Part shown: one piece after another, positions 1 through 64,000 of the stretch
How the letters are laid out: the number at the start of each line of letters is the position of its first letter
Numbering within the stretch: position 1 is the first letter of the stretch
Source: Bacteroidales bacterium
GTDB taxonomy: Bacteria > Bacteroidota > Bacteroidia > Bacteroidales > UBA3824
Direction: 5' to 3'
Assembly: GCA_024413595.1 (NCBI GenBank)
Contig: JAKSUC010000004.1
Span: forward strand, 10,555-74,554
Length of the DNA stretch: 64,000 nucleotides
Notes under the pieces: generated by a model
What the model saw: only the letters and a program-made list of their open reading frames with translations
Database searches by the model: none
What the model was told of the DNA's origin: nothing
Translations under genes and position numbers: made by a program

Positions 1-723
1 CACGCTCTTACTCAATTGAATATGGATTCTGTAATTTTGAAAGGTAATAATTATACTCCTATTATAACATTTTGTGATGCATTACTTATGAGTGATTTTG
101 TATATTTAGGAAATGATACTATAGTAAGTGCTAATGGAATGTTTATTAAGGGGTTTGACGTAGATGAAGTAAATGAGTTTGAATTATATGATGCCAAAAC
201 TGGTAAAGCTTTAAAAGAATATCCTCTTAATGAAAAAAATTTTCCACCACCAACAGTACTAAGAACAATGACATTTAGTAATTCTAAATTTATAGTTTTT
301 TGGGAAAAATTTCCTATTATAAGTATTTATGATAAAAATTTTAATATTATATCTCAATTTCGAGATGCTATATTTGATGATAATGTAATGTCATTTGTTG
401 ATGACAATAATACTATTGCTAGTAAAGAATATTTTTCATTTTATTTTAATTTTAGTTGTAAAACTGAAAACAATATTATAGTACATAATTTTAGATATAA
501 CATTAAATATAAAGATCTTAAATCTCCAGAAGAAATTGATGCAAATGCTACTTATGAAACTTGGATTTTTGATGCAGATATGAACTTAAAACGTAGATTA
601 AAGCCAGAAGTAAAGTTAGAGAATGTTAGAAAAGTTTCATATTCTGAAAAATCTAATACTTTCTATTTAAATTGTAATGACGAAGACGGAGAATTAGCTT
701 TATATAAATGTATCTTAAAATAA
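1..723 (+). CDS. Lipoprotein paralog, C-terminal part (5' end lies outside the window); tentatively BF3164/TolB-like 6-bladed beta-propeller family
   Basis: Frame +1 is open from nt 1 (HALTQLNMDSVILKGNNY...). It aligns by eye, with roughly two thirds identical residues, to residues ~125-365 of ORF 1742..2839 and has the same C-terminus ALYKCILK*. Stop TAA 721-723 overlaps the next ATG (TAATG). Confidence 0.7.
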   Translation, partial: HALTQLNMDSVILKGNNYTPIITFCDALLMSDFVYLGNDTIVSANGMFIKGFDVDEVNEFELYDAKTGKALKEYPLNEKNFPPPTVLRTMTFSNSKFIVFWEKFPIISIYDKNFNIISQFRDAIFDDNVMSFVDDNNTIASKEYFSFYFNFSCKTENNIIVHNFRYNIKYKDLKSPEEIDANATYETWIFDADMNLKRRLKPEVKLENVRKVSYSEKSNTFYLNCNDEDGELALYKCILK

Positions 724-1277
724 TGAAACGAATATTAGTTATATTATTGATTTGTAGTGGTTTATTTTCGTGTAATTCAGGAAATATAACATTATCGTCT
801 TTGTTTAATTCTATAAAAGTGAATGAATCAATGTATAAGATTGATAATGATTTAGATACATCGTTGAATTTGAGTGAATCTAGAAATTTGATATTTTTTT
901 TAGATACTCAATGTTCAGTTTGTATTTCTGAGTTTATTAAATTTATGAAAAAAAATGAGGATTTTAAATATGATTCATTATTAATTGTGGCTCAAGAAGC
1001 ATACGATTTTATTCAGCCACAATTTTTTTTGGAGAAATCAAATCTTTCGCTACCCAAAAACTCTCGAATCATATTTGATCCAAAAAACAAAATATATTCA
1101 ATTATGTTAAACTCTTATGGCAATCAAAATCTTTTACTTGCTGAAAATAAAAAGATTCTTGCTAAAGTTAATACGCAATATTTAATTTATAATAAGGATA
1201 ATGGATATACATTAGACCCAAACCAATTTATAAAAAATGAAAAAAATACCATAGCCCAACGCACTGAGCCACAGTAA
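723..1277 (+). CDS. Thioredoxin-fold-like CxxC lipoprotein, copy 1
   Basis: Start moved from track ATG 708 to ATG 723 (TAATG overlap). MKRILVILLICSGLFSC is a signal peptide plus lipobox Cys. FFLDTQCSVCISEF resembles a thioredoxin/TlpA-type CxxC site. Near-identical paralog at 2839..3357. Confidence 0.65.
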   Translation: MKRILVILLICSGLFSCNSGNITLSSLFNSIKVNESMYKIDNDLDTSLNLSESRNLIFFLDTQCSVCISEFIKFMKKNEDFKYDSLLIVAQEAYDFIQPQFFLEKSNLSLPKNSRIIFDPKNKIYSIMLNSYGNQNLLLAENKKILAKVNTQYLIYNKDNGYTLDPNQFIKNEKNTIAQRTEPQ

Positions 1278-1318
1278 TAAATAAAAAAAATAATTAATTT
1301 TTAGAAAAAAGTGCTCTA

Positions 1319-1334
1319 TTTTTTTTTTTTTTTT
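1319..1334 (+). repeat. Homopolymeric T16 tract
   Basis: 16 consecutive T counted directly (1319-1334), intergenic, 10 nt upstream of a TAnnTTTG box. Confidence 0.95.
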
Positions 1335-1344
1335 AAAACTATTT

Positions 1345-1352
1345 TACATTTG
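1345..1352 (+). promoter_or_regulatory. Candidate Bacteroidota-type -7 promoter element (TACATTTG, fits TAnnTTTG)
   Basis: Exact match to the TAnnTTTG consensus about 110 nt upstream of ATG 1464. The -33 position falls inside the T16 tract. Confidence 0.3.
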
Positions 1353-1463
1353 CGCCATGAAAAACGAACTGATTTTTGTTTAATATTTTATGCGCGCGTA
1401 ACAATAAATTGGATGAGTTTTTTTTTATTAATTAAAACATTTACTAATTTAAATTTAAAAAAG

Positions 1464-1685
1464 ATGAAAAAATTTTTAATTTGTGCCGCAATTGCTGTGG
1501 CTGGTGTAGCAGCTTGGGCTGCAAGTGATAATAATGCTTTTAAAGCTGATGATGCTGATGCTCAGGGTTATATTATAGAGGCATACGGACAATTTTTGGG
1601 ACTTTGTTTCTCTTATCCTAGAACCTGTTCTCTTTCGAGTGGCTATATAACTTATGTATTTCCTGATAGAGCTAATGTAAATTAA
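1464..1685 (+). CDS. Small secreted protein (73 aa) with signal peptide and a C-x6-C pair; unknown function
   Basis: Track ORF 1311..1685 trimmed to ATG 1464. MKKFLICAAIAVAGVAAWA|AS is a typical Sec signal. The mature ~50 aa contains CFSYPRTC. The ORF is locally more GC-rich than its flanks and is followed by a perfect 10-bp hairpin terminator. Confidence 0.6.
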   Translation: MKKFLICAAIAVAGVAAWAASDNNAFKADDADAQGYIIEAYGQFLGLCFSYPRTCSLSSGYITYVFPDRANVN

Positions 1686-1700
1686 TTTATTATAATTATT

Positions 1701-1733
1701 ATACCAAGACTTTTTGTCTTGGTATTCATATTT
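1701..1733 (+). terminator. Rho-independent terminator-like hairpin
   Basis: ATACCAAGAC-TTTTT-GTCTTGGTAT perfect 10-bp stem (1701-1725), followed by a T-containing tail. Confidence 0.6.
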
Positions 1734-1741
1734 AAAGATAA

Positions 1742-2839
1742 ATGAAAGTAATATTTTTTGTATTAATCCTTTTGTTTTTTGCCTCATGTAGTCAAAAACA
1801 AACATATTATCCAGTACCTGACGAAGTAACAATGTTGATAGAAGACAATATGCCTGAAGTAGAAACATTCACTTTAGAAAAGATTTCTTTGCCAACAAAA
1901 TACCAAAATAGCAAATATTTTGTATACGATGATTCTTTAGTAGTAATTTTAAACAATTCAAATCCTAATCCATACTTGGTAAGTGTATACAATTTAAACA
2001 CAAAACAAGAAATAGCAGGATATTTTAAAAAAGGAAATGGTCCTAATGAATTTATGAATTTGTATGGTTATTCTCATAATAAAAATTTATTGTTACAAGA
2101 TGGTAATTTACATGCTTTAACTCAATTAAATATAGATTCTATCATATTAAAAGGAAATAATTATATTCCAAAAATAACTTATCATGATGCTCAAGTTATG
2201 ACAGATTTTGTATTTTTGGGTAATGATACAATAGTAAGTGCAAATGGAATGTTTATTAAAGGTTTTGGCGTAGATAATGTTAGTGAATTTGAATTATATG
2301 ATGCTAATACTGGTAAAGCTTTGCAAAAATATCCTCAAAATGAAAAAAATTTTCCTCCTAATGCAGTATATAGAACAATAACATATAGTAATTCAAAGTT
2401 TGTTGTATTTTGGTCATTATTTCCCGTTATAAGCATTTATGACAAAAATTTTAATATTATTAAACAATATAGAGATGCTAAATTTAAGGATTGTCTTTTG
2501 ACAATACAAGAAGAAGAATTTAATAATATAAAATCAGTAGATGATTTTCTTTTATATTTTACCTTTGGTTGTGAAACTGATAATTTTATAGTTGCATCTA
2601 ATTATAGATATAATATTAAAAGAGAAATGATAAATCCACAATCAAATATTGATTTTTCGAAAGATTATGAAATGTGGATATTTGATACAGATATGAATTT
2701 TAAACGAAGACTTAAGCCAAAAAACTCCGTTAACGAAAATATTTGGTTAGTTTCATATTGTGAAAATTCAAATAATTTTTATTTAACTTGCACTGACGAA
2801 GATGAAGAATTTGCTTTATATAAATGTATATTGAAATAA
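1742..2839 (+). CDS. Lipoprotein, tentatively BF3164/TolB-like 6-bladed beta-propeller family
   Basis: MKVIFFVLILLFFASCSQ is a signal peptide plus lipobox. KKGNGPNEF resembles the G-x-G-P-G-E-F motif I recall from NHL/6-bladed propeller lipoproteins of Bacteroides. Full-length paralog of the partial ORF 1..723. Confidence 0.6.
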   Translation: MKVIFFVLILLFFASCSQKQTYYPVPDEVTMLIEDNMPEVETFTLEKISLPTKYQNSKYFVYDDSLVVILNNSNPNPYLVSVYNLNTKQEIAGYFKKGNGPNEFMNLYGYSHNKNLLLQDGNLHALTQLNIDSIILKGNNYIPKITYHDAQVMTDFVFLGNDTIVSANGMFIKGFGVDNVSEFELYDANTGKALQKYPQNEKNFPPNAVYRTITYSNSKFVVFWSLFPVISIYDKNFNIIKQYRDAKFKDCLLTIQEEEFNNIKSVDDFLLYFTFGCETDNFIVASNYRYNIKREMINPQSNIDFSKDYEMWIFDTDMNFKRRLKPKNSVNENIWLVSYCENSNNFYLTCTDEDEEFALYKCILK

Positions 2840-3357
2840 TGAAAAGATTAATTGCTATAATTTTTATTTGTATTGGGTTAATTTCGTGCAATTCAGATAA
2901 AATTACATTATCGTCTTTGTTTAATTCTATAAAAGTGAATGAATCAATGATTAAGATTGATAATGATTTAGATACTTCTTTGAATTTGAGTGAATCTAGA
3001 AATTTGATATTTTTTTTGGATACTCAATGTTCAGTTTGTATTTCTGAGTTTATTAAATTTATGAAAAAAAATGAGGATTTTAAATATGATTCATTATTAA
3101 TTGTGGCTCAAGAAGCATACGATTTTATTCAGCCACAATTTTTTTTGGAGAAATCAAATCTTTCGCTACCCAAAAACTCTCGAATCATATTTGATCCAAA
3201 AAACAAAATATATTCAATTATGTTAAACTCTTATGGCAATCAAAATCTTTTACTTGCTGAAAATAAAAAGATTCTTGCTAAAGTTAATACACAATATTTA
3301 ATTTATACCTCTGATAACGGATATACACTAGACAAAAACCAAATTATAAAAAAATGA
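2839..3357 (+). CDS. Thioredoxin-fold-like CxxC lipoprotein, copy 2
   Basis: ATG 2839 overlaps stop TAA 2837-2839 (TAATG). MKRLIAIIFICIGLISC is a lipobox signal. Same CSVC motif. nt 3019-3290 are identical to 903-1174. Confidence 0.65.
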   Translation: MKRLIAIIFICIGLISCNSDKITLSSLFNSIKVNESMIKIDNDLDTSLNLSESRNLIFFLDTQCSVCISEFIKFMKKNEDFKYDSLLIVAQEAYDFIQPQFFLEKSNLSLPKNSRIIFDPKNKIYSIMLNSYGNQNLLLAENKKILAKVNTQYLIYTSDNGYTLDKNQIIKK

Positions 3358-5225
3358 AATTTAATAAGTTCTTTATAATATGTAGTTTTTTTGTAACTGC
3401 GTGCAATTTTGGATCAATTGACACAGAAGAACTTTATAGCAATCTCAGCGACAAGCAAAAACTTGCTGCTGAGTTTTTGTTATCAGAAGTTGATAATCGT
3501 TATACGCTTACTAATCAAGATTTAACAGATTTTTATCCTTTTATTGATTCGTTATCGCTTACTGATGTTAAATTTCATGAACAAAAACAACTTCTTGAAG
3601 ATTTTTTTGCTAATCATTCGTCTGCCAAATCTTATTATGTATATGATAAAAGTCAATTAACTACTCAATATTTAAAACAAAATATTCTTGATGCTTTTAA
3701 ATATTATCAGCAATCATGGAATAGTTATCTACCTGATACTGCTTTTTTTCAATATGTTTTGCCATATCGAGTAGGAGATGAACCATTAGAAGATTGGCGT
3801 AATTTTTTTATTCAAAAATATGGTTATATTCTTGATAGCTTGATTAATACAAATCAACCAATATCAACAGAACTTCTTGCAACCGAAATTCTAAAGGTTT
3901 TAAAACTTCGTGAAATAAAAACTTTGCAAACAAATGTATATAGCAAGACTCTTCGACCATCAACGTTAGATAAAATAAAAGTTGGTCAATGTACAGATTA
4001 TTGTGATTATGTAAATTTTGTGATGCGCACTTTTGGCATTCCATGTGCTAAAGATGGTATTTTTGATTGGCATTGTTGGAATGCAATTCTTGCAAAAGAT
4101 TCTACAATAGATGTTTATGTAGAATGTACACCAGAAGATCAACATTTAAAAAATTGGCTATTTTATACAGGTTGGAAAAATCTACCCAAAATTTGGCGTG
4201 AAACTTTTACAAAAAATCCAAATTCTTTAGCAGAAATTCATGGCGAAGAACCTATCCCTCAATATTTTAAAAATCCTTATATGGTGGATGTTTCAAATGA
4301 ATATTTTGAAGGTCAATCGGCAGATTTTCAAGTAGATAATAATCCTTATAATTCAAATTTTGCATATCTAAAAGTTTGGAACAATAAATTTGTTTATGTT
4401 GATTGGGCAAAAATAGAAAAAGATAATGCTAAATTTAATAATATTAGTGATTCAGTGGTTTATTTTCCTTCATATTATAATAGTCAAAAAGAACAAAAAC
4501 CATTGTCTTATCCATTTGTTATAACAGAAAAAGGTCGTCGAGATTTTGTTGCTGACACAATCAACACACAAAAAATGGTTTTGTATCGCAAATATTTAAT
4601 CAAACGTACACATAATTTATACTTAAAGCGTATGTTAGATGGATATTTTATAGGAGCAAACAAACCTGATTTTAGTGATTCGGTTCGAATTTATACTATT
4701 TCGGAAATGCCATTAATGAAGTGGAACGAAGTTGAAATTTCTCTAAATAAATCTTTCAAATATATTAAATATGTTGCGCCTATTTGGTCGTGGTTAAATG
4801 TTGCTGAATTAGAGTTTTATAATCCAGAAGGCAAAAAACTTAAAGGTAAAATTCTTGGTTGTAATAATTTTAGTGAAGCTCATTATTCGTCAAAAAATGC
4901 TTTTGATGGCGATGTTTTAACCTACGTTGATGCCATAGAACCACATTATGAATGGCTTGGACTTGAATTTGATGAACCTCAACAGATTTCAAAAATTCGT
5001 TATATTCCGAGAAATGATGACAATTTTGTACAAAAAAATCAATTATATGAACTTCAATATGCTGATTTAAAAGGTTGGCATTCAATGGGTATTCAAAATG
5101 CCTATGCCGATTCGGTTACTTTTTATAATGTGCCTTCAAATGCAATTTATTTACTAAAAGATTTGACCAAAGGACACGAAGAGCGTATATTTGAATATGT
5201 TGATGGCAAACAAGTTTTTTGGTAA
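3354..5225 (+). CDS. Transglutaminase-like lipoprotein with C-terminal F5/8 type C (discoidin) domain
   Basis: Lipobox FFVTAC. GQCTDYCDYVNFVMRTFGIPCAKDG...WHCWNAIL matches the transglutaminase-like Cys/His core. The C-terminus (AFDGDVLTYVDA...WLGLEFDEPQQISKIRYIPRND) is discoidin-like. ATGA overlap with the upstream gene. Confidence 0.75.
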   Translation: MKFNKFFIICSFFVTACNFGSIDTEELYSNLSDKQKLAAEFLLSEVDNRYTLTNQDLTDFYPFIDSLSLTDVKFHEQKQLLEDFFANHSSAKSYYVYDKSQLTTQYLKQNILDAFKYYQQSWNSYLPDTAFFQYVLPYRVGDEPLEDWRNFFIQKYGYILDSLINTNQPISTELLATEILKVLKLREIKTLQTNVYSKTLRPSTLDKIKVGQCTDYCDYVNFVMRTFGIPCAKDGIFDWHCWNAILAKDSTIDVYVECTPEDQHLKNWLFYTGWKNLPKIWRETFTKNPNSLAEIHGEEPIPQYFKNPYMVDVSNEYFEGQSADFQVDNNPYNSNFAYLKVWNNKFVYVDWAKIEKDNAKFNNISDSVVYFPSYYNSQKEQKPLSYPFVITEKGRRDFVADTINTQKMVLYRKYLIKRTHNLYLKRMLDGYFIGANKPDFSDSVRIYTISEMPLMKWNEVEISLNKSFKYIKYVAPIWSWLNVAELEFYNPEGKKLKGKILGCNNFSEAHYSSKNAFDGDVLTYVDAIEPHYEWLGLEFDEPQQISKIRYIPRNDDNFVQKNQLYELQYADLKGWHSMGIQNAYADSVTFYNVPSNAIYLLKDLTKGHEERIFEYVDGKQVFW

Positions 5226-5246
5226 AATTTTGAACTAACTACTACA

Positions 5247-6089
5247 ATGAAAAATCTTTTATACAAAATATTTTGGATAATTATAATTTTGATATTTATT
5301 TGGTTTATAATCAAAATATTTGTAGGTGTATCTTTTAATATACCATCTGAATCAATGTTACCAACATTAATGCCTGGTGATAAAGTTTTTGTTAATAAAA
5401 CTATTTATGGTCCAAGATTTTATAATGTATTCAAAAAAGAAATAACTCATCAAGATATTTACCAAATGTCTGGTTTTGGAAACGTAGAGCGAGGTGATGT
5501 CTTTGTTTTTAATGCTTTACAACGTGATTATTATTGGGGAGAACTTTCATTTTATAAAAACAAATATTTTATAAAACGATGTATGGCAATAGCTGGAGAT
5601 ACTTTACAAATAATTGATTGTCGTTATTATATAAATGGCAAAAAAATGACTGGTGTATTTGATGAAGGTCAGCGAGTATTAGCTGAAATAATCAATGATC
5701 CCATTCGTAGAGATTCTTCTTTTGTTTCTATCAATGCTTTTCCATACAATTGTGGTTGGACATTAAAAGATTTTGGACCATTATATATTCCAAAATCAGG
5801 AGATACAATAGAAATTAATCAAAATACAATGTCGCTTTATGGAGCAATAATTCGTTGGGAACTTTCGCAAGATATAGTAGAAAAAAATAATCAATATTTT
5901 GTAAATGATACATTGTTAACATATCATGTTTTTGATAATGATTGCTATTTTATGGCAGGTGATTTTGCAGCCAATAGCAACGATTCGCGATTTTGGGGAC
6001 TTGTTCCTAAAGATTTTATTGTTGGCAAAGCCACAACTATTTGGTATTCATCGGCTGAACAATCGGGTAGAGTAGGAGAAAAGCTATGA
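5247..6089 (+). CDS. lepB: Signal peptidase I (S26 family)
   Basis: N-terminal TM. SESMLPTL (catalytic Ser box), IKRCMAIAGD (Lys box), GDFAANSNDSRFWGLVP (GDN-x-S-x-DSR box). Confidence 0.9.
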   Translation: MKNLLYKIFWIIIILIFIWFIIKIFVGVSFNIPSESMLPTLMPGDKVFVNKTIYGPRFYNVFKKEITHQDIYQMSGFGNVERGDVFVFNALQRDYYWGELSFYKNKYFIKRCMAIAGDTLQIIDCRYYINGKKMTGVFDEGQRVLAEIINDPIRRDSSFVSINAFPYNCGWTLKDFGPLYIPKSGDTIEINQNTMSLYGAIIRWELSQDIVEKNNQYFVNDTLLTYHVFDNDCYFMAGDFAANSNDSRFWGLVPKDFIVGKATTIWYSSAEQSGRVGEKL

Positions 6090-7645
6090 AAATAAATATA
6101 TTATCATTAGTAAAAAAAGATTATTTTCTAATCTTTTTAGCTTTTGCATTAATCTTTTGGATTATTTGTCCTGATTATTTTTTAAGTGCTTCTGAGTATG
6201 ATACTTTTCAATATAGTCAGTTTAAATCTATATGTTTTAGAGGATTAATTGGATTTCCTCTATTAATTTTACTTAAAATTAAATGTGAGTCAAAAAATAT
6301 TTTGTTAGCAATAGTATTTGCCATTTCTCTAAGTGGAGCAATAGAATCAGTTTTATCATTAATGCAACTTTTGGGCATAATAGAATCTAAACATGCTGTT
6401 TTTAGAATAACAGGCTCTTTTTACAATCCTGGTCCATTAGGAGGATATTTGGCAATATGTGATGTTGTTGCAATAGCATATTTTATCAAAAACAAACTTT
6501 ATTTGTCAAACGCAAATAAATTTGAAAAATGTATATTTACTACATTTATTTTATTGATTTCAATAGTTTTACCAGCTACATTTAGTAGAACAGCTTGGAT
6601 TGCTTTAATTATTTCAATTGGATATTTGATTTTATCACGACAAGAAATTAGAAATTATTTTAAAAATAATTTACGTAATGTCTTGATTATTAGTGCTATT
6701 ATTTTAGGATTAATAACTTTAGTTTTTGCAAAAAAATCAGTTTCTTCATCTGGACGTTTTCTGATTTGGAAAATTTCATCAATTGCAATTGCTGAATCTC
6801 CAATTTCAGGTAATGGAAATTTTGAAGTAGCTTATCGCGATGCAAGTATAAAATATTTTTCGCAAAAAACATATTCAGATTCAGAATTTAGAGCTGTTGA
6901 TTATGTAAACAATGCTTTTAATGAATATTTGGAAATTGCAGTAAGATTTGGTGTTCCAATTAGTTTGCTTTTTATTATTTTAATAGTTGTTTGTTTTATT
7001 ATAGGACACAAACATCATCGTAATGAATTTTGCGTAGGATTATTGGCTTTGACTGTTTTTTCTTGCGCTTCTTATCCTTTACATCTTGCAAATTTTGTTA
7101 TTTTATTGATATTTTGTTTATTAGGATGTGTTTTACCTGCTGAAAACAAAATATTTTTACCAATTATTGGTTTAATTTGTTTTGTTATGTCCATATTTGG
7201 TTATAAATATTATTTACCAAAATCAGATGATATTTTATTACTAAGTCAACCAGATTTCTTTTATAGTAATAAAGACTATTCCACAGCAGCGTATTATTAT
7301 AATAAATTATATCCTCAATTGTCTTATAATGAATTGTTTATGTATAAATATGGTTATTCTTTATTTATGAATAATCAAACAGAAAAAGCAATAACAATAT
7401 TTAACGAAATTTATAATAAAAATGGTAATCCAAATATATGTAAAATATTAGGAAAATTATACCTTTGTAAAAGTGATTTTGTAAATGCAGAAAAGTATTT
7501 AACCCAAACAATAAATATTTTACCTAATCGCATTGAATCTTATAATTTATTGATTGATATGTATTCACGCGATGATTATAAAAATGAAATTTTAGAAAAA
7601 CAACTTAAAACATTTATTGCAACTCATAAATTTAAAGATAATTAG
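6086..7645 (+). CDS. O-antigen ligase-like (Wzy_C family) polytopic membrane protein with C-terminal TPR region
   Basis: About 10 TM segments. FSRTAWIALIIS and NAFNEYLEIAVRFG resemble Wzy_C loop motifs. The C-terminal ~130 aa has TPR-like repeats. ATGA overlap with lepB. Confidence 0.6.
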   Translation: MKINILSLVKKDYFLIFLAFALIFWIICPDYFLSASEYDTFQYSQFKSICFRGLIGFPLLILLKIKCESKNILLAIVFAISLSGAIESVLSLMQLLGIIESKHAVFRITGSFYNPGPLGGYLAICDVVAIAYFIKNKLYLSNANKFEKCIFTTFILLISIVLPATFSRTAWIALIISIGYLILSRQEIRNYFKNNLRNVLIISAIILGLITLVFAKKSVSSSGRFLIWKISSIAIAESPISGNGNFEVAYRDASIKYFSQKTYSDSEFRAVDYVNNAFNEYLEIAVRFGVPISLLFIILIVVCFIIGHKHHRNEFCVGLLALTVFSCASYPLHLANFVILLIFCLLGCVLPAENKIFLPIIGLICFVMSIFGYKYYLPKSDDILLLSQPDFFYSNKDYSTAAYYYNKLYPQLSYNELFMYKYGYSLFMNNQTEKAITIFNEIYNKNGNPNICKILGKLYLCKSDFVNAEKYLTQTINILPNRIESYNLLIDMYSRDDYKNEILEKQLKTFIATHKFKDN

Positions 7646-7706
7646 TTTAACAATCAAATTTGTTATTTTAATATTACAAGAATAAATCGATAAAAGAGAA
7701 ATTTAA

Positions 7707-8756
7707 ATGAATTATAAATTAAAACTGCTTACTTTAATATCATTAAGTTTAGTTTCTTGTGGCAATAAAACTGAAAATCAAGAGTCTGAACTTCAAGAAA
7801 TATTTGATAAAACTTTGCCAACAGTAAAAGTAGAAGTTGCAAAAATCGACAATTTTGGAAGTGAAATATTATGTAATGGTCGCATAACAGCAGATGATTT
7901 TACCGATGTATTCTGGCAAAATCAAGGAATTATTACAGAAATAAAAACACGAAATGGTGCATACGTTAATAAAGGTGATGTATTGGCAATAACCGATAAT
8001 TTTAAAACTAAAAATAATTTTGAATCTGCAAAAATAGATTTAGAACAAGCTGAAATATCGTTTATGGATTTAATCGTTGGTCAAGGATTTACGATTGATA
8101 ATGTACCTGAAAATATAAAAGAAACAGCCGAAATAAAAAGTGGCTTAACCAAGGCAAAAATCAATTATGAATTATGTCAAAATGAATACAATAATTCTGT
8201 TTTAATTGCACCATGTTCGGGGGTGGTTGCAAATCTTGAAAATCGAGGTAAAGGATTAAATAATACAGGTAAAGCATTTTGTAGAATTATCAATACAAAA
8301 TCAATGAAAGTAGATTTTCAAGTTATGGAAAGTGAATTACATTCAATAAAGATAGGAAGTAAAGTTGAGGTTCGTCCATTTGCTTATCCTGGAGAAAAAT
8401 TTTATGGAATAATAGATGAAATAAATCCAATAGTTGAAGCTAATTCTATAATAAAAATATCTGCAAAAATAGACAATCCAAAAACATTGTATGATGGTAT
8501 GAATGTAGATGTTTCTGTTAAACAAGATGTTGGTAAATATATTTCAGTAAACAAATCAGCACTTGTAAAACGAAGCAATAAAGATGTAGTTTTTGTAGCC
8601 AAAAATAATAAAGCATGGTGGCATTATGTAACCACAGGTTATGAAAATTTTGAACGCATTGTTATTCTTGATGGAATACAAGAAGGTGATAGTGTCATAG
8701 TTAGTGATAATATAAATCTTGCCGATCGCAGTGATATCGTAGTAAAAAATGATTAA
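7707..8756 (+). CDS. Efflux RND periplasmic adaptor (membrane fusion protein) lipoprotein
   Basis: Lipobox LSLVSCG. Lipoyl-like GDVLAITD, coiled-coil hairpin and beta-barrel segments typical of the HlyD/AcrA family. Overlaps the next gene by 8 nt. Confidence 0.8.
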   Translation: MNYKLKLLTLISLSLVSCGNKTENQESELQEIFDKTLPTVKVEVAKIDNFGSEILCNGRITADDFTDVFWQNQGIITEIKTRNGAYVNKGDVLAITDNFKTKNNFESAKIDLEQAEISFMDLIVGQGFTIDNVPENIKETAEIKSGLTKAKINYELCQNEYNNSVLIAPCSGVVANLENRGKGLNNTGKAFCRIINTKSMKVDFQVMESELHSIKIGSKVEVRPFAYPGEKFYGIIDEINPIVEANSIIKISAKIDNPKTLYDGMNVDVSVKQDVGKYISVNKSALVKRSNKDVVFVAKNNKAWWHYVTTGYENFERIVILDGIQEGDSVIVSDNINLADRSDIVVKND

Positions 8757-11700
8757 GTTTCTTATTCATAAACCTATAGCAATAATTATGACATTTTTGG
8801 CTTTAACAATAATTGGAGCCATTGCATGTTTTAATTTGCCAATTAGTATGTTGCCTCATTTCTCTGTACCAGAGATTGTTGTAAAAATTAATGGTCAAAA
8901 TATTTCTGCTCGCGAACTAGAAAATTCTCGAACGTCAGTTATTCGTCACCAATTATTGCAAACTTCTCATTTAAAAGATATTGAAAGTCGTACAGAAGAT
9001 GGTTCGGCAATTATTAATTTACGATTTGATTTCGGCACAGACATAGATTTAGCTTATATCGAAGTTAATGAAAAAATTGATGCTGTTTCTAACACTGGAA
9101 ATGTAACATTTGAACGTCCCAAAGTAATAAAATATAATGCAACAGATTTTCCTGTATTCTATTTAAACATTACTCCAAAAGTAAAAGATACTTTAGTAAA
9201 TCAAATGCTTTTTGTTGGCAATGCTGTTAAAAATAATATTTGTCGACGTTTAGAACAAATACCTGAAATTTCGGTAGTTGATGTTACTGGTATTCCTGAA
9301 AAACAAATTCTTCTTTCTCCCAAAAATGATAAACTACAAGCCGCTGGTTTAACTATTAGTGATTTAGAAAATATTTTAAAATCAAATAATATTGAACCAC
9401 TTGGTATTAGAGTAAAAGACGGTTATTATCAATATAATATGAAAATGTCGTCTCTTTTGCTCAATGTTAGTGATATTGAAAATATATATATTAATGTTTC
9501 TGAACGAGTTGTTCAACTCAAAGATTTGTGTGATGTTCGTGAAGATTATTTACCATCGTCTGGTTATGCTATTTATAATGGTAAAGAAGAAATTTGTTGT
9601 GCAATTTATAATAATAACGAAGCAAACTCTGATAATTTGAAACAAGAAGTAGAAAATCTTCTTTTAGAATTTGAATCTAATTTTCCTCAACTAGAATTTA
9701 ATTTGTCAAAAAATCAAACGGAATTGTTGATTTTTACTATCGAAAATCTAAAACAAAATCTTGTAATTAGCTTAATTTTAATATTTATTATTGGATATTT
9801 TTTTATTGGTGACGCAAGATCTTCATTTATAATAATGATATGTATTATAGTTTCATTAATTATATCATTTATACCATTTTATATTTTTGATAAATCACTT
9901 AATATAATTTCTTTGTCAGGAATAATTCTAGCAGTTGGAATGATGATTGACAATGCATTGATTATTTGTGAAAATATCAATCAATATCAAGTAAGAGGAT
10001 TAACATTAAGTTGTTCTGCCTCTTTTGGAACTTCAGAATTGATAGCTCCTTTGTTAAGTTCCTCTCTTACAACAGTTGCAGTGTTTGTACCTTTAATTTT
10101 TTTAGGATCTATAGCAGGTGTTCTTTTTGAAGATCAAGCATTTGCTATAGCTTGGGGATTGATTGTTTCTTATGTAGTTGGCATTTTTTTCTTACCTGTG
10201 TTGTATCATTTAATGTTTATAAAACCAACTTTAAATTCTTCAGTTTCAAAACAAAGTTCATTTCCTCGTGCAACAAATTTTTATAATAAGATTTATAATT
10301 TTGTTTTATCTCATCAATCATTAGTTTTAATTTCTGTTTTTATCTTGATTATTTTAGGTTCATTTATGGGATTCAAAATTCCTATTGAAAAAATGCCTAA
10401 AATTGAGTATAATGAAATTTCGGCAAAAGCAGAATTTAATAATGTTAACGAAGATGAAAATTTTGATAAATCAAAAGAGATTCTTTCTTTTACAGATTCT
10501 CTTTGTATAGAAAGTCAAGCATTTGTTTCAGGTCAAGATTTTATGATTGACGAGATGGGAAATCTAAAACCTAACCAAACAGAATTTTATTGGCGTACAA
10601 ATAGTTACGAAGAAGCAGAAAATTTACGAAAACTTACACAGGCTAAATTTTCACAACTTTATCCTAATTCAGTAATTTCATTTTATTCACCCGTAACTCT
10701 ATTTGATAAACTATTTGAAAGTAGTCAACCTGATATTTCTGCTCATTTTACAAATGAACTACATATTTCTGGTGTAGATGATATAAATAAAATTAAAGGT
10801 TTATATCAAAATTTAAATGAAAGATGTAAAATAAATTTTCCTGATTTAAAAAAATCTCGAACTCTAGTTGTAAATCGTCGAATTATGCAAATTTATGATA
10901 TATCATTAGATGAAATTAAGGAAGATATCAAGAAAAATTTTTCAATATCTAATGTTCTAATAATTAATTCTACTGGTGAATTTTTGCCTGTTAGTTTTGT
11001 TGGAAATCAAAAAGATATTGATTATTTTATAGCTAACGCTTCATATAAAAAGAAGATTTCTGATAAAATAATTGAAGTTCCATATAGTTCTATAATACAG
11101 ATTGTTTCAGAAGAAAATCCTAAAACAATATTTGCTGGTAAAGATGATGAATATTTACCAATTAATTTTTATGATGTTGTTGATGGTAATGTTATTATAG
11201 AAAAAACTCAGTCTATTGTAAAAAATATTGATAATGAAAAGGTTACGTTTGTTGGAACATACTTTGAAAATCGTGAAATGATGCAAAGATTAATATATGT
11301 TTTGCTTGTAGCTGTTCTTTTAATGTATTTTATTTTATGTGCTCAGTTTGAAGATTTTGTTCAACCTTTGATTGTTTTGTTAGAAATTCCAATTGATATT
11401 GCATTAACAATATTAGTATTATATTTAACAAATCAATCGTTAAATTTAATGTCTGCTATTGGTATTATAGTTTCGTGTGGTATTGTGATTAATGATTCTA
11501 TACTAAAAATTGATACTATCAATAAATTAAGAGCTTCTGGAATGGAAATGCGTAAAGCAGTGCATACAGCAGGTTTACGACGAGTAAAAGCAATTTTAAT
11601 GACTTCGCTTACAACAATAGGCGCTGTTATTCCAGTTTTGTTTGCTTCTGATGCGGGTTCTCAAATGCAAACACCACTTTCTGTGGCAATTATTGCTGCT

Positions 11701-11790
11701 ATGTTTTTTGGTACTTTAGTTAGTATTTATATTATACCACTTTTATATATGGCTATAACTAAAAATAAAAAATTTGATAAAAAATATTGA
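8749..11790 (+). CDS. RND efflux permease (AcrB/AcrD/AcrF family), copy 1
   Basis: 1013 aa with 1+6 / 1+5 TM topology and two large periplasmic loops. GMMIDNALI and GIVINDSIL are conserved TM4/TM10-type motifs. Confidence 0.85.
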   Translation: MIKFLIHKPIAIIMTFLALTIIGAIACFNLPISMLPHFSVPEIVVKINGQNISARELENSRTSVIRHQLLQTSHLKDIESRTEDGSAIINLRFDFGTDIDLAYIEVNEKIDAVSNTGNVTFERPKVIKYNATDFPVFYLNITPKVKDTLVNQMLFVGNAVKNNICRRLEQIPEISVVDVTGIPEKQILLSPKNDKLQAAGLTISDLENILKSNNIEPLGIRVKDGYYQYNMKMSSLLLNVSDIENIYINVSERVVQLKDLCDVREDYLPSSGYAIYNGKEEICCAIYNNNEANSDNLKQEVENLLLEFESNFPQLEFNLSKNQTELLIFTIENLKQNLVISLILIFIIGYFFIGDARSSFIIMICIIVSLIISFIPFYIFDKSLNIISLSGIILAVGMMIDNALIICENINQYQVRGLTLSCSASFGTSELIAPLLSSSLTTVAVFVPLIFLGSIAGVLFEDQAFAIAWGLIVSYVVGIFFLPVLYHLMFIKPTLNSSVSKQSSFPRATNFYNKIYNFVLSHQSLVLISVFILIILGSFMGFKIPIEKMPKIEYNEISAKAEFNNVNEDENFDKSKEILSFTDSLCIESQAFVSGQDFMIDEMGNLKPNQTEFYWRTNSYEEAENLRKLTQAKFSQLYPNSVISFYSPVTLFDKLFESSQPDISAHFTNELHISGVDDINKIKGLYQNLNERCKINFPDLKKSRTLVVNRRIMQIYDISLDEIKEDIKKNFSISNVLIINSTGEFLPVSFVGNQKDIDYFIANASYKKKISDKIIEVPYSSIIQIVSEENPKTIFAGKDDEYLPINFYDVVDGNVIIEKTQSIVKNIDNEKVTFVGTYFENREMMQRLIYVLLVAVLLMYFILCAQFEDFVQPLIVLLEIPIDIALTILVLYLTNQSLNLMSAIGIIVSCGIVINDSILKIDTINKLRASGMEMRKAVHTAGLRRVKAILMTSLTTIGAVIPVLFASDAGSQMQTPLSVAIIAAMFFGTLVSIYIIPLLYMAITKNKKFDKKY

Positions 11791-13271
11791 TAATGAAAAA
11801 ATTATTAGTTATTATTATATGTTTTTGTTGTTCAATTGTTTATGGTCAAAATTCTTCAAAAAAAACTTTGACTTTAAATGATGCTATTAATATAGCTTGC
11901 GATAGTTCGCTTAGTGCGTTTAAAAATAAAAATTTGTATATGAGTGCTTATTGGCAATATAGAAATTTTAAAGCCGATATGCTACCTTCTTTAACTTGGA
12001 ATATAACACCTATTGAATTCTCTCGTTATCTTACAATGCGTTACGATTCTGAAGATAATATTGATATATATCGTGAACAAAAATCATATTCTACTGGAAC
12101 TGGTTTGAAATTAAATCAAAATTTTATTCCATTGGGTGGTTCTTTTTATATTGAGACTAATTTAAATTATTTAAAAAACTTCGGAGATAATACTTATGAA
12201 CAATATTCTGGTGTTCCTATAATGATTGGATATAGTAATCAAGTGTTAGGCTATAATAGTTTTAAATGGGATAGACGTATTGAACCACTTAAATATGAAC
12301 GAAATAAAATAGAATATATTTCTAATTCAGAACAAGTTTCTATTGAAACAATGCAATATTTCTTTGCTGCTATTTCTGCACAAATGAATTACCAATCTGC
12401 TCTATTTCAATTAAATAATTGTGATACATTAGTAGCAATAGCAGAAAGAAAGATGAAATATCTATCAGTTGAAAAATCAGATTTGTTGTCGCTTAAAGCA
12501 GATGTTTTAAGTGCCAAAAATCGTTTGTCTCAAACAATTATTGCACTCGACAAAGCACGCTCTGAGTTATTTAATTTTCTTAGAATAAATGATTTTAACG
12601 ATATAGAATTGGTTATGCCAGAATCTCCTGATTCTATTGAATTCGATCTCAATTTAGCAATTGAAATGGCAAAAAAATATTCTACGTCAATTTTAGAACA
12701 ACAAGAAACTATTCTTGAAAAAGAACGTCAACTAGATGAAATAAATAAAACAACACGATTTAATGCCTCTGTGAGTGCATCTGTTGGTTTTAATCAAGTA
12801 GCTGAAAATATTTCTGGTGTTTATAAAGATCCTTTAGAACAAGATTTAGCTCTGATTAGTGTACAAGTTCCGCTTTTGGATTGGAGTAAAGGAAAAGGTA
12901 AACGAAATATTGCGAAAAATGAACTTGAAATTTCTAAAATAGAAATTGAACAGCGTATAAATAAAATAGAACAAGATGTAATAAATTATATTGCTGAAAT
13001 TTCTACTAGACGCGAAATTCTAATTAATAATTATAAAGTTTTAGACTTAGCTCAAGAAGTATATCAACAACAAATAAAAAAGTTTCAGAATGGTAATCTT
13101 GATGTAACATCTATTTCTATGGCTCAGTCAAAATTAGAAACTGCTCAGAGTGATTATTTATCTAGTATTTCAGAATATTGGCAGTGTTATTATCAATTGC
13201 GAAAACTTACACTTTATGATTTTGAAAATAAAATTTCACTTTCTGAAAAATTTGATTTTGAAAATTTATAA
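11787..13271 (+). CDS. TolC-family outer membrane efflux protein
   Basis: Signal peptide, two-repeat alpha/beta organisation, position inside the RND operon. ATGA overlap upstream and TAATG overlap downstream. Confidence 0.8.
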   Translation: MIMKKLLVIIICFCCSIVYGQNSSKKTLTLNDAINIACDSSLSAFKNKNLYMSAYWQYRNFKADMLPSLTWNITPIEFSRYLTMRYDSEDNIDIYREQKSYSTGTGLKLNQNFIPLGGSFYIETNLNYLKNFGDNTYEQYSGVPIMIGYSNQVLGYNSFKWDRRIEPLKYERNKIEYISNSEQVSIETMQYFFAAISAQMNYQSALFQLNNCDTLVAIAERKMKYLSVEKSDLLSLKADVLSAKNRLSQTIIALDKARSELFNFLRINDFNDIELVMPESPDSIEFDLNLAIEMAKKYSTSILEQQETILEKERQLDEINKTTRFNASVSASVGFNQVAENISGVYKDPLEQDLALISVQVPLLDWSKGKGKRNIAKNELEISKIEIEQRINKIEQDVINYIAEISTRREILINNYKVLDLAQEVYQQQIKKFQNGNLDVTSISMAQSKLETAQSDYLSSISEYWQCYYQLRKLTLYDFENKISLSEKFDFENL

Positions 13272-16234
13272 TGAAAAAACAAAAATTTATATTATCACCT
13301 TTTGCTGTTGTAGTAGTTGCAGTTTGCTCAATGTTGATAGGAATTGCATTATTGCCACTATTATCTACAACTTTATGGCCTGAAAATAATAATTATTCTA
13401 TATCAATTAGTTATGAATTTCCTGGTGCTTCAGAACGTATTGTAGAATCCAAAGTTACTTCTGTTTTAGAAAATGCTTTGTCTAGTATATCTGGTGTCAC
13501 ATCTATTTCTTCAAATTCTAGTTCAGGACAAGGTTCAATAAATATAAATTTTGATGAATATATCAATCCAGATGTTACTCGTTTGGAAGTTTCTGCTGTT
13601 TTGCGTCAAATAGCTTCTGAATTGCCAGAAGGTGTAACTTATCCAATAATTTCATCAAATTCTCAGTATAGTAATGATAATGAGCCTTTTTTAGTTTATT
13701 CTATCAACTCTATGAATGACGCTTCGCAAATTAAGCCAATTGCGGAAAAAGTTTTGAAAACATCATTTGCAAATCTTGATGGTCTTTCTGAAGTAAATGT
13801 TACTGGTGGTGATGTTTATGAGATGATTTTGTCTTATGATAGCAATAAATTAAGAGCTGCAAACCTAACACCTGAAATAATTGGTAATGTAATAAGAGAA
13901 TCATTTTCGTCTCATTATGTTAACGAATATAAATTGGTTTTTAATGATAGTATTTCTGATGATTTTATACCTGAAAATATTTTTGTTAAAAATGAGGATT
14001 CACTTTATTTTCAACTTAAATCATTAATTAACTGTAAGATACAAAAACAAGATCCTTCTTATACTTTTCGTGTTAATGGTAGAAATTCTGTTTATGCTCG
14101 TTTTTATGCTACTTCGCAAAGTGATATTCTTTCTATGAAAAATATAATTGAAAAACGAATTTATACTCTTAATAAAAAAATATCTGATGATGTAGAAATC
14201 ATCAAAACTACTGATAATTGCTCTTATATCGAAAACGAAATTTATGGTCTTTTAATACAAGTTATTTTATCTTTTGGAATATTAACATTAATAATTTTTT
14301 TAACTACTTTTTCATTTAGATACTTATTTACAGTTTTGTTTTGTATTTTTATTAATTTATTGTCTGCAATTATTTTCTATTATATTTTTGATATTGGTAT
14401 TAATTTAATGACAATTGCTGCATTTTCAGTTGTTTCTGGTTTGATAGCTGATAACATTATTGTTTCATACAATCATTTAAAAATCAAGAAAAATCTAAAA
14501 GTTATTTTGCCAATTTTGGCTGCAACACTTACTACTGCTGGTTCTTTGTTTATTATATTTTTTGTTAATAAAGAATTAAAAGAATCTCTCTATGATTTTT
14601 GTATAGTTATAATTATCAACTTGTTGCTTTCAGTTATTGTTGCACTGTTAGTTGTGCCTGCAATTGTAAAAATGCAATCTAGCAATTTAAAATCTAAAAC
14701 TAATAAATTCAAAATGAAACGTTTTTTAGGACGTATTTCACTAAAATACAAAAGTATAGTAGCATTTCAATTGAGATTTAAATTCCTTTTTATCATCTTT
14801 TTTCTTGGTTTGTTTTGTTTTTCATTTTGGCTTTTTAAAACAGATGTTCAATCAGGCGAATATTATAATCGAAAAGGTGAAATTTGTTTGTCTATTGATG
14901 CTTCAATGCCATGTGGGGCGGTTTTTGAAGAAACTGATGCTCTTATTAAAAAAATGGAAGTATTTTTATCTAGTTTTGATCGTATTCGTCAATTTAATAC
15001 TTATATTTACAATTCTAGACAAGCTAGAATACAGATATATTTTACAAAAAAAGGTCGTAATAGTGCTTTCCCTTATATTTTGAAATCAAAAATTATAGAT
15101 AAAGCTTTACAATTTGGTGCAGGAGCATGGACTGTTTATGGGTTACCTGATCAAGCTTTTAATAATGATGTAAAAGAAATGTCTGGAAACTATTGTCTTC
15201 AAATTCAAGGTTTTAATTATGACGAACTATTGGTTATTGCTGATAGTATTAAACAAGATTTGATGAAAAGTCCTCGTATTGTATCTGTTGATATAAATCC
15301 TGAACAATCTTTTTTTAAAGATGATAATTTTGAATATGTTTTAATTCCTAATTTAAAAAAGTTGGCAGAATTAAATATTTCTACAGCATCATTTTGCAAT
15401 ATATTTCATGATGATATTACTTGTGGACAAACTTTTATTGATAATAATATTATTAATATGATTTTGCGCTCTAGTAATAATTCTGATAAAGATATTTATT
15501 CGATGCTCAATAAGATTATAAATATAGGTGATAAAAAAATTAGGATTTCTCAAATTGTAGATTTTAAACAAGTAAAGGCTCAAAAATCTATTTCTAGAGT
15601 AGATAGACAATATCAAATTTTTTTACAGTTTGACTATTTAGGTTCTGAAAAAAACGCAAATAAACGTTGTGATAGCATTGTTACAGCTTATAATTTTAAA
15701 ATTCCTGCTGGTTATAAAGTAAAGCATTTGCAATACGATTTCCAAAATAAAAATTTTCCAACAGAAGTTTTTTTATTGTTGATAATAGCATTAATTATTT
15801 TTTTCATCACTGCAATTTTGTTTAATTCTTTAAAATATGCCTTTGTAATTTTATTATTATTACCTGTAGCATTTACAGGTAGTTTCTTTACATTTTGGTT
15901 GTTTGATATTAAATTTGATTCGGGTGGTTTTGCATCTTTTGTTCTTTTGAGTGGATTAACTGTAAATTCCGGAATTTTTGTAATTTATGAATTTATTAAT
16001 GAGAAAACAAAAAATAAAAATCATTACTATTCTTTTTTTAAAGCATTAAATATCAAAATTGGTGCTATATGTCTTACAATTTTATCAACTATTGCAGGAT
16101 TTTCACCTTTTATAATTGCATCAGAACACGAAAGTTTCAGATATTCACTAGCTTGTAGTACTTCTGGTGGTTTATTTTTTTCAATTACAGGGTTACTATT
16201 TTTATTGCCTCTATTTTGCTTAAAAAAAATGTAA
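13271..16234 (+). CDS. RND efflux permease (AcrB family), copy 2, divergent from copy 1
   Basis: 987 aa with the same 12-TM/two-loop layout. SGLIADNIIV and SGLTVNSGIF are TM4/TM10-like motifs. Confidence 0.8.
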   Translation: MKKQKFILSPFAVVVVAVCSMLIGIALLPLLSTTLWPENNNYSISISYEFPGASERIVESKVTSVLENALSSISGVTSISSNSSSGQGSININFDEYINPDVTRLEVSAVLRQIASELPEGVTYPIISSNSQYSNDNEPFLVYSINSMNDASQIKPIAEKVLKTSFANLDGLSEVNVTGGDVYEMILSYDSNKLRAANLTPEIIGNVIRESFSSHYVNEYKLVFNDSISDDFIPENIFVKNEDSLYFQLKSLINCKIQKQDPSYTFRVNGRNSVYARFYATSQSDILSMKNIIEKRIYTLNKKISDDVEIIKTTDNCSYIENEIYGLLIQVILSFGILTLIIFLTTFSFRYLFTVLFCIFINLLSAIIFYYIFDIGINLMTIAAFSVVSGLIADNIIVSYNHLKIKKNLKVILPILAATLTTAGSLFIIFFVNKELKESLYDFCIVIIINLLLSVIVALLVVPAIVKMQSSNLKSKTNKFKMKRFLGRISLKYKSIVAFQLRFKFLFIIFFLGLFCFSFWLFKTDVQSGEYYNRKGEICLSIDASMPCGAVFEETDALIKKMEVFLSSFDRIRQFNTYIYNSRQARIQIYFTKKGRNSAFPYILKSKIIDKALQFGAGAWTVYGLPDQAFNNDVKEMSGNYCLQIQGFNYDELLVIADSIKQDLMKSPRIVSVDINPEQSFFKDDNFEYVLIPNLKKLAELNISTASFCNIFHDDITCGQTFIDNNIINMILRSSNNSDKDIYSMLNKIINIGDKKIRISQIVDFKQVKAQKSISRVDRQYQIFLQFDYLGSEKNANKRCDSIVTAYNFKIPAGYKVKHLQYDFQNKNFPTEVFLLLIIALIIFFITAILFNSLKYAFVILLLLPVAFTGSFFTFWLFDIKFDSGGFASFVLLSGLTVNSGIFVIYEFINEKTKNKNHYYSFFKALNIKIGAICLTILSTIAGFSPFIIASEHESFRYSLACSTSGGLFFSITGLLFLLPLFCLKKM

Positions 16235-16381
16235 CTAAAATAAATTAATATTTCTATTTATCTTTTTTTGTTATAGTGTCTTCAAAATCGATTATTAGCT
16301 TTAATTTGAGTGTATTTTTTTATTTGAGTTTATTATTTTAGAAAGTTTTTATTTTTATCGAAAAATAATAATTTCAATTAA

Positions 16382-17287
16382 TTAAATAATAGTACCTGCA
16401 ACTTTAGCTAGCAATATAGAATAAAATTTTGAAATAGAGGAATCTGCACGAGATGTCATAACAACAGGAGCTTTTGTTCCAGCTAAACATCCAGCAATAT
16501 TAGATCCTGCAAGTTTTGTATTTGCTTTATAAAAAGCGTTTCCTGATTCAATGTCTGGAAATAACAAACAATCAGCGTCACCTTTTATTGGTCCATTAAT
16601 AGATTTTATTTCAGCAGCTTCTTTATCTATTGAAATATCAATACTTAAAGGACCGTCAGCAATAAAATCTAATTGTCCTCGATCCGACATTTTTGAAATA
16701 ATAGCAGCATCGTTTCCTGCTGTAATTGCTTGAGAAACAATTTCTGTTGCAGCAATTATGGCTACTTTAGGATTATTACAACCTAAAATTCTTGACATTG
16801 AAGCTAACGCATTTATTATAAATAATTTCTGTTTAAAATCAGGATTAGGAATTATTGCAGAATCTCCAAATGAAATTAATTTATTTAATCTACTGTTTTC
16901 TAAAACTGTTATATGCGTAATTTGAGCAGTGTTTCCTAATAAACCATTATGACGAGCCAAAACTGCTTTTAAATATTTTTCTGAACTTATTAGTCCTTTC
17001 ATTAAAATGTCAGCGTCTCCTATTGATACAAGTTTTACTGCTTCAAATAAGGCATCGTTGTCGTTATTAATGTCAATTATCTCAAAATCATTTATTTCTA
17101 AATTTAATTTTAATAAAGTTAATGATATTTTTTCTTTATTTCCAAAAAGTTTTGCTTTAACAATGTTCATTTTTTGGGCTTTGTCAATAGCTTGTATCGT
17201 ATGTATATCGTATGGACAAGCAACTGACAATTTGCTAATATTTTTTGCTTGCGCTAACGGTAAAAGTTGTTCTAATTTTGTAATCAT
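16382..17287 (-). CDS. Phosphate acyltransferase of the PTA/PTB family (probably phosphate butyryltransferase)
   Basis: 301 aa. ADILMKGLIS, PKVAIIAA and DADCLLFPDIESGNAFYK are typical Ptb/Pta motifs. Confidence 0.8.
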   Translation of the reverse strand: MITKLEQLLPLAQAKNISKLSVACPYDIHTIQAIDKAQKMNIVKAKLFGNKEKISLTLLKLNLEINDFEIIDINNDNDALFEAVKLVSIGDADILMKGLISSEKYLKAVLARHNGLLGNTAQITHITVLENSRLNKLISFGDSAIIPNPDFKQKLFIINALASMSRILGCNNPKVAIIAATEIVSQAITAGNDAAIISKMSDRGQLDFIADGPLSIDISIDKEAAEIKSINGPIKGDADCLLFPDIESGNAFYKANTKLAGSNIAGCLAGTKAPVVMTSRADSSISKFYSILLAKVAGTII

Positions 17288-17492
17288 AACTTTATAATGA
17301 TTTTGAATAATCTTACATAACCTCTATCTTGTAAAGTTATTATTTTTTATTGTAAATAAAATAATTTTATTGTTAATAAACATTTAAACTTTATTATTAA
17401 AAATCTTGAGTTTTTTTTTACCAAAATTAAAAAATATTCGTTATATTAGGGGTAAAATAAATTAAAGTATTAATTTCAAATTATTAATTATT

Positions 17493-17735
17493 ATGATTGG
17501 TTTTTTAATTCAAATAATTTTAGGAATTCTTGCAGGTTTTGTTGCAAGTAAATTATTTAATGGTAAAGGTAGTGGATTGATACTTAATCTAGTACTTGGT
17601 ATATGCGGTAGTCTTTTAGGTGGTTGGATTTATGGATTGTTTTTCAAAAGTGCAACTTCTGGATTTATGCAATTTATAATAGCGGTACTTGGTGCAGTGC
17701 TTATTCTTTGGATTTTCAAAAAAATAAGAAAATAG
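17493..17735 (+). CDS. GlsB/YeaQ/YmgE family small membrane protein
   Basis: 80 aa. ILGILAGFVASKL...GLILNLVLGICGSLLGGWIYG is the characteristic Gly-rich TM repeat. Confidence 0.8.
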   Translation: MIGFLIQIILGILAGFVASKLFNGKGSGLILNLVLGICGSLLGGWIYGLFFKSATSGFMQFIIAVLGAVLILWIFKKIRK

Positions 17736-17756
17736 TTTTGTATTTGTTTTTTTATT

Positions 17757-17785
17757 CGGACAACTTTTTGTTGTCCGTTTTTTTT
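17757..17785 (+). terminator. Rho-independent terminator
   Basis: CGGACAAC-TTTTT-GTTGTCCG followed by T8. Confidence 0.75.
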
Positions 17786-17819
17786 GTTTTTTTTATGTAT
17801 AATTAATAATATTTTTGTT

Positions 17820-19223
17820 ATGAATTTGATTAAGATTTTATCTTTATTATTAGTATTTTCATCATTTACAAATTTTGCATTTTCACAATATAAGGTTAGT
17901 CCTAATAAATATGCAATTAAATTTGTAGACAAAAACAATTCTCCATATAATCTTGATAAACCATCTGAGTTTTTATCAGAAAAAGCATTGCAACGCAGAC
18001 AAAAATATGGTATTGACTTAAATTGGTATGATCTTCCAGTAACTCCTCAATATGTTGATTCTTTGAAAAATATGGGTTTTAAAATTCATGGTATTTCAAA
18101 ATGGCATAATTGTGTAGTTGTAACAGTTGATTCTACATGCGATATTCAACTATTAAAAAATGTATCTTTTGTTGATTATGATTTTGATTGGAGAAAAAAT
18201 AATCCTAAACCAAATGCAAATTCTGAAACTTTAAAACGTCCAAAATTAAAAAAAGATAATTTTGATTATTCATTAAAATTAAAATATGGTAATGCAGATA
18301 ATCAAACACAAATGCTTAATATACAAATACTTCATAATTTAGGTTATTTAGGACAAGGAATGACAATTGCAGTTTTAGATGCAGGATTTACAAAAGCAAA
18401 CGAATTACCAGTATTTAAAAAAATGTTTGAAGAAAACAGAATTTTAGGAGTATATGATTTTGTTGAAAATGATTATGAAGTTTATGATGCAGGTAATCAT
18501 GGCATGAATGTATTATCTTGTATAGCTGCCGATCTTCCTGATAAAATGATTGGAACAGCACCAAAAATTTCTGCATATTTATTTAAAACTGAAGATGAAA
18601 ATTCTGAGTATCTTGTTGAAGAGTTTAATTGGAGTTTTGCTGTTGAAAAAGCTGATAGTTTGGGTGTTGATATTATTCATAGTTCTTTAGGTTATCAAGA
18701 TTTTGATGATGATGAAACAAGTTATACTCATCCAGAAAATAATGGTGATGTTTCAATTTCAACAAAAGCTGCTGATATTGCAGTTTCAAAAGGAATTTTT
18801 GTAAATGTAAGTGCAGGAAATGAAGGAAATGATCCATGGGAAAAAGTTTCTAGTCCAGCAGATGCTGATAGTTGTTTTGCCGTTGGTGCTGTTGATAATA
18901 AAGGTATAATTGCATATTTTAGTTCTCATGGTCCTACATTCGATGGTCGTATAAAACCTGATGGATGTGCTAAAGGTTATAATGCAACTGTTCAAAATAT
19001 TTATGGAAGAATTTCAACTGCAAGTGGAACTTCTTTTGCAGGTCCAATTATGGCAGGTTGTATTGCTTGTTTGATGCAGGCTCATCCAAATGCTAAAGTA
19101 ATGGATATTGTTAAAGCTCTTCATCTTGCAGGTTCTATTTATAATAAACCAAATAATGAATATGGATATGGTATAACTGATTTTGCTATTGCTCACAAAA
19201 TTTTGTTGAAATGGAAAATGTAA
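17820..19223 (+). CDS. S8 family (subtilisin-like) serine peptidase, secreted
   Basis: Start trimmed to ATG 17820 (MNLIKILSLLLVFSS signal). Catalytic triad motifs VLDAGF (Asp), GNHGMNV (His), SGTSFAGP (Ser). Confidence 0.9.
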   Translation: MNLIKILSLLLVFSSFTNFAFSQYKVSPNKYAIKFVDKNNSPYNLDKPSEFLSEKALQRRQKYGIDLNWYDLPVTPQYVDSLKNMGFKIHGISKWHNCVVVTVDSTCDIQLLKNVSFVDYDFDWRKNNPKPNANSETLKRPKLKKDNFDYSLKLKYGNADNQTQMLNIQILHNLGYLGQGMTIAVLDAGFTKANELPVFKKMFEENRILGVYDFVENDYEVYDAGNHGMNVLSCIAADLPDKMIGTAPKISAYLFKTEDENSEYLVEEFNWSFAVEKADSLGVDIIHSSLGYQDFDDDETSYTHPENNGDVSISTKAADIAVSKGIFVNVSAGNEGNDPWEKVSSPADADSCFAVGAVDNKGIIAYFSSHGPTFDGRIKPDGCAKGYNATVQNIYGRISTASGTSFAGPIMAGCIACLMQAHPNAKVMDIVKALHLAGSIYNKPNNEYGYGITDFAIAHKILLKWKM

Positions 19224-19244
19224 TTCAATTTTTTTAATATAATA

Positions 19245-19280
19245 AAACGCTGATAGATAACTCTATTCAGCGTTTTTTTT
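19245..19280 (+). terminator. Rho-independent terminator
   Basis: AAACGCTGA...TCAGCGTTT stem followed by a T-run. Confidence 0.7.
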
Positions 19281-19453
19281 GGTTGGTAATTTAATGTCGA
19301 AAAATAATAATTAGATTATTTTTCTTATTAATACGATATTTAATTGTTATTGTTTAATTATTAGTTGTTTATAAATTAGTTGTTAAGATTTTTTGTAATT
19401 TTAATATTGCCATTCAATATTTTATTAATTTTGTTGTTAAAAAAATTATCAAA

Positions 19454-20749
19454 ATGAATTTAACATATAAAGAAGCTGAACAATTTTTATTTGAACAGTT
19501 GCCTGTTTTTTCATCTATTGGGGCTCCTGCTTATAAAAATAATTTAGATACAACACGCCAATTAGATAATTATTTTCATAATCCACATAAAAATTATAAA
19601 ACAATTCATATAGCAGGAACAAATGGTAAAGGCTCTGTTTCAAATTTTATAGCTTCAGTATTACAAGAAGCTGGTTATAAAACAGGTCTTTATACATCTC
19701 CGCATATACTTGATTTTAAGGAACGTATACGAATTAATGGTCAAAAAATTACTGAACAATTTGTAAAAGATTTTGTAAATAAATATTCAGAAATATTTCA
19801 ACCAATGCATCCATCATTTTTTGAATTAACTTCAGCAATGTGTTTTGAATATTTTAGTCAAGAAAAAGTTGATGTTGGAGTTATTGAAGTAGGAATGGGA
19901 GGTAGATTAGATAGTACAAATATCATAACGCCAATATTGTCAGTTATAACAAATATAGCTTTAGATCATACACAATTTTTAGGAACCACATTAAAAGAGA
20001 TTGCTGGTGAAAAGGCTGGTATAATTAAAAAAGGTGTTCCTGTTGTAATTGGTGAAAGTGATATTAAAACAAATTCTGTATTTTTGGCAAAAGCAGATGA
20101 ATTAGAAGCTCCTATAATATTAGCGTCAAATCAAATGTCTGCAACATCAGGGCAAATATCAGAAGATGGAACTCAAGTTTTTAATGTTTTTAGATGTGGA
20201 GAACCTGTTTATCATGGATTAAAATGCAGTCAACTTGGCGTTTATCAACAAAAAAATATTGTAACAGCTTTGTCTGCTTTAGAACAATTACAACGTTTAG
20301 GTTTAAATATTTCTGAGCAAAATATTTATGATGGTTTTAAAAATGTTAATAAAAATACTGGTTTTTATGGTCGTTGGCAAATTGTTTCTCAAAATCCATT
20401 AACAGTTTGTGATACAGGACATAATTATGCTGGTTTTCAGTATAATGTTAATCAAATAAATTCTCAAAAATGTAATCAATTAAGAATTGTAATTGGATTT
20501 GTTAAAGATAAAGATATTGCTTCTATTTTGAGAATTCTTCCTAAAAATGCGATTTATTATTTTGTAAATGCAAATATTAAACGTGCTTTGTTAGCAGAAG
20601 AATTAAAACGACAAGCAGAATATTTTGGTTTAGTAGGAAAAGCTTATAGTTCTGTAAAAGAAGGTTTTGATGCAGCTAAAAATGATGCTTCTGAAGATGA
20701 TTTTATTTTTGTAGGAGGTAGTAATTTTGTTGTTTCAGAGGCTTTTTAA
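19454..20749 (+). CDS. folC: Bifunctional folylpolyglutamate synthase / dihydrofolate synthase
   Basis: HIAGTNGKGS P-loop, Mur-ligase-type middle and C-terminal domains, 431 aa. Confidence 0.9.
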   Translation: MNLTYKEAEQFLFEQLPVFSSIGAPAYKNNLDTTRQLDNYFHNPHKNYKTIHIAGTNGKGSVSNFIASVLQEAGYKTGLYTSPHILDFKERIRINGQKITEQFVKDFVNKYSEIFQPMHPSFFELTSAMCFEYFSQEKVDVGVIEVGMGGRLDSTNIITPILSVITNIALDHTQFLGTTLKEIAGEKAGIIKKGVPVVIGESDIKTNSVFLAKADELEAPIILASNQMSATSGQISEDGTQVFNVFRCGEPVYHGLKCSQLGVYQQKNIVTALSALEQLQRLGLNISEQNIYDGFKNVNKNTGFYGRWQIVSQNPLTVCDTGHNYAGFQYNVNQINSQKCNQLRIVIGFVKDKDIASILRILPKNAIYYFVNANIKRALLAEELKRQAEYFGLVGKAYSSVKEGFDAAKNDASEDDFIFVGGSNFVVSEAF

Positions 20750-21357
20750 GATGAATATTCAGTTCTACTTTCAATAGAACGAGCAAGAGTAAGTTCATCG
20801 GTGTATTCTAAATCACCGCCAAAGGCTACGCCTCGTGCTATTTGACTTATTTTTATATTTTTGTCTTTTAATAATCTTGATAAGTAAAAACATGTTGTAT
20901 CGCCTTCCATGTTGGTACTTAATGCAAAAATAATCTCGTTAATATTTTGACTATTAACTCTTTCTATAAGTGTTTGAATGTTTAATTCCGATGGTCCAAC
21001 GCCATCAATTGGGGAAATTAGTCCTCCTAAAACGTGATAACTACCTTTGTATGTTGAAGTTTGTTCTATTGCAATAATATCTCTTATATTTTCTACAATA
21101 CAAATAGTAGATTGATCTCTTTTATTATCAGAACATATAGAACAAATTTTATCATCAGATAGATTTCCACAGATTTGACAAGTACAAATATTCTTTTTTA
21201 ATTCAATAATAGAATTTGCAAAAGCATTTACCGTGTTTTCGTCTCGTTTTAATAAGTCAAGGACAAGACGTAAAGCAGTTTTACGTCCAACTCCTGGAAG
21301 TTTTGCAAATTGATCAACTGCGTTTGATAATAATTTTGAAGGTAAAAATTGTTCCAC
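20746..21357 (-). CDS. recR: Recombination protein RecR
   Basis: HhH LPGVGRKTALRL, C4 zinc finger CQICGNLSDDKICSICSD, Toprim domain, 203 aa. Confidence 0.95.
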   Translation of the reverse strand: MEQFLPSKLLSNAVDQFAKLPGVGRKTALRLVLDLLKRDENTVNAFANSIIELKKNICTCQICGNLSDDKICSICSDNKRDQSTICIVENIRDIIAIEQTSTYKGSYHVLGGLISPIDGVGPSELNIQTLIERVNSQNINEIIFALSTNMEGDTTCFYLSRLLKDKNIKISQIARGVAFGGDLEYTDELTLARSIESRTEYSS

Positions 21358-21363
21358 TTTTTT

Positions 21364-22128
21364 TTAAGCCAATTCTAATTTTTGATTTTCTGTATCAGAT
21401 TCGTATTCTTTTATCCAATATAAACCTGCTATATAAAACGAAATCATAGCGCAACTAATAAAAACATGGCTAATATCATTATAGTTAAACCATTGATTTA
21501 TACATAATTTGGGTATCATTATTCCTGGTACAAATGTAGTGATTAATGTTGCAAGTAAAATAAATTTAGCATCAGGTTTTTGATATTTTTTCCAAATTTT
21601 GATTTGAAATGGCGCTGAAAAAATTAATAAACTAATACCTATATGAATTTCAGCAAATAAAAATGTGAATTTATATAATGTTAATGATATTATAATTATT
21701 GTTTCAATTGCTGTTAACAAGTAAATTAACTTTTTGTTTTTAATGTTTAAAATTTCATCGGCTCTACTAATTGAAGCGTAAGCAAAAAAAGTTACTGATG
21801 AAATATTAAAAATCCAATTAGGTAGTTTATATAAATTCATTTTTAATTGTTCTGTCCATGGAAGAATTGAAAAGTCATTAATATTGGCATATTCACTAGG
21901 TAAAAAATAATATCCAAAAGCGTGAGTCATTAATGCACCAAATAGAGTGCACATTCCCATACAAAAGAAAAAATGTAGATATAACTTTTCGTGTTTTTTA
22001 TCTCTGTTTAAACCTTTATATAATTTTGTAAATGCAAATAAGCAAATTGTAGCAACAATTAAATCTGTAATCATTGTTGCAGGTTCTTCTATTGTTAAAT
22101 TTCCAATAAGTATTTGTGTTTTATTCAT
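21364..22128 (-). CDS. Hypothetical polytopic membrane protein
   Basis: 254 aa with ~7 hydrophobic segments. No motif recognised. Confidence 0.5.
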   Translation of the reverse strand: MNKTQILIGNLTIEEPATMITDLIVATICLFAFTKLYKGLNRDKKHEKLYLHFFFCMGMCTLFGALMTHAFGYYFLPSEYANINDFSILPWTEQLKMNLYKLPNWIFNISSVTFFAYASISRADEILNIKNKKLIYLLTAIETIIIISLTLYKFTFLFAEIHIGISLLIFSAPFQIKIWKKYQKPDAKFILLATLITTFVPGIMIPKLCINQWFNYNDISHVFISCAMISFYIAGLYWIKEYESDTENQKLELA

Positions 22129-22209
22129 TTATAAGGCTAATAAAATATTTTTGCAAATATAAAAAATAAGTTTGTGTTCTACTAATTTTTCTTAAAAAAA
22201 TGTTAAAAT

Positions 22210-25200
22210 TTAAAGTTTAATTCCTATAATATGTACGTCATCAACTTGGTCGTTTTCTCCTTTCCACTCATAAAAGCGTTTTGTTATTTTTTCTTTTTGT
22301 TGATTGATGTCTAAATTTTGAATATTTAAAAGCATTTTTTCAAAATTAGCACTGTAAAATTTTTTGTTTTTTTCGCCTCCAAATTGATCAATATAACCAT
22401 CTGAAGTCATATATAAAATATCGCCTTTATTTACTTTTAATTCTATATCATGAAAAGGTGTATTTTCTTTACAATGTATACCAATTGGCATTCTGTCTGG
22501 TTTTAATGTAAATAAATAAGAGTCAATAGTATCAGATGTTATGATTTTGCTATCTGTTTTTTTTGCTATATTTATAGTATCGTTGTCTGGTTTACCTTTT
22601 CTAGCAATATATGTAAAAGAAAAAGCGCCTGAGAAATGTAATGTCTTTTTCTTTTCGTTATAAATACATAGGCTAATGTCCATTCCATCTTGTGCTTCGC
22701 CAAATTTACCTCTTTGATGTAGAAGTTTTATAATTTTTTCTCTTAATTGATTTAAAACAGAAGAAGCACTCATATCAGTTAAGCTAGAAATAATATTTGA
22801 CAAAGTAACAGTACCTAACATACTCATAAAAGCACCTGGAATTCCGTGACCTGTACAATCTGCTAATGCTATTATAGTATTTCCATTTTTATAGTCAATC
22901 CAATGAAAATCACCACTAACAATATTTTTAGGAATATTTATTATGAAATATTCGTCAAGTACTGTATTCATATAAATTGGCATTGGTTGAAGTGCATCTT
23001 GAATTTTTCTAGCATATTCAAGACTTTCGGTTATCTCTTTGTTTTGTTCGTCAATTTTTTCTTTTGCTTGTTTTAGTTTTGTTATATCTGACATAACAGC
23101 AATTAATTGAGCAACATTGTTGTTTTCGTCCAAAACAGGAGATAAATCTGTTTGTAAAATTGTTATTTTACCTTTTATATTAATTAATGTACTTATATAG
23201 TTGATTGCTTTTTTGGTTTGTTTAACAATTTCAACTGCATCAATATTATTATTTGTATTTTCATTATTTTCAGAATTGTTGATTATAAAAGGATTATAAT
23301 CGTATTTTGAAATGTATTCTTCAATATTAAAGCCAGTTAAACGAACAAATGCTTGATTTCCCCAAGTTATTTTCCCATTAGAATCTGCAATAAATATTGT
23401 ATTGTCGGTTTTTTTAGCAACTAATGATAATTTTTCAAGTTCTTGATTTGTTTTTTCTAATTCTTCAGCTTGAATCATTAGCTCTTCTCTTTTTTGTTTT
23501 AGTTCTTCGTTTTGTTCTGAAATTGCTGTTTTTTGTGCGTTTAATTCTGAATTTATTATTGACATTAAATTTGTTTGCATTTCAAGTTCGCGCTTATTTT
23601 TTTCAATTTCTTCTTCTGCATATTTTTGTTGCGAAATATCTGTAATAATGGCAATAATTTTTTTATTTCCAATTTTGCTTTTAAATGGAGTTAAAGTTGT
23701 TTGAAACCATTTGTTTTGTGGCCATTTTAGTTCAAAACTAACACTTTCTTTTATGCTAAAGCATTTTTCAAGATTTAAAATAACATCGTCAGAAAATAAT
23801 TGTTTAATAGGTTTATGTATAAATTTATCTGCTTTTTCAAGATATTCAGGCCACAATAGTTTTAAAATACCTTTGTTAAGCCATTCAATAACAAACATGC
23901 TATTTATGATAATAATACCATTGTCTGTTTGATCGGCTACAAATGATATTCTTTCTAATTCTATGTTTTTGGTTTGTAGTTCTAATGATTTTTTTTGAAT
24001 AATAGATTTTTGTTCTTCTAGTTTTTTATTTTTTTGAGATTTTAGTATATTAGAAAACGAAATTATAAAAATTGCAATTAGAGCCACTACTCCAATAATT
24101 GATAAATATAATATTAAATTGTTTTGTGTTTTAATTGTTTCATTTGATTTTTTTTCATCTTGTTTTTTAGTTTGGTCTATGATTTCATTTTTATGTTCAT
24201 ATATAGCTTTTATTTGTTCAATATTTTCAGTTGAGTTTATTATTAATTTGTTATTGTTTGAAATTTGACTATATTTATATGCTTGTTTATAGTTATTAAT
24301 AAGTTCGTATGCAAAAGATAAGTCTTGTGCAACTCTTATAATATATTGTTTTTCATTGTTTTCTACAGCAATATCATAAGATTGTTTTAAAAATAATATA
24401 GCGGAGTCTATATTTCCATTTGTGTTTATTAAAAATTCGCCATAGGAGATTAATGATTCTGCAATTTCTTTTTTGTCCCCAATTTTTTTTCTGATGTTTA
24501 AGCTTTCAATCAAATTAATTTTGGCTAGTTCATTGTCTTTCCTTTTTTCGTATAAATATCCAAGACTATTGTATGCTCTAGCTGTCCAATTTTTATTTTT
24601 ATATGGTTTTAATAATTCTATTGCATTCATAAAATTGCTGATAGCATTGGTTTCGCGATGTTGCGCAAGGTCAACGTATCCTTTAATAATTAATGATTTT
24701 CCTAAATTTTCAAAATCATCGTATTTATAGTATATATCTTCTGAAACTGTAATATAAGCTAGTGCTGTTTGATAATCTTTACTTTTTATAAAGAACATTG
24801 ATGCATCAAAATATATATCAGCAATTATTTTTAGTTTTCGGGATTCTTCTGCGTATTGTATTGATTTTAAAATATTTATAGTGCTAAGATATGTGTTTTT
24901 TATTTCTCCTTGATATTCACTTATAATATTATATATTCTGGCAAGAGCAATTTTATTATTGTCTTCTTTTGCTATATTTATTGCTTTTTCTAGTATTGAG
25001 TTTGCTGTTTTATAGTCTTTTTGATTTCTATTATATAATGATTTTAAGATTAAGATTTGAATATCAATGTTTTTATCAGGATGTTCAATTTTATAATTAT
25101 TAATTTTTTTTAATATTCTGTTTTGGGATATTGTATCATTTATTTTTAGATATATTTCATATATTCTACTTAAAGAACCAACTGCTTTTTGATAATTGGG

Positions 25201-25410
25201 TTCTGATTCAATTATTTGTTCTATTGAATTCATTTTAAAAGTTTTGGCTTCTTTAAATGAAAGTGTATCTTGTAGTAATTCTATTGTAAGATTTTTTTCT
25301 TCATTGTTTCTTAATTCACCAAATATATAGTAATGCTGTGCCGATATTTTGTCGGTGTTTATTAGAGTTAATATAATTAATATTTTTAGTATTAAATCTA
25401 TTTTGCGCAT
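22210..25410 (-). CDS. Sensor protein: signal peptide, TPR array, TM, PAS domains, coiled coil, PP2C/SpoIIE phosphatase
   Basis: 1066 aa. The N-terminal ~400 aa has TPR-like repeats. TM is LILYLSIIGVVALIAIFIISF. Two PAS-like blocks. C-terminal SGDFHW...ADCTGHGIPGAFMSM...TSDGYIDQ...DDVHIIG is a SpoIIE-type PP2C. Confidence 0.8.
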   Translation of the reverse strand: MRKIDLILKILIILTLINTDKISAQHYYIFGELRNNEEKNLTIELLQDTLSFKEAKTFKMNSIEQIIESEPNYQKAVGSLSRIYEIYLKINDTISQNRILKKINNYKIEHPDKNIDIQILILKSLYNRNQKDYKTANSILEKAINIAKEDNNKIALARIYNIISEYQGEIKNTYLSTINILKSIQYAEESRKLKIIADIYFDASMFFIKSKDYQTALAYITVSEDIYYKYDDFENLGKSLIIKGYVDLAQHRETNAISNFMNAIELLKPYKNKNWTARAYNSLGYLYEKRKDNELAKINLIESLNIRKKIGDKKEIAESLISYGEFLINTNGNIDSAILFLKQSYDIAVENNEKQYIIRVAQDLSFAYELINNYKQAYKYSQISNNNKLIINSTENIEQIKAIYEHKNEIIDQTKKQDEKKSNETIKTQNNLILYLSIIGVVALIAIFIISFSNILKSQKNKKLEEQKSIIQKKSLELQTKNIELERISFVADQTDNGIIIINSMFVIEWLNKGILKLLWPEYLEKADKFIHKPIKQLFSDDVILNLEKCFSIKESVSFELKWPQNKWFQTTLTPFKSKIGNKKIIAIITDISQQKYAEEEIEKNKRELEMQTNLMSIINSELNAQKTAISEQNEELKQKREELMIQAEELEKTNQELEKLSLVAKKTDNTIFIADSNGKITWGNQAFVRLTGFNIEEYISKYDYNPFIINNSENNENTNNNIDAVEIVKQTKKAINYISTLINIKGKITILQTDLSPVLDENNNVAQLIAVMSDITKLKQAKEKIDEQNKEITESLEYARKIQDALQPMPIYMNTVLDEYFIINIPKNIVSGDFHWIDYKNGNTIIALADCTGHGIPGAFMSMLGTVTLSNIISSLTDMSASSVLNQLREKIIKLLHQRGKFGEAQDGMDISLCIYNEKKKTLHFSGAFSFTYIARKGKPDNDTINIAKKTDSKIITSDTIDSYLFTLKPDRMPIGIHCKENTPFHDIELKVNKGDILYMTSDGYIDQFGGEKNKKFYSANFEKMLLNIQNLDINQQKEKITKRFYEWKGENDQVDDVHIIGIKL

Positions 25411-25504
25411 TGAATTATTATTGAAAAATATTTTTTATATACATTCTCAATTTTGTAAAAGTACGAAAATATTATATATGTGTGAACATTTTTTTTGATT
25501 TTTT

Positions 25505-25540
25505 TATAAAAAAAGCCCATAACAATTATTGTTATGGGCT
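25505..25540 (-). terminator. Rho-independent terminator of the symporter gene
   Basis: AGCCCATAACAA/TTGTTATGGGCT 12-bp stem. The A-run on the plus strand is a T-run on the minus strand. Confidence 0.75.
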
Positions 25541-25560
25541 AATATATTGTTAAAATTTTA

Positions 25561-27159
25561 TTATGCGTGTGGGTAAACGTTTTCTATTTTGTTTTTGGGT
25601 TGTGTTAATAAACTAACAACAACTATTGTAATACTTGATAATGGAAATGCAAACATAATTGGATCTATAAATTTCATTAATCCATCAGTTATTAGTACAT
25701 CGGTACCAAATAATGTATTACAAATTCCAAGTGCAGTTGCTTCTTTTGCATGAATAAATATTAAAAGAAGAATTGTTGAAATTACTCCAACCCACATACT
25801 TGCGTATGCTCCTCGTTTTGTAACTTTTTTCCAATATAATGCGCAGAAATATGATGGTAAAAATGCTGATGCACATATTCCCATAAATAATGATGTTGAT
25901 ATTGCTATAATAGGAGAGTCGTTGCTTTCTCCTAATACAAAACAGATTACAAAACTTATTAATATTGAGATTAATACTGCTAATCTAATAACAGTTGTCA
26001 TTTTATTGCTATTGTTTCTGTCTTTACGATTTAATGTTCCATAAATGTCGTTTCCTGCAGCAGCTGCCATTGTATGAAATTGTGCACTTAATGTTGACAT
26101 ACTTGCTGATAATATACACAGCATAAATATTGTTACAAACCATGTAGGCATTATCTTTCCTATAAAAAATGGAATTATTTTATCGCTTGCATCTACCATT
26201 TCTCCCGCAATTTTTCCTTCTGTATTATAAAAGAATAAATTACTTATTGCTCCTACGTGATATATAATACCAACTGTTATTATTAAAAATATACAACCTA
26301 TTGCAACACCGCGATTTAGTTTTTGTGTGCTGTCAACAGTCATAAATCTTACAACTAATTGAGGTTGTGCTAAACAGCCAATTCCAACTCCCATTATCAT
26401 GGATGTTATTAATGTACACCATTGTTGAGAACCAAATACTGGCATTGATGTCCATCCTTGATGTCCTATTTTGGCAAGTTTTTCGGGTACTTTGTCTGCT
26501 ATTGAGCCTAATGCTTCGTTTGCTTCTGAAAATCCCATTCCTAATTTTTTGTAAACTCCAAATACTAGAATTCCCATACAAATAAACATTATAACTGCTT
26601 GTAATGCATCTGTATACATTACACCTTTCATACCTCCTGCCATAACGTATGAGGCTACTATTATTGTAAATATTAATAAAGATAAATTGAAATTAATTCC
26701 AAATACTTCTTGCATACAAAATACGCCTCCTCTTAATACGGCTGCTGCATACATTGGCATACATATAAATATTATTGCTGCTGAAAATATTCTTATGCGA
26801 CGTGATCTATAATATGAACCTAAAAATTGTGCGAATGAATTTGATTTTAGTTTCGCTCCAATTTTACGTGTTGGGCGTCCAAATATTATAAATGCTATAA
26901 CTACGCCTACAAACATGTTTAAAAACATTAACCATTGTATACCAAGTCCAAATGTTGCTGCAACTCCTCCAAAGCCTACAATTGCTGAAGCTGATATAAA
27001 AGTGGCTCCGTATGATAATGACATTATAATAGGATTCATTTGTCCGCCTCCTATTAAATAATCTTTGGTTCCGTTGGTTTTTCTATAGCCTAAATAGCCT
27101 AAAAATGCTATTGATAAGAAATAGATTACTACGATGAGGTACATCCAAAAATTTTCCAT
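25561..27159 (-). CDS. Sodium:solute symporter (SSF family)
   Basis: 532 aa, ~13 TM, typical SSF N-terminal region (YLIGGGQMNP...). Substrate not assignable. Confidence 0.85.
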   Translation of the reverse strand: MENFWMYLIVVIYFLSIAFLGYLGYRKTNGTKDYLIGGGQMNPIIMSLSYGATFISASAIVGFGGVAATFGLGIQWLMFLNMFVGVVIAFIIFGRPTRKIGAKLKSNSFAQFLGSYYRSRRIRIFSAAIIFICMPMYAAAVLRGGVFCMQEVFGINFNLSLLIFTIIVASYVMAGGMKGVMYTDALQAVIMFICMGILVFGVYKKLGMGFSEANEALGSIADKVPEKLAKIGHQGWTSMPVFGSQQWCTLITSMIMGVGIGCLAQPQLVVRFMTVDSTQKLNRGVAIGCIFLIITVGIIYHVGAISNLFFYNTEGKIAGEMVDASDKIIPFFIGKIMPTWFVTIFMLCILSASMSTLSAQFHTMAAAAGNDIYGTLNRKDRNNSNKMTTVIRLAVLISILISFVICFVLGESNDSPIIAISTSLFMGICASAFLPSYFCALYWKKVTKRGAYASMWVGVISTILLLIFIHAKEATALGICNTLFGTDVLITDGLMKFIDPIMFAFPLSSITIVVVSLLTQPKNKIENVYPHA

Positions 27160-27162
27160 GAT

Positions 27163-27324
27163 TTATTCTTTTATTTTTTTATTTGGGTCTTCTTGTTTGT
27201 TTGTGTTGTTTTCATCTTCATCTGTTTTGTTCCATGTAATAATTCCAAATATTACGGAGCCTATTACACATAATATTGATAGTAAATATACTATCCATAT
27301 TGATGGGTCTGATATTCCAAACAT
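27163..27324 (-). CDS. Small single-TM protein (53 aa) upstream of the symporter; symporter small accessory protein-like
   Basis: Not in the ORF track (<60 aa). Hand translation of the minus strand gives MFGISDPSIWIVYLLSILCVIGSVIFGIITWNKTDEDENNTNKQEDPNKKIKE*. Its stop lies 3 nt before the symporter ATG. Confidence 0.6.
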   Translation of the reverse strand: MFGISDPSIWIVYLLSILCVIGSVIFGIITWNKTDEDENNTNKQEDPNKKIKE

Positions 27325-27540
27325 TTTTATAAGTTTTTAATTATTTTTTGTGTTGTTTTATTTTTATAATTTTTGTAAATAGAAATCATGCAAATATATT
27401 TTAAATTATTGGTGTTAAAAAATATATTTTTCTGATTTTTGTAATTTATTTATTGCTATTTTAAGTTGTTGTTATTAAGTTAGTTATGTAATTTTACATT
27501 TATTTATCATATTTTTTTTATTTTTTATTAGGGGAAATAT

Positions 27541-27548
27541 TACTTTTG
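27541..27548 (+). promoter_or_regulatory. Candidate -7 promoter box TACTTTTG (TAnnTTTG)
   Basis: Exact consensus match ~100 nt upstream of ATG 27649. Confidence 0.3.
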
Positions 27549-27648
27549 AATGTCAAAATATAAAAGAAATTAATTAACAAGATATTTTTCAATATTTGTT
27601 AATTATTCAACTTAAATTAGATTAATAATTAAAGTGGAGGACCATAAA

Positions 27649-28878
27649 ATGAAACGTTTTGAAACAAGATTATTTGGTGTAGCAGTTTTTGCACAAGTAA
27701 TTATATTCAGTTCATGTTCCGTTTTAAACGGTACAAGCAATTCAAATACATATTCTGATGATGTATATGGAATTTCATCAACTAAACAAGTTGTTACAGA
27801 AAAAAACGAAGTTGTTTCTCAAGTTAATAAAGAAGAAAATGTTTACGGAAATATAACTGACGAAGACAACGTTTATGTTTATGAAGACAATGATATTGAT
27901 AGTTATTACGACAATTCTGATGTAGTTGTAATTGATGAAACTTACGCAGGTCGTATTTATCGTTTTCATCGTCCGTATAATGGTGGTGGATATTATGACG
28001 TAGCTGTAATTGATCCTTGGTATCATGATTGGTACTGGAGTTTTGGTTATTCTTATCATAGTCCATATTGGAGTTTAAGTTGGGGTTATCCTTCATATTA
28101 CTCTTGGTATGGAGAACCTTATTATGGATATTCTTGGTGGGGTTATCATCATCATTATTATTCACCTTATTATTATGATTCTTATTATGGAAGTTATTAT
28201 AACCATTATCATGGAATAGACCATAAATATGCAATGGATTATAATAAAATAACTGGAAAAACTGATTATTATGCACAACGTTCTTACGGTCACCATTCAT
28301 CAGCTACTTCTGGTGCTTCAACAAATAGACATTATTCTAGTCATTCAAATTCTAATTCAAATAATAATACACAAGCAAGAGTAAATAATGGCAATAATGT
28401 AAATCGCAGTTCTAGTTATTATTCAAGTTCTAATAATAGAAATGGCGGTGTAAGTCATTCTGGTAGTTCTCACTCAAGTAGTTCTCATAGTAGTTCTTCT
28501 TATAGTGGAACAACAAATGGCTCTTCTCATAGTAGTTCTTCTCATAGTTATTCAGGAACAAGTGGTTCTTCTCATAGTGGATCTTCACATAGTAGCTCTG
28601 GTACTACAACACAAAGAAGCGGTAGCACTTCTGGAAGTAGCCATTCAAGCTATTCTTCTAGTTCAAGAAATTCAGGAAGCAGTTACTCAGGAAGTAGTCA
28701 CTCAGGAAGCAGTCACTCAAGTAGTGGTTATTCAGGAAGCAGTCACTCAAGTAGTGGTTATTCTGGAAGTAGTCACTCAAGTGGTAGTTCTTCTTCTAGC
28801 AGTCATTCTAGCAGTAGCCATTCTTCTTCTTCATCTTCATCAAGTCATTCAGGAGGAAGTAGCCACTCTCACAGATAG
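27649..28878 (+). CDS. Low-complexity lipoprotein: acidic N-terminal part, Tyr/Trp/His-rich core, Ser/His/Gly repeat tail
   Basis: Start trimmed to ATG 27649 (MKRFETRLFGVAVFAQVIIFSSCS lipobox). GGAGG lies 9 nt upstream. Core is DPWYHDWYWSFGYSYHSPYWSLSWGYPSYYSWYGEPYYGYSWWGYHHHYY. The tail consists of (G/S)SSHSSS units. Confidence 0.7.
   Translation: MKRFETRLFGVAVFAQVIIFSSCSVLNGTSNSNTYSDDVYGISSTKQVVTEKNEVVSQVNKEENVYGNITDEDNVYVYEDNDIDSYYDNSDVVVIDETYAGRIYRFHRPYNGGGYYDVAVIDPWYHDWYWSFGYSYHSPYWSLSWGYPSYYSWYGEPYYGYSWWGYHHHYYSPYYYDSYYGSYYNHYHGIDHKYAMDYNKITGKTDYYAQRSYGHHSSATSGASTNRHYSSHSNSNSNNNTQARVNNGNNVNRSSSYYSSSNNRNGGVSHSGSSHSSSSHSSSSYSGTTNGSSHSSSSHSYSGTSGSSHSGSSHSSSGTTTQRSGSTSGSSHSSYSSSSRNSGSSYSGSSHSGSSHSSSGYSGSSHSSSGYSGSSHSSGSSSSSSHSSSSHSSSSSSSSHSGGSSHSHR
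28705..28790 (+). repeat. In-frame 30-nt tandem repeat (~2.8 copies) encoding GSSHSSSGYS
   Basis: GGAAGCAGTCACTCAAGTAGTGGTTATTC(A/T) at 28705-28734 and 28735-28764, then a partial third copy. Shorter GSSHS-type units lie on either side. Confidence 0.85.
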
Positions 28879-28971
28879 AAATTCTAATATTGGCAGAATA
28901 GTTTATATTCTTTATATATTTATTCTGCCTTTATTGTATATAAATTATAATTTTTTAATAACCTTATTAAA

Positions 28972-30456
28972 ATGTTAAAAATCATGAAAAAATATATACT
29001 AACAATATCAGCAGTAATGAGTGCATTAACATTATTTGCTCAAAGCGAAGATGATGCTTTAATGTTTTCTCAAACATATCAACAAGGAACAGCTCGTTCA
29101 GCAGCAATGGGTGGTGCTTTTGGAGCCTTAGGTGGCGATTTATCAGTATTAGCTACAAATCCAGCAGGTATGAGTATTTATAAAGATGGTGAATTTTCTT
29201 TTACTCCTGTTTTTTCAAATACTTCAACAAATAATACTTTAAATGGATTTGAATCAACAGATGATAAATTCTCATTTAAATTTAGTAATATAGGTTTTGT
29301 TTTGTCAACTCATAATGGCAGTGAAGATGGATTTTCTGGTTTTGCAATTGGTATGACCTATAATCATCTTTATGATTTGGGTGCAAACAATATTGTTAAT
29401 GGTCGTAACGATAATAGTTCTATGATAGATTTGTGGACAAATCGTTCACAAGGTGTTACAGTTGATGATTTAAATGGTTTTTCTGATTATTTAGCTTGGG
29501 ATTGTTATTTAATGGATACCATTGGTGGTGGTCAATATATTTATAAAAATGTTCACCAAAGAAATGGTAGTTATGGAGAATATCAAAAATATGTTTCTAG
29601 CACTAAAGGTGGTATAAACACATGGGATTTTGCAATGTCTGGCGTTTTTGCCGAAAAATTATATTTTGGAGCTAGCTTGGGTATTCAATCAGTTAACTTT
29701 AAAAAGACTTCAACATATTCTGAAGACGATAAAAATGATGTTGTTGATTATGAATATTGGGATTTTAAAGAAAATCAAAAAACCAAAGGATGTGGCGCAA
29801 ATTTAAAAGTTGGTGTAATTTACAAACCAGTTAATTTTTTAAGATTTGGCGCAGCTATTCATACTCCAACATTCTATCAATTAACTGATAAATATTATTC
29901 TTCAATGAGTAGTTGTTTTGATGAGGATGTTGATGTTAATGGAAATAATAATCATAATTTTTCAAGTATTTCTACAGATAATGACTATGAATATCGTTTA
30001 TTAACACCTTTAAAAGCTATATTAAGTGGCGCTTTTATTGTTCCAAATTATGGATTAATTAGTGTTGATTATGAATATGTCGATTATACAAAATGTAAAT
30101 TTGAATCTAACGAATATGATAATTATGATTTTGAATATGAAAATAAAGCAATCAAAGACAAATTTAAAGCAACAAAGAATTTAAGATTTGGAGCTGAATA
30201 TTTAGTTGGTCCTGTTTCTGTTAGAGCTGGATACGCAATGTATGGAAATCCATATAAATTTGTCACAAAAGATATTCAACGTCAAATTATTAGCGGAGGT
30301 ATAGGATATAAAGGAGAATCATTTTATTTTGATTTAACAGGAACATATCATATTTATCAATCAGATAAATACTTATACGAAGGTTCAAACCCTCAAACTT
30401 ATAGTTGTGATAATAATAGTTTATATATAATTACTACATTTGGATTTAAATTTTAA
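28972..30456 (+). CDS. Outer-membrane beta-barrel protein, FadL/OmpP1-like or PorV-like
   Basis: Signal peptide (alternative start ATG 28984, MKKYILT...). GTARSAAMGGAFGALGGDLSVLATNPAGM is the N-terminal motif shared by FadL/PorV-type barrels. C-terminal ...TTFGFKF ends in Phe. Confidence 0.65.
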   Translation: MLKIMKKYILTISAVMSALTLFAQSEDDALMFSQTYQQGTARSAAMGGAFGALGGDLSVLATNPAGMSIYKDGEFSFTPVFSNTSTNNTLNGFESTDDKFSFKFSNIGFVLSTHNGSEDGFSGFAIGMTYNHLYDLGANNIVNGRNDNSSMIDLWTNRSQGVTVDDLNGFSDYLAWDCYLMDTIGGGQYIYKNVHQRNGSYGEYQKYVSSTKGGINTWDFAMSGVFAEKLYFGASLGIQSVNFKKTSTYSEDDKNDVVDYEYWDFKENQKTKGCGANLKVGVIYKPVNFLRFGAAIHTPTFYQLTDKYYSSMSSCFDEDVDVNGNNNHNFSSISTDNDYEYRLLTPLKAILSGAFIVPNYGLISVDYEYVDYTKCKFESNEYDNYDFEYENKAIKDKFKATKNLRFGAEYLVGPVSVRAGYAMYGNPYKFVTKDIQRQIISGGIGYKGESFYFDLTGTYHIYQSDKYLYEGSNPQTYSCDNNSLYIITTFGFKF

Positions 30457-30475
30457 ATAAAAGTTTATTAAAAAA

Positions 30476-30508
30476 AGAGGTTGTTAATAAAACAACCTCT
30501 TTTTTTTT
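30476..30508 (+). terminator. Rho-independent terminator
   Basis: AGAGGTTGTT-AATAA-AACAACCTCT perfect 10-bp stem plus T8. Confidence 0.85.
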
Positions 30509-30641
30509 ATTTATATGGCAAACCTTTTGCAAAAAAAAATTGTAATTTACAATTTTTTATCGTAATTTTATGGTGTTATGTTTTTGCAATTTTGGTAAAA
30601 ATATAATTAGTTATATATAAATTAGTTAATCCCTTTTAGCG

Positions 30642-32954
30642 ATGAAAATTAAAGTACAATCTAAACTGATAATATATATATTATTAACTGCATTAGTAAT
30701 ATTTTTGTCATTAATATTGTATTTTTCTTATGGATATTCCAAAGAAAACGAACAAAATATTAAAACAGCATTAAAAGAATCTGTAATAAATTCTTCTTTG
30801 AAAATTCAAGGACAATTTAATTCTCAAATCTGTGCATTAAGAACTATTGCAAATTCTATTTCTGGAACAAATATTATTGACGAAAAACAACGTTTTGAAA
30901 TATACAAAGAATCAATAAATAGATTTTTAGAAGATAACCCAATTTTTGACAATGTTAAAATTTCATGGGAATTATTTTATATAGATCCATCTTGGCAAAA
31001 ATCTTTTGGTCGTAAGGTATATAATTTTCAACGAGGTGATGGTAGTTTAGTTTATTCTGTTTCTGATCAAAACAAAGAAGGTGATGATTTTTCAAGTCCT
31101 TATTATAAGGTAAAAGTTACTCAAAACGAATTTATTACTGGTATTGAATTAGAAAATTCAGATAATTTAAATTCTAATGCTGTATATAAATTAACAATTT
31201 ATATTCCTATAAACGATTCAGACGATAATTTTTGTGCTTTTGTTTCTGCAGATATTGCTGTTGATAATTTTACTAATTATGTTAAAAATTCACTTAGATA
31301 TGAAAGTTTTGCAACTGTTTTGCTAACCGATTTAGGTCAAATTGCTGGAGCTTCTCTTAGTATAGATGATTCTCAATCTGATATAGTTAAAATTATATAT
31401 CAATCTTCTTTAGATATTAAAGCGGAAATCGACTCTTTAGGTTTTTCTATGTATAATGTGTCAGATTCTTTAAATCGTAAATTTACAGTCTGTGGAGTTA
31501 GTGTAGACAATTCTATTTTTTCAAATAATTGGATATTGGTTTCTGCAATACCTTATAGTATTATCAATTCTGCAAATAAATCAAATTTAATTGTTGAAAT
31601 TTTTATAGTTATTTTAGGGTTGATTGTATTGGGAATTGTTGTATTTTTAATCACGTCAAAAGTTGTTGCCTTTTTAACCCAAACAGCTAAAATATTAAAA
31701 AAATTGTCTGCAGGTAATTTTAATTCTATTCCTGATATAGAAATTGGATCATTTGATGAACTTTCAAATATTGCATCTTCTTTAAATAATTTAAAATCGG
31801 GATTAGGTAGAGCTGTTGGATTTGCAGAAGAAATTGGTAAAAGTAATTTTAATGCTAATTTTACTCCTTTGAGTAAAAACGATGAATTAGGTCTTTCGCT
31901 TTTAAGAATGCGTGATAGTTTAAATTTAGCTTCTCAAGAAGACGCTAAACGTAAAGAAATGGATCGTAAGCAAAATTGGATTACTGAAGGTAGTGCAAAA
32001 TTTGGAGACATTTTGCGTCAATATAATAATGATATGTCTGATTTTTCTTTTAATATCATTAGCAATCTTGTAAAATATATTGGTGCTAATCAAGGTGGTC
32101 TATTTGTTATTAATGATGACGATAAAGACAATATTTATTTTGAATTAACTGCCGGATATGCTTATAATATTCGTAAAATTCTAAAGAAAAATGTTCAACC
32201 TGGTGTTGGTTTAGTTGGTCGTTGTATTTTAGAAGCTGAAAGTATTTATATCAATAATCTTCCTGAAGATTACATTAATATTTCTTCTGGACTTGGTGAA
32301 AAAAGTCCTAGCAATTTATTAATAGTTCCTTTTAAATTTAATAATGAAATTTATGCTGTGGCTGAAATTGCTTCTTTTAAAACTATCGAAGAATATAAAA
32401 GACAATTTATTGAAGAGGTTGGGCATAGTATTGCTTCTACTATTGCTACTGTTAAAATTAATGTTAGAACTAACAAATTATTGAATGAATTAAAAATTCA
32501 AAGAGAAGAATTGGTTTCTCAAGAAGAAGAAATGCGTCAAAATATGGAAGCTATGAAGTTTACTCAAGAAGATATGTTGAAAAAAACTGAAGAATATGAA
32601 CAAACTTCTGATGTTTTAAATCAGCTTATTATGGTTGTTTCATACACTCCTGAAGGTAAAGTTATTGATGTGAATAGTAAAGCTCTTGAATTATTTTTAA
32701 AACCTAAATCTAGTTTTGTTGAAAATGGTGAAGAACTTTATCAAACTATTTCGGAATCTGAACGTACTGAAACTGATGATTTTTGGTTGCAAATTCGTTT
32801 AGGTCGTCAAAAAGTTGTTAAAAAAGAGATTAAAATTAATGATGTTCATTATAATATTGTTGAAAGTTATAATCCTGTTCAAAATTATTATGGTAAAATT
32901 TATAAAGTTATTTGTTTAATCACTAATCTTGAAATTATTTCTATTATTTCTTAA
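30642..32954 (+). CDS. Membrane sensor: extracytoplasmic (Cache-like) domain, HAMP, GAF, coiled coil, PAS-like; no recognisable output domain
   Basis: 770 aa with TM1 and TM2 flanking a ~290-aa loop. HAMP-like KILKKLSAGNFNS...FDELSNIASSLNNL. GAF-like GGLFVIN...VGLVGRCILEAESIYINN...LLIVPFKFNNEIYAVAEIASF. Confidence 0.7.
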   Translation: MKIKVQSKLIIYILLTALVIFLSLILYFSYGYSKENEQNIKTALKESVINSSLKIQGQFNSQICALRTIANSISGTNIIDEKQRFEIYKESINRFLEDNPIFDNVKISWELFYIDPSWQKSFGRKVYNFQRGDGSLVYSVSDQNKEGDDFSSPYYKVKVTQNEFITGIELENSDNLNSNAVYKLTIYIPINDSDDNFCAFVSADIAVDNFTNYVKNSLRYESFATVLLTDLGQIAGASLSIDDSQSDIVKIIYQSSLDIKAEIDSLGFSMYNVSDSLNRKFTVCGVSVDNSIFSNNWILVSAIPYSIINSANKSNLIVEIFIVILGLIVLGIVVFLITSKVVAFLTQTAKILKKLSAGNFNSIPDIEIGSFDELSNIASSLNNLKSGLGRAVGFAEEIGKSNFNANFTPLSKNDELGLSLLRMRDSLNLASQEDAKRKEMDRKQNWITEGSAKFGDILRQYNNDMSDFSFNIISNLVKYIGANQGGLFVINDDDKDNIYFELTAGYAYNIRKILKKNVQPGVGLVGRCILEAESIYINNLPEDYINISSGLGEKSPSNLLIVPFKFNNEIYAVAEIASFKTIEEYKRQFIEEVGHSIASTIATVKINVRTNKLLNELKIQREELVSQEEEMRQNMEAMKFTQEDMLKKTEEYEQTSDVLNQLIMVVSYTPEGKVIDVNSKALELFLKPKSSFVENGEELYQTISESERTETDDFWLQIRLGRQKVVKKEIKINDVHYNIVESYNPVQNYYGKIYKVICLITNLEIISIIS

Positions 32955-32966
32955 TGCGTAATTTTT

Positions 32967-33845
32967 ATGAGCAATTTGCTTGTTAATATTACTTTGATAA
33001 TTATAATGCTGGGAATAGGCATGTCTTTGTCTTTTAATGATTTTAAAAATATTTTTATTTTTCCTAAAAATATTTTTATTGGATTTTGTAGTCAAATTTT
33101 GCTTTTGCCTTTATTAGCATTTTCTATTGCTTTTTTGGCTCCTATTGAACCTTTACAAAAACTTGGAATTGTTTTAATTGCTTTTTGTCCTGTGGGGACA
33201 ACTAGTAATATTTTAATTCATTTGTTTAAAGGAAATACGGCTTTATCTATTTCTATGACTATTGTTAATAGCATTTTAAGTCCTTTTATTATTCCTATTT
33301 TTATTTCAATTGCTACTAGTTTGTTTTGTAGTAAAGCCGAAAATGTTAATATTTCTTTTTGGGAAAGCATAATTCATATATTTTTTATGGTAATTTTACC
33401 TGCTTTTTGTGGCGTTTTATTAAATCATTTTTTTCCTAAAATAGTCAACAGTTGTCAAAAGATTTTAAAATTCTTGCTTCCTTTACTATTACTTGTTGTA
33501 TTTAGTATTAAAATTTTTATTGGAGATGATAATTCAATTTGTTCTCCTATAACTTTGCATGAAGCAATTATAGTTGCTCCTTTTGTAATTTTATTAAATA
33601 TTTTAGGAATGTATGGCGGTTTTTTTATTTCAAAAATATTTTGTTTAGAAAAACCATCACAATTAACTGTTGCCATTGAAACAGGACTTCAAAATACAGC
33701 TTTAGCATTGTCTATTTCTGCAATTTTAACAGGAGGTTGTATTATAGAAAAGCCTATTTTGGTTTATGCTATGACAACTTTTTTTACTGCAGTGATTTTT
33801 TTATTAATTCATTCTGGATTAAAATTGAAAGATATTTTTAAATAA
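32967..33845 (+). CDS. Bile acid:sodium symporter (BASS/SBF) family transporter
   Basis: 292 aa, ~9 TM. IMLGIGMSLSFNDFKN and AFCPVGTTSN are typical BASS motifs. Confidence 0.8.
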   Translation: MSNLLVNITLIIIMLGIGMSLSFNDFKNIFIFPKNIFIGFCSQILLLPLLAFSIAFLAPIEPLQKLGIVLIAFCPVGTTSNILIHLFKGNTALSISMTIVNSILSPFIIPIFISIATSLFCSKAENVNISFWESIIHIFFMVILPAFCGVLLNHFFPKIVNSCQKILKFLLPLLLLVVFSIKIFIGDDNSICSPITLHEAIIVAPFVILLNILGMYGGFFISKIFCLEKPSQLTVAIETGLQNTALALSISAILTGGCIIEKPILVYAMTTFFTAVIFLLIHSGLKLKDIFK

Positions 33846-33856
33846 TATATTTTATA

Positions 33857-34660
33857 TTGAATATTATGTCAAATTTAGATTTTAAAAACAAAAAAGTATG
33901 GATAACAGGTGCTTCATCTGGTATAGGTGAAGCTTTAGCATATAAATTTTCTGAATTAGGCGCTTTTTTAATTATTTCATCTCGAAGAGAAAATGAATTA
34001 TTAAGGGTTAAAAATGCTTGCAAAAATCCTGAGAATGTCGAAATTGTTCCTCTTGATTTAGAAAAATATGAACAAATAGCTGATATTGTTAATCCAATTT
34101 TGCAAAAAATTGGCAATGTTGATATTTTAATAAATAATGGAGGTGCTAGTCAAAGAGCTTTGGTGGTTGATGAGGATCTTGATGTTATTGTTAGAATGAT
34201 GAAAATCAATTTTATGGGAGCTGCTGCTTTAACAAAAGTTGTTTTGCCTGGTATGATTTCTCAAAAATTTGGTCATATAGTTTGTATGAGTAGTTTAGCT
34301 GGTAAATTTGGTATTCCTCTTCGTTCGGGATATGCAGCTGCTAAACATGCTCTTCATGGATTTTTTGAAACTCTAAGAGCTGAAAATTATGATAATGGAA
34401 TTAGAGTTATGATGGTTTGTCCTGGATATATTAATACTAATGTTGCTTTAAATGCTTTAAATGCTGACGGTTCAAAACGTAATATTAATGATAAGGGACA
34501 AGAACAAGGTTTAGATCCTGCTGTTTTGGCTGAAAAAATTATAAAGGGTATCAAAAAAGAAAAACTTGAAATAACAGCTGGTGGTGGTGAAACTAATGGT
34601 ATTTGGGTTAGCAGATTTTTCCCTAATTTATTTGCTAAAATTATTAGAAAAAAGAAGTAA
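33857..34660 (+). CDS. Short-chain dehydrogenase/reductase (SDR) family oxidoreductase
   Basis: ITGASSGIGEALA (TGxxxGxG), NNGG, YAAAKHAL (YxxxK). Confidence 0.9.
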   Translation: MNIMSNLDFKNKKVWITGASSGIGEALAYKFSELGAFLIISSRRENELLRVKNACKNPENVEIVPLDLEKYEQIADIVNPILQKIGNVDILINNGGASQRALVVDEDLDVIVRMMKINFMGAAALTKVVLPGMISQKFGHIVCMSSLAGKFGIPLRSGYAAAKHALHGFFETLRAENYDNGIRVMMVCPGYINTNVALNALNADGSKRNINDKGQEQGLDPAVLAEKIIKGIKKEKLEITAGGGETNGIWVSRFFPNLFAKIIRKKK

Positions 34661-34679
34661 TTTTAAATGTCAGTTTATA

Positions 34680-34710
34680 AAAAATCCCTTGTTGTTGCAA
34701 GGGATTTTTT
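34680..34710. terminator. Bidirectional terminator between convergent SDR and dnaA genes
   Basis: AAAAATCCCTTG...CAAGGGATTTTT, with an A-run on one side and a T-run on the other. Confidence 0.75.
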
Positions 34711-34714
34711 ATTA

Positions 34715-36223
34715 TTAGTAATTATTATTAGCAAATTTTAGTTTTGTTTCAATTTCGTCGTAAATAGCTTTCAACTGTTTATCAGTTTGAAGTAAATCTT
34801 CAATAGTTTTACAAGCATGTAAAACTGTTGAATGATCTCTATTTCCAATTTGCATACCGATTACAGCAAGAGAATTTGTAGTTAACGTTTTTGCAAAATA
34901 CATTGCCAATTGTCGAGCTTGAACAATTTCACGTTTTCTACTTTTTGTATTTAAAATTTCAGGTGTCATTTTAAAATAATTGCAAACCACTTTTAATATA
35001 TAATCTAAAGAAAATTCGTTTTTAGGTTTACGAACCACTTTTTCCATTATACTTTTTGTAAGTTCAAGTGTTATTTCTTTTCTATTAAGAGTACTTTGTG
35101 CAAGAAGTGAAATTAATGCACCTTCTAATTCTCTAACATTTGAAATAACATTTTCAGCAATATATTCTAAAACGTCTTCTGGTATATTTATACCATCATT
35201 ATAAGCTTTTTGACGAAGAATATTTAATCGTGTTTCAAAATCAGGAACAGTGATTTCTGCAACAAGTCCCCATCTAAAACGACTTAATAATCTTTTAGAT
35301 AATCCTTTTAATTCTGAAGGATTTTTGTCACAAGTTAAAATAATTTGTTTGCCGTTTTGTTGAAGTTGGTTAAAAATATGGAAAAATGTATCTTGAGTAC
35401 TTTGTTTTCCTGCAAATTCTTGTACGTCGTCTATAATTAAAACGTCAAGAATTTGATAAAAATGAATAAAATCATTTCTATTGTTACTTCTAACAGCATC
35501 ACAATATTGAGTTTGAAATTTATTTGCAGAAACATATAACACTAATTTTTCAGGGTGCATATTTTTTATGCTATTTCCAATAGCTTGAGCCAAATGTGTT
35601 TTCCCTAATCCACTATCTCCATGAATTAATAATGGATTAAATGGAGTTTTGCTCAATTGATTAACAATTGCTTCTGCTGCGCTTCGTCCCAAGCGGTTAC
35701 ATTCTCCTTCAATAAAATTATCTATTGTATAGTTTGGATTTAGTTGTGGATTTATATTTATTTTTTTTATTCCTGGAATTATAAATGGATTTCTAATTGT
35801 TGGTTCTTGTTGATTTTGTGGTGATTGTACGTTGAATGTTTTTGGATTATTGTTTATGTTGTTATTAATATTATTAAAAGTGTGTCTTGTATTTGATGGA
35901 TTTGTTCCTGGCAACAACATGGAACCTTGTTGAGAATTATTGTTTTGAGCAAAATTATTTTTTCTACCACTATCAACAACAACTCTGTATGCTAATTTTG
36001 CATTTTGACCCATTGTTCTTTTTAAGGTAGAACTCAAAATATCTATATATTGAGCTTCAATATATTCGTGAAAGAAAGGTGATGGAACTTGAATAGTTAA
36101 TAAATTATTATCAATATTCAAGGGAATAATTGGCAAAAACCATGTTTTATAGCTTTGCGCAGGAATATTATCCTTGATTATTGCTAAACATTCATTCCAT
36201 ATTTCTTTTGCCGAAGTTTCCAT
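34715..36223 (-). CDS. dnaA: Chromosomal replication initiator protein DnaA
   Basis: GDSGLGKTHLAQAIGN (Walker A), LIIDDVQEF (Walker B), C-terminal DNA-binding DHSTVLHACKTI. Asn/Gln-rich domain II linker. Confidence 0.95.
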   Translation of the reverse strand: METSAKEIWNECLAIIKDNIPAQSYKTWFLPIIPLNIDNNLLTIQVPSPFFHEYIEAQYIDILSSTLKRTMGQNAKLAYRVVVDSGRKNNFAQNNNSQQGSMLLPGTNPSNTRHTFNNINNNINNNPKTFNVQSPQNQQEPTIRNPFIIPGIKKININPQLNPNYTIDNFIEGECNRLGRSAAEAIVNQLSKTPFNPLLIHGDSGLGKTHLAQAIGNSIKNMHPEKLVLYVSANKFQTQYCDAVRSNNRNDFIHFYQILDVLIIDDVQEFAGKQSTQDTFFHIFNQLQQNGKQIILTCDKNPSELKGLSKRLLSRFRWGLVAEITVPDFETRLNILRQKAYNDGINIPEDVLEYIAENVISNVRELEGALISLLAQSTLNRKEITLELTKSIMEKVVRKPKNEFSLDYILKVVCNYFKMTPEILNTKSRKREIVQARQLAMYFAKTLTTNSLAVIGMQIGNRDHSTVLHACKTIEDLLQTDKQLKAIYDEIETKLKFANNNY

Positions 36224-36386
36224 TATATTTCTTTTTGTTTTTGGTACGTACGTTTTATAATCCTATTTCGCTGTAAAGTTTGATAAAATTTTCGAGAAAA
36301 CAAAATCTATTTTTAATTGTTTTTTCTTTTATTTTATTATTTTTTTAATTATCAACGATTTAGTTATGAAAAAAAAATTAAAAAAA

Positions 36387-36504
36387 ATAACTTGTTGATT
36401 TTCAATGCTAAAAAACTAAATTGTTGTTAATAACTTGTTTACAACTTAATTTTTTTAGTTTTTTTGTGTGTAAAGTATTATATCTGTTAATAACTTGTTA
36501 ATAA
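36387..36504. promoter_or_regulatory. Cluster of repeated AATAACTTGTT / TGTTAATAA motifs upstream of dnaA (degenerate DnaA-box candidates)
   Basis: TGTTAATAACTTGTT occurs at 36425-36439 and 36485-36499, AATAACTTGTT at 36387-36397, and an extra TGTTAATAA at 36496-36504. TGTTAATAA matches TGTGGATAA at 7 of 9 positions. Confidence 0.35.
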
Positions 36505-36619
36505 TGCTTTATTTTTATGTTTCGTTAGTTTTTTATTATCAAAACATTATTGCTTATATGAGTGAAATTTGTATTTTATATTTGTAAAAACTATAAAAAA
36601 ATATAAGATTTGATTTTCT

Positions 36620-37111
36620 TTATCGATTTAACTCGCATATTTCTAAATCTTTTATTTCTTTGCCATCGATTTTTAATCTTATTGCTGTTTTTTTAGGTTG
36701 TATTCCATATTGTCCTGCTGCTCCTGGATTTATTACTAATGTGTCGTATTTTTTATCGTACATTACTCGTAATATGTGGCTATGTCCGCATATAAATATT
36801 TGTGGAGGATTGCTTTCTAATATTTTTTTTGACTTTTGACTATATTTTCCCGGAAATCCTCCTATATGTGTTAAATATATTTCTACTTCTTCTATTTTAA
36901 ATCGTTGTTCTAATGGATATTGAAGTTTTGTGTTATAATCATCAATATTTCCACTTACTGCTATTAATTTTTTAAATTTTGATAATTTATCTGCTATTTC
37001 TAATGATCCTATGTCGCCTGCATGAATTATTAAATCACATGGTTCAAAAAAATCTAAAAATTTTGGATCTAAATAATTATGTGTGTCTGATATTATTCCT
37101 ATTTTTTTCAT
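36620..37111 (-). CDS. YfcE/MJ0936-family metallophosphoesterase
   Basis: ISDTHN, HAGD, GNID and GHSH motifs; 163 aa. Confidence 0.85.
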   Translation of the reverse strand: MKKIGIISDTHNYLDPKFLDFFEPCDLIIHAGDIGSLEIADKLSKFKKLIAVSGNIDDYNTKLQYPLEQRFKIEEVEIYLTHIGGFPGKYSQKSKKILESNPPQIFICGHSHILRVMYDKKYDTLVINPGAAGQYGIQPKKTAIRLKIDGKEIKDLEICELNR

Positions 37112-38490
37112 TAATTGTATTTTTTAGTGATTTTTGATTCTGTTTTGCCATCTGAATATATTGTGGTTATGGTATCGCCTTCTTGGAGTTGACTTGTGGA
37201 TTTGATTATTTGATTGTTTATTTTTGTATATGAGTAGCCTTTTTTTAATATATTTTGTGGATTGTTTAATTTTATTGTATTTTCGGTTTTGTCGATTTCA
37301 AAATTTTTTTCTGTTATTTTGTTTTTAATGTTTGATATTGTTTTGGTGGCTATGTTATTTGTTTGGTTTTGTTTGTCTTTTATTTTTTGGGTAGATTTAT
37401 ATGTGATGTTCTGTATTGTGTCTTTTAGTTTGGTATTTTTAGTGTGAAATTTAAGTTTTATGTTGTTTGTTATTTGTTGTTTTAATTTGTCAATATTATT
37501 TTCTTTTCTTGTTGAAAAATTACTTAAAATATATTGAATTTTATTAACTATTTGAGTATGTTTGTTTTGTGATATTTCTATTTTGTTTTTAATGCAATCT
37601 TGAATATTTGTAATAGTTTTATTTACAAGATTTTCGCAATTACATGCTCTATCAATAATAAATTGAGCAACAGCAGTTGGTGTTTTTAAATGAGTGTTTG
37701 CTACTATGTCTGCTACTGATTCATCTCTGTCGTGTCCTATACCTGTGATTATCGGAATTGGAACTTGACATAAGTTTTGACAAAGAATATAATTATCAAA
37801 ACAATTTAAATCAGTTTTGCTTCCTCCTCCTCTTATTAAAGCAATGCAATCAAATATTTCACTTAGATTTGATATTCGTTCTAATTGATTAATTATTGAA
37901 TTTTCAGCATCTTTACCTTGAACAGTTGCTTCAAACAAATATGTGTTAAATTTATATCCGTATTGGTTATTGTTTAATTGATTAACAAAGTCGCCATATC
38001 CCGCGGCTCCTGCTGATGATATTACTGCTATATTTTTTATCAACATTGGAAGTTCTAGACTTTTGTTCATGTCTATAACTCCTTCGTTTTTAAGTTTTTC
38101 GATAGTTTTTTGTCGTTGTAATGCTAAATCTCCTATTGTATGTTCTGGATAAATTGCTGTAATATTTGCACTTAATCCATAAATTTCGTGAAAAGAAATT
38201 TGAGCATTAACCATTATTTTTAAACCTGCTTCTAGTTTTCGTCCTGTTGTGGTTTCAAAATATGGTTTTATTATTCTAAATACGTTTGACCAAATTGTTG
38301 CTTTTAATTGCGCAACTATTTGGTCGCCATTTTCTGATTTTTCTACTAAATCTAAATAAGCATGACCATTTAATCTTGCTGATATTGAATGAATTTCGGC
38401 TATTAATAATACTCCTTTTTGAAATCTTGTTGAGATTTCTTTTTTTATTAGTTGATTTAATTGTAATAATGTATAAGCCGATGTTTCCAT
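37111..38490 (-). CDS. xseA: Exodeoxyribonuclease VII large subunit
   Basis: N-terminal OB-fold region, central IALIRGGGS and GIGHDRDESVADIVA motifs, long coiled C-terminus. Confidence 0.9.
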   Translation of the reverse strand: METSAYTLLQLNQLIKKEISTRFQKGVLLIAEIHSISARLNGHAYLDLVEKSENGDQIVAQLKATIWSNVFRIIKPYFETTTGRKLEAGLKIMVNAQISFHEIYGLSANITAIYPEHTIGDLALQRQKTIEKLKNEGVIDMNKSLELPMLIKNIAVISSAGAAGYGDFVNQLNNNQYGYKFNTYLFEATVQGKDAENSIINQLERISNLSEIFDCIALIRGGGSKTDLNCFDNYILCQNLCQVPIPIITGIGHDRDESVADIVANTHLKTPTAVAQFIIDRACNCENLVNKTITNIQDCIKNKIEISQNKHTQIVNKIQYILSNFSTRKENNIDKLKQQITNNIKLKFHTKNTKLKDTIQNITYKSTQKIKDKQNQTNNIATKTISNIKNKITEKNFEIDKTENTIKLNNPQNILKKGYSYTKINNQIIKSTSQLQEGDTITTIYSDGKTESKITKKYN

Positions 38491-38837
38491 TATTTTTCTT
38501 TTATTATAAATATATCTTCGTTATCTGCTTTCATTAAATATTGTTCTCGTGCAAATTTTGTTAAATTATTGTTGTTGGTTTTTAATTCATGAAGTTTTAT
38601 TGAGTCTTCGTATATTTTGTTTTGATAATATTCTACTTCGGCTTTTAAATTTTTTGTTTTGATGTATTCTTTTGTACGATTTATTATGTTATATTCGTCA
38701 AAAAATAATGTAAAAATTATTATTCCTATAAAGATTGTTATATAAGGGTGTCCTGTTATAAATTTAAAAAATTTATAGATTTTCTTATCTTGATTTTTTT
38801 CTAAAAAATCTTTTATTATAATTTTTATTCTTCTCAT
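38490..38837 (-). CDS. FtsB/DivIC-type septum formation initiator family protein
   Basis: 115 aa. Single TM, then coiled coil, then C-terminal FAREQYLMKADNEDIFI motif. Confidence 0.7.
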   Translation of the reverse strand: MRRIKIIIKDFLEKNQDKKIYKFFKFITGHPYITIFIGIIIFTLFFDEYNIINRTKEYIKTKNLKAEVEYYQNKIYEDSIKLHELKTNNNNLTKFAREQYLMKADNEDIFIIKEK

Positions 38838-38914
38838 AGTACGTTTTTCTGTGGATATATTTTAGTAATAATGTTTTTTATTTATTACAAAATTAATAAA
38901 CAATTTTTGAATTT

Positions 38915-41260
38915 TTATTTTTTTGAGAATAATTTTTTTAAAAAATTTTTTTTGTGTTCACCTTCGTCATAATATCCGCCATAATATTTTCCATAATATG
39001 AATTATAATAGTGATAGCCATATCCTTTTCCATAGTGTTGTTTTATTCCATTAAATATTAGGTTTAGTTTTGGGTATCCTTCGTTTTTAAGATTTGTGAA
39101 TAGTTTTAATGCTGATTTAAATGTGTAATTTTGTCGTATTACAAAAATATATGATGAAACTATGTTTTTAAGTAATAAAGCATCTGTAACTATTCCAACA
39201 GGAGCAGAGTCAATGAATATAAAGTCATAATTTTGTTTTGCTTTATTGATAAATTCTATCATTTTTTCGCTTCCAATTAATTCTGATGGATTTGGAGGTA
39301 TTGGTCCTGGTAATACAAAATCTAAGTTTTTATATTCTGTTTTTATTATAGTTTCTTCGTATGTGGATTCTCCTATTAAATATGTGCTAATTCCTTTATT
39401 ATTAGGTAGTTTAAAATATTCTTGAATTTTTGGTTTTCTTAAATCTAGACCTATTAATAATACTTTTTTCTCGTTAGCTGCTGTTATTATGGCAGTGTTT
39501 ACGCTTGTAAATGTTTTTCCTTCTCCACTATTTGTTGATGTAAATAATATTATTTTATGTTTATTGTCTGTATCAATAAATTGTAGATTTGTTCTTAATG
39601 CTCTAAATGCTTCTGTTATTGAGCTATTTGGATATTCAACAACAGGTAAATTTGTTTTATGTCTATTATGAAAAATTGTTCCAATTGGAGTTTGTTTTGT
39701 TGTTCGTTCTATTTCTGATATATCTGTTATTTTGTTTTCTAAAAATATCATCAAAAATATGATTATTGATGGTATTGCTAATGCTATAATTATTGCTTTT
39801 GCATAGCTAAATGTTCCTAATGGAGCAATTGAATATCTTGTTATCCAAGTTGCTGCGTCAATTATTTCAGTGTCTGGCTGACTTGATGCTAATGCTATTT
39901 CGGCATCGTATCTTTTACTTAATAGATTGTTGTATAATTCGTTGTTTAAATCATATTTTTTGGTTATTTTCATTTTGTCCCATTCTATTGATGGATCAAT
40001 TTGTAATGTGCTATTTAATTGTAATATTTGAATATTGAGTTGTTTCTTTTTGATTTCTAATAAACTATCTGCTAAATTTACATAGTTAATACATTGATTT
40101 ATAATTGTTTTTGTTTCATAATCGTTTAATGAATATGGCGCAATGTTTTGTCCTTCTCTTATTGAAAATTCTAATTTGTTTTTTTCTGTTAGTTTTTCAG
40201 TTAGTTTTTCTAAAAAATTGTCTATTGTTGGTTCGTTAACATTTGCTAATGTTGGTGTTGCTATTAGTGTAAGGTCTGTTTGTTTTTCAAATTCGTTTTT
40301 AAGATATTTGTAATAGTTTTGTCGAATTATAGTTTCTTGTATTTCATTTTTTAATGTTATTATTTGTTCTTTTATTTCTGTTTCTGATGATTCTATTTTT
40401 GGTGTTATTTTTTTTTGTGCTACGTCTAAACTATCACCTAAACTTGTTAACATTGTATCAATAAATGATATAGTTTGTAGTAATATTTTATTTTTTCTTG
40501 ACAATCCATATTCTAAATATGTTAATGATAATGTGTTTAAATAATCTTCTTGTTTTTCTGGAACTTCGCCATATAGTGTTAATGTTACAATTGAGCTTCC
40601 TTGTCTTTTTTGACTTACATTTAATTTTGATGAATAAGATGCTACTAATTTGTCAAAATTGTTTTTTATAAAGTAGTAATTTTTATTTTTGGTAATTTTG
40701 GGTGTTCCTGGTGATAAATTTACTTTGAATTTTAGTTTTTCGGTTTCGATCCATTCTCCTATTTTAGATTCACATAATTTTTTTTCTTCATTTATTGAAA
40801 CAGAAAATTTGTTGTCTTCGATAAATCTAAGCCATATTTTTCCACCTTCTATTTGTGTATGTTGTGTATCATATTCTATTTCGAATGGTTTATTGGTATA
40901 TAATTCTTTATCGGCAGAATAGTTTCCTTCTTGATAATATGTTGTTTCAAAATTTAGTTTTTGTAATGTCATTCTTGCCAATGTATTGCTTTTTAGTTGA
41001 CTTATTTCGTTTTCTAAATCAACAGTTGCTATCATTGTGTTTAATCCTATGATATTTTGGGGATTATTATTGGTTTTTAGTAATAATGTTGCATTACTGC
41101 AATATTGTGGTATTACATGTTTATTTTGATAATAAGCATATATTAAGCATATTGTTAATGATATTAAATAAATATACCATTTAGGAGCAATTTTTGATAA
41201 ATATAATTTAATATCAATTGAATTGTTTTGTTCGTTATTTTGATTTGGAATTTCTGCCAT
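38915..41260 (-). CDS. Polysaccharide co-polymerase / tyrosine autokinase (Wzc/GumC-like)
   Basis: 781 aa. Wzz-type N-terminus with 2 TM. Walker A STNSGEGKTF. Tyr-rich tail YGKGYGYHYYNSYYGKYYGGYY. Confidence 0.85.
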   Translation of the reverse strand: MAEIPNQNNEQNNSIDIKLYLSKIAPKWYIYLISLTICLIYAYYQNKHVIPQYCSNATLLLKTNNNPQNIIGLNTMIATVDLENEISQLKSNTLARMTLQKLNFETTYYQEGNYSADKELYTNKPFEIEYDTQHTQIEGGKIWLRFIEDNKFSVSINEEKKLCESKIGEWIETEKLKFKVNLSPGTPKITKNKNYYFIKNNFDKLVASYSSKLNVSQKRQGSSIVTLTLYGEVPEKQEDYLNTLSLTYLEYGLSRKNKILLQTISFIDTMLTSLGDSLDVAQKKITPKIESSETEIKEQIITLKNEIQETIIRQNYYKYLKNEFEKQTDLTLIATPTLANVNEPTIDNFLEKLTEKLTEKNKLEFSIREGQNIAPYSLNDYETKTIINQCINYVNLADSLLEIKKKQLNIQILQLNSTLQIDPSIEWDKMKITKKYDLNNELYNNLLSKRYDAEIALASSQPDTEIIDAATWITRYSIAPLGTFSYAKAIIIALAIPSIIIFLMIFLENKITDISEIERTTKQTPIGTIFHNRHKTNLPVVEYPNSSITEAFRALRTNLQFIDTDNKHKIILFTSTNSGEGKTFTSVNTAIITAANEKKVLLIGLDLRKPKIQEYFKLPNNKGISTYLIGESTYEETIIKTEYKNLDFVLPGPIPPNPSELIGSEKMIEFINKAKQNYDFIFIDSAPVGIVTDALLLKNIVSSYIFVIRQNYTFKSALKLFTNLKNEGYPKLNLIFNGIKQHYGKGYGYHYYNSYYGKYYGGYYDEGEHKKNFLKKLFSKK

Positions 41261-41261
41261 T

Positions 41262-42011
41262 TTATTTTAGTCTTGATATTAAATAATAGGTAGTTAATGC
41301 AGAACTTACTATGCTTAAAACTGTTGAATAATTTTTTAAACCATTAGTAAATGCTGTAAATCTTTTAGGTTCGATGTATACAATATCGTTTGGTTGTAGA
41401 TAAAATTGTGATGCTTCTAATATTTTTCGATCAGTAACATCAATTCTATATATATTGTGTCCAGTTTGTGTTTTACGAATAATCATAATTTTTTTACGTT
41501 TTGATTCGTATGAAACACCTCCTGTTTGTGCAATAGCTTCTAGTATGTTGACTTCAGTTTTTGTGAAGTTTACTTTTGTATTTTGAGATGCTCCTATAAA
41601 ATAGACGTCAAAATTGAGCATTTCTGTTGTTACTACTGCGTCAATTAGTTTATTATCTGCTAAATTTTGAATATTATTACGTATTTCGTCTATTGTAAAT
41701 CCTGCGGCTTTTATTGTTCCAAATATTGGTAATAAAACATATCCAGTATCATTAACAATAAATCCGTTTTTTTTATCTGTTTCTGTATTATTTGATTGTT
41801 GATTTTTGAATAATTCATTGATTTCTTTATTTGTAGAAATCAAATTTATGGCAATAATATCACCTTTTTTTATTTTATATTTTTCTGTTGTGTCGGTATA
41901 TTCATGAGGTAATGGAGTTTCGTCGTCAACTATGTATCTAATATTTCTATAGCATGACGTACAATTAAATAATATTGTAATTAGTATTATGGTTTTTAAA
42001 ATATTTTTCAT
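41262..42011 (-). CDS. Polysaccharide export outer-membrane protein (Wza-like, Poly_export plus SLBB)
   Basis: Lipobox LFNCTSC. KIKKGDIIAI...VNDTGYVLLPIFGTIKAAGFTIDE is a Poly_export motif. C-terminal TM helix. Confidence 0.8.
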   Translation of the reverse strand: MKNILKTIILITILFNCTSCYRNIRYIVDDETPLPHEYTDTTEKYKIKKGDIIAINLISTNKEINELFKNQQSNNTETDKKNGFIVNDTGYVLLPIFGTIKAAGFTIDEIRNNIQNLADNKLIDAVVTTEMLNFDVYFIGASQNTKVNFTKTEVNILEAIAQTGGVSYESKRKKIMIIRKTQTGHNIYRIDVTDRKILEASQFYLQPNDIVYIEPKRFTAFTNGLKNYSTVLSIVSSALTTYYLISRLK

Positions 42012-42017
42012 AATTTA

Positions 42018-43196
42018 TTATTTGTTTTTATTACGTTTTTTGAGTGTCCACCAACTTTTTAAACCTATTATAATCCATCCAATTATAGGCAAATACATTG
42101 CCAATATTATAGGTCGTTTAATTATTGTTTTTAAGCAATTAAAAATCGAAAATTTGATTTCACCTTTGCCATTATTTTCTTTATAATTTTCGTCAAAATA
42201 TGTCATTGTTAAAGGCCAAAATGCAGGGAAATATCTAAAAAAATGCTTTTTGTTTTTCCACATACTTTTTATTAACCCTTTTATATCGTAATATTTTTTG
42301 CCATATTTTTCAGTTGCTTCGTTTAACTTTTGTTGCATTATAACTCGAAGTTTTTCGCCTAAAATTTTAAGATCTTTTTGGGTTAAATCTTCGTATGGTT
42401 TGTCGATTAGTTCATAAACTTTTATTCTTTCGCCCAAAACAAAGGTTAATTGTGATGGCAACGAAACATAAAATATCCATGGTTGAAATAATGCTAAAAA
42501 TATTATTGGTCCAAATGGAAAAAATGGAAGTCCTATTTTTTTGCAAATTTTTGTTAATGGTTTTATATTATAAGCCAATGGGTTATTAAATTCTCCATTT
42601 ATGGTATAAAATGGAATAATATCAGTTTTGTATCTGATACTCATTCTTAAAAATGATGTTTTAAAAGGTTGAAATTGATATTTTTTATCAAATCCTTTTC
42701 CAATTCCTTCAATTCCTTCGGGAAAAATTAGAATGTTGGTTTGATTCAATTTCATTCCTGTTTCAAAATTTAGAAATGTTGCATTTATACAACCAGCTTT
42801 CCACCAAAGTCCATCTATCATAAATGGACACATATATGGATATTTTGTTAGCATTGGAGATATTAATGCTCGTACACTATCAATAGAACCTTGTTGTTTT
42901 TCTAAACTTTGACTTATAAATGCAATTGCGTCCCATGGAAATGCCATTCCTGAATGATTGGTGGCAAATATTAATGGTGAATTTTGATTGTTTCTTGTGG
43001 GATAATTTTCAAATCCTACAAATTTTGCCCTAAACCAAACGTCTCTTATTGGTCCTAAGATTGTTTTGCAAAATAATTCTGAATAAGACAAATTAAATTT
43101 ACATGTATAATTTTCTCTGTTTTTTTCAATTTCTTCGTCTGTTAACAGAAACCTATTTTTGTATGTTGCCTTTTGTTCGGTTATTTGGGTTTGCAT
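42018..43196 (-). CDS. Lysophospholipid/glycerol acyltransferase family protein with C-terminal membrane anchor
   Basis: FATNHSGMAFPWD and LIFPEGIEG resemble PlsC-family blocks I and III. C-terminal TM segment. Confidence 0.5.
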   Translation of the reverse strand: MQTQITEQKATYKNRFLLTDEEIEKNRENYTCKFNLSYSELFCKTILGPIRDVWFRAKFVGFENYPTRNNQNSPLIFATNHSGMAFPWDAIAFISQSLEKQQGSIDSVRALISPMLTKYPYMCPFMIDGLWWKAGCINATFLNFETGMKLNQTNILIFPEGIEGIGKGFDKKYQFQPFKTSFLRMSIRYKTDIIPFYTINGEFNNPLAYNIKPLTKICKKIGLPFFPFGPIIFLALFQPWIFYVSLPSQLTFVLGERIKVYELIDKPYEDLTQKDLKILGEKLRVIMQQKLNEATEKYGKKYYDIKGLIKSMWKNKKHFFRYFPAFWPLTMTYFDENYKENNGKGEIKFSIFNCLKTIIKRPIILAMYLPIIGWIIIGLKSWWTLKKRNKNK

Positions 43197-43312
43197 TATT
43201 TGTTATTAATATTTCTTCCTTGTTTTTTGTTGCAAAATTATCAATTTAGAATAAAAAACAAGTTTTAAAATATATCTTTCAGATAAAATATATGTAATAA
43301 TCTATTTTTTAA

Positions 43313-45367
43313 TTATATAGTAAAACCAAAAATTGTAATATCATCGGTACGTTCGTTTTGTATACACCATTCATCATAAAAAGCTTTTAATTGGCGTTTT
43401 TGTTCTTGCATTGGATATACACTAATTTTTAATAATTGCTTTTTAAAATTTACTGTTGATATTTTTCGATTGTATGGTCCTCCAATTTGTTCTGTGCAAC
43501 CATCTGTATATAAATATAATATATCGGTTTGTCTTAATGGTATTTCTTGACACGAAAATTTAAAATTTTCGGGTAGTTTGCCTATTGATACACTATCTCC
43601 AAAATATTCATTTGTATCTCCATCTCTAATAATTATTACTGAGCGTCGTGCACTTGAAAAATATGCTATTTTTTCTTTGAAATCATATATTAATATGGAT
43701 ATATATATTTCTTCGTTTGAACTTTCTTTTTCTTTTATTTTTTCGTCTTTGGTTCTATTTTCAATAAATGATTTTAATTTTTCTGATAATTCATCTAAAA
43801 TTTTATTTGGTAATATTTTATCGTTTCCTTTTGTTGTTAATATTTTGTCTAAGATATACATTGTCATACTTGATAATATAGCTCCGGGTGCTTCTTGGGT
43901 ATTACAATCTCCGATACCTACTATTAAGTAATTTTCGTTTCGTTTCGAAAAATAAAAATCTCCGCTTACGTGTCCTTTGGGTAAATTTAGGGTAAAAAAG
44001 TCTTTGAATATGTATTTTGTTGGCAATAGTGAAACCATTATTGCATTTTTTAATATTTCTGCTTTATCCATACTATTTACAAGCATTGTGTTGCTTGATT
44101 GTAGTTGCTTATTATTATAAGTCATTTGATGATAAAGGTTTTCTAATTCTGATTTATGCAATTCTAATGATTTGGCTTGTTCTTCAATTTGTGATTTTTG
44201 AATAAGAATTTTGGTGTTTTTAAGTTCCATTTCTTTGTTTCTGTCTGATAATTGAAGATTTAAGACATTTACATTATTCATTTGAATGCCTATTTCCTTT
44301 TTTTGTTGTTGTAATTCTTGATTTTGTTTTTCCATTTCGGCTTTTTGACCCGATATTTCTTGGTTTAGTTCTTTTAATTTATTTTGTTGGGTAAAAAAAT
44401 CGTCGATATAGTTAGATATTAGTCCAAATTCTGTTTTATTTTTTTTCATGGAAATTATGTTGTCTGAATTTCCTTCTTGAAAAGCGTGTGCTATTTTTTT
44501 CAAAGGTCGAGTTACTCTTAATCTAAAATATAATGCAACTAATAAAAATATTAATATGCAAAATCCTGATATATAGAAAAATACAGGTTTGTAATCTTTA
44601 AATATTTTTTCTATTTCGTTTTCTGATATAAAACAAATGTATGATGTAGGATTTCCATATAGATTATTCAATGTTATATAAGTTATTATTTGATTTTTGT
44701 TTTGTTCATTGTTTGTTTTTTCCATGTTTTCTATAATAGAAAAATCAAATACTAAACTTGTTTTTGAATTTTCTATTGATTTTCCATATTCATTTAATAA
44801 TGAGTCGTTTATTTGACGAACCATCATTAAATATCCAACTTCTTTTTCTTTTCTTTCTATTATGTCTTTAGAACTTACAATTCCTGCGCAGAAATATTCA
44901 AATACATTTGCTTCTTCATCTGAATAATAATAATTTAAAAAACCATTTTCTTTAAAATATTGTGGAAGTTCACCTTTTATAAATGTATAAAATTTTTTAT
45001 CACTAAATAAATCGCAATTTCTTTCATATTGTATTTTGCCTTCTTCATTTATAACGGCTACGTATGTAGCATTGTATGATTCTAGCATGTTTCCGATATT
45101 TTCATAATACCAATCTTCATCTTTTTCTTTGTATGTTTCTTGTAATTCGTCCCAAGCTGAATTTTCATTTATTACTTTTATAAATGTTTCTTTACTATTT
45201 TGTATTACTTGGTTTACCAATAATTCACGTTGTTCTTTGGTTTTGGTTATAATTTTATTTTGATTTTCTGTATAGCTATAATAGTATAATAACAAACATG
45301 TTATTAATAATATAGTTCCTATAAATGTGATAAATATTACTCCTGTTTGTACTGATCTATATCTCAT
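43313..45367 (-). CDS. Membrane sensor: extracytoplasmic domain, HAMP-like, coiled coil, PP2C/SpoIIE phosphatase (variant metal-site motif)
   Basis: 684 aa with two TMs flanking a ~240-aa loop. Long Q/E/K coiled coil. C-terminal SGDFYF...GDCNTQEAPGAIL...YTDGCTEQ...DDITIFG. Confidence 0.75.
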   Translation of the reverse strand: MRYRSVQTGVIFITFIGTILLITCLLLYYYSYTENQNKIITKTKEQRELLVNQVIQNSKETFIKVINENSAWDELQETYKEKDEDWYYENIGNMLESYNATYVAVINEEGKIQYERNCDLFSDKKFYTFIKGELPQYFKENGFLNYYYSDEEANVFEYFCAGIVSSKDIIERKEKEVGYLMMVRQINDSLLNEYGKSIENSKTSLVFDFSIIENMEKTNNEQNKNQIITYITLNNLYGNPTSYICFISENEIEKIFKDYKPVFFYISGFCILIFLLVALYFRLRVTRPLKKIAHAFQEGNSDNIISMKKNKTEFGLISNYIDDFFTQQNKLKELNQEISGQKAEMEKQNQELQQQKKEIGIQMNNVNVLNLQLSDRNKEMELKNTKILIQKSQIEEQAKSLELHKSELENLYHQMTYNNKQLQSSNTMLVNSMDKAEILKNAIMVSLLPTKYIFKDFFTLNLPKGHVSGDFYFSKRNENYLIVGIGDCNTQEAPGAILSSMTMYILDKILTTKGNDKILPNKILDELSEKLKSFIENRTKDEKIKEKESSNEEIYISILIYDFKEKIAYFSSARRSVIIIRDGDTNEYFGDSVSIGKLPENFKFSCQEIPLRQTDILYLYTDGCTEQIGGPYNRKISTVNFKKQLLKISVYPMQEQKRQLKAFYDEWCIQNERTDDITIFGFTI

Positions 45368-45526
45368 TTTATTATTTTTGGATTTTTAATCAACAAATAT
45401 AATAATTTTTTGGCTTTATTATAGATACTTTTATGATTTTTTATTAAAAAAAAATTTTGATAAAAAAATTTATTTAATAAATGACTTCATTTTTTATAAA
45501 AGTCGAAATATTTTCAAAAAAAAATA

Positions 45527-45534
45527 TACCTTTG
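45527..45534 (+). promoter_or_regulatory. Candidate -7 promoter box TACCTTTG (TAnnTTTG) for secA
   Basis: Exact consensus match 73 nt upstream of the secA ATG. Confidence 0.35.
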
Positions 45535-45606
45535 TATCGAACTAAATGTGCTTTTTGGCACTTTTTTATTCTTATTAATTTGATAAACATAAAATTAGAT
45601 AAATAA

Positions 45607-48600
45607 ATGAGTATATTAACAGGTTTCCTAAAAAAATTTTTTGGAGACAAATCGAGCAAAGACATCAAAAAATTGCTTCCTATTTTAGAGCAAATAAAAA
45701 TTGAGTATGCAAAATTACAAGATTTCTCAAACGACCAATTAAGAGAAGAAACTACAAAATTACGTACTCAAATTGCTCAAGCAATAGAAGCTGAAAATAC
45801 TAAATTAAATTCTTACAAAAAAGAACTTGAAAGTCCTGAACCTTTAACAGTTAAACGTCAAGAAGAATTATATGATAATATCGATGATTCTGAAAAGAAA
45901 ATTGACGATATTATTAAAAGTCAACTTGATGAAATTCTTCCAAAAGCTTTTGCTATAATTAAAGATACAGCAAGAAGATTTAAAGAAAACGAAACCATCG
46001 AAGTTACTGCAACTCAAATGGATCGTGATCTTGCTGCTTTTAATGAATTTATCACTATTGATGGTGACAAAGCTATTTATCAAAATCAATGGTTAGCTGG
46101 TGGAAATATCTTAAAATGGGATATGGTTCACTACGACGTTCAATTATTAGGTGGTATTGTTCTTCATCAAGGAAAAATTGCTGAAATGGCTACTGGTGAA
46201 GGTAAAACTTTGGTGGCAACTCTTCCTGTTTTCTTAAATGCACTTACTGGTAGAGGTGTTCATGTGGTTACTGTTAATGATTATTTGGCTAAACGTGATA
46301 GCGAATGGATGGGGATGCTTTATCAATTTCATGGTTTAACTGTTGATTGTATTGATAAACATCAACCTAACACTCTTGAACGTAGAAAAGCTTATGAATG
46401 CGATATTACTTTTGGAACTAATAACGAATTTGGTTTTGATTATCTTCGTGATAATATGGCCATTACTCCTAACGAATTAGTTCAACGTAAACATATTTAT
46501 GCTATTGTCGATGAGGTTGACTCTGTTCTTATCGATGATGCTCGTACACCTTTAATTATTAGTGGTCCTGTTCCTAAGGCTGGCGACGATATGAAACTTT
46601 TTATGGATCTTAAACCTAAAGTTGTGCTTTTGGTTCAACATCAAAAAGAATTAGTTAATCGTTTGCTCAATGATGCTAAAAAATTAATTGCTGCTGGTGA
46701 TTTAGAAAAAGGTGGTGTTTCTTTATTAAAAGCATGGAAAGGTCTTCCAAAAAATAATGCTATTATTAAATTCTTGAGCGAAGAAGGTAATAAAGTTCTT
46801 TTACAAAAAACTGAAGGTATTTACATGGCAGAAAATAATAAACGTATGCCTGAAATTACCGATGAACTTTATTTCGTTATTGAAGAAAAATTAAATTCTG
46901 TTGACCTTACAGAAAAAGGTATTGATTTGATTTCGCAAAATGCTGACGATCCAACATTTTTTGTTTTGCCTGATGTGGGTACTGAAGTGGCTGAAATCGA
47001 AAATTCAAATCTTACTGACGATGAAAAATTAGCTAAAAAAGATGTTCTTTTGTCAGATTATGCTATTAAATCTGAACGTGTTCATACTATTAATCAGTTA
47101 TTAAAAGCATATACAATGTTTGAACGCGACCAAGAATATGTTGTTATCGACAATAAAGTTAAAATTGTTGACGAACAAACGGGTCGTATTATGGAAGGTC
47201 GTCGTTATAGTGATGGACTTCATCAAGCTATTGAAGCAAAAGAAAATGTTAAAGTTGAAGCTGCTACTCAAACTTTTGCAACTATTACATTACAGAACTA
47301 TTTCCGTATGTACAAAAAAATTGCAGGTATGACTGGTACCGCTGAAACTGAAGCAGGTGAATTTTGGGACATTTATAAACTAGACGTTTGTTCTATCCCT
47401 ACAAACGTACCTACAAAACGTTACGATCAAGAAGATTTAGTTTATAAAACTAAACGTGAAAAATATAAAGCTGTTATTGATGAAGTTAAACGTCTTCACG
47501 AATCAGGACGTCCTGTTTTGGTGGGTACAACTTCTGTTGAAGTTTCAGAACTTTTAAGCAAAATGTTGAGTTACGAAAAACTTGAACACAACGTTTTAAA
47601 TGCAAAACAACATGCTCGTGAAGCTGAAATCGTAGCTGTTGCTGGTCAAAAAGGAACAATCACTATTGCTACTAATATGGCTGGTCGTGGTACTGATATC
47701 AAATTAAGTTCTGAAGTTCGCGAAGCTGGTGGTTTAGCTATTATCGGTACTGAACGCCATGAGTCTCGTCGTGTTGACCGCCAGTTGCGTGGTCGTAGTG
47801 GACGTCAAGGTGATCCTGGCTCTTCTCAATTCTTTGTTTCGCTCGAAGATAATTTGATGAGACTTTTTGGTAGTGAAAAAATTGCCGCTTTAATGGATAA
47901 AATGGGAATTCAAGAAGGTGAAGTTATTCAACACTCTCTTGTTACTAGATCTATTGAACGTGCTCAACGTAAAGTCGAAGAAAATAACTTTGGTATTCGT
48001 AAACGTCTTCTTGAATATGATGATGTTATGAACAAACAACGTGAAGCTATTTACAAACAACGTCGTAGCGCTTTGTTTGGTGATGGTTTAGATATTGTTA
48101 TTAATAATATGCTTAACGATGCTTGTGAAACCATTGTTAATAAATATCGTGAGTCTGATTATCTATCATTCTGTTTCGAAATTTCTAAATCTCTCGGTAT
48201 GCAATCGCCTATTACCGAAGATGAATTTATTAAACTTTCTAACGATAAAATTGCTGATAAACTTTTTGATACTGCTTATAACAATATGGCTACTAAAATG
48301 AAACTTTTACGAGATCAAGCAGCTCCTGTTATTAAGCAAGTTTATGAAAACAATAATGGTAGATATGAATATATAGTTGTGCCTATTTCTGATGGTAAAC
48401 GTGTTTTCCAAATTAGAGTTAATCTTCAAAAAGCTTACGAATCTAATTGTCGTGAAATTACCAAAGCTTTTGAAAAAATTGTAATGCTTGTTACTATTGA
48501 CGAAAATTGGAAAGAAAATCTTCGTGACCTTGATGATTTAAAGAAATCTGTTCAAAATGTAAGTTATGAACAAAAAGATCCTCTTGTAATTTTCAAAATT

Positions 48601-48927
48601 GAATCTGACAATTTATTTACCGAGATGGAAAATAAAAACAATAGATCTGTTATTTCAACTATAATGAAAGGTCATATTCATGTTCCAAATCCAGAAAATA
48701 TACAACGTGCTCCAGAACCTTCACAAAAACCTCAAAATAGAAATTTACAAGCAACTAAAGAAGAGGCTACATCAAGTATCAGTGATAAACCTGCTCCTCA
48801 ACAACGTCCTCAACAAAAAGTTCAACCTGTTAGAGTGGAAAAGAAAGTGGGACGTAACGATCCTTGTCCTTGTGGAAGTGGTAAAAAGTTTAAAAATTGT
48901 CACGGAAAGAATTTGAACCTAGATTAA
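45607..48927 (+). CDS. secA: Preprotein translocase ATPase SecA
   Basis: [14 protein letters not shown] (Walker A), [30 protein letters not shown]-terminal zinc site [14 protein letters not shown]. Confidence 0.97.
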
Positions 48928-48939
48928 TTTTTTGTATAT

Positions 48940-48984
48940 TTAGGCAGATTTTTAAATCATTTTAAAAGTCTGCCTAATTTTTAA
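48940..48984 (+). terminator. Terminator-like hairpin after secA
   Basis: TTAGGCAGA...TCTGCCTAA 9-bp stem with a ~20-nt loop and a T-rich tail. Confidence 0.55.
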
Positions 48985-48989
48985 TTTTT

Positions 48990-49544
48990 ATGATTATGAA
49001 AATTTTTAGAAATTATCTTGTAGCTTTAGGTGTTATGATTTTTGCTTTGAATGCTTGTAATTCTATTCCTATCATTCAAGAACAAAATGTTGGACCTTAT
49101 TTTACGGTTTGTGTTGAATCATATGCTCCTTATCGTCAAACTTTTAATATTATTGATTCTTTAAAAAACGAACTCAAAAAAATTGATGTTGAAACAGAAT
49201 CTGACTTCGCTATTTTTTATGAAAGAAATGTTAAAACTGAATTAAAATTTCATAGCATTGTTGGATGTATTTTGAATTCTGATGCTTTTGCTGATTCTTC
49301 TTTAATTATTCGTCTTAAACGTAATAATTTTATGACTCGTGAAATTGGTGAAACTAAATGTATGGTTATTGAAGTGCCTTTTCAAGATTTTAATACTGAA
49401 TTAAGAAGAAATGTGGGCGATAAATTTGACCAATACATTAAAGATAACAATTATTTACCTATTCCTAATGGCGAAAATGGTATTACTGAAATTTATAAAA
49501 ATGGTAATATCAAATTTGCTGCTGAAATTAAACCTAGTAAATAA
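48990..49544 (+). CDS. Hypothetical lipoprotein
   Basis: MKIFRNYLVALGVMIFALNAC signal plus lipobox. No other motif recognised. Confidence 0.55.
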   Translation: MIMKIFRNYLVALGVMIFALNACNSIPIIQEQNVGPYFTVCVESYAPYRQTFNIIDSLKNELKKIDVETESDFAIFYERNVKTELKFHSIVGCILNSDAFADSSLIIRLKRNNFMTREIGETKCMVIEVPFQDFNTELRRNVGDKFDQYIKDNNYLPIPNGENGITEIYKNGNIKFAAEIKPSK

Positions 49545-49563
49545 TAATTAATTTGAATTTTAT

Positions 49564-49590
49564 AAAACCGCATTTTTTTGCGGTTTTTTT
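49564..49590 (+). terminator. Rho-independent terminator
   Basis: AAAACCGCA-TTTTTT-TGCGGTTTT followed by a T-run. Confidence 0.8.
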
Positions 49591-49607
49591 ATATATAATT
49601 TATTTAT

Positions 49608-51506
49608 ATGTCAAACATTAAAAAATTCTTTTCTTTATATTTAACAAACTTTTTTGGAGTTGTTAATGATAATTTTTTAAAAACTTTAGCTGCATTAATT
49701 GCTGTTTCATGGGTAAGTGATGATTCGCATTTTATTATTGTTAATGTTACTGCTGCTGCTTTAGTTTTACCATATTTATTTTTTTCTCCTTTAGCTGGAA
49801 AATTACCTCATTATTTTAATAAAGTTAAAGTCGTTAGAGTTGCTAAATTAGTTGAATTTCCTATCATGATTTTAGCTATTTTAGGATTCTATTTCCAAAA
49901 TATTTATATTACCATTACTTCTGTGTTATTAATGGGACTTCAAAGTGCTTTGTATTCTCCTGCAAAATATAGTTTAATTAAAGATATTGGTGGTGAAAAT
50001 GGCATTTCTGAAGGAATGGGAGGTATGGAAGCTGTTGCTTTTTTAGCTATGCTTATTGGAACCGTTGTTGCTGCTTTTATGAGTGACTATGCTCAACCAT
50101 ATATTTTTTATTTAACTCTTTTAGGGTTAGCTATTTTAGGATATATTTTTAGTTTATTTATTAAATCTAAAAATTATACTATTGATGAGGTTGACTCTTC
50201 TATAAATCCTATTACATTTATTAAAGATTCTTCTAAAATTGTTGCTAAATATTCTGGTTTAAATTCTGTTATACATATTTTATGCCTTTTTTGGTGGCTT
50301 TGCGCTACATTACAGACTCTTTTGTTAACTTATTGTCCTGATATTTTAGGTATGTCAAAATCTAACACTGGGTGTGTACTTGCTATAATGGCTATTGGAG
50401 TATCTTTAGGATGTGTTATTTGTGGAAAACTTGATAAAAAATTCTTTATGCTAGGAAAAGTTTATATTTGGGGTATTATTATCGCCATTCTTCTTCTTTG
50501 CATTTTTATTTTTGATCAAAATCCTATTGGTTTTACAATTTTAGTAACATTAATTTCTTTTTTAGGTGGTTTTTTTAAAATTCCGCTTGATGCTGAAATT
50601 CAAAAACGTGTAGATTCTAAAGAATTAAATGTCATTTTAGCTTATTTTAATCTTATTTCTTTTGTATACATTTTTATTGCCGCTGTTACTAATATTTTGA
50701 TTATTTATTTTTGGGGTCCAAATTATGTATTTCTTATATTAGCAATTGTTTTCGGTTTATTCTCTTTTATTTTTACTTTTAATTACCGTTCTGTTGTTGC
50801 CAATTTCGCTTATTCTAAAATGAAATTGCATTACAAAGTTAATTTTTTTAATAAAGAAATTTTAGAAATATCTCCTGAGCAAAACATTCTTCTTTTACCT
50901 ACACATCGCGCGGTTATTGATCCGCTTTTGCTTTTGGGGTCTTTATACAATTATAATATTCAACCTCTTGTGGACGAACGTTTCTTTAAAATTCCTTTTA
51001 TTAATGGTATTTTAAAACAATTTAAAGCTGTTCAAGTTCCTGATTTAAGAAAAAGTAGGGCAGGGGTTGAACAAGCATTACAATTAGATTCTATTGTTTC
51101 TTCTCAATTAAATAAAGGTGGTAACATTTTATTTTATCCTTCTGGTCATGTTACTACTGATGGTAAAGAAACCATTGGAGCAAGACGTTTAGCTTACGAT
51201 ATTTGTAAAAAACTTCCAAAAAACACTAAAGTTGTTGCTTTAAAAATTGATGGGCTTTGGGGAAGTAAATGGAGTAGATATGGTTTAAATGCTACACCTA
51301 ATATTGTGAATTTACTCCTAAAAAGTATGATTTTAATTTATTCTGGTGCAATATTTTTTAAGAAAAAAAGAAATGTTGATTTCTATTTTTATGACGTTAC
51401 TGACTTAGTTAAACAATGGAGTTTGGAAAATAAAATGGATTTTAACAAAAAATTTGAAGAGTTTTTTTCTTATGGCCCTGATGGTGAAATACCAATTTTA
51501 ACTTAA
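49608..51506 (+). CDS. MFS transporter fused to a PlsC-type acyltransferase domain (LplT/Aas-like fusion)
   Basis: The N-terminal ~400 aa has 12 TM segments and is MFS-like. The C-terminal domain has the HRAVID (HX4D) and FYPSGHVT blocks. Confidence 0.7.
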   Translation: MSNIKKFFSLYLTNFFGVVNDNFLKTLAALIAVSWVSDDSHFIIVNVTAAALVLPYLFFSPLAGKLPHYFNKVKVVRVAKLVEFPIMILAILGFYFQNIYITITSVLLMGLQSALYSPAKYSLIKDIGGENGISEGMGGMEAVAFLAMLIGTVVAAFMSDYAQPYIFYLTLLGLAILGYIFSLFIKSKNYTIDEVDSSINPITFIKDSSKIVAKYSGLNSVIHILCLFWWLCATLQTLLLTYCPDILGMSKSNTGCVLAIMAIGVSLGCVICGKLDKKFFMLGKVYIWGIIIAILLLCIFIFDQNPIGFTILVTLISFLGGFFKIPLDAEIQKRVDSKELNVILAYFNLISFVYIFIAAVTNILIIYFWGPNYVFLILAIVFGLFSFIFTFNYRSVVANFAYSKMKLHYKVNFFNKEILEISPEQNILLLPTHRAVIDPLLLLGSLYNYNIQPLVDERFFKIPFINGILKQFKAVQVPDLRKSRAGVEQALQLDSIVSSQLNKGGNILFYPSGHVTTDGKETIGARRLAYDICKKLPKNTKVVALKIDGLWGSKWSRYGLNATPNIVNLLLKSMILIYSGAIFFKKKRNVDFYFYDVTDLVKQWSLENKMDFNKKFEEFFSYGPDGEIPILT

Positions 51507-51531
51507 TGATTTTTATTATTTTTTTATAATT

Positions 51532-51559
51532 AAAGCGCATAATTTATGCGCTTTTTTTG
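51532..51559 (+). terminator. Rho-independent terminator
   Basis: AAAGCGCAT-AATTT-ATGCGCTTT followed by a T-run. Confidence 0.8.
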
Positions 51560-51710
51560 TAAAAAAAAATACTATTTTAATAATTATACCATTGTAAATT
51601 TTTATTTTTATTTTACTAATTTAATACTTCGTTCTTTTTATACTATATTTTATTATGGAATACTTTTTGTTTTAAATTCACAAATATTGTTTTAATTTAA
51701 TATATCACTA

Positions 51711-52097
51711 ATGAAAATAAAAAATAAAATATTGTTAGTTTTATCTTTCATTTTTTTGCTTTTGATTTGCCTAGCTTTTTCTTTTAATCATAACAATGAT
51801 TATAATCAAATTTCTGAAGCTATAGTCAATGGAAAAATAGATGAATTTTCAGATTTTTTTTCTTCTAATGTAGAAATTGAAATCCTTGATTCTAAATCTC
51901 TTTGTTCAAAAATTCAAGCTAAAACTCTTCTTGAAGAATTTTTTAAACAATATAAACCTACTTCTAAAATTTATGAATCTAATTCCAATTATACTTCTGG
52001 TTATTTCACAACTTTAAAAGGTGATAATTACAAATTTCATTATACATTAAAAAATATTAACCATAAAACGTTAATTACTTATTTCTCTGTTTATTGA
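51711..52097 (+). CDS. Small exported protein, DUF4783-like
   Basis: Signal peptide. The ISEAIVNGKIDEFSDFF...IQAKTLLEEFFKQ pattern matches my recollection of DUF4783. Confidence 0.5.
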   Translation: MKIKNKILLVLSFIFLLLICLAFSFNHNNDYNQISEAIVNGKIDEFSDFFSSNVEIEILDSKSLCSKIQAKTLLEEFFKQYKPTSKIYESNSNYTSGYFTTLKGDNYKFHYTLKNINHKTLITYFSVY

Positions 52098-52120
52098 AAG
52101 TAATTTTTCATGCTATATTA

Positions 52121-52152
52121 AGTCCGATTAGCCTTGGCTGTCGGGCTTTTTT
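52121..52152 (+). terminator. Imperfect terminator hairpin
   Basis: AGTCCGA...TCGGGCT (one mismatch) followed by T6. Confidence 0.45.
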
Positions 52153-52204
52153 AGTTTTTTTTATTTTATAATATTTAATGATATATTTGCAAAAAATTTT
52201 TGTT

Positions 52205-53044
52205 ATGGAAAAACTTATTGATGATTTAATTAAAATAGCTATTGCTGAAGATTTAGGCGATGGTGATCATACTTCTCTTTCAACAATTCCTGCTGATGAA
52301 CAAGGTGCTGCTAAACTTATTATTAAACAAGATGGTATTTTAGCAGGTATTAATGTTGCTTTAAAAATTTTCAATACAATTGACCCTAATTTAAAAGTTG
52401 ATTTAAAACTTCAAAATGGTGCTGTTGTAAAAAAAGGTGACATTGCTTTTACTGTTTCGGGTAGTGTTATTTCTATTCTCCAAGCAGAAAGATTGGTCCT
52501 TAATTTTATGCAACGTTTAAGTGGGGTTGCTACTCAAACACACATCTATGCTGAAAAAATTGCAGATCTTCACACTAAAGTGCTTGATACTCGAAAAACT
52601 ACTCCTGGTATGCGTTTACTTGAAAAAGAAGCTGTTAAAATTGGTGGTGGTAAAAATCACAGAATTGGTCTTTTTGATATGATTTTAATCAAAGACAATC
52701 ATGTTGATTTTGCTGGTGGTATCAAAAATGCTATTTTGGCTGCTCAAAATTATTGTAAAGCTAATGGTAAAAATATTCCTATCGAAATTGAAACTCGTAA
52801 TCTTGACGAAATTTCTCAAGTTTTAGAAATCGGTGGTGTTCAACGTATTATGCTTGATAATTTTGATATTCCTACTACTAAAAAAGCTGTTGAACTTATT
52901 AATGGTAAATTTGAAACAGAATCGTCTGGTGGAATTACTCTTGATAACCTTCGTGATTATGCTTTAACTGGTGTTGATTTTATTTCTGTTGGTGCTTTAA
53001 CTCACCAAATTAAGAGTCTTGATATGAGTTTGAAAGCTATTTAA
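52205..53044 (+). CDS. nadC: Nicotinate-nucleotide diphosphorylase (carboxylating), quinolinate phosphoribosyltransferase
   Basis: Start trimmed to ATG 52205 (MEKLIDD...). LDTRKTTPGMRLLEKEAVKIGGGKNHRIGLFDMILIKDNH is the hallmark motif. Confidence 0.93.
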   Translation: MEKLIDDLIKIAIAEDLGDGDHTSLSTIPADEQGAAKLIIKQDGILAGINVALKIFNTIDPNLKVDLKLQNGAVVKKGDIAFTVSGSVISILQAERLVLNFMQRLSGVATQTHIYAEKIADLHTKVLDTRKTTPGMRLLEKEAVKIGGGKNHRIGLFDMILIKDNHVDFAGGIKNAILAAQNYCKANGKNIPIEIETRNLDEISQVLEIGGVQRIMLDNFDIPTTKKAVELINGKFETESSGGITLDNLRDYALTGVDFISVGALTHQIKSLDMSLKAI

Positions 53045-53064
53045 TTGCTTTATTTACTATATTT

Positions 53065-53097
53065 AACGGATAAGTTTTTCTTATCCGTTTTTTTTTA
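53065..53097 (+). terminator. Rho-independent terminator after nadC
   Basis: AACGGATAAG-TTTTT-CTTATCCGTT perfect 10-bp stem plus T9. Confidence 0.85.
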
Positions 53098-53338
53098 TAT
53101 AAAAAATAAGGAGAAAACAATCACTGCTTTCTCCCCTTAGCTAATTATTAACCTAAACCTTTATATTATGAAAAAAACATACTTTATTATATTCTCTTAA
53201 ACTTTATTTTTGATACTGCAAATTTATATCTGATTTAATCATTTACCAAATTTTATTTGTGAAATTTTGTTAATTATTTCTTTTTTTATTTTTTGTTTTT
53301 TTTTAGTAATTTTGCAGTTAATCAATTTTTTTAAACAA

Positions 53339-54154
53339 ATGTCTGAATCTATTCAAATTAAGAAAGTTACAACTCAAACTTTTCAAAGCATGAAACAAAA
53401 TGGCGAAAAAATTGCCATGATTACTTGTTACGATTATTCTACTGCTAAAATTATCGATCAAGCAGGTATCGATGCTATTTTAGTTGGTGACTCTGCTGCA
53501 AATGTAATGATGGGGTATGATACTACTCTTCCTATTACTGTTGAGCAAATTATTTGTTACGCTTCTAGCGTGGTTCGTGGCGTATCTCGTGCTTTTGTTG
53601 TGGTTGATATGCCTTTTGGTTCTTATCAAGGAGATCCTCATTTAGCAGTTAAAAATGCTGTTAAAATTATGAAAGAAACAGGTTGCCAAGCTGTTAAAAT
53701 CGAAGGTGGACAAGAAATTGAAGAATCTTTTAAAGCTATTCTTTCGGCTGGAATTCCTATCATGGGGCATTTAGGTCTTACTCCTCAAAGTGTTAATAAG
53801 TTTGGTGGATATGGTTTACGTGCTAAACAAGATGCTGAAGCTGAAATTTTGTTAAAAAATGCTCAATTGCTACAAAGTTATGGTTGTTTTAGTCTTGTTT
53901 TAGAAAAAATTCCTACTCTTTTAGCTAAACAAGTTACTGAATCTCTAGATATTCCTACTATTGGCATTGGCGCTGGTAATGTTTGTGATGGTCAAGTGCT
54001 TGTTTATCAAGATATGATTGGTATTAATGATGGTTTTAAACCTAAATTTTTACGTAAATATGCCGATTTATCTAATATTATTAAAGGCGCTGTTTCTAAT
54101 TATGTTGCTGATGTAAAATCTTGTGATTTTCCTAATCAAAACGAATCTTATTAA
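53339..54154 (+). CDS. panB: 3-methyl-2-oxobutanoate hydroxymethyltransferase
   Basis: Start trimmed to ATG 53339 (MSESIQIKK...). [38 protein letters not shown] and VKIEGG motifs. Confidence 0.93.
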
Positions 54155-54155
54155 C

Positions 54156-55013
54156 ATGAAAAATATTATCACTTTTGTTCTATTTTTTCTTTTTTTAACA
54201 TCTTGTAGTTCAGAAATTAACTCTAATTTTTCTGTTTTACCATCTGGTGTTCAATATCGATATGTTCAAATTGGTAGCGATACTATTACGGCTAATTCGG
54301 GCGACGCTTGGGTTTTAGATGTAAAATATTTTGATTCTTTAGACTCTCTTATGTTTGATAGTCAAGAAGTTACTGATAAATTTACTATGGAATGTCGTCC
54401 TGACACTTTAACTGGATGTATTGAAGAAGGATTAAAAATGATGCACAAAGGTGATAGTATGATTTTTCGTGTTGATGCTATCAAATTTTATAATTTATCT
54501 CGAGGAATTGATGTTCCAAATTATATAAAAAAAGGTGATAGTATCACTTTTTATGTTAGATGCAAAGATATTATACCTCAGCAAACTCTTGAAAAACAGT
54601 TTGGTGAATATATTCAAAAAATGATGGCTAACGAACAAATGGTTATTCATGATTATATTGATCGTGAACAAATTTCTTCGCTTCCTTCGCCAACTGGTTT
54701 ATATAAAGTGGTTTTACAACGTGGTACTGGTAATTCTACTGCTAAAGATAAATTTGTTACTGTACATTATATCGGTACTTTTGTTGAAGGTACCGAATTT
54801 GACAATAGTTATAAACGTAATAAACCTTTATCTTTTCAGCTTGGGCAAGATTATGTTATTCCTGGTTGGGAAGAGGCTATTGCTTCGATGAAAAAAGGTG
54901 AAATTTCTCGTTTTGTAATTCCTTCTAATTTGGCTTATGGTCCTGAAGGTACTAAAGGTATTCCGCCTTTTTCTACTTTAATTTTTGATATTGAACTTAT
55001 TGATTTTAAATAA
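54156..55013 (+). CDS. FKBP-type peptidyl-prolyl cis-trans isomerase lipoprotein
   Basis: Start trimmed to ATG 54156 (MKNIITFVLFFLFLTSC). C-terminal VTVHYIGTFVEGTEFDNS...VIPGWEEAIASMKKGE...IPPFSTLIFDIELIDF. Confidence 0.9.
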   Translation: MKNIITFVLFFLFLTSCSSEINSNFSVLPSGVQYRYVQIGSDTITANSGDAWVLDVKYFDSLDSLMFDSQEVTDKFTMECRPDTLTGCIEEGLKMMHKGDSMIFRVDAIKFYNLSRGIDVPNYIKKGDSITFYVRCKDIIPQQTLEKQFGEYIQKMMANEQMVIHDYIDREQISSLPSPTGLYKVVLQRGTGNSTAKDKFVTVHYIGTFVEGTEFDNSYKRNKPLSFQLGQDYVIPGWEEAIASMKKGEISRFVIPSNLAYGPEGTKGIPPFSTLIFDIELIDFK

Positions 55014-55016
55014 AAT

Positions 55017-55502
55017 ATGAAAAAAATTGTTCTTTATTCTTTAGTTATTTCTATTTTTTTATGTTTTGCTTGTAGTAAAATGGATGAATATGAAGATGCT
55101 CAAGACAAAGCTTTCGAAAATTTAAGGAAATCTTTATTAACTGATTCTAAGTATTTAAAAGATAGCAACAATAATCTCATAGATTGTTATGATGATGATG
55201 GTATTCTTTTGGCACTTCAAAATGTAAAAAAAGATACTATTCATTATGCTGATACTGATACTGTAACTATTATTTACACTGGTGTTTCTATGAGAAATAA
55301 TAAAACTTTTTCTACTAATGATACCATTCAATTTATTTATGGAAATAATTCTTTAATAGAAGGTTGGAAAATTGCTCTTCCTCATATCAGAAAATTTTCT
55401 ACTGGAGTTTTGCTTATTTCTTACGATAAAGCTTATGGTAAACATCGTGCTGGTCTTATTGAACCTTATCAACCTTTAAAATACACATTTTCAACTAAAT
55501 AA
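55017..55502 (+). CDS. FKBP-like lipoprotein (divergent PPIase domain)
   Basis: Lipobox LCFACS. VTIIYTGVSMRNNKTFSTND...LIEGWKIALPHIRKFSTGVLLISYDKAYG resembles an FKBP fold. Confidence 0.6.
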   Translation: MKKIVLYSLVISIFLCFACSKMDEYEDAQDKAFENLRKSLLTDSKYLKDSNNNLIDCYDDDGILLALQNVKKDTIHYADTDTVTIIYTGVSMRNNKTFSTNDTIQFIYGNNSLIEGWKIALPHIRKFSTGVLLISYDKAYGKHRAGLIEPYQPLKYTFSTK

Positions 55503-55504
55503 AT

Positions 55505-56485
55505 GTGAATATTAATTTAGATATTGATGTAGATAAACTTTGGCCAACTATTTCGTTGGTGCGTCTTAACAATATGGTGGCTGGTGCAATTGATTTTAAA
55601 TTGCGCTTAACTGATTGGTTAAGAATGGGTTTTATTAATATTTCTGAAAATATTGATAATTTTATTGGTCCTGCTATTGAACGTTTGGTAGATGCACAAC
55701 TTGTTGGTTTTGTGAATATTTTATCTGAAATTGTTGATTATGATTTTTCGGATGATGTTTATAAATATTTATTAACTAACAAATTTGTTTATCTTTATAC
55801 TCTTTGTGATTCTTTAATCAATATCAAAAATCTCTCGCCTGAATGGCAAACTGAAATTTTGGTTATTGCGGGTGTTAATGTTTCAAAAGCTGACATTTTA
55901 AAATTTCAACCTGTCAATGATTTATGGATGGTTTTGGCTGTTGAAAATAATAAAATTAAATTCAATAATATTTCTAAAAAAACTGTTTGGCTTGTTGGGT
56001 GTACTTCAAAAAAAATTGCTTGCAATATTCAATTTTATAAAAGTGATTTTCATGATGAATTTAATTTAAATTCAGGTACTTATATCACTTCTGATTTTTA
56101 TTTTTATCGTGGTATTCATTCTATGAGAGTTTTAGCTCCTAAATGGAATTTTTCAAATAGTTCTTTTGCTCCAAATGCTTTTAATGGAATTAATATTGCT
56201 TTAAAAATTTTCAGAAAAATTGTTTCGGAAAATCCTTTCATTTCTCAAATTCCTTTAATTGTTTCAGGTTTGATATTTGGACTTAGAAATAATAAATATT
56301 GCGTTTCTGATGTTGATAATAATGTAATGCCTTTACAAATTACAGAAAATGAAGTGATTAATCTGTTGTGTTTTACAGCTGGTAAACCTTTTTCTGCTTT
56401 TGTTTTTATTAATGAATATTTTTGGAAAATTTTATCTATTTGGTCTGACTCAGGTTTTTATTCGTTAAATTATGAAATGTCTTGA
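55505..56485 (+). CDS. Hypothetical protein (possible relative of the C-terminal half of the SWIM-domain proteins that partner DUF5691; no SWIM CxC...CxH motif)
   Basis: 326 aa with no signal peptide. GTG start 2 nt after the upstream stop; the first in-frame ATG is at codon 24. Overlaps the next gene by 14 nt. Confidence 0.45.
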   Translation: MNINLDIDVDKLWPTISLVRLNNMVAGAIDFKLRLTDWLRMGFINISENIDNFIGPAIERLVDAQLVGFVNILSEIVDYDFSDDVYKYLLTNKFVYLYTLCDSLINIKNLSPEWQTEILVIAGVNVSKADILKFQPVNDLWMVLAVENNKIKFNNISKKTVWLVGCTSKKIACNIQFYKSDFHDEFNLNSGTYITSDFYFYRGIHSMRVLAPKWNFSNSSFAPNAFNGINIALKIFRKIVSENPFISQIPLIVSGLIFGLRNNKYCVSDVDNNVMPLQITENEVINLLCFTAGKPFSAFVFINEYFWKILSIWSDSGFYSLNYEMS

Positions 56486-57950
56486 TAATTTGATTAATTC
56501 TGCTTTACTTGGAACTTCAAATAAGTCTCCTGATTTTAGTCTTTGGCCAAAGATTGTATTTGATTTTGCGGAAACTATTTATAATTCTGATAATTGCTGC
56601 GTGGAAGATGCTTTTTATAAAACTTCAGCTATTGCGTTATCTTATTATCGGTCAGGATTTTTAGCTAAAAAGGTTGACGATTTTGTTCCTTTTAATAATC
56701 CTGAACCTGAAACTAAAAAATATATGTCAAATAGTTTAGCTAATAATTTTTTGTTGTCTATAAAAAATGGTGAAAATATTATTTTTAATTATGTTTCTAT
56801 GGTTTTGAAACATAGAGAATTAATTATTCCTCCTTTTTTTATTCCATACTTTTTAAAATTTTTTTTATCTAATAAATCAATTGCAACATTTCAATATCGT
56901 TCTCAAATTTGGCCTTTGTTAGGAAATCGTGGTAAATGGTTGGCTGACTCTATTAATTTAACTGATATTCAATGGGCTACTGCTAAACATTCTCAACGTT
57001 TAGCTATTTTTAAATCTTTAAGGTTGATTAATAATATTTTTTCGATTAAATATCTTCAACGAGATTGGAATTTTGAAACTACTGAACATAAAAATGATTT
57101 TTTAAATTCAATTTCTATTGTTTTTGATAATGATTTGCTTGTTTTAGAAAATTTTTATGTTAATGAAAAATCTAAATCTGTAAAAAATACACTTGCAAAA
57201 CTTTTATCTTTTCGTGAAGATTCTTCTATAACACAATATTATAATCAAGTTTTAAATTCTATAATTTCTTTTTCTAAAACAATAGGTTTTTGTATAGAAA
57301 ATTATAGTGAAAATGATAAATTTTCTGATTATTTAAAATCAATTAATATTCAAGATATTAGAATATTATATCCTAAAATTTTTATTCAAGATGATAAACA
57401 ATTTGCTATTTTTCATCTTTGTAATATAGTTTCTCTTGATTTTTGGGAAAGTTATGTTGATGGTAATATTGAATTAGCTATTAAATTTATTGAAAAATCT
57501 AAGTTTTTTTCTTTCAAAATAGATTTAATTTCAATTATTAAAAAATTTAGAAATTCTGAGTGGGCTTTCTATTATTGTAAAATCAAACATACTATAATTC
57601 CTTCTTTTGTTGATTTTATTGATATTCAAAATCTTGAAATTTTATCTTCGGTAGCTAATTTTAATAATATTACTATAATCGATGATATTTTTAAAAATTC
57701 TCTAAATATCAATAATTTACAACGTTGGGATATAAATTTTTCTACAAAAGTTTTATATCATGCTCTTTATAATAAATGTGTAACACCCAACAATGAAAAT
57801 GCTCAATATTTGTCTATAAAATTATCATCTGATACACTTTATTATATACAAGATTTTTGTGACAATTTTATGGGAAATAGTCCAATCACAAATTTTGCTA
57901 TTTTAATAAAAAGATATTTAAATCTATCTTTGTCTTTTTGGAAAAATTAA
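56472..57950 (+). CDS. Hypothetical protein, DUF5691-like
   Basis: 492 aa. N-terminal LINSALLGTSNKSP and mid-protein LLGNRGKWLADS...IQWA match my recollection of DUF5691 (AALLGTERRP; LGxRGxWLA). Confidence 0.5.
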   Translation: MKCLDNLINSALLGTSNKSPDFSLWPKIVFDFAETIYNSDNCCVEDAFYKTSAIALSYYRSGFLAKKVDDFVPFNNPEPETKKYMSNSLANNFLLSIKNGENIIFNYVSMVLKHRELIIPPFFIPYFLKFFLSNKSIATFQYRSQIWPLLGNRGKWLADSINLTDIQWATAKHSQRLAIFKSLRLINNIFSIKYLQRDWNFETTEHKNDFLNSISIVFDNDLLVLENFYVNEKSKSVKNTLAKLLSFREDSSITQYYNQVLNSIISFSKTIGFCIENYSENDKFSDYLKSINIQDIRILYPKIFIQDDKQFAIFHLCNIVSLDFWESYVDGNIELAIKFIEKSKFFSFKIDLISIIKKFRNSEWAFYYCKIKHTIIPSFVDFIDIQNLEILSSVANFNNITIIDDIFKNSLNINNLQRWDINFSTKVLYHALYNKCVTPNNENAQYLSIKLSSDTLYYIQDFCDNFMGNSPITNFAILIKRYLNLSLSFWKN

Positions 57951-58922
57951 TTATAATTTAAAACCTTCTTTTTCAAATTTTTCTTTATCATCTTCTATTT
58001 CACAACTTATTTCGGTTGAAAGCATATGTCCAACCATTGAAGAATTTATTCCTGCTCTAAGTGCTTCGTTTTCAATAATTTTAATTAATGATCTTCCACC
58101 GCTTAATCTAATATCAGCTGTTGGATTTATAAATCGGTATATTGCAATTGTTGTTAATATTTCTTCACTTGCAAGTTTGGGTTGATTTTCTAGAGGTATT
58201 CCTATTTGTGGTGTTAATATTCCAATTGGAATTGATTTTACTCCTAAATCTCTGATTATTATGGCTAAATCAATTCTATCTTTCATATTTTCGCCCATTC
58301 CTATAATTAATCCACAACACAACTCAAATCCTAATTCTTTGGCAAGTTTTAGGGTTGCTATTTTTGCTTCAAATGTATCTGTTGTGCAGAGTTTTGGATA
58401 TATATTTGGCGAGGTTTCTAGATTACATTGTAGTCTTGTTACTTTGGTTTCTTTTTTTAATTTTAATAATTGTTCTCTTGTTAAATGACCTAATGCTCCA
58501 CAAAATTTTGGATTACATTTTTCTTGAATTGCTTTATAAATATCTATTACTTTATCTAACTTATTATCAGTAAATGCTTTACTTGTTGATGATAGAGATA
58601 TTCGTTTTACTCCTCTTGATGTGTAATTTAGGGCTATTTCAATTGCTTTATCTTTATTAATTATATCGTATTCTTTTATAGGTGTTTTTGATTTTGTACC
58701 ATGTGTACACCATAAACAATCTTCTGTGCATTTTGTAGACTCTACTTTTATTAGAGAGCACATTTCAAATTTTTTGCCATTAAATTTTGCTCTAATTTGA
58801 TTTGCACTATAATATAAAGCTTCTATATTGTCTGTTTTTGACAATGCAAATGCTTCTTCGGCTGTAATTTTGTAGCCTTGAAATATTTTTTCTTTTAGTT
58901 CTTTTATTTGAGCAAAGTTCAT
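57951..58922 (-). CDS. Radical SAM protein of the BioB/HydE-like family (biotin-synthase-like, function uncertain)
   Basis: CTEDCLWC is the CX3CX2C motif. LQCNLETSP, ELCCGLIIGMGE and IRLSGGR parallel E. coli BioB YNHNLDTSP, KVCSGGIVGLGE and VRLSAGR. However, RISLSSTS replaces BioB RFCMGAAW. Confidence 0.65.
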   Translation of the reverse strand: MNFAQIKELKEKIFQGYKITAEEAFALSKTDNIEALYYSANQIRAKFNGKKFEMCSLIKVESTKCTEDCLWCTHGTKSKTPIKEYDIINKDKAIEIALNYTSRGVKRISLSSTSKAFTDNKLDKVIDIYKAIQEKCNPKFCGALGHLTREQLLKLKKETKVTRLQCNLETSPNIYPKLCTTDTFEAKIATLKLAKELGFELCCGLIIGMGENMKDRIDLAIIIRDLGVKSIPIGILTPQIGIPLENQPKLASEEILTTIAIYRFINPTADIRLSGGRSLIKIIENEALRAGINSSMVGHMLSTEISCEIEDDKEKFEKEGFKL

Positions 58923-58942
58923 TTCTTAATTTTTTTTAGTTG

Positions 58943-59473
58943 TTAAATTAAATCTTTTATTTTTAGATATTCGCTTTCAAAATTAGGCGTAAATATTTGT
59001 TTTCCAATATTTTGTTCAATTTCATTTTTTGTCCAAAATTTTCCATCATCAATTTCATCAACAGAAATTATTTCAGGATTTTCGTATTTGCATTTATAAA
59101 CGTTTATAATTTCGTTTTCAATTTTACCTTCCCACAGATATTTTGTTATTTTTTCAAATTTACCATTTTTAATGCCAGCTTCTTCCCATGCTTCGCGGAT
59201 AAGTGCTTCATTTTCTGTTTCTCCGTAAGTTATATGACCTCCAACAGATGTGTCCCATTTTCCTGGTTGTATTTTTTTGTTTAATGAACGTTTTTGTAAA
59301 TATATTTCTCCTTTATTGTTATATATATGTACATGAATAACTGGGTGAATTAAATTTTTATTTTTATGACATTCACTTCTTAATGCTTTTCCAATAATGT
59401 TTCCTTCTTTATCTGTTATTGGAAGCATTTCTTCTTGATCTGCTGTAAGATGTATTTTTTTTTCGTTTTTCAT
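58943..59473 (-). CDS. NUDIX hydrolase
   Basis: Nudix box GGHITYGETENEALIREAWEEAGI (GX5EX7REUXEEXGU). Confidence 0.9.
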   Translation of the reverse strand: MKNEKKIHLTADQEEMLPITDKEGNIIGKALRSECHKNKNLIHPVIHVHIYNNKGEIYLQKRSLNKKIQPGKWDTSVGGHITYGETENEALIREAWEEAGIKNGKFEKITKYLWEGKIENEIINVYKCKYENPEIISVDEIDDGKFWTKNEIEQNIGKQIFTPNFESEYLKIKDLI

Positions 59474-59599
59474 TTACGATTTTACTTTTATGCAAATTTA
59501 TAAATATATCACAAATTTATTGATTTTTATTGTAAAAATCACTGCTATTTTTTAATATTGTGTAAATATTATATTTTATAAACTATAAATTTTATAAAA

Positions 59600-60073
59600 A
59601 TGATTGATGAAAAAAATATTGAATTAAATTCTCACAATAAAGATGAATATCCTCCAATGCACACTGCAGAACATATTTTAAATCAAACTATGGTTCGTAT
59701 GTTTGGGTGTGAACGTTCAAATAATGCTCATATTGAACGTAAAAAAAGTAAAATTAATTATAATTTATCATCAGAACCTACTCAAAACCAAATAATTGAA
59801 ATAGAAAACAAAGTAAATGAAATTATATCACAAGATTTACCAGTTTCGTATCAATTTGTAACTCGTGATAATATTCCATCGCAAGTTTCTCTATCAAAAT
59901 TGCCTAAAGATGCAAGCGAAACTTTGCGAATTGTAAAAATTGGTGATTACGACATTTGCGCATGTATTGGAACTCATGTAGAACATACTTTTCAAATTGG
60001 AAAATTTCATATCAATAGCACTTCTTATAAAGATGGTGTTTTTAGAATAGTTTTTAAGTTGATTGAGATTTGA
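59600..60073 (+). CDS. Stand-alone alanyl-tRNA editing domain protein (AlaX-S type, tRNA_SAD)
   Basis: 157 aa. HTAEHIL (HxxxH) and CACIGTHV (CxxxH) zinc motifs. Confidence 0.8.
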   Translation: MIDEKNIELNSHNKDEYPPMHTAEHILNQTMVRMFGCERSNNAHIERKKSKINYNLSSEPTQNQIIEIENKVNEIISQDLPVSYQFVTRDNIPSQVSLSKLPKDASETLRIVKIGDYDICACIGTHVEHTFQIGKFHINSTSYKDGVFRIVFKLIEI

Positions 60074-60192
60074 ATTTTGTACATTTTTGTTAGTATTTTA
60101 ATTTTTTTTGAATATTTTTGAAAATCAATGCGTTTTATTTTAGATTTCCAACCTAAATTTATAATTTTGCGACATAAACTTAAGTAATAATA

Positions 60193-61536
60193 ATGGATTT
60201 GACAGAATTAACAGCTATATCGCCCGTAGACGGCAGATACAGAAGCAAAACTGACGAATTAGCCGAATATTTTTCAGAATATGGGTTAATTAGATACAGA
60301 GTTATGGTTGAGGTAGAATATTTTATCGCTCTTTGCGAACTTCCTATTCCTCAACTAAAAGATTTTGATAAAACTCTATTCAAGCCATTGCGTGCTACTT
60401 ATCGTAAATTTGAAACTAAAGACGCTTTACGTATCAAAGAGATTGAAAAAACTACCAATCACGATGTTAAAGCAGTGGAATATTTTTTACGTGAAGTATT
60501 TGATCAATTAAATATTCCGCAATATAAGTCTTTTATTCACTTTGGATTAACTTCTCAAGACATTAATAATACTGCTGTTCCGTATTCTCTTCAAGCTGCT
60601 GTTACTAATGTTTATTATCCTTTGCTTGATCAAGTTATTCTTCAACTTTATCATCGTTCTGGTGAATGGGCTGATGTTGCTATGTTGGCGCGTACTCATG
60701 GTCAGCCTGCTAGTCCTACTCGTTTAGGTAAAGAAATTGAAGTTTATGTTGAACGTCTTCAAACTCAAATGGGCTTGTTAAAATTAGTTCCTTTTTCTGC
60801 TAAATTTGGTGGTGCTACTGGTAATTTTAATGCTCATAATGTAGCTTATCCTGATATTAATTGGACTGTTTTTGCCAATTCTTTTGTTAATCATGTTTTA
60901 GGTTTGGAGCGTTCTCAAGTTACTACACAAATTGAGCATTATGATAATTTTGCTGCTTTTTGTGATGGTATGAAACGTATTAATACTATTTTGATTGACC
61001 TTTGTAGAGATATTTGGATGTACATTTCGCTTAATTATTTTAAACAAAAACTTAAAGCTGGTGAAGTTGGTTCATCTGCTATGCCTCACAAAGTTAATCC
61101 TATTGATTTTGAAAATGCTGAAGGTAATTTAGGTATGGCTAATGCTATTTTTACTCATTTAGCTCAAAAATTACCTATTTCGCGTCTTCAACGTGATTTG
61201 ACTGATAGTACTGTTATTCGCAATATTGGTGTGCCAATTGCTCATACTATTGTTGCTATGAAGTCGCTTTTAAAAGGTTTAGATAAATTAATTCTTCACA
61301 AAGAGTCGATTGATGAAGATCTTGAAAACAATTGGGCTGTTTGCGCTGAAGCTATTCAAACAATTTTACGTCGTGAGTCGGTGCCTAATGCTTACGAAAA
61401 ACTTAAGGAATTAACTCGTGTTAATCGTAAAATTACTAAAGAAGATATTCAAAATTTTGTTCAATCTCTTGATGTTAACGATACTGTTAAAGAAGAACTT
61501 ATGAGAATTTCTCCTTTCAATTATACTGGTATTTAA
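60193..61536 (+). CDS. purB: Adenylosuccinate lyase
   Basis: GSSAMPHKVNP signature, TSQDINNTA, 447 aa long form. Confidence 0.95.
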   Translation: MDLTELTAISPVDGRYRSKTDELAEYFSEYGLIRYRVMVEVEYFIALCELPIPQLKDFDKTLFKPLRATYRKFETKDALRIKEIEKTTNHDVKAVEYFLREVFDQLNIPQYKSFIHFGLTSQDINNTAVPYSLQAAVTNVYYPLLDQVILQLYHRSGEWADVAMLARTHGQPASPTRLGKEIEVYVERLQTQMGLLKLVPFSAKFGGATGNFNAHNVAYPDINWTVFANSFVNHVLGLERSQVTTQIEHYDNFAAFCDGMKRINTILIDLCRDIWMYISLNYFKQKLKAGEVGSSAMPHKVNPIDFENAEGNLGMANAIFTHLAQKLPISRLQRDLTDSTVIRNIGVPIAHTIVAMKSLLKGLDKLILHKESIDEDLENNWAVCAEAIQTILRRESVPNAYEKLKELTRVNRKITKEDIQNFVQSLDVNDTVKEELMRISPFNYTGI

Positions 61537-61557
61537 TATTTTTATAAAAAAATATTT

Positions 61558-61587
61558 AAGGCGGATTTATTTGTCCGCCTTTTTTGT
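61558..61587 (+). terminator. Rho-independent terminator after purB
   Basis: AAGGCGGA...TCCGCCTT followed by T6. Confidence 0.8.
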
Positions 61588-61600
61588 TTAATTTCGCTTC

Positions 61601-62728
61601 ATGGATAATTTTGACGAATATATTAAACAAAGTGAACCTCATAAACGAGAAAAAGGTACTATTTGGCAAACTGCTATTGGTTTACAAGCTGTTGATGGTT
61701 TAAAACCTTCTCAATATCTTATTGATACTGCTCGTCAAAATATTGAAGGTGATATTACTTTTGATGAAGTAAAATCTCTGATTGATACTTATTATACTTC
61801 AAAAACTGACCGTAACGTCGATACTGATAGAACTGAAGAAGCTGACAAAGTTTCGGCTCGTATTGCTGAATTACTATCAGAAAAAACTTTTTCTCTTTCG
61901 CCTGCTGATTTTCTCTTTATTCATAAACGTCTTTTTGATGGTCTTTATCAATATGCTGGTAGAATTAGAACTTATAATATTACTAAAAAAGAATGGGTTT
62001 TAAGAGGTGCTACTGTGCTTTATGCTAGTGCAGATACTATTTGTGAAAATATTCATGATATTTTTTTGAATGAAAAAAATTTTGATTATTCTAATTTGTC
62101 TATTTCTCAAATAATTAATCATTTATCAAAATTTATTTCTTCAATTTGGCAAATTCATCCATTTGGTGAAGGTAATACAAGAACTACGGCTGTTTTTACT
62201 ATAAAATATTTAAGAAAATTAGGTTTTGATGTTTCTAACAATATGTTTGCTGACAATTCATGGTATTTTCGTAATGCTTTGGTTCGTGCAAATTATAGTA
62301 ATATTAAAAACAATATTGTTGAAACTATTGAACCTTTAGAAAAGTTTTTCAGAAATTTATTATTAAATGAAAATAATTTATTGAAAAACAGATATTTAAT
62401 AATAGGAGAGGACTTAGCATCGCAACTTGTAGGGCATTCACCCGACAAGTTACCCGACAAGTCACCCGACAAGTTACCCGACAAGTTAAAAGATGAAATT
62501 CCATTTTTTGTTGAAAAACTTGTTAAATCTATTCAACTTAATTGTTTGTCTGTTAAGGAGATGTTGACTTTGTTAAATTTGCGTGATCGTGAAAATTTTT
62601 TGAATTTATATTTAAATCCTGCTATCAAAGGTGGATTTGTGGTTGCTTTATTTCCAGACAAGCCTCGTCATCCACGTCAAAAATATTTTTTAACTGATAA
62701 AGGTAAATCTTTACTAAATAGTTTATAA
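61601..62728 (+). CDS. Fic/DOC family protein with N-terminal VbhA-like helix region and C-terminal winged-helix-like domain
   Basis: Fic motif HPFGEGNTRTTA (canonical HxFx[DE]GNGRxxR, with Gly replaced by Thr). (S/L)PDK x4 linker. 375 aa. Confidence 0.85.
   Translation: MDNFDEYIKQSEPHKREKGTIWQTAIGLQAVDGLKPSQYLIDTARQNIEGDITFDEVKSLIDTYYTSKTDRNVDTDRTEEADKVSARIAELLSEKTFSLSPADFLFIHKRLFDGLYQYAGRIRTYNITKKEWVLRGATVLYASADTICENIHDIFLNEKNFDYSNLSISQIINHLSKFISSIWQIHPFGEGNTRTTAVFTIKYLRKLGFDVSNNMFADNSWYFRNALVRANYSNIKNNIVETIEPLEKFFRNLLLNENNLLKNRYLIIGEDLASQLVGHSPDKLPDKSPDKLPDKLKDEIPFFVEKLVKSIQLNCLSVKEMLTLLNLRDRENFLNLYLNPAIKGGFVVALFPDKPRHPRQKYFLTDKGKSLLNSL
62439..62486 (+). repeat. In-frame 12-nt x4 tandem repeat (C/T)ACCCGACAAGT inside the Fic gene
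   Basis: Units at 62439-62450, 62451-62462, 62463-62474 and 62475-62486. They encode SPDKLPDKSPDKLPDKL and are markedly more GC-rich than the surrounding sequence. Confidence 0.95.
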
Positions 62729-63381
62729 TGAAAAAGTTAGCTTTATTATTTATATTACTTTTTGTTTGTTATTTTGGATATTCTCAAAGTATTAAAATTG
62801 CACTTTTAAAATATTCAGGTGGGGGCGATTGGTATGCAAATCCAACTTCTTTGCCTAATCTGGTAGATTTTTGTAATAAAAATCTAAAAACAAATATTTC
62901 TAAAGATATTCCAAATATAGAACCTTCAAGTGCTGAGATTTTTAATTATCCATATATACATGCAACAGGTCATGGAAATGTTGAATTTTCTAATTCTGAT
63001 ATTGAAAATTTACGTCTATATTTAATGTCTGGAGGTTTTTTGCATTTTGATGACAATTATGGAACACGCGAATTTGTTTTTCGTGAAATGAAACGTGTTT
63101 TTCCTGAAAATGAAATTGTTGAAATTCCAAACAATTATCCTATTTTTTTTCAGAAATATAATTTCCCAAAAGGATTACCAAAAATTCATGAACATGATGA
63201 TCATGCTCCAATTGCTTTTGGCATTTTTGTAGAAAATCGTTTAGTTTTTCTTTATACTTGGGAATGTGATCTTGGTGATGGTTGGGAAGATATTGATGTT
63301 CATAATGATACACAAGAAAAACATATTCAAGCGTTGCAAATGGGAGCAAATATTATACAATATGTTTTTAATCACAATTAA
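62728..63381 (+). CDS. DUF4159 domain-containing exported protein
   Basis: Signal peptide. LLKYSGGGDWYANPTSLPNL, GGFLHFDDNYG and KIHEHDD...CDLGDGWED match my recollection of DUF4159. TAATG overlap with the Fic stop. Confidence 0.7.
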   Translation: MKKLALLFILLFVCYFGYSQSIKIALLKYSGGGDWYANPTSLPNLVDFCNKNLKTNISKDIPNIEPSSAEIFNYPYIHATGHGNVEFSNSDIENLRLYLMSGGFLHFDDNYGTREFVFREMKRVFPENEIVEIPNNYPIFFQKYNFPKGLPKIHEHDDHAPIAFGIFVENRLVFLYTWECDLGDGWEDIDVHNDTQEKHIQALQMGANIIQYVFNHN

Positions 63382-63965
63382 TAAGCTACAAAACCAAATT
63401 TTTTTACATAACTAGGCATTTCAGCATTTGCTCTTGCAATAATTCCTTTTGCTGTATAGTTTGGATGAGTTGCTATTACATTTAATAACCATAATTCAAA
63501 TACAAAACTTGTCATAAAGTCTACATCTTTGGTGTAACCTGTTATCATTCTTGCATTTGTATGTTCTTTAAATTCTTTTATTTCTTCGGCTTTCATTCTT
63601 AACGAACTGCAACTTCCAAAATGAACATTTCTATTTTCAAATAAATTTAGATTTTTATTGGCAAAAGTTTTTAAATTTAAGTTTACTCCATTTGCAAATT
63701 CAATAACACTTTTTGCTCCATGGAAACATAAATAAATCATATCATAAGCTTTATATGAATTAAAGCGTAAATGATTAATATAATATTCAAAATCTTGAGA
63801 TGTAGCCACTTGTCGAAATGCGTATGGAATTTCTAAAGTATTTTCTAAAAATTCTAATAACGATTTTGCTGCTGACTTTTTCTTTAAATCTTGTATTGAT
63901 TTATCCCATTCTGTTTCAAGACAAAAAATCTTATTCATAAACCATTTTTTTATAATACTTTGCAA
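63378..63965 (-). CDS. Hypothetical protein with putative His/Cys dyad (clan-CD/caspase-like?)
   Basis: 195 aa (alternative start at MNKIFCLETEW, nt 63938). MIYLCFHGAKS and NVHFGSCSSL resemble HG and xC catalytic blocks. Its stop overlaps the convergent DUF4159 stop (TTAA). Confidence 0.45.
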   Translation of the reverse strand: MQSIIKKWFMNKIFCLETEWDKSIQDLKKKSAAKSLLEFLENTLEIPYAFRQVATSQDFEYYINHLRFNSYKAYDMIYLCFHGAKSVIEFANGVNLNLKTFANKNLNLFENRNVHFGSCSSLRMKAEEIKEFKEHTNARMITGYTKDVDFMTSFVFELWLLNVIATHPNYTAKGIIARANAEMPSYVKKFGFVAY

Positions 63966-64000
63966 ATGTAATAATTTATTTATTATGTATTATAATTGTT

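Follow-up and report, generated by a model that had tools for sequence, protein, structure and literature searches.

Several described systems resemble parts of the locus considered here. The heat-stable enterotoxin of Escherichia coli follows a route of Sec, signal peptidase, DsbA, periplasmic removal of the pro-peptide and TolC/MacAB efflux, and accessory type I signal peptidases are represented by SipW, serving TasA and TapA in Bacillus subtilis, and by the TraF-type pilin peptidases. In Bacteroidales, bacteroidetocin loci encode Cys-containing peptides with a removable leader, a thiol-oxidoreductase-like protein and a dedicated exporter; to our knowledge a propeller, a transglutaminase and a Wzy_C protein are not parts of such loci. 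These class II bacteriocin loci were reportedly described by Coyne et al. in 2019. The NVEALA/TolB_like (PF15869)-DUF5128/DUF1573 cassettes consist of families defined in Pfam, and no function was found for them in the literature searched. A survey of the radical-SAM/SPASM RiPP clusters of Bacteroidales makes no mention of transglutaminase, O-antigen ligase, signal peptidase or propeller genes (PMC10352776).

The window analyzed here is a stretch of 64,000 nucleotides from an uncultured Bacteroidales bacterium of the gut, for which the initial annotation claimed an operon of five exported proteins adjoining a small secreted Cys peptide. The five genes and the 73-aa reading frame are indeed present, and all features named below are located on the plus strand. 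The peptide gene (1464..1685) encodes a pre-pro-peptide with a Sec-type signal peptide, an acidic pro-region ending ADA and a variable core with a C-x6-C pair. Directly 3' of it, ahead of the propeller gene, is a terminator-like hairpin (1701..1725) with a 10-bp stem followed by a T-rich stretch, congruent with the proposed separate termination; a comparable hairpin occupies the equivalent position in another locus (L097). Such an element would fit a transcript level of the precursor gene above that of the downstream genes. These encode, in order, a six-bladed NHL/TolB-like β-propeller lipoprotein of 365 aa (1742..2839), a CxxC thioredoxin-like lipoprotein of 172 aa (2839..3357), a 623-aa lipoprotein with a predicted transglutaminase fold (Cys213/His240), a β-sandwich and C-terminal discoidin/CBM-like domains (3354..5225; hereafter TG), an S26 type I signal peptidase of 280 aa with Ser36 and Lys110 as catalytic residues (5247..6089), and a Wzy_C-superfamily polytopic membrane protein of 519 aa with a C-terminal TPR domain (6086..7645). 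Direct reading recovered the junctions as claimed, being TAATG at 2837-2841, ATGA at 3354-3357, a 21-nt gap at 5226-5246 and ATGA at 6086-6089. Lipoboxes open the products of the genes at 1742 (FASC), 2839 (LISC) and 3354 (VTAC), and with the signal peptide and TM segments of the others every product carries the export signal ascribed to it. The previously highlighted motifs are also all in place: GNGPNEF, CSVC, the Cys/His core (GQC...WHCWN), the S26 boxes (SESM/KR) and C-x6-C.

The borders of the proposed operon were however too narrow. At the upstream side, the window opens inside a gene for a paralogous propeller lipoprotein, of which ~235 codons at the 3' end are included (1..723); the complete product, P0003, comprises 367 aa and is 67% identical to the propeller at 1742-2839. 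The next gene encodes a CxxC (CSVC) lipoprotein as well (720..1277), the first of the two copies. At the downstream side, 61 nt after the Wzy_C gene and on the same strand, the stretch 7707-16234 encodes an efflux membrane-fusion (periplasmic adaptor) protein (MFP, 7707..8756), a first RND (AcrB-type) pump subunit (8749..11790), a TolC-like outer-membrane efflux protein (OEP, 11787..13271) and a second RND (AcrB-type) subunit (13271..16234). The profile matches (HlyD_D23 1.2e-15; ACR_tran 5e-140 and 8.5e-88; OEP 2.6e-24) confirm a tripartite RND efflux system (MFP, RND, OEP), and the MFP-RND-OEP-RND set is part of the conserved neighbourhood. The pair at 1-1277 and the efflux genes belong to the unit, which is a repeated peptide-propeller-CxxC cassette combined with a TG-S26-Wzy_C-RND block. 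None of the PADLOC anti-phage defence families was matched by the six products tested.

Comparison of seven peptide members revealed a mean pairwise identity of 83% in the leader (residues 1-33) versus 24% in the remainder, with cores that vary in length, sequence and Cys number (2-5 Cys). Each peptide is composed of a Sec signal peptide, an acidic pro-region with a conserved A-x-A end and a hypervariable core. A second peptide in tandem in L101 has a different signal peptide, yet the pro-region NTNVFxx[DE][DE]AxAG is retained. The small reading frame is accordingly a real gene, as had been presumed, representing a conserved family that travels with the propeller/CxxC pair. What characterizes a leader/core precursor was also found, namely a conserved leader, a hypervariable core and adjoining candidate processing and export genes. 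The cassettes comprise a peptide, a propeller, in some cases a 204-252 aa protein, and a CxxC lipoprotein, with the propeller and CxxC genes adjoining each peptide gene; they are repeated in L098, L103 and the window. A search of JGI metagenomes for further peptide-bearing loci found none.

The NVEALA cassettes are similar to the window in many respects. Their peptides have a hydrophobic N-terminus, a leader ending [DE]-A-x-A (EALA in the related loci) and a hypervariable Cys-rich tail, and the peptide gene adjoins a six-bladed propeller lipoprotein and then a CxxC-bearing protein, in the related loci TolB_like propellers and CT[SG]C + DUF1573 proteins. The neighbours TG, S26, Wzy_C and RND are the same, and the window propeller is homologous to theirs. 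For these related loci, the suggested clustering of TolB-like propellers with NVEALA peptides is borne out. On the other hand, the window peptide yielded no Pfam match to NVEALA (PF14055), and a profile from 29 neighbouring NVEALA peptides aligned its signal peptide only, at 6.0 bits, a score within the range of shuffled controls. The window peptide is not a detectable member of the NVEALA family, as no match extends beyond the signal peptide. Further differences are that the window CxxC protein is a stand-alone 172-aa form without the DUF1573 Ig-like domain, its comparison to the CT[SG]C domain giving no significant homology, and that the window propeller is below Pfam thresholds in direct matching.

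Assignment of the propeller, thioredoxin and transglutaminase proteins required profile-profile, family-level or structural evidence, since the window proteins are below Pfam thresholds. The propeller has no direct Pfam or NCBIfam match at E<=0.1, the BF3164-family model included. Alignment by hhalign to TolB_like members gave 98.5% probability and E 2.7e-15 over 315 columns, and proteins matched in the profile search carry PF15869/PF17170. The structural model (pLDDT 70.9) resembles NHL propellers as well as DUF4221/BF0058 from Bacteroides (E 1e-9 to 5e-8); PAL and glutaminyl cyclase, both of them propellers that process peptides, are also among its structural neighbours. Aggregated, the hhalign and structure matches bear out the six-bladed propeller fold, and the 1742-2839 product is a homologue of the TolB_like/DUF5128 six-bladed propellers. 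In the CxxC lipoprotein the two cysteines, which follow a hydrophobic strand, are invariant in all five sequences compared; seven PDB profile matches, all weak, are all of thioredoxin fold and aligned at the CxxC (best E 0.017), and Pfam AhpC-TSA matches weakly (E 0.02). Four of the five family assignments made at the outset stand, those of the propeller, the transglutaminase-discoidin protein, S26 and Wzy_C with TPR, while a thioredoxin-like nature of the CxxC lipoprotein is weakly supported.

The window TG protein does not match the transglutaminase core PF01841 at E<=0.1; this domain is precomputed on TG homologues of 26-36% identity, and one homologue is named transglutaminase domain-containing protein by NCBI. 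G211-x-C213 and H240 are invariant across 31 sequences, in which an acidic residue ~10-14 positions past the His is common, not invariant. The TG model (pLDDT 89.9) matches PNGase at a probability of 0.99-1.0, as well as TglA (0.93) and factor XIIIa, with Foldseek E-values of only ~1e-3. Conservation and model together argue for a papain-like transglutaminase fold with Cys-His catalytic residues. The F5/8 type C (discoidin) profile reaches 24.0 bits on the window protein (cut-off 28.2, E 4.7e-5), PF00754 is precomputed on most homologues, and the C-terminal domain matches the carbohydrate-binding module CBM62 at a probability of 1.0.

The 5247-6089 product is recognized by PF10502 (118 bits, cut-off 22.9) and TIGR02227 (115 bits, cut-off 47), and has a single N-terminal TM segment. 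Ser36 (SESM) aligns with the SGSM box of E. coli, and all 17 TG-linked S26 proteins compared share Ser36 and Lys110-Arg111, hence the protein is an S26 peptidase with an intact Ser/Lys dyad and predicted activity. There is no second S26 gene within the 64-kb window; two are located inside a single 22-kb TG region of Parabacteroides leei (L079). The latter, and the linkage of S26 to TG in 15 species, lend indirect support to a putative accessory status of the window lepB beside a housekeeping copy. As for SipW and the TraF-type peptidases, an S26 enzyme with an intact dyad is encoded in an operon with a secreted product presumed to be its substrate.

The Wzy_C protein has ~10 hydrophobic segments and matches PF04932 at 62.4 bits (cut-off 31.7). 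Across the membrane domain its family profile aligns with WaaL (7TPG, E 2.8e-17) and an O-oligosaccharyltransferase (9RMK, E 3.1e-15). Arg168 and Arg224, invariant among 38 TG-linked Wzy_C proteins, align with the WaaL arginines; the proposed function of this pair in PglS/WaaL is coordination of the pyrophosphate of Und-PP (PMC12800693). By contrast with WaaL and PglL/PglS, the catalytic His of the (A/S)HN motif is absent from all 38, the position being occupied by Phe in 25 (Phe278 in the window), Pro in 11, and Tyr and Leu in one each. As this His is the proposed catalytic base of WaaL and PglS, with PglS H324A employed as inactive control (PMC12800693), its replacement throughout the clade weakens the suggested role of the Wzy_C protein in glycosylation or ligation. 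The TG-linked form also differs in its C-terminal TPR domain and its partner, a peptide locus rather than an LPS or pilin-glycosylation locus.

We also surveyed the gene surroundings of TG in 80 species-level loci. Wzy_C is present in 44 of these, and in 27 of the 37 loci of at least 15 kb, whereas S26 is located within 10 kb of TG in 15 of 80. Among the S26 loci, 12 contain propellers, eight RND/MFP/OEP genes, and in eight the gap between TG and S26 is below 130 nt. The TG and Wzy_C-TPR pair recurs in two exclusive arrangements and is the most constant pair across both: the window type, with S26 peptidase, propellers, NVEALA-type peptides and RND efflux, and another with a radical-SAM maturase and an M50-like protease (no overlap of S26 and radical-SAM loci among the 80). 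The latter sister architecture can be recognized as a RiPP cluster: besides TG and Wzy_C-TPR it comprises a TPR regulator, an rSAM/SPASM maturase, a Cys-rich precursor, an outer-membrane barrel and an HExxH intramembrane protease. TG and Wzy_C-TPR are common to it and the window locus, which differs from radical-SAM/SPASM clusters in having neither a radical-SAM enzyme nor an M50-like protease, and in which maturation would be periplasmic. The order CxxC-TG-S26-Wzy_C-MFP is identical in an 86%-identical relative (L096). Given this synteny and the repeated co-occurrence of the families across many species, the arrangement exceeds chance, and co-location of the genes is, as had been supposed, not incidental. 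Likewise, the statement that the combined module is undescribed agrees with the literature searched, in which no functional description was found.

We consider the chances evenly balanced that the locus makes and exports small disulfide peptides by a Sec-dependent periplasmic pre-pro-peptide route. The precursor would cross the inner membrane via Sec and be cut by the dedicated S26 after the signal peptide and/or after the A-x-A of the pro-region. The CxxC lipoprotein may make or shuffle the core disulfides, and TG may act as a cysteine protease trimming the pro-region, or as a cross-linker. The RND pump would then carry the mature peptide from the periplasm over the outer membrane, with the paired propeller binding its cognate peptide as putative immunity protein, chaperone or terminal-modifying enzyme. 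Judged by analogy, the products would most likely be antagonistic (bacteriocin-like) or signalling peptides. The gene content is observed; every later step we infer, the locus being known here from its genes. The closest functional analogue is probably the heat-stable enterotoxin, with the same proposed order of steps and a locus-encoded candidate for each, a likeness that is functional only. With the bacteroidetocins, the locus shares a small ribosomal Cys peptide with a removable N-terminal leader and an adjoining thiol-oxidoreductase-like protein and exporter, and a close TG homologue (L009/L017) adjoins a C39-ABC exporter and a Thioredoxin_2 protein. The window however has a Sec signal peptide and pro-region instead of a double-glycine leader, S26 instead of a C39 protease, and an RND instead of an ABC exporter. 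We know of no established case of RND pumps exporting ribosomal peptides, and self-protection is another conceivable function of the pump, which might also be a neighbour for unrelated reasons. Also against the export route, some loci have the cassette apart from the TG-S26-Wzy_C block, and L009/L017 are without S26; moreover, the roles least accounted for are those of the best-conserved partners, TG and Wzy_C.

The constancy of this pair across both architectures favours, together with the WaaL and O-oligosaccharyltransferase matches, the invariant arginines and the resemblance of TG to peptide:N-glycanase and CBM62, a different function in envelope modification or anchoring, the main idea of the initial annotation. 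Here the Wzy_C-TPR protein would use an Und-PP glycan to modify the peptide, or a different surface substrate, by glycosylation or ligation, the product would be retained on the cell surface, and the TG-discoidin lipoprotein would bind or edit the glycan-peptide conjugate. We regard this as unlikely: the catalytic-base His is replaced in every TG-linked Wzy_C protein, the window module contains no glycosyltransferase, flippase or sugar-nucleotide genes, and a retained surface product leaves the linked RND/OEP genes unexplained. The genes may alternatively be a loose neighbourhood, in which cassettes, TG-S26-Wzy_C genes and RND pump have separate envelope functions and merely share regulation or a variable genomic region. 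Indeed, the cassette is separable from the TG block in L098 and in L003, where a cassette array ends beside a GH3 gene; TG occurs elsewhere, as beside the C39-ABC exporter in L009, and many of the 80 loci combine TG with unrelated genes only. Considering that a genome of several thousand genes holds few of each family, the chance rate would be ~1-2% (our estimate, not a computed value), far below the frequencies of S26 and Wzy_C near TG. As the window genes also overlap or abut on one strand, S26 and radical-SAM back-ends exclude each other strictly around the TG/Wzy_C pair, and L096 is syntenic, we find mere neighbourhood improbable.

Quite improbable too, in our view, is that the peptide forms a small cross-linked subunit of its paired propeller, with the other genes maturing and delivering the complex. 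The peptide would then resemble the gamma subunit in quinohemoprotein amine dehydrogenase, a polypeptide whose maturation involves both a radical-SAM enzyme and a leader peptidase. Peptide and propeller genes occur 1:1 and duplicate together, the propeller paralogues (P0003 and the 1742-2839 product) have diverged to about 63-67% identity versus 91% for the two CxxC copies (720-1277, 2839-3357), and the sister architecture includes an rSAM/SPASM maturase. Hypervariable cores are however unlike a conserved cofactor-bearing subunit, none of 14 rSAM-type loci contains propellers, and L079, L051 and L101 have more than one peptide gene per propeller.

Finally, a tentative joint reading, to which we assign a minor likelihood, is that TG and the His-less Wzy_C-TPR protein constitute a novel periplasmic machine for peptide tailoring or hand-over, with propellers as cognate factors. 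Such a machine would be common to the otherwise unrelated Sec/S26/propeller/RND and radical-SAM/M50/outer-membrane barrel pathways, and would perform chemistry new to ribosomal peptides, for example coupling the peptide to a carrier (undecaprenyl-phosphate-linked or glycan) or freeing it from one. In this reading, the paired propellers serve as cognate immunity or specificity factors for a large and hypervariable family of Bacteroidales peptide toxins.

Overall, the locus is one copy of a widespread, unstudied Bacteroidales gene set, apparently for the synthesis, trimming, oxidation and export of small, highly variable Cys peptides, possibly bacterial toxins or signals of a new class.

The operon and its small peptide gene belong to a larger locus than initially drawn. 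The borders placed around five genes and a peptide proved too narrow, with a paralogous pair upstream and efflux genes downstream. The window opens in the 3' part of a propeller paralogue (1-723; the full protein, P0003, has 367 residues and is 67% identical), followed by another copy of the CxxC lipoprotein (720-1277, 91% identical to the 2839-3357 product), so that the peptide gene at 1464-1685 is flanked by two propeller-CxxC pairs. Downstream, and on the same strand, an efflux adaptor (MFP, 7707-8756) starts 61 nt after the Wzy_C-TPR gene (6086-7645), and a first RND pump (8749-11790), a TolC-like outer-membrane protein (11787-13271) and a second RND pump (13271-16234) overlap or abut their neighbours. 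When all ORFs were clustered, the only window genes in clusters shared with related loci lay within 1-16234. A minus-strand phosphate acetyl/butyryl-transferase-like gene (16382-17287) and an S8 subtilase (17784-19223) sit outside this conserved neighbourhood. The window has about 26% G+C, and the nearest protein relatives of its genes stem from uncultured Bacteroidales of animal gut and rumen.

Within these limits the initial annotation was accurate. All of its ORFs are present, and the tight junctions were recovered, with TAATG at 2837-2841, ATGA at 3354-3357, a 21-nt gap at 5226-5246 and ATGA at 6086-6089. Export signals, as read from the sequences, were found in all five operon products and in the 73-aa peptide as claimed: lipoprotein signal peptides in the 365-aa (…FFASC), 172-aa (…GLISC) and 623-aa (…FVTAC) proteins, a single N-terminal hydrophobic segment in the S26 protein, about ten in the Wzy_C protein, and a Sec-type signal peptide in the 73-aa product. 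Separate termination of the peptide gene is likewise matched by a terminator-like hairpin (1701-1725, a 10-bp stem followed by a T-rich tail) between the peptide and propeller genes, and L097, a related locus, has a comparable hairpin at the same position. Upstream of the peptide gene, inspection by eye revealed a run of 16 T (1319-1334), which may act as a promoter UP-like element or be prone to slippage, ahead of a candidate Bacteroidetes-type -7 box, TAcaTTTG (1345-1352). A GC-rich hairpin with a 13-bp stem (1247-1276; surroundings 26% G+C) overlaps the 3' end of the upstream CxxC gene, and coincides with the extra C-terminal residues that set this copy apart from the second.

The small ORF is indeed a gene, of a conserved family with a leader/core layout. 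Direct Pfam and NCBIfam scans of the window peptide gave no match, and its match to the NVEALA profile was confined to the signal peptide, for which reason membership in that family was rejected. An exhaustive HMMER search with the peptide returned five further representatives, and additional members came from the contigs of representatives and of one propeller homologue; a scan of JGI metagenome contigs for further peptide loci found none. Seven members were compared, leaving out the second peptide of locus L101. These share, over residues 1-33, the pattern MKK-[ILF]FLIAAIAVAGVAAWAAS-NTN-x-[FYL]-x-x-[DE]-D-A-x-A, with a mean pairwise identity of 83% across this leader and 24% beyond it, where the core varies in length and holds two to five cysteines. 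The tandem peptide genes of L101 (769-981 and 1147-1356) encode different signal peptides and related cores ending in CHGHxV, and share the pro-region NTNVFxx[DE][DE]ANAG; with the second peptide keeping the pro-region (NNTNVFKTDEANAG) behind a different signal peptide, conservation of this element appears not to depend on that of the signal peptide. NVEALA peptides of related loci follow the same design, with a conserved hydrophobic leader ending …N-V-E-A-L-A and then a hypervariable Cys-rich tail.

The peptide gene always adjoins propeller and CxxC lipoprotein genes, sometimes together with a gene for a 204-252-aa protein, and this cassette is repeated inside one locus in L098, L103 and the window. 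Downstream of the peptide gene of L097, positions 258-333 hold an out-of-frame partial second copy of the core 3' end (…GGICYCFDGMSKAFTL…), which may be a decayed or spare core cassette and hints at recombinational turnover of cores. A conserved 76-79-aa ORF, MKITIGI.SDIYNTI.TMLDINNKRLGF…, overlaps the CxxC gene at its stop in L098 (7753-7983), L101 (370-609) and L103 (538-777); it lacks a signal peptide and has no counterpart in the window.

For the propeller at 1742-2839, direct Pfam and NCBIfam scans gave no match, and homologue searches returned 6 proteins by word index and 12 by profile, the profile matches including carriers of PF15869/PF17170. Its propeller-like nature was nevertheless guessed rightly: the subfamily aligns with TolB_like/DUF5128 members of related loci (hhalign probability 98.5%, E 2.7e-15, 315 columns), the GNGPNEF motif corresponds to the nearly invariant G-x-x-P-x-E of the family, and the AlphaFold model (pLDDT 70.9, pTM 0.73) matches six-bladed NHL propellers. 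Among the matches, spanning E 1e-9 to 2e-7, are the Bacteroides structural-genomics proteins BVU_1028 (DUF4221) and BF0058, as well as peptidyl-alpha-hydroxyglycine amidating lyase (PAL) and glutaminyl cyclase. The leading propeller copy of L003 (3706-4862), a MAG locus, is broken into fragments of 293 and 47 aa and is thus probably a frameshifted pseudogene, with intact paralogues following. Two gene-sized records, JALNLU016940263.1 and JALNLU016940260.1, match the window propeller and its upstream paralogue exactly; they belong to GCA_024500515.1, an assembly of very many records and an odd representation of sequence. For the CSVC lipoprotein (2839-3357), called thioredoxin-like at the outset, the indications of a thioredoxin fold are weak but consistent: seven of seven PDB profile matches have this fold and align at the CxxC, but the best E-value is only 0.017, and Pfam AhpC-TSA is matched weakly (E 0.02). 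The protein showed no significant homology to the CT[SG]C domain carried by DUF1573 neighbours (hhalign E 0.056).

The transglutaminase-fold lipoprotein (TG, 3354-5225) gave no match for its core in direct Pfam and NCBIfam scans, and F5_F8_type_C scored 24 bits, under the cut-off. Its homologues carry PF01841 and PF00754, and G211-x-C213 and H240 are invariant in 31 sequences. The structural model is confident (pLDDT 89.9, pTM 0.82) and matches peptide:N-glycanase (probability 0.99-1.0), S. pyogenes TglA (0.93) and factor XIIIa, with Foldseek E-values of only ~1e-3 because the query is multi-domain, while the C-terminal domain matches CBM62 (probability 1.0). Together, the homologue domains, the conserved Cys and His and the fold matches support the predicted transglutaminase-fold core with a discoidin-like domain. 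A literature search on TglA returned nothing bearing on function.

The S26 peptidase (5247-6089) scores clearly over the family cut-offs, and its catalytic Ser and Lys, already recognized as boxes in the sequence, are invariant in 17 TG-linked S26 proteins. The 64-kb window has one S26 gene. Parabacteroides leei has two inside one 22-kb TG region, and at least there the two cannot both be housekeeping. The predicted Wzy_C-like and TPR composition of the 6086-7645 product also held, with a Wzy_C profile match above cut-off. Against the PDB, the single sequence found TPR proteins only and a full-length family profile was swamped by TPR matches; a truncated profile of the membrane domain alone, built from 38 family members, matched WaaL (7TPG, E 2.8e-17) and an oligosaccharyltransferase (9RMK, E 3.1e-15). 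R168 and R224 are invariant in the 38 proteins and align with the WaaL arginines, for which, as in PglS, coordination of the Und-PP pyrophosphate has been proposed (PMC12800693). The His of the (A/S)HN motif is the proposed catalytic base in PglS and WaaL, and the PglS H324A mutant serves as an inactive control (PMC12800693). In the window protein this position is Phe; of the 38 TG-linked proteins, 25 have F here, 11 have P, one has Y and one has L. Given that all lack the His and keep the arginines, they constitute a distinct His-less branch of the superfamily.

Relatives of the TG-discoidin protein occur at 424 places among species-representative genomes, with carriers including Tannerella forsythia, Segatella copri and Parabacteroides and Phocaeicola species. 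To count neighbours, all ORFs of 80 TG loci from species representatives were clustered together with metagenomic loci, and the families of the operon indeed recur around TG: Wzy_C in 44/80 (27 of the 37 loci of at least 15 kb), propellers in 25, CxxC/DUF1573 proteins in 20, S26 in 15, a radical-SAM maturase in 14, RND/MFP/OEP in 13 and NVEALA peptides in 10. S26 and radical SAM never occur together, and TG thus has two architectures around it. The S26 loci bring propellers (12/15) and efflux (8/15). The 14 radical-SAM loci have an rSAM/SPASM RiPP maturase, a Cys-rich precursor, an HExxH intramembrane protease and an outer-membrane barrel protein, and none has a propeller. L043 exemplifies the former layout (NVEALA, propeller, DUF4221, CxxC-DUF1573, TG, S26, Wzy_C, …, MFP, RND), is resembled by L059, L091, L028, L092 and L095, and displays the clustering of propellers with NVEALA peptides noted at the outset. 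Cultivable carriers of this layout include Parabacteroides goldsteinii DSM 19448, P. leei, P. faecis and Bacteroides ihuae. The window fits this layout; its peptide is not of the NVEALA family, and a CxxC lipoprotein standing alone fills the CT[SG]C-DUF1573 slot. Its closest relative with flanks, L096 (TG 86% identical), has the identical order of propeller end, CxxC, TG, S26, Wzy_C-TPR and MFP. The cassette is separable from the TG block, as in L003/L004 where a cassette array ends at a GH3 gene. Moreover, L009/L017 (1-9971) have a 66%-identical TG immediately following a bacteriocin-type C39-peptidase ABC exporter, a Thioredoxin_2 protein and a MacB/HlyD/ABC efflux set, without S26, linking the TG family to a third peptide-export context.

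A ~510-620-aa protein with lipoprotein signal, TPR, TM and a C-terminal HTH-like region often flanks cassettes or the TG gene (L098 2948-4489, L003 5887-7425; 21/80 TG loci), and is not encoded in that part of the locus which lies in the window. We consider it a candidate transmembrane one-component regulator, perhaps with the peptide as its signal. The B. thetaiotaomicron genes BT0662 and BT0664, annotated 'O-antigen ligase family protein' and '6-bladed beta-propeller', lie close to each other, and a table of iron-responsive genes lists both with weak statistical support (PMC10434189); they may represent a similar S26-type locus in this model organism.

The gene content, the leader/core architecture, the intact S26 and TG catalytic residues and the conserved linkage are read most economically as a Sec-dependent pre-pro-peptide pathway, an account we regard as evenly poised between right and wrong. 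The precursor would be exported via Sec and cut by the dedicated S26 enzyme; the peptide signal ends in A-W-A and the pro-region in A-x-A, as does NVEALA, and such ends follow the classical -3/-1 rule of type I signal peptidases. The CxxC lipoprotein would make the disulfides, the TG Cys/His enzyme would trim the pro-region or cross-link, and the MFP-RND-OEP pump would drive efflux out of the periplasm. Each peptide's own propeller would bind its cognate peptide, and could be an immunity protein, a chaperone or, considering its structural neighbours PAL and glutaminyl cyclase, a terminal-modifying enzyme. E. coli heat-stable enterotoxin passes through the same order of steps, but with housekeeping factors. 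That the TG/Wzy_C pair performs truly new peptide-tailoring chemistry we consider doubtful.

Surface glycosylation or anchoring through Wzy_C, as the initial annotation envisaged, retains the conserved arginines in its favor but is weakened by the missing catalytic His in 38/38 proteins, and we judge it unlikely. A holoprotein of propeller and peptide appears very improbable, as it fits poorly with the hypervariable core and with the radical-SAM loci devoid of propellers. Hardly more credible is a neighbourhood of functionally unconnected genes, against which stand the enrichment around TG, the gene overlaps and the mutually exclusive S26 and radical-SAM back-ends. A defence-system origin was discarded, with no PADLOC defence-system model matched by the proteins.

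The single domains are already catalogued, and peptides of leader/core type encoded beside genes for their processing and export are familiar as a general idea. Full-text searches found no paper with NVEALA and none for DUF5128, DUF4221 or DUF4934, incidental mentions only of DUF1573 and BF3164, and nothing combining transglutaminase, O-antigen ligase and radical SAM in Bacteroides; a survey of Bacteroidales RiPPs (PMC10352776) contains no mention of genes for transglutaminase, O-antigen ligase, signal peptidase or propellers. Congruent with the initial view that no such combined module is described, the specific combination, the His-less Wzy_C-TPR branch and a TG/Wzy_C core common to two different peptide pathways all appear undescribed in the literature searched. 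Bacteroidales are the dominant group in many gut communities, but only a small number of peptide toxins or signals has been described from them. Should the products of the module prove to be secreted, hypervariable disulfide peptides with propeller partners, they would make up a large and so far untapped class of molecules for competition or signalling. The module would then also provide a function for NVEALA, TolB_like/DUF5128, DUF4221 and the DUF1573-linked CxxC proteins, all widespread domains, and the O-antigen-ligase superfamily would gain a branch without the catalytic His and with a non-LPS role.
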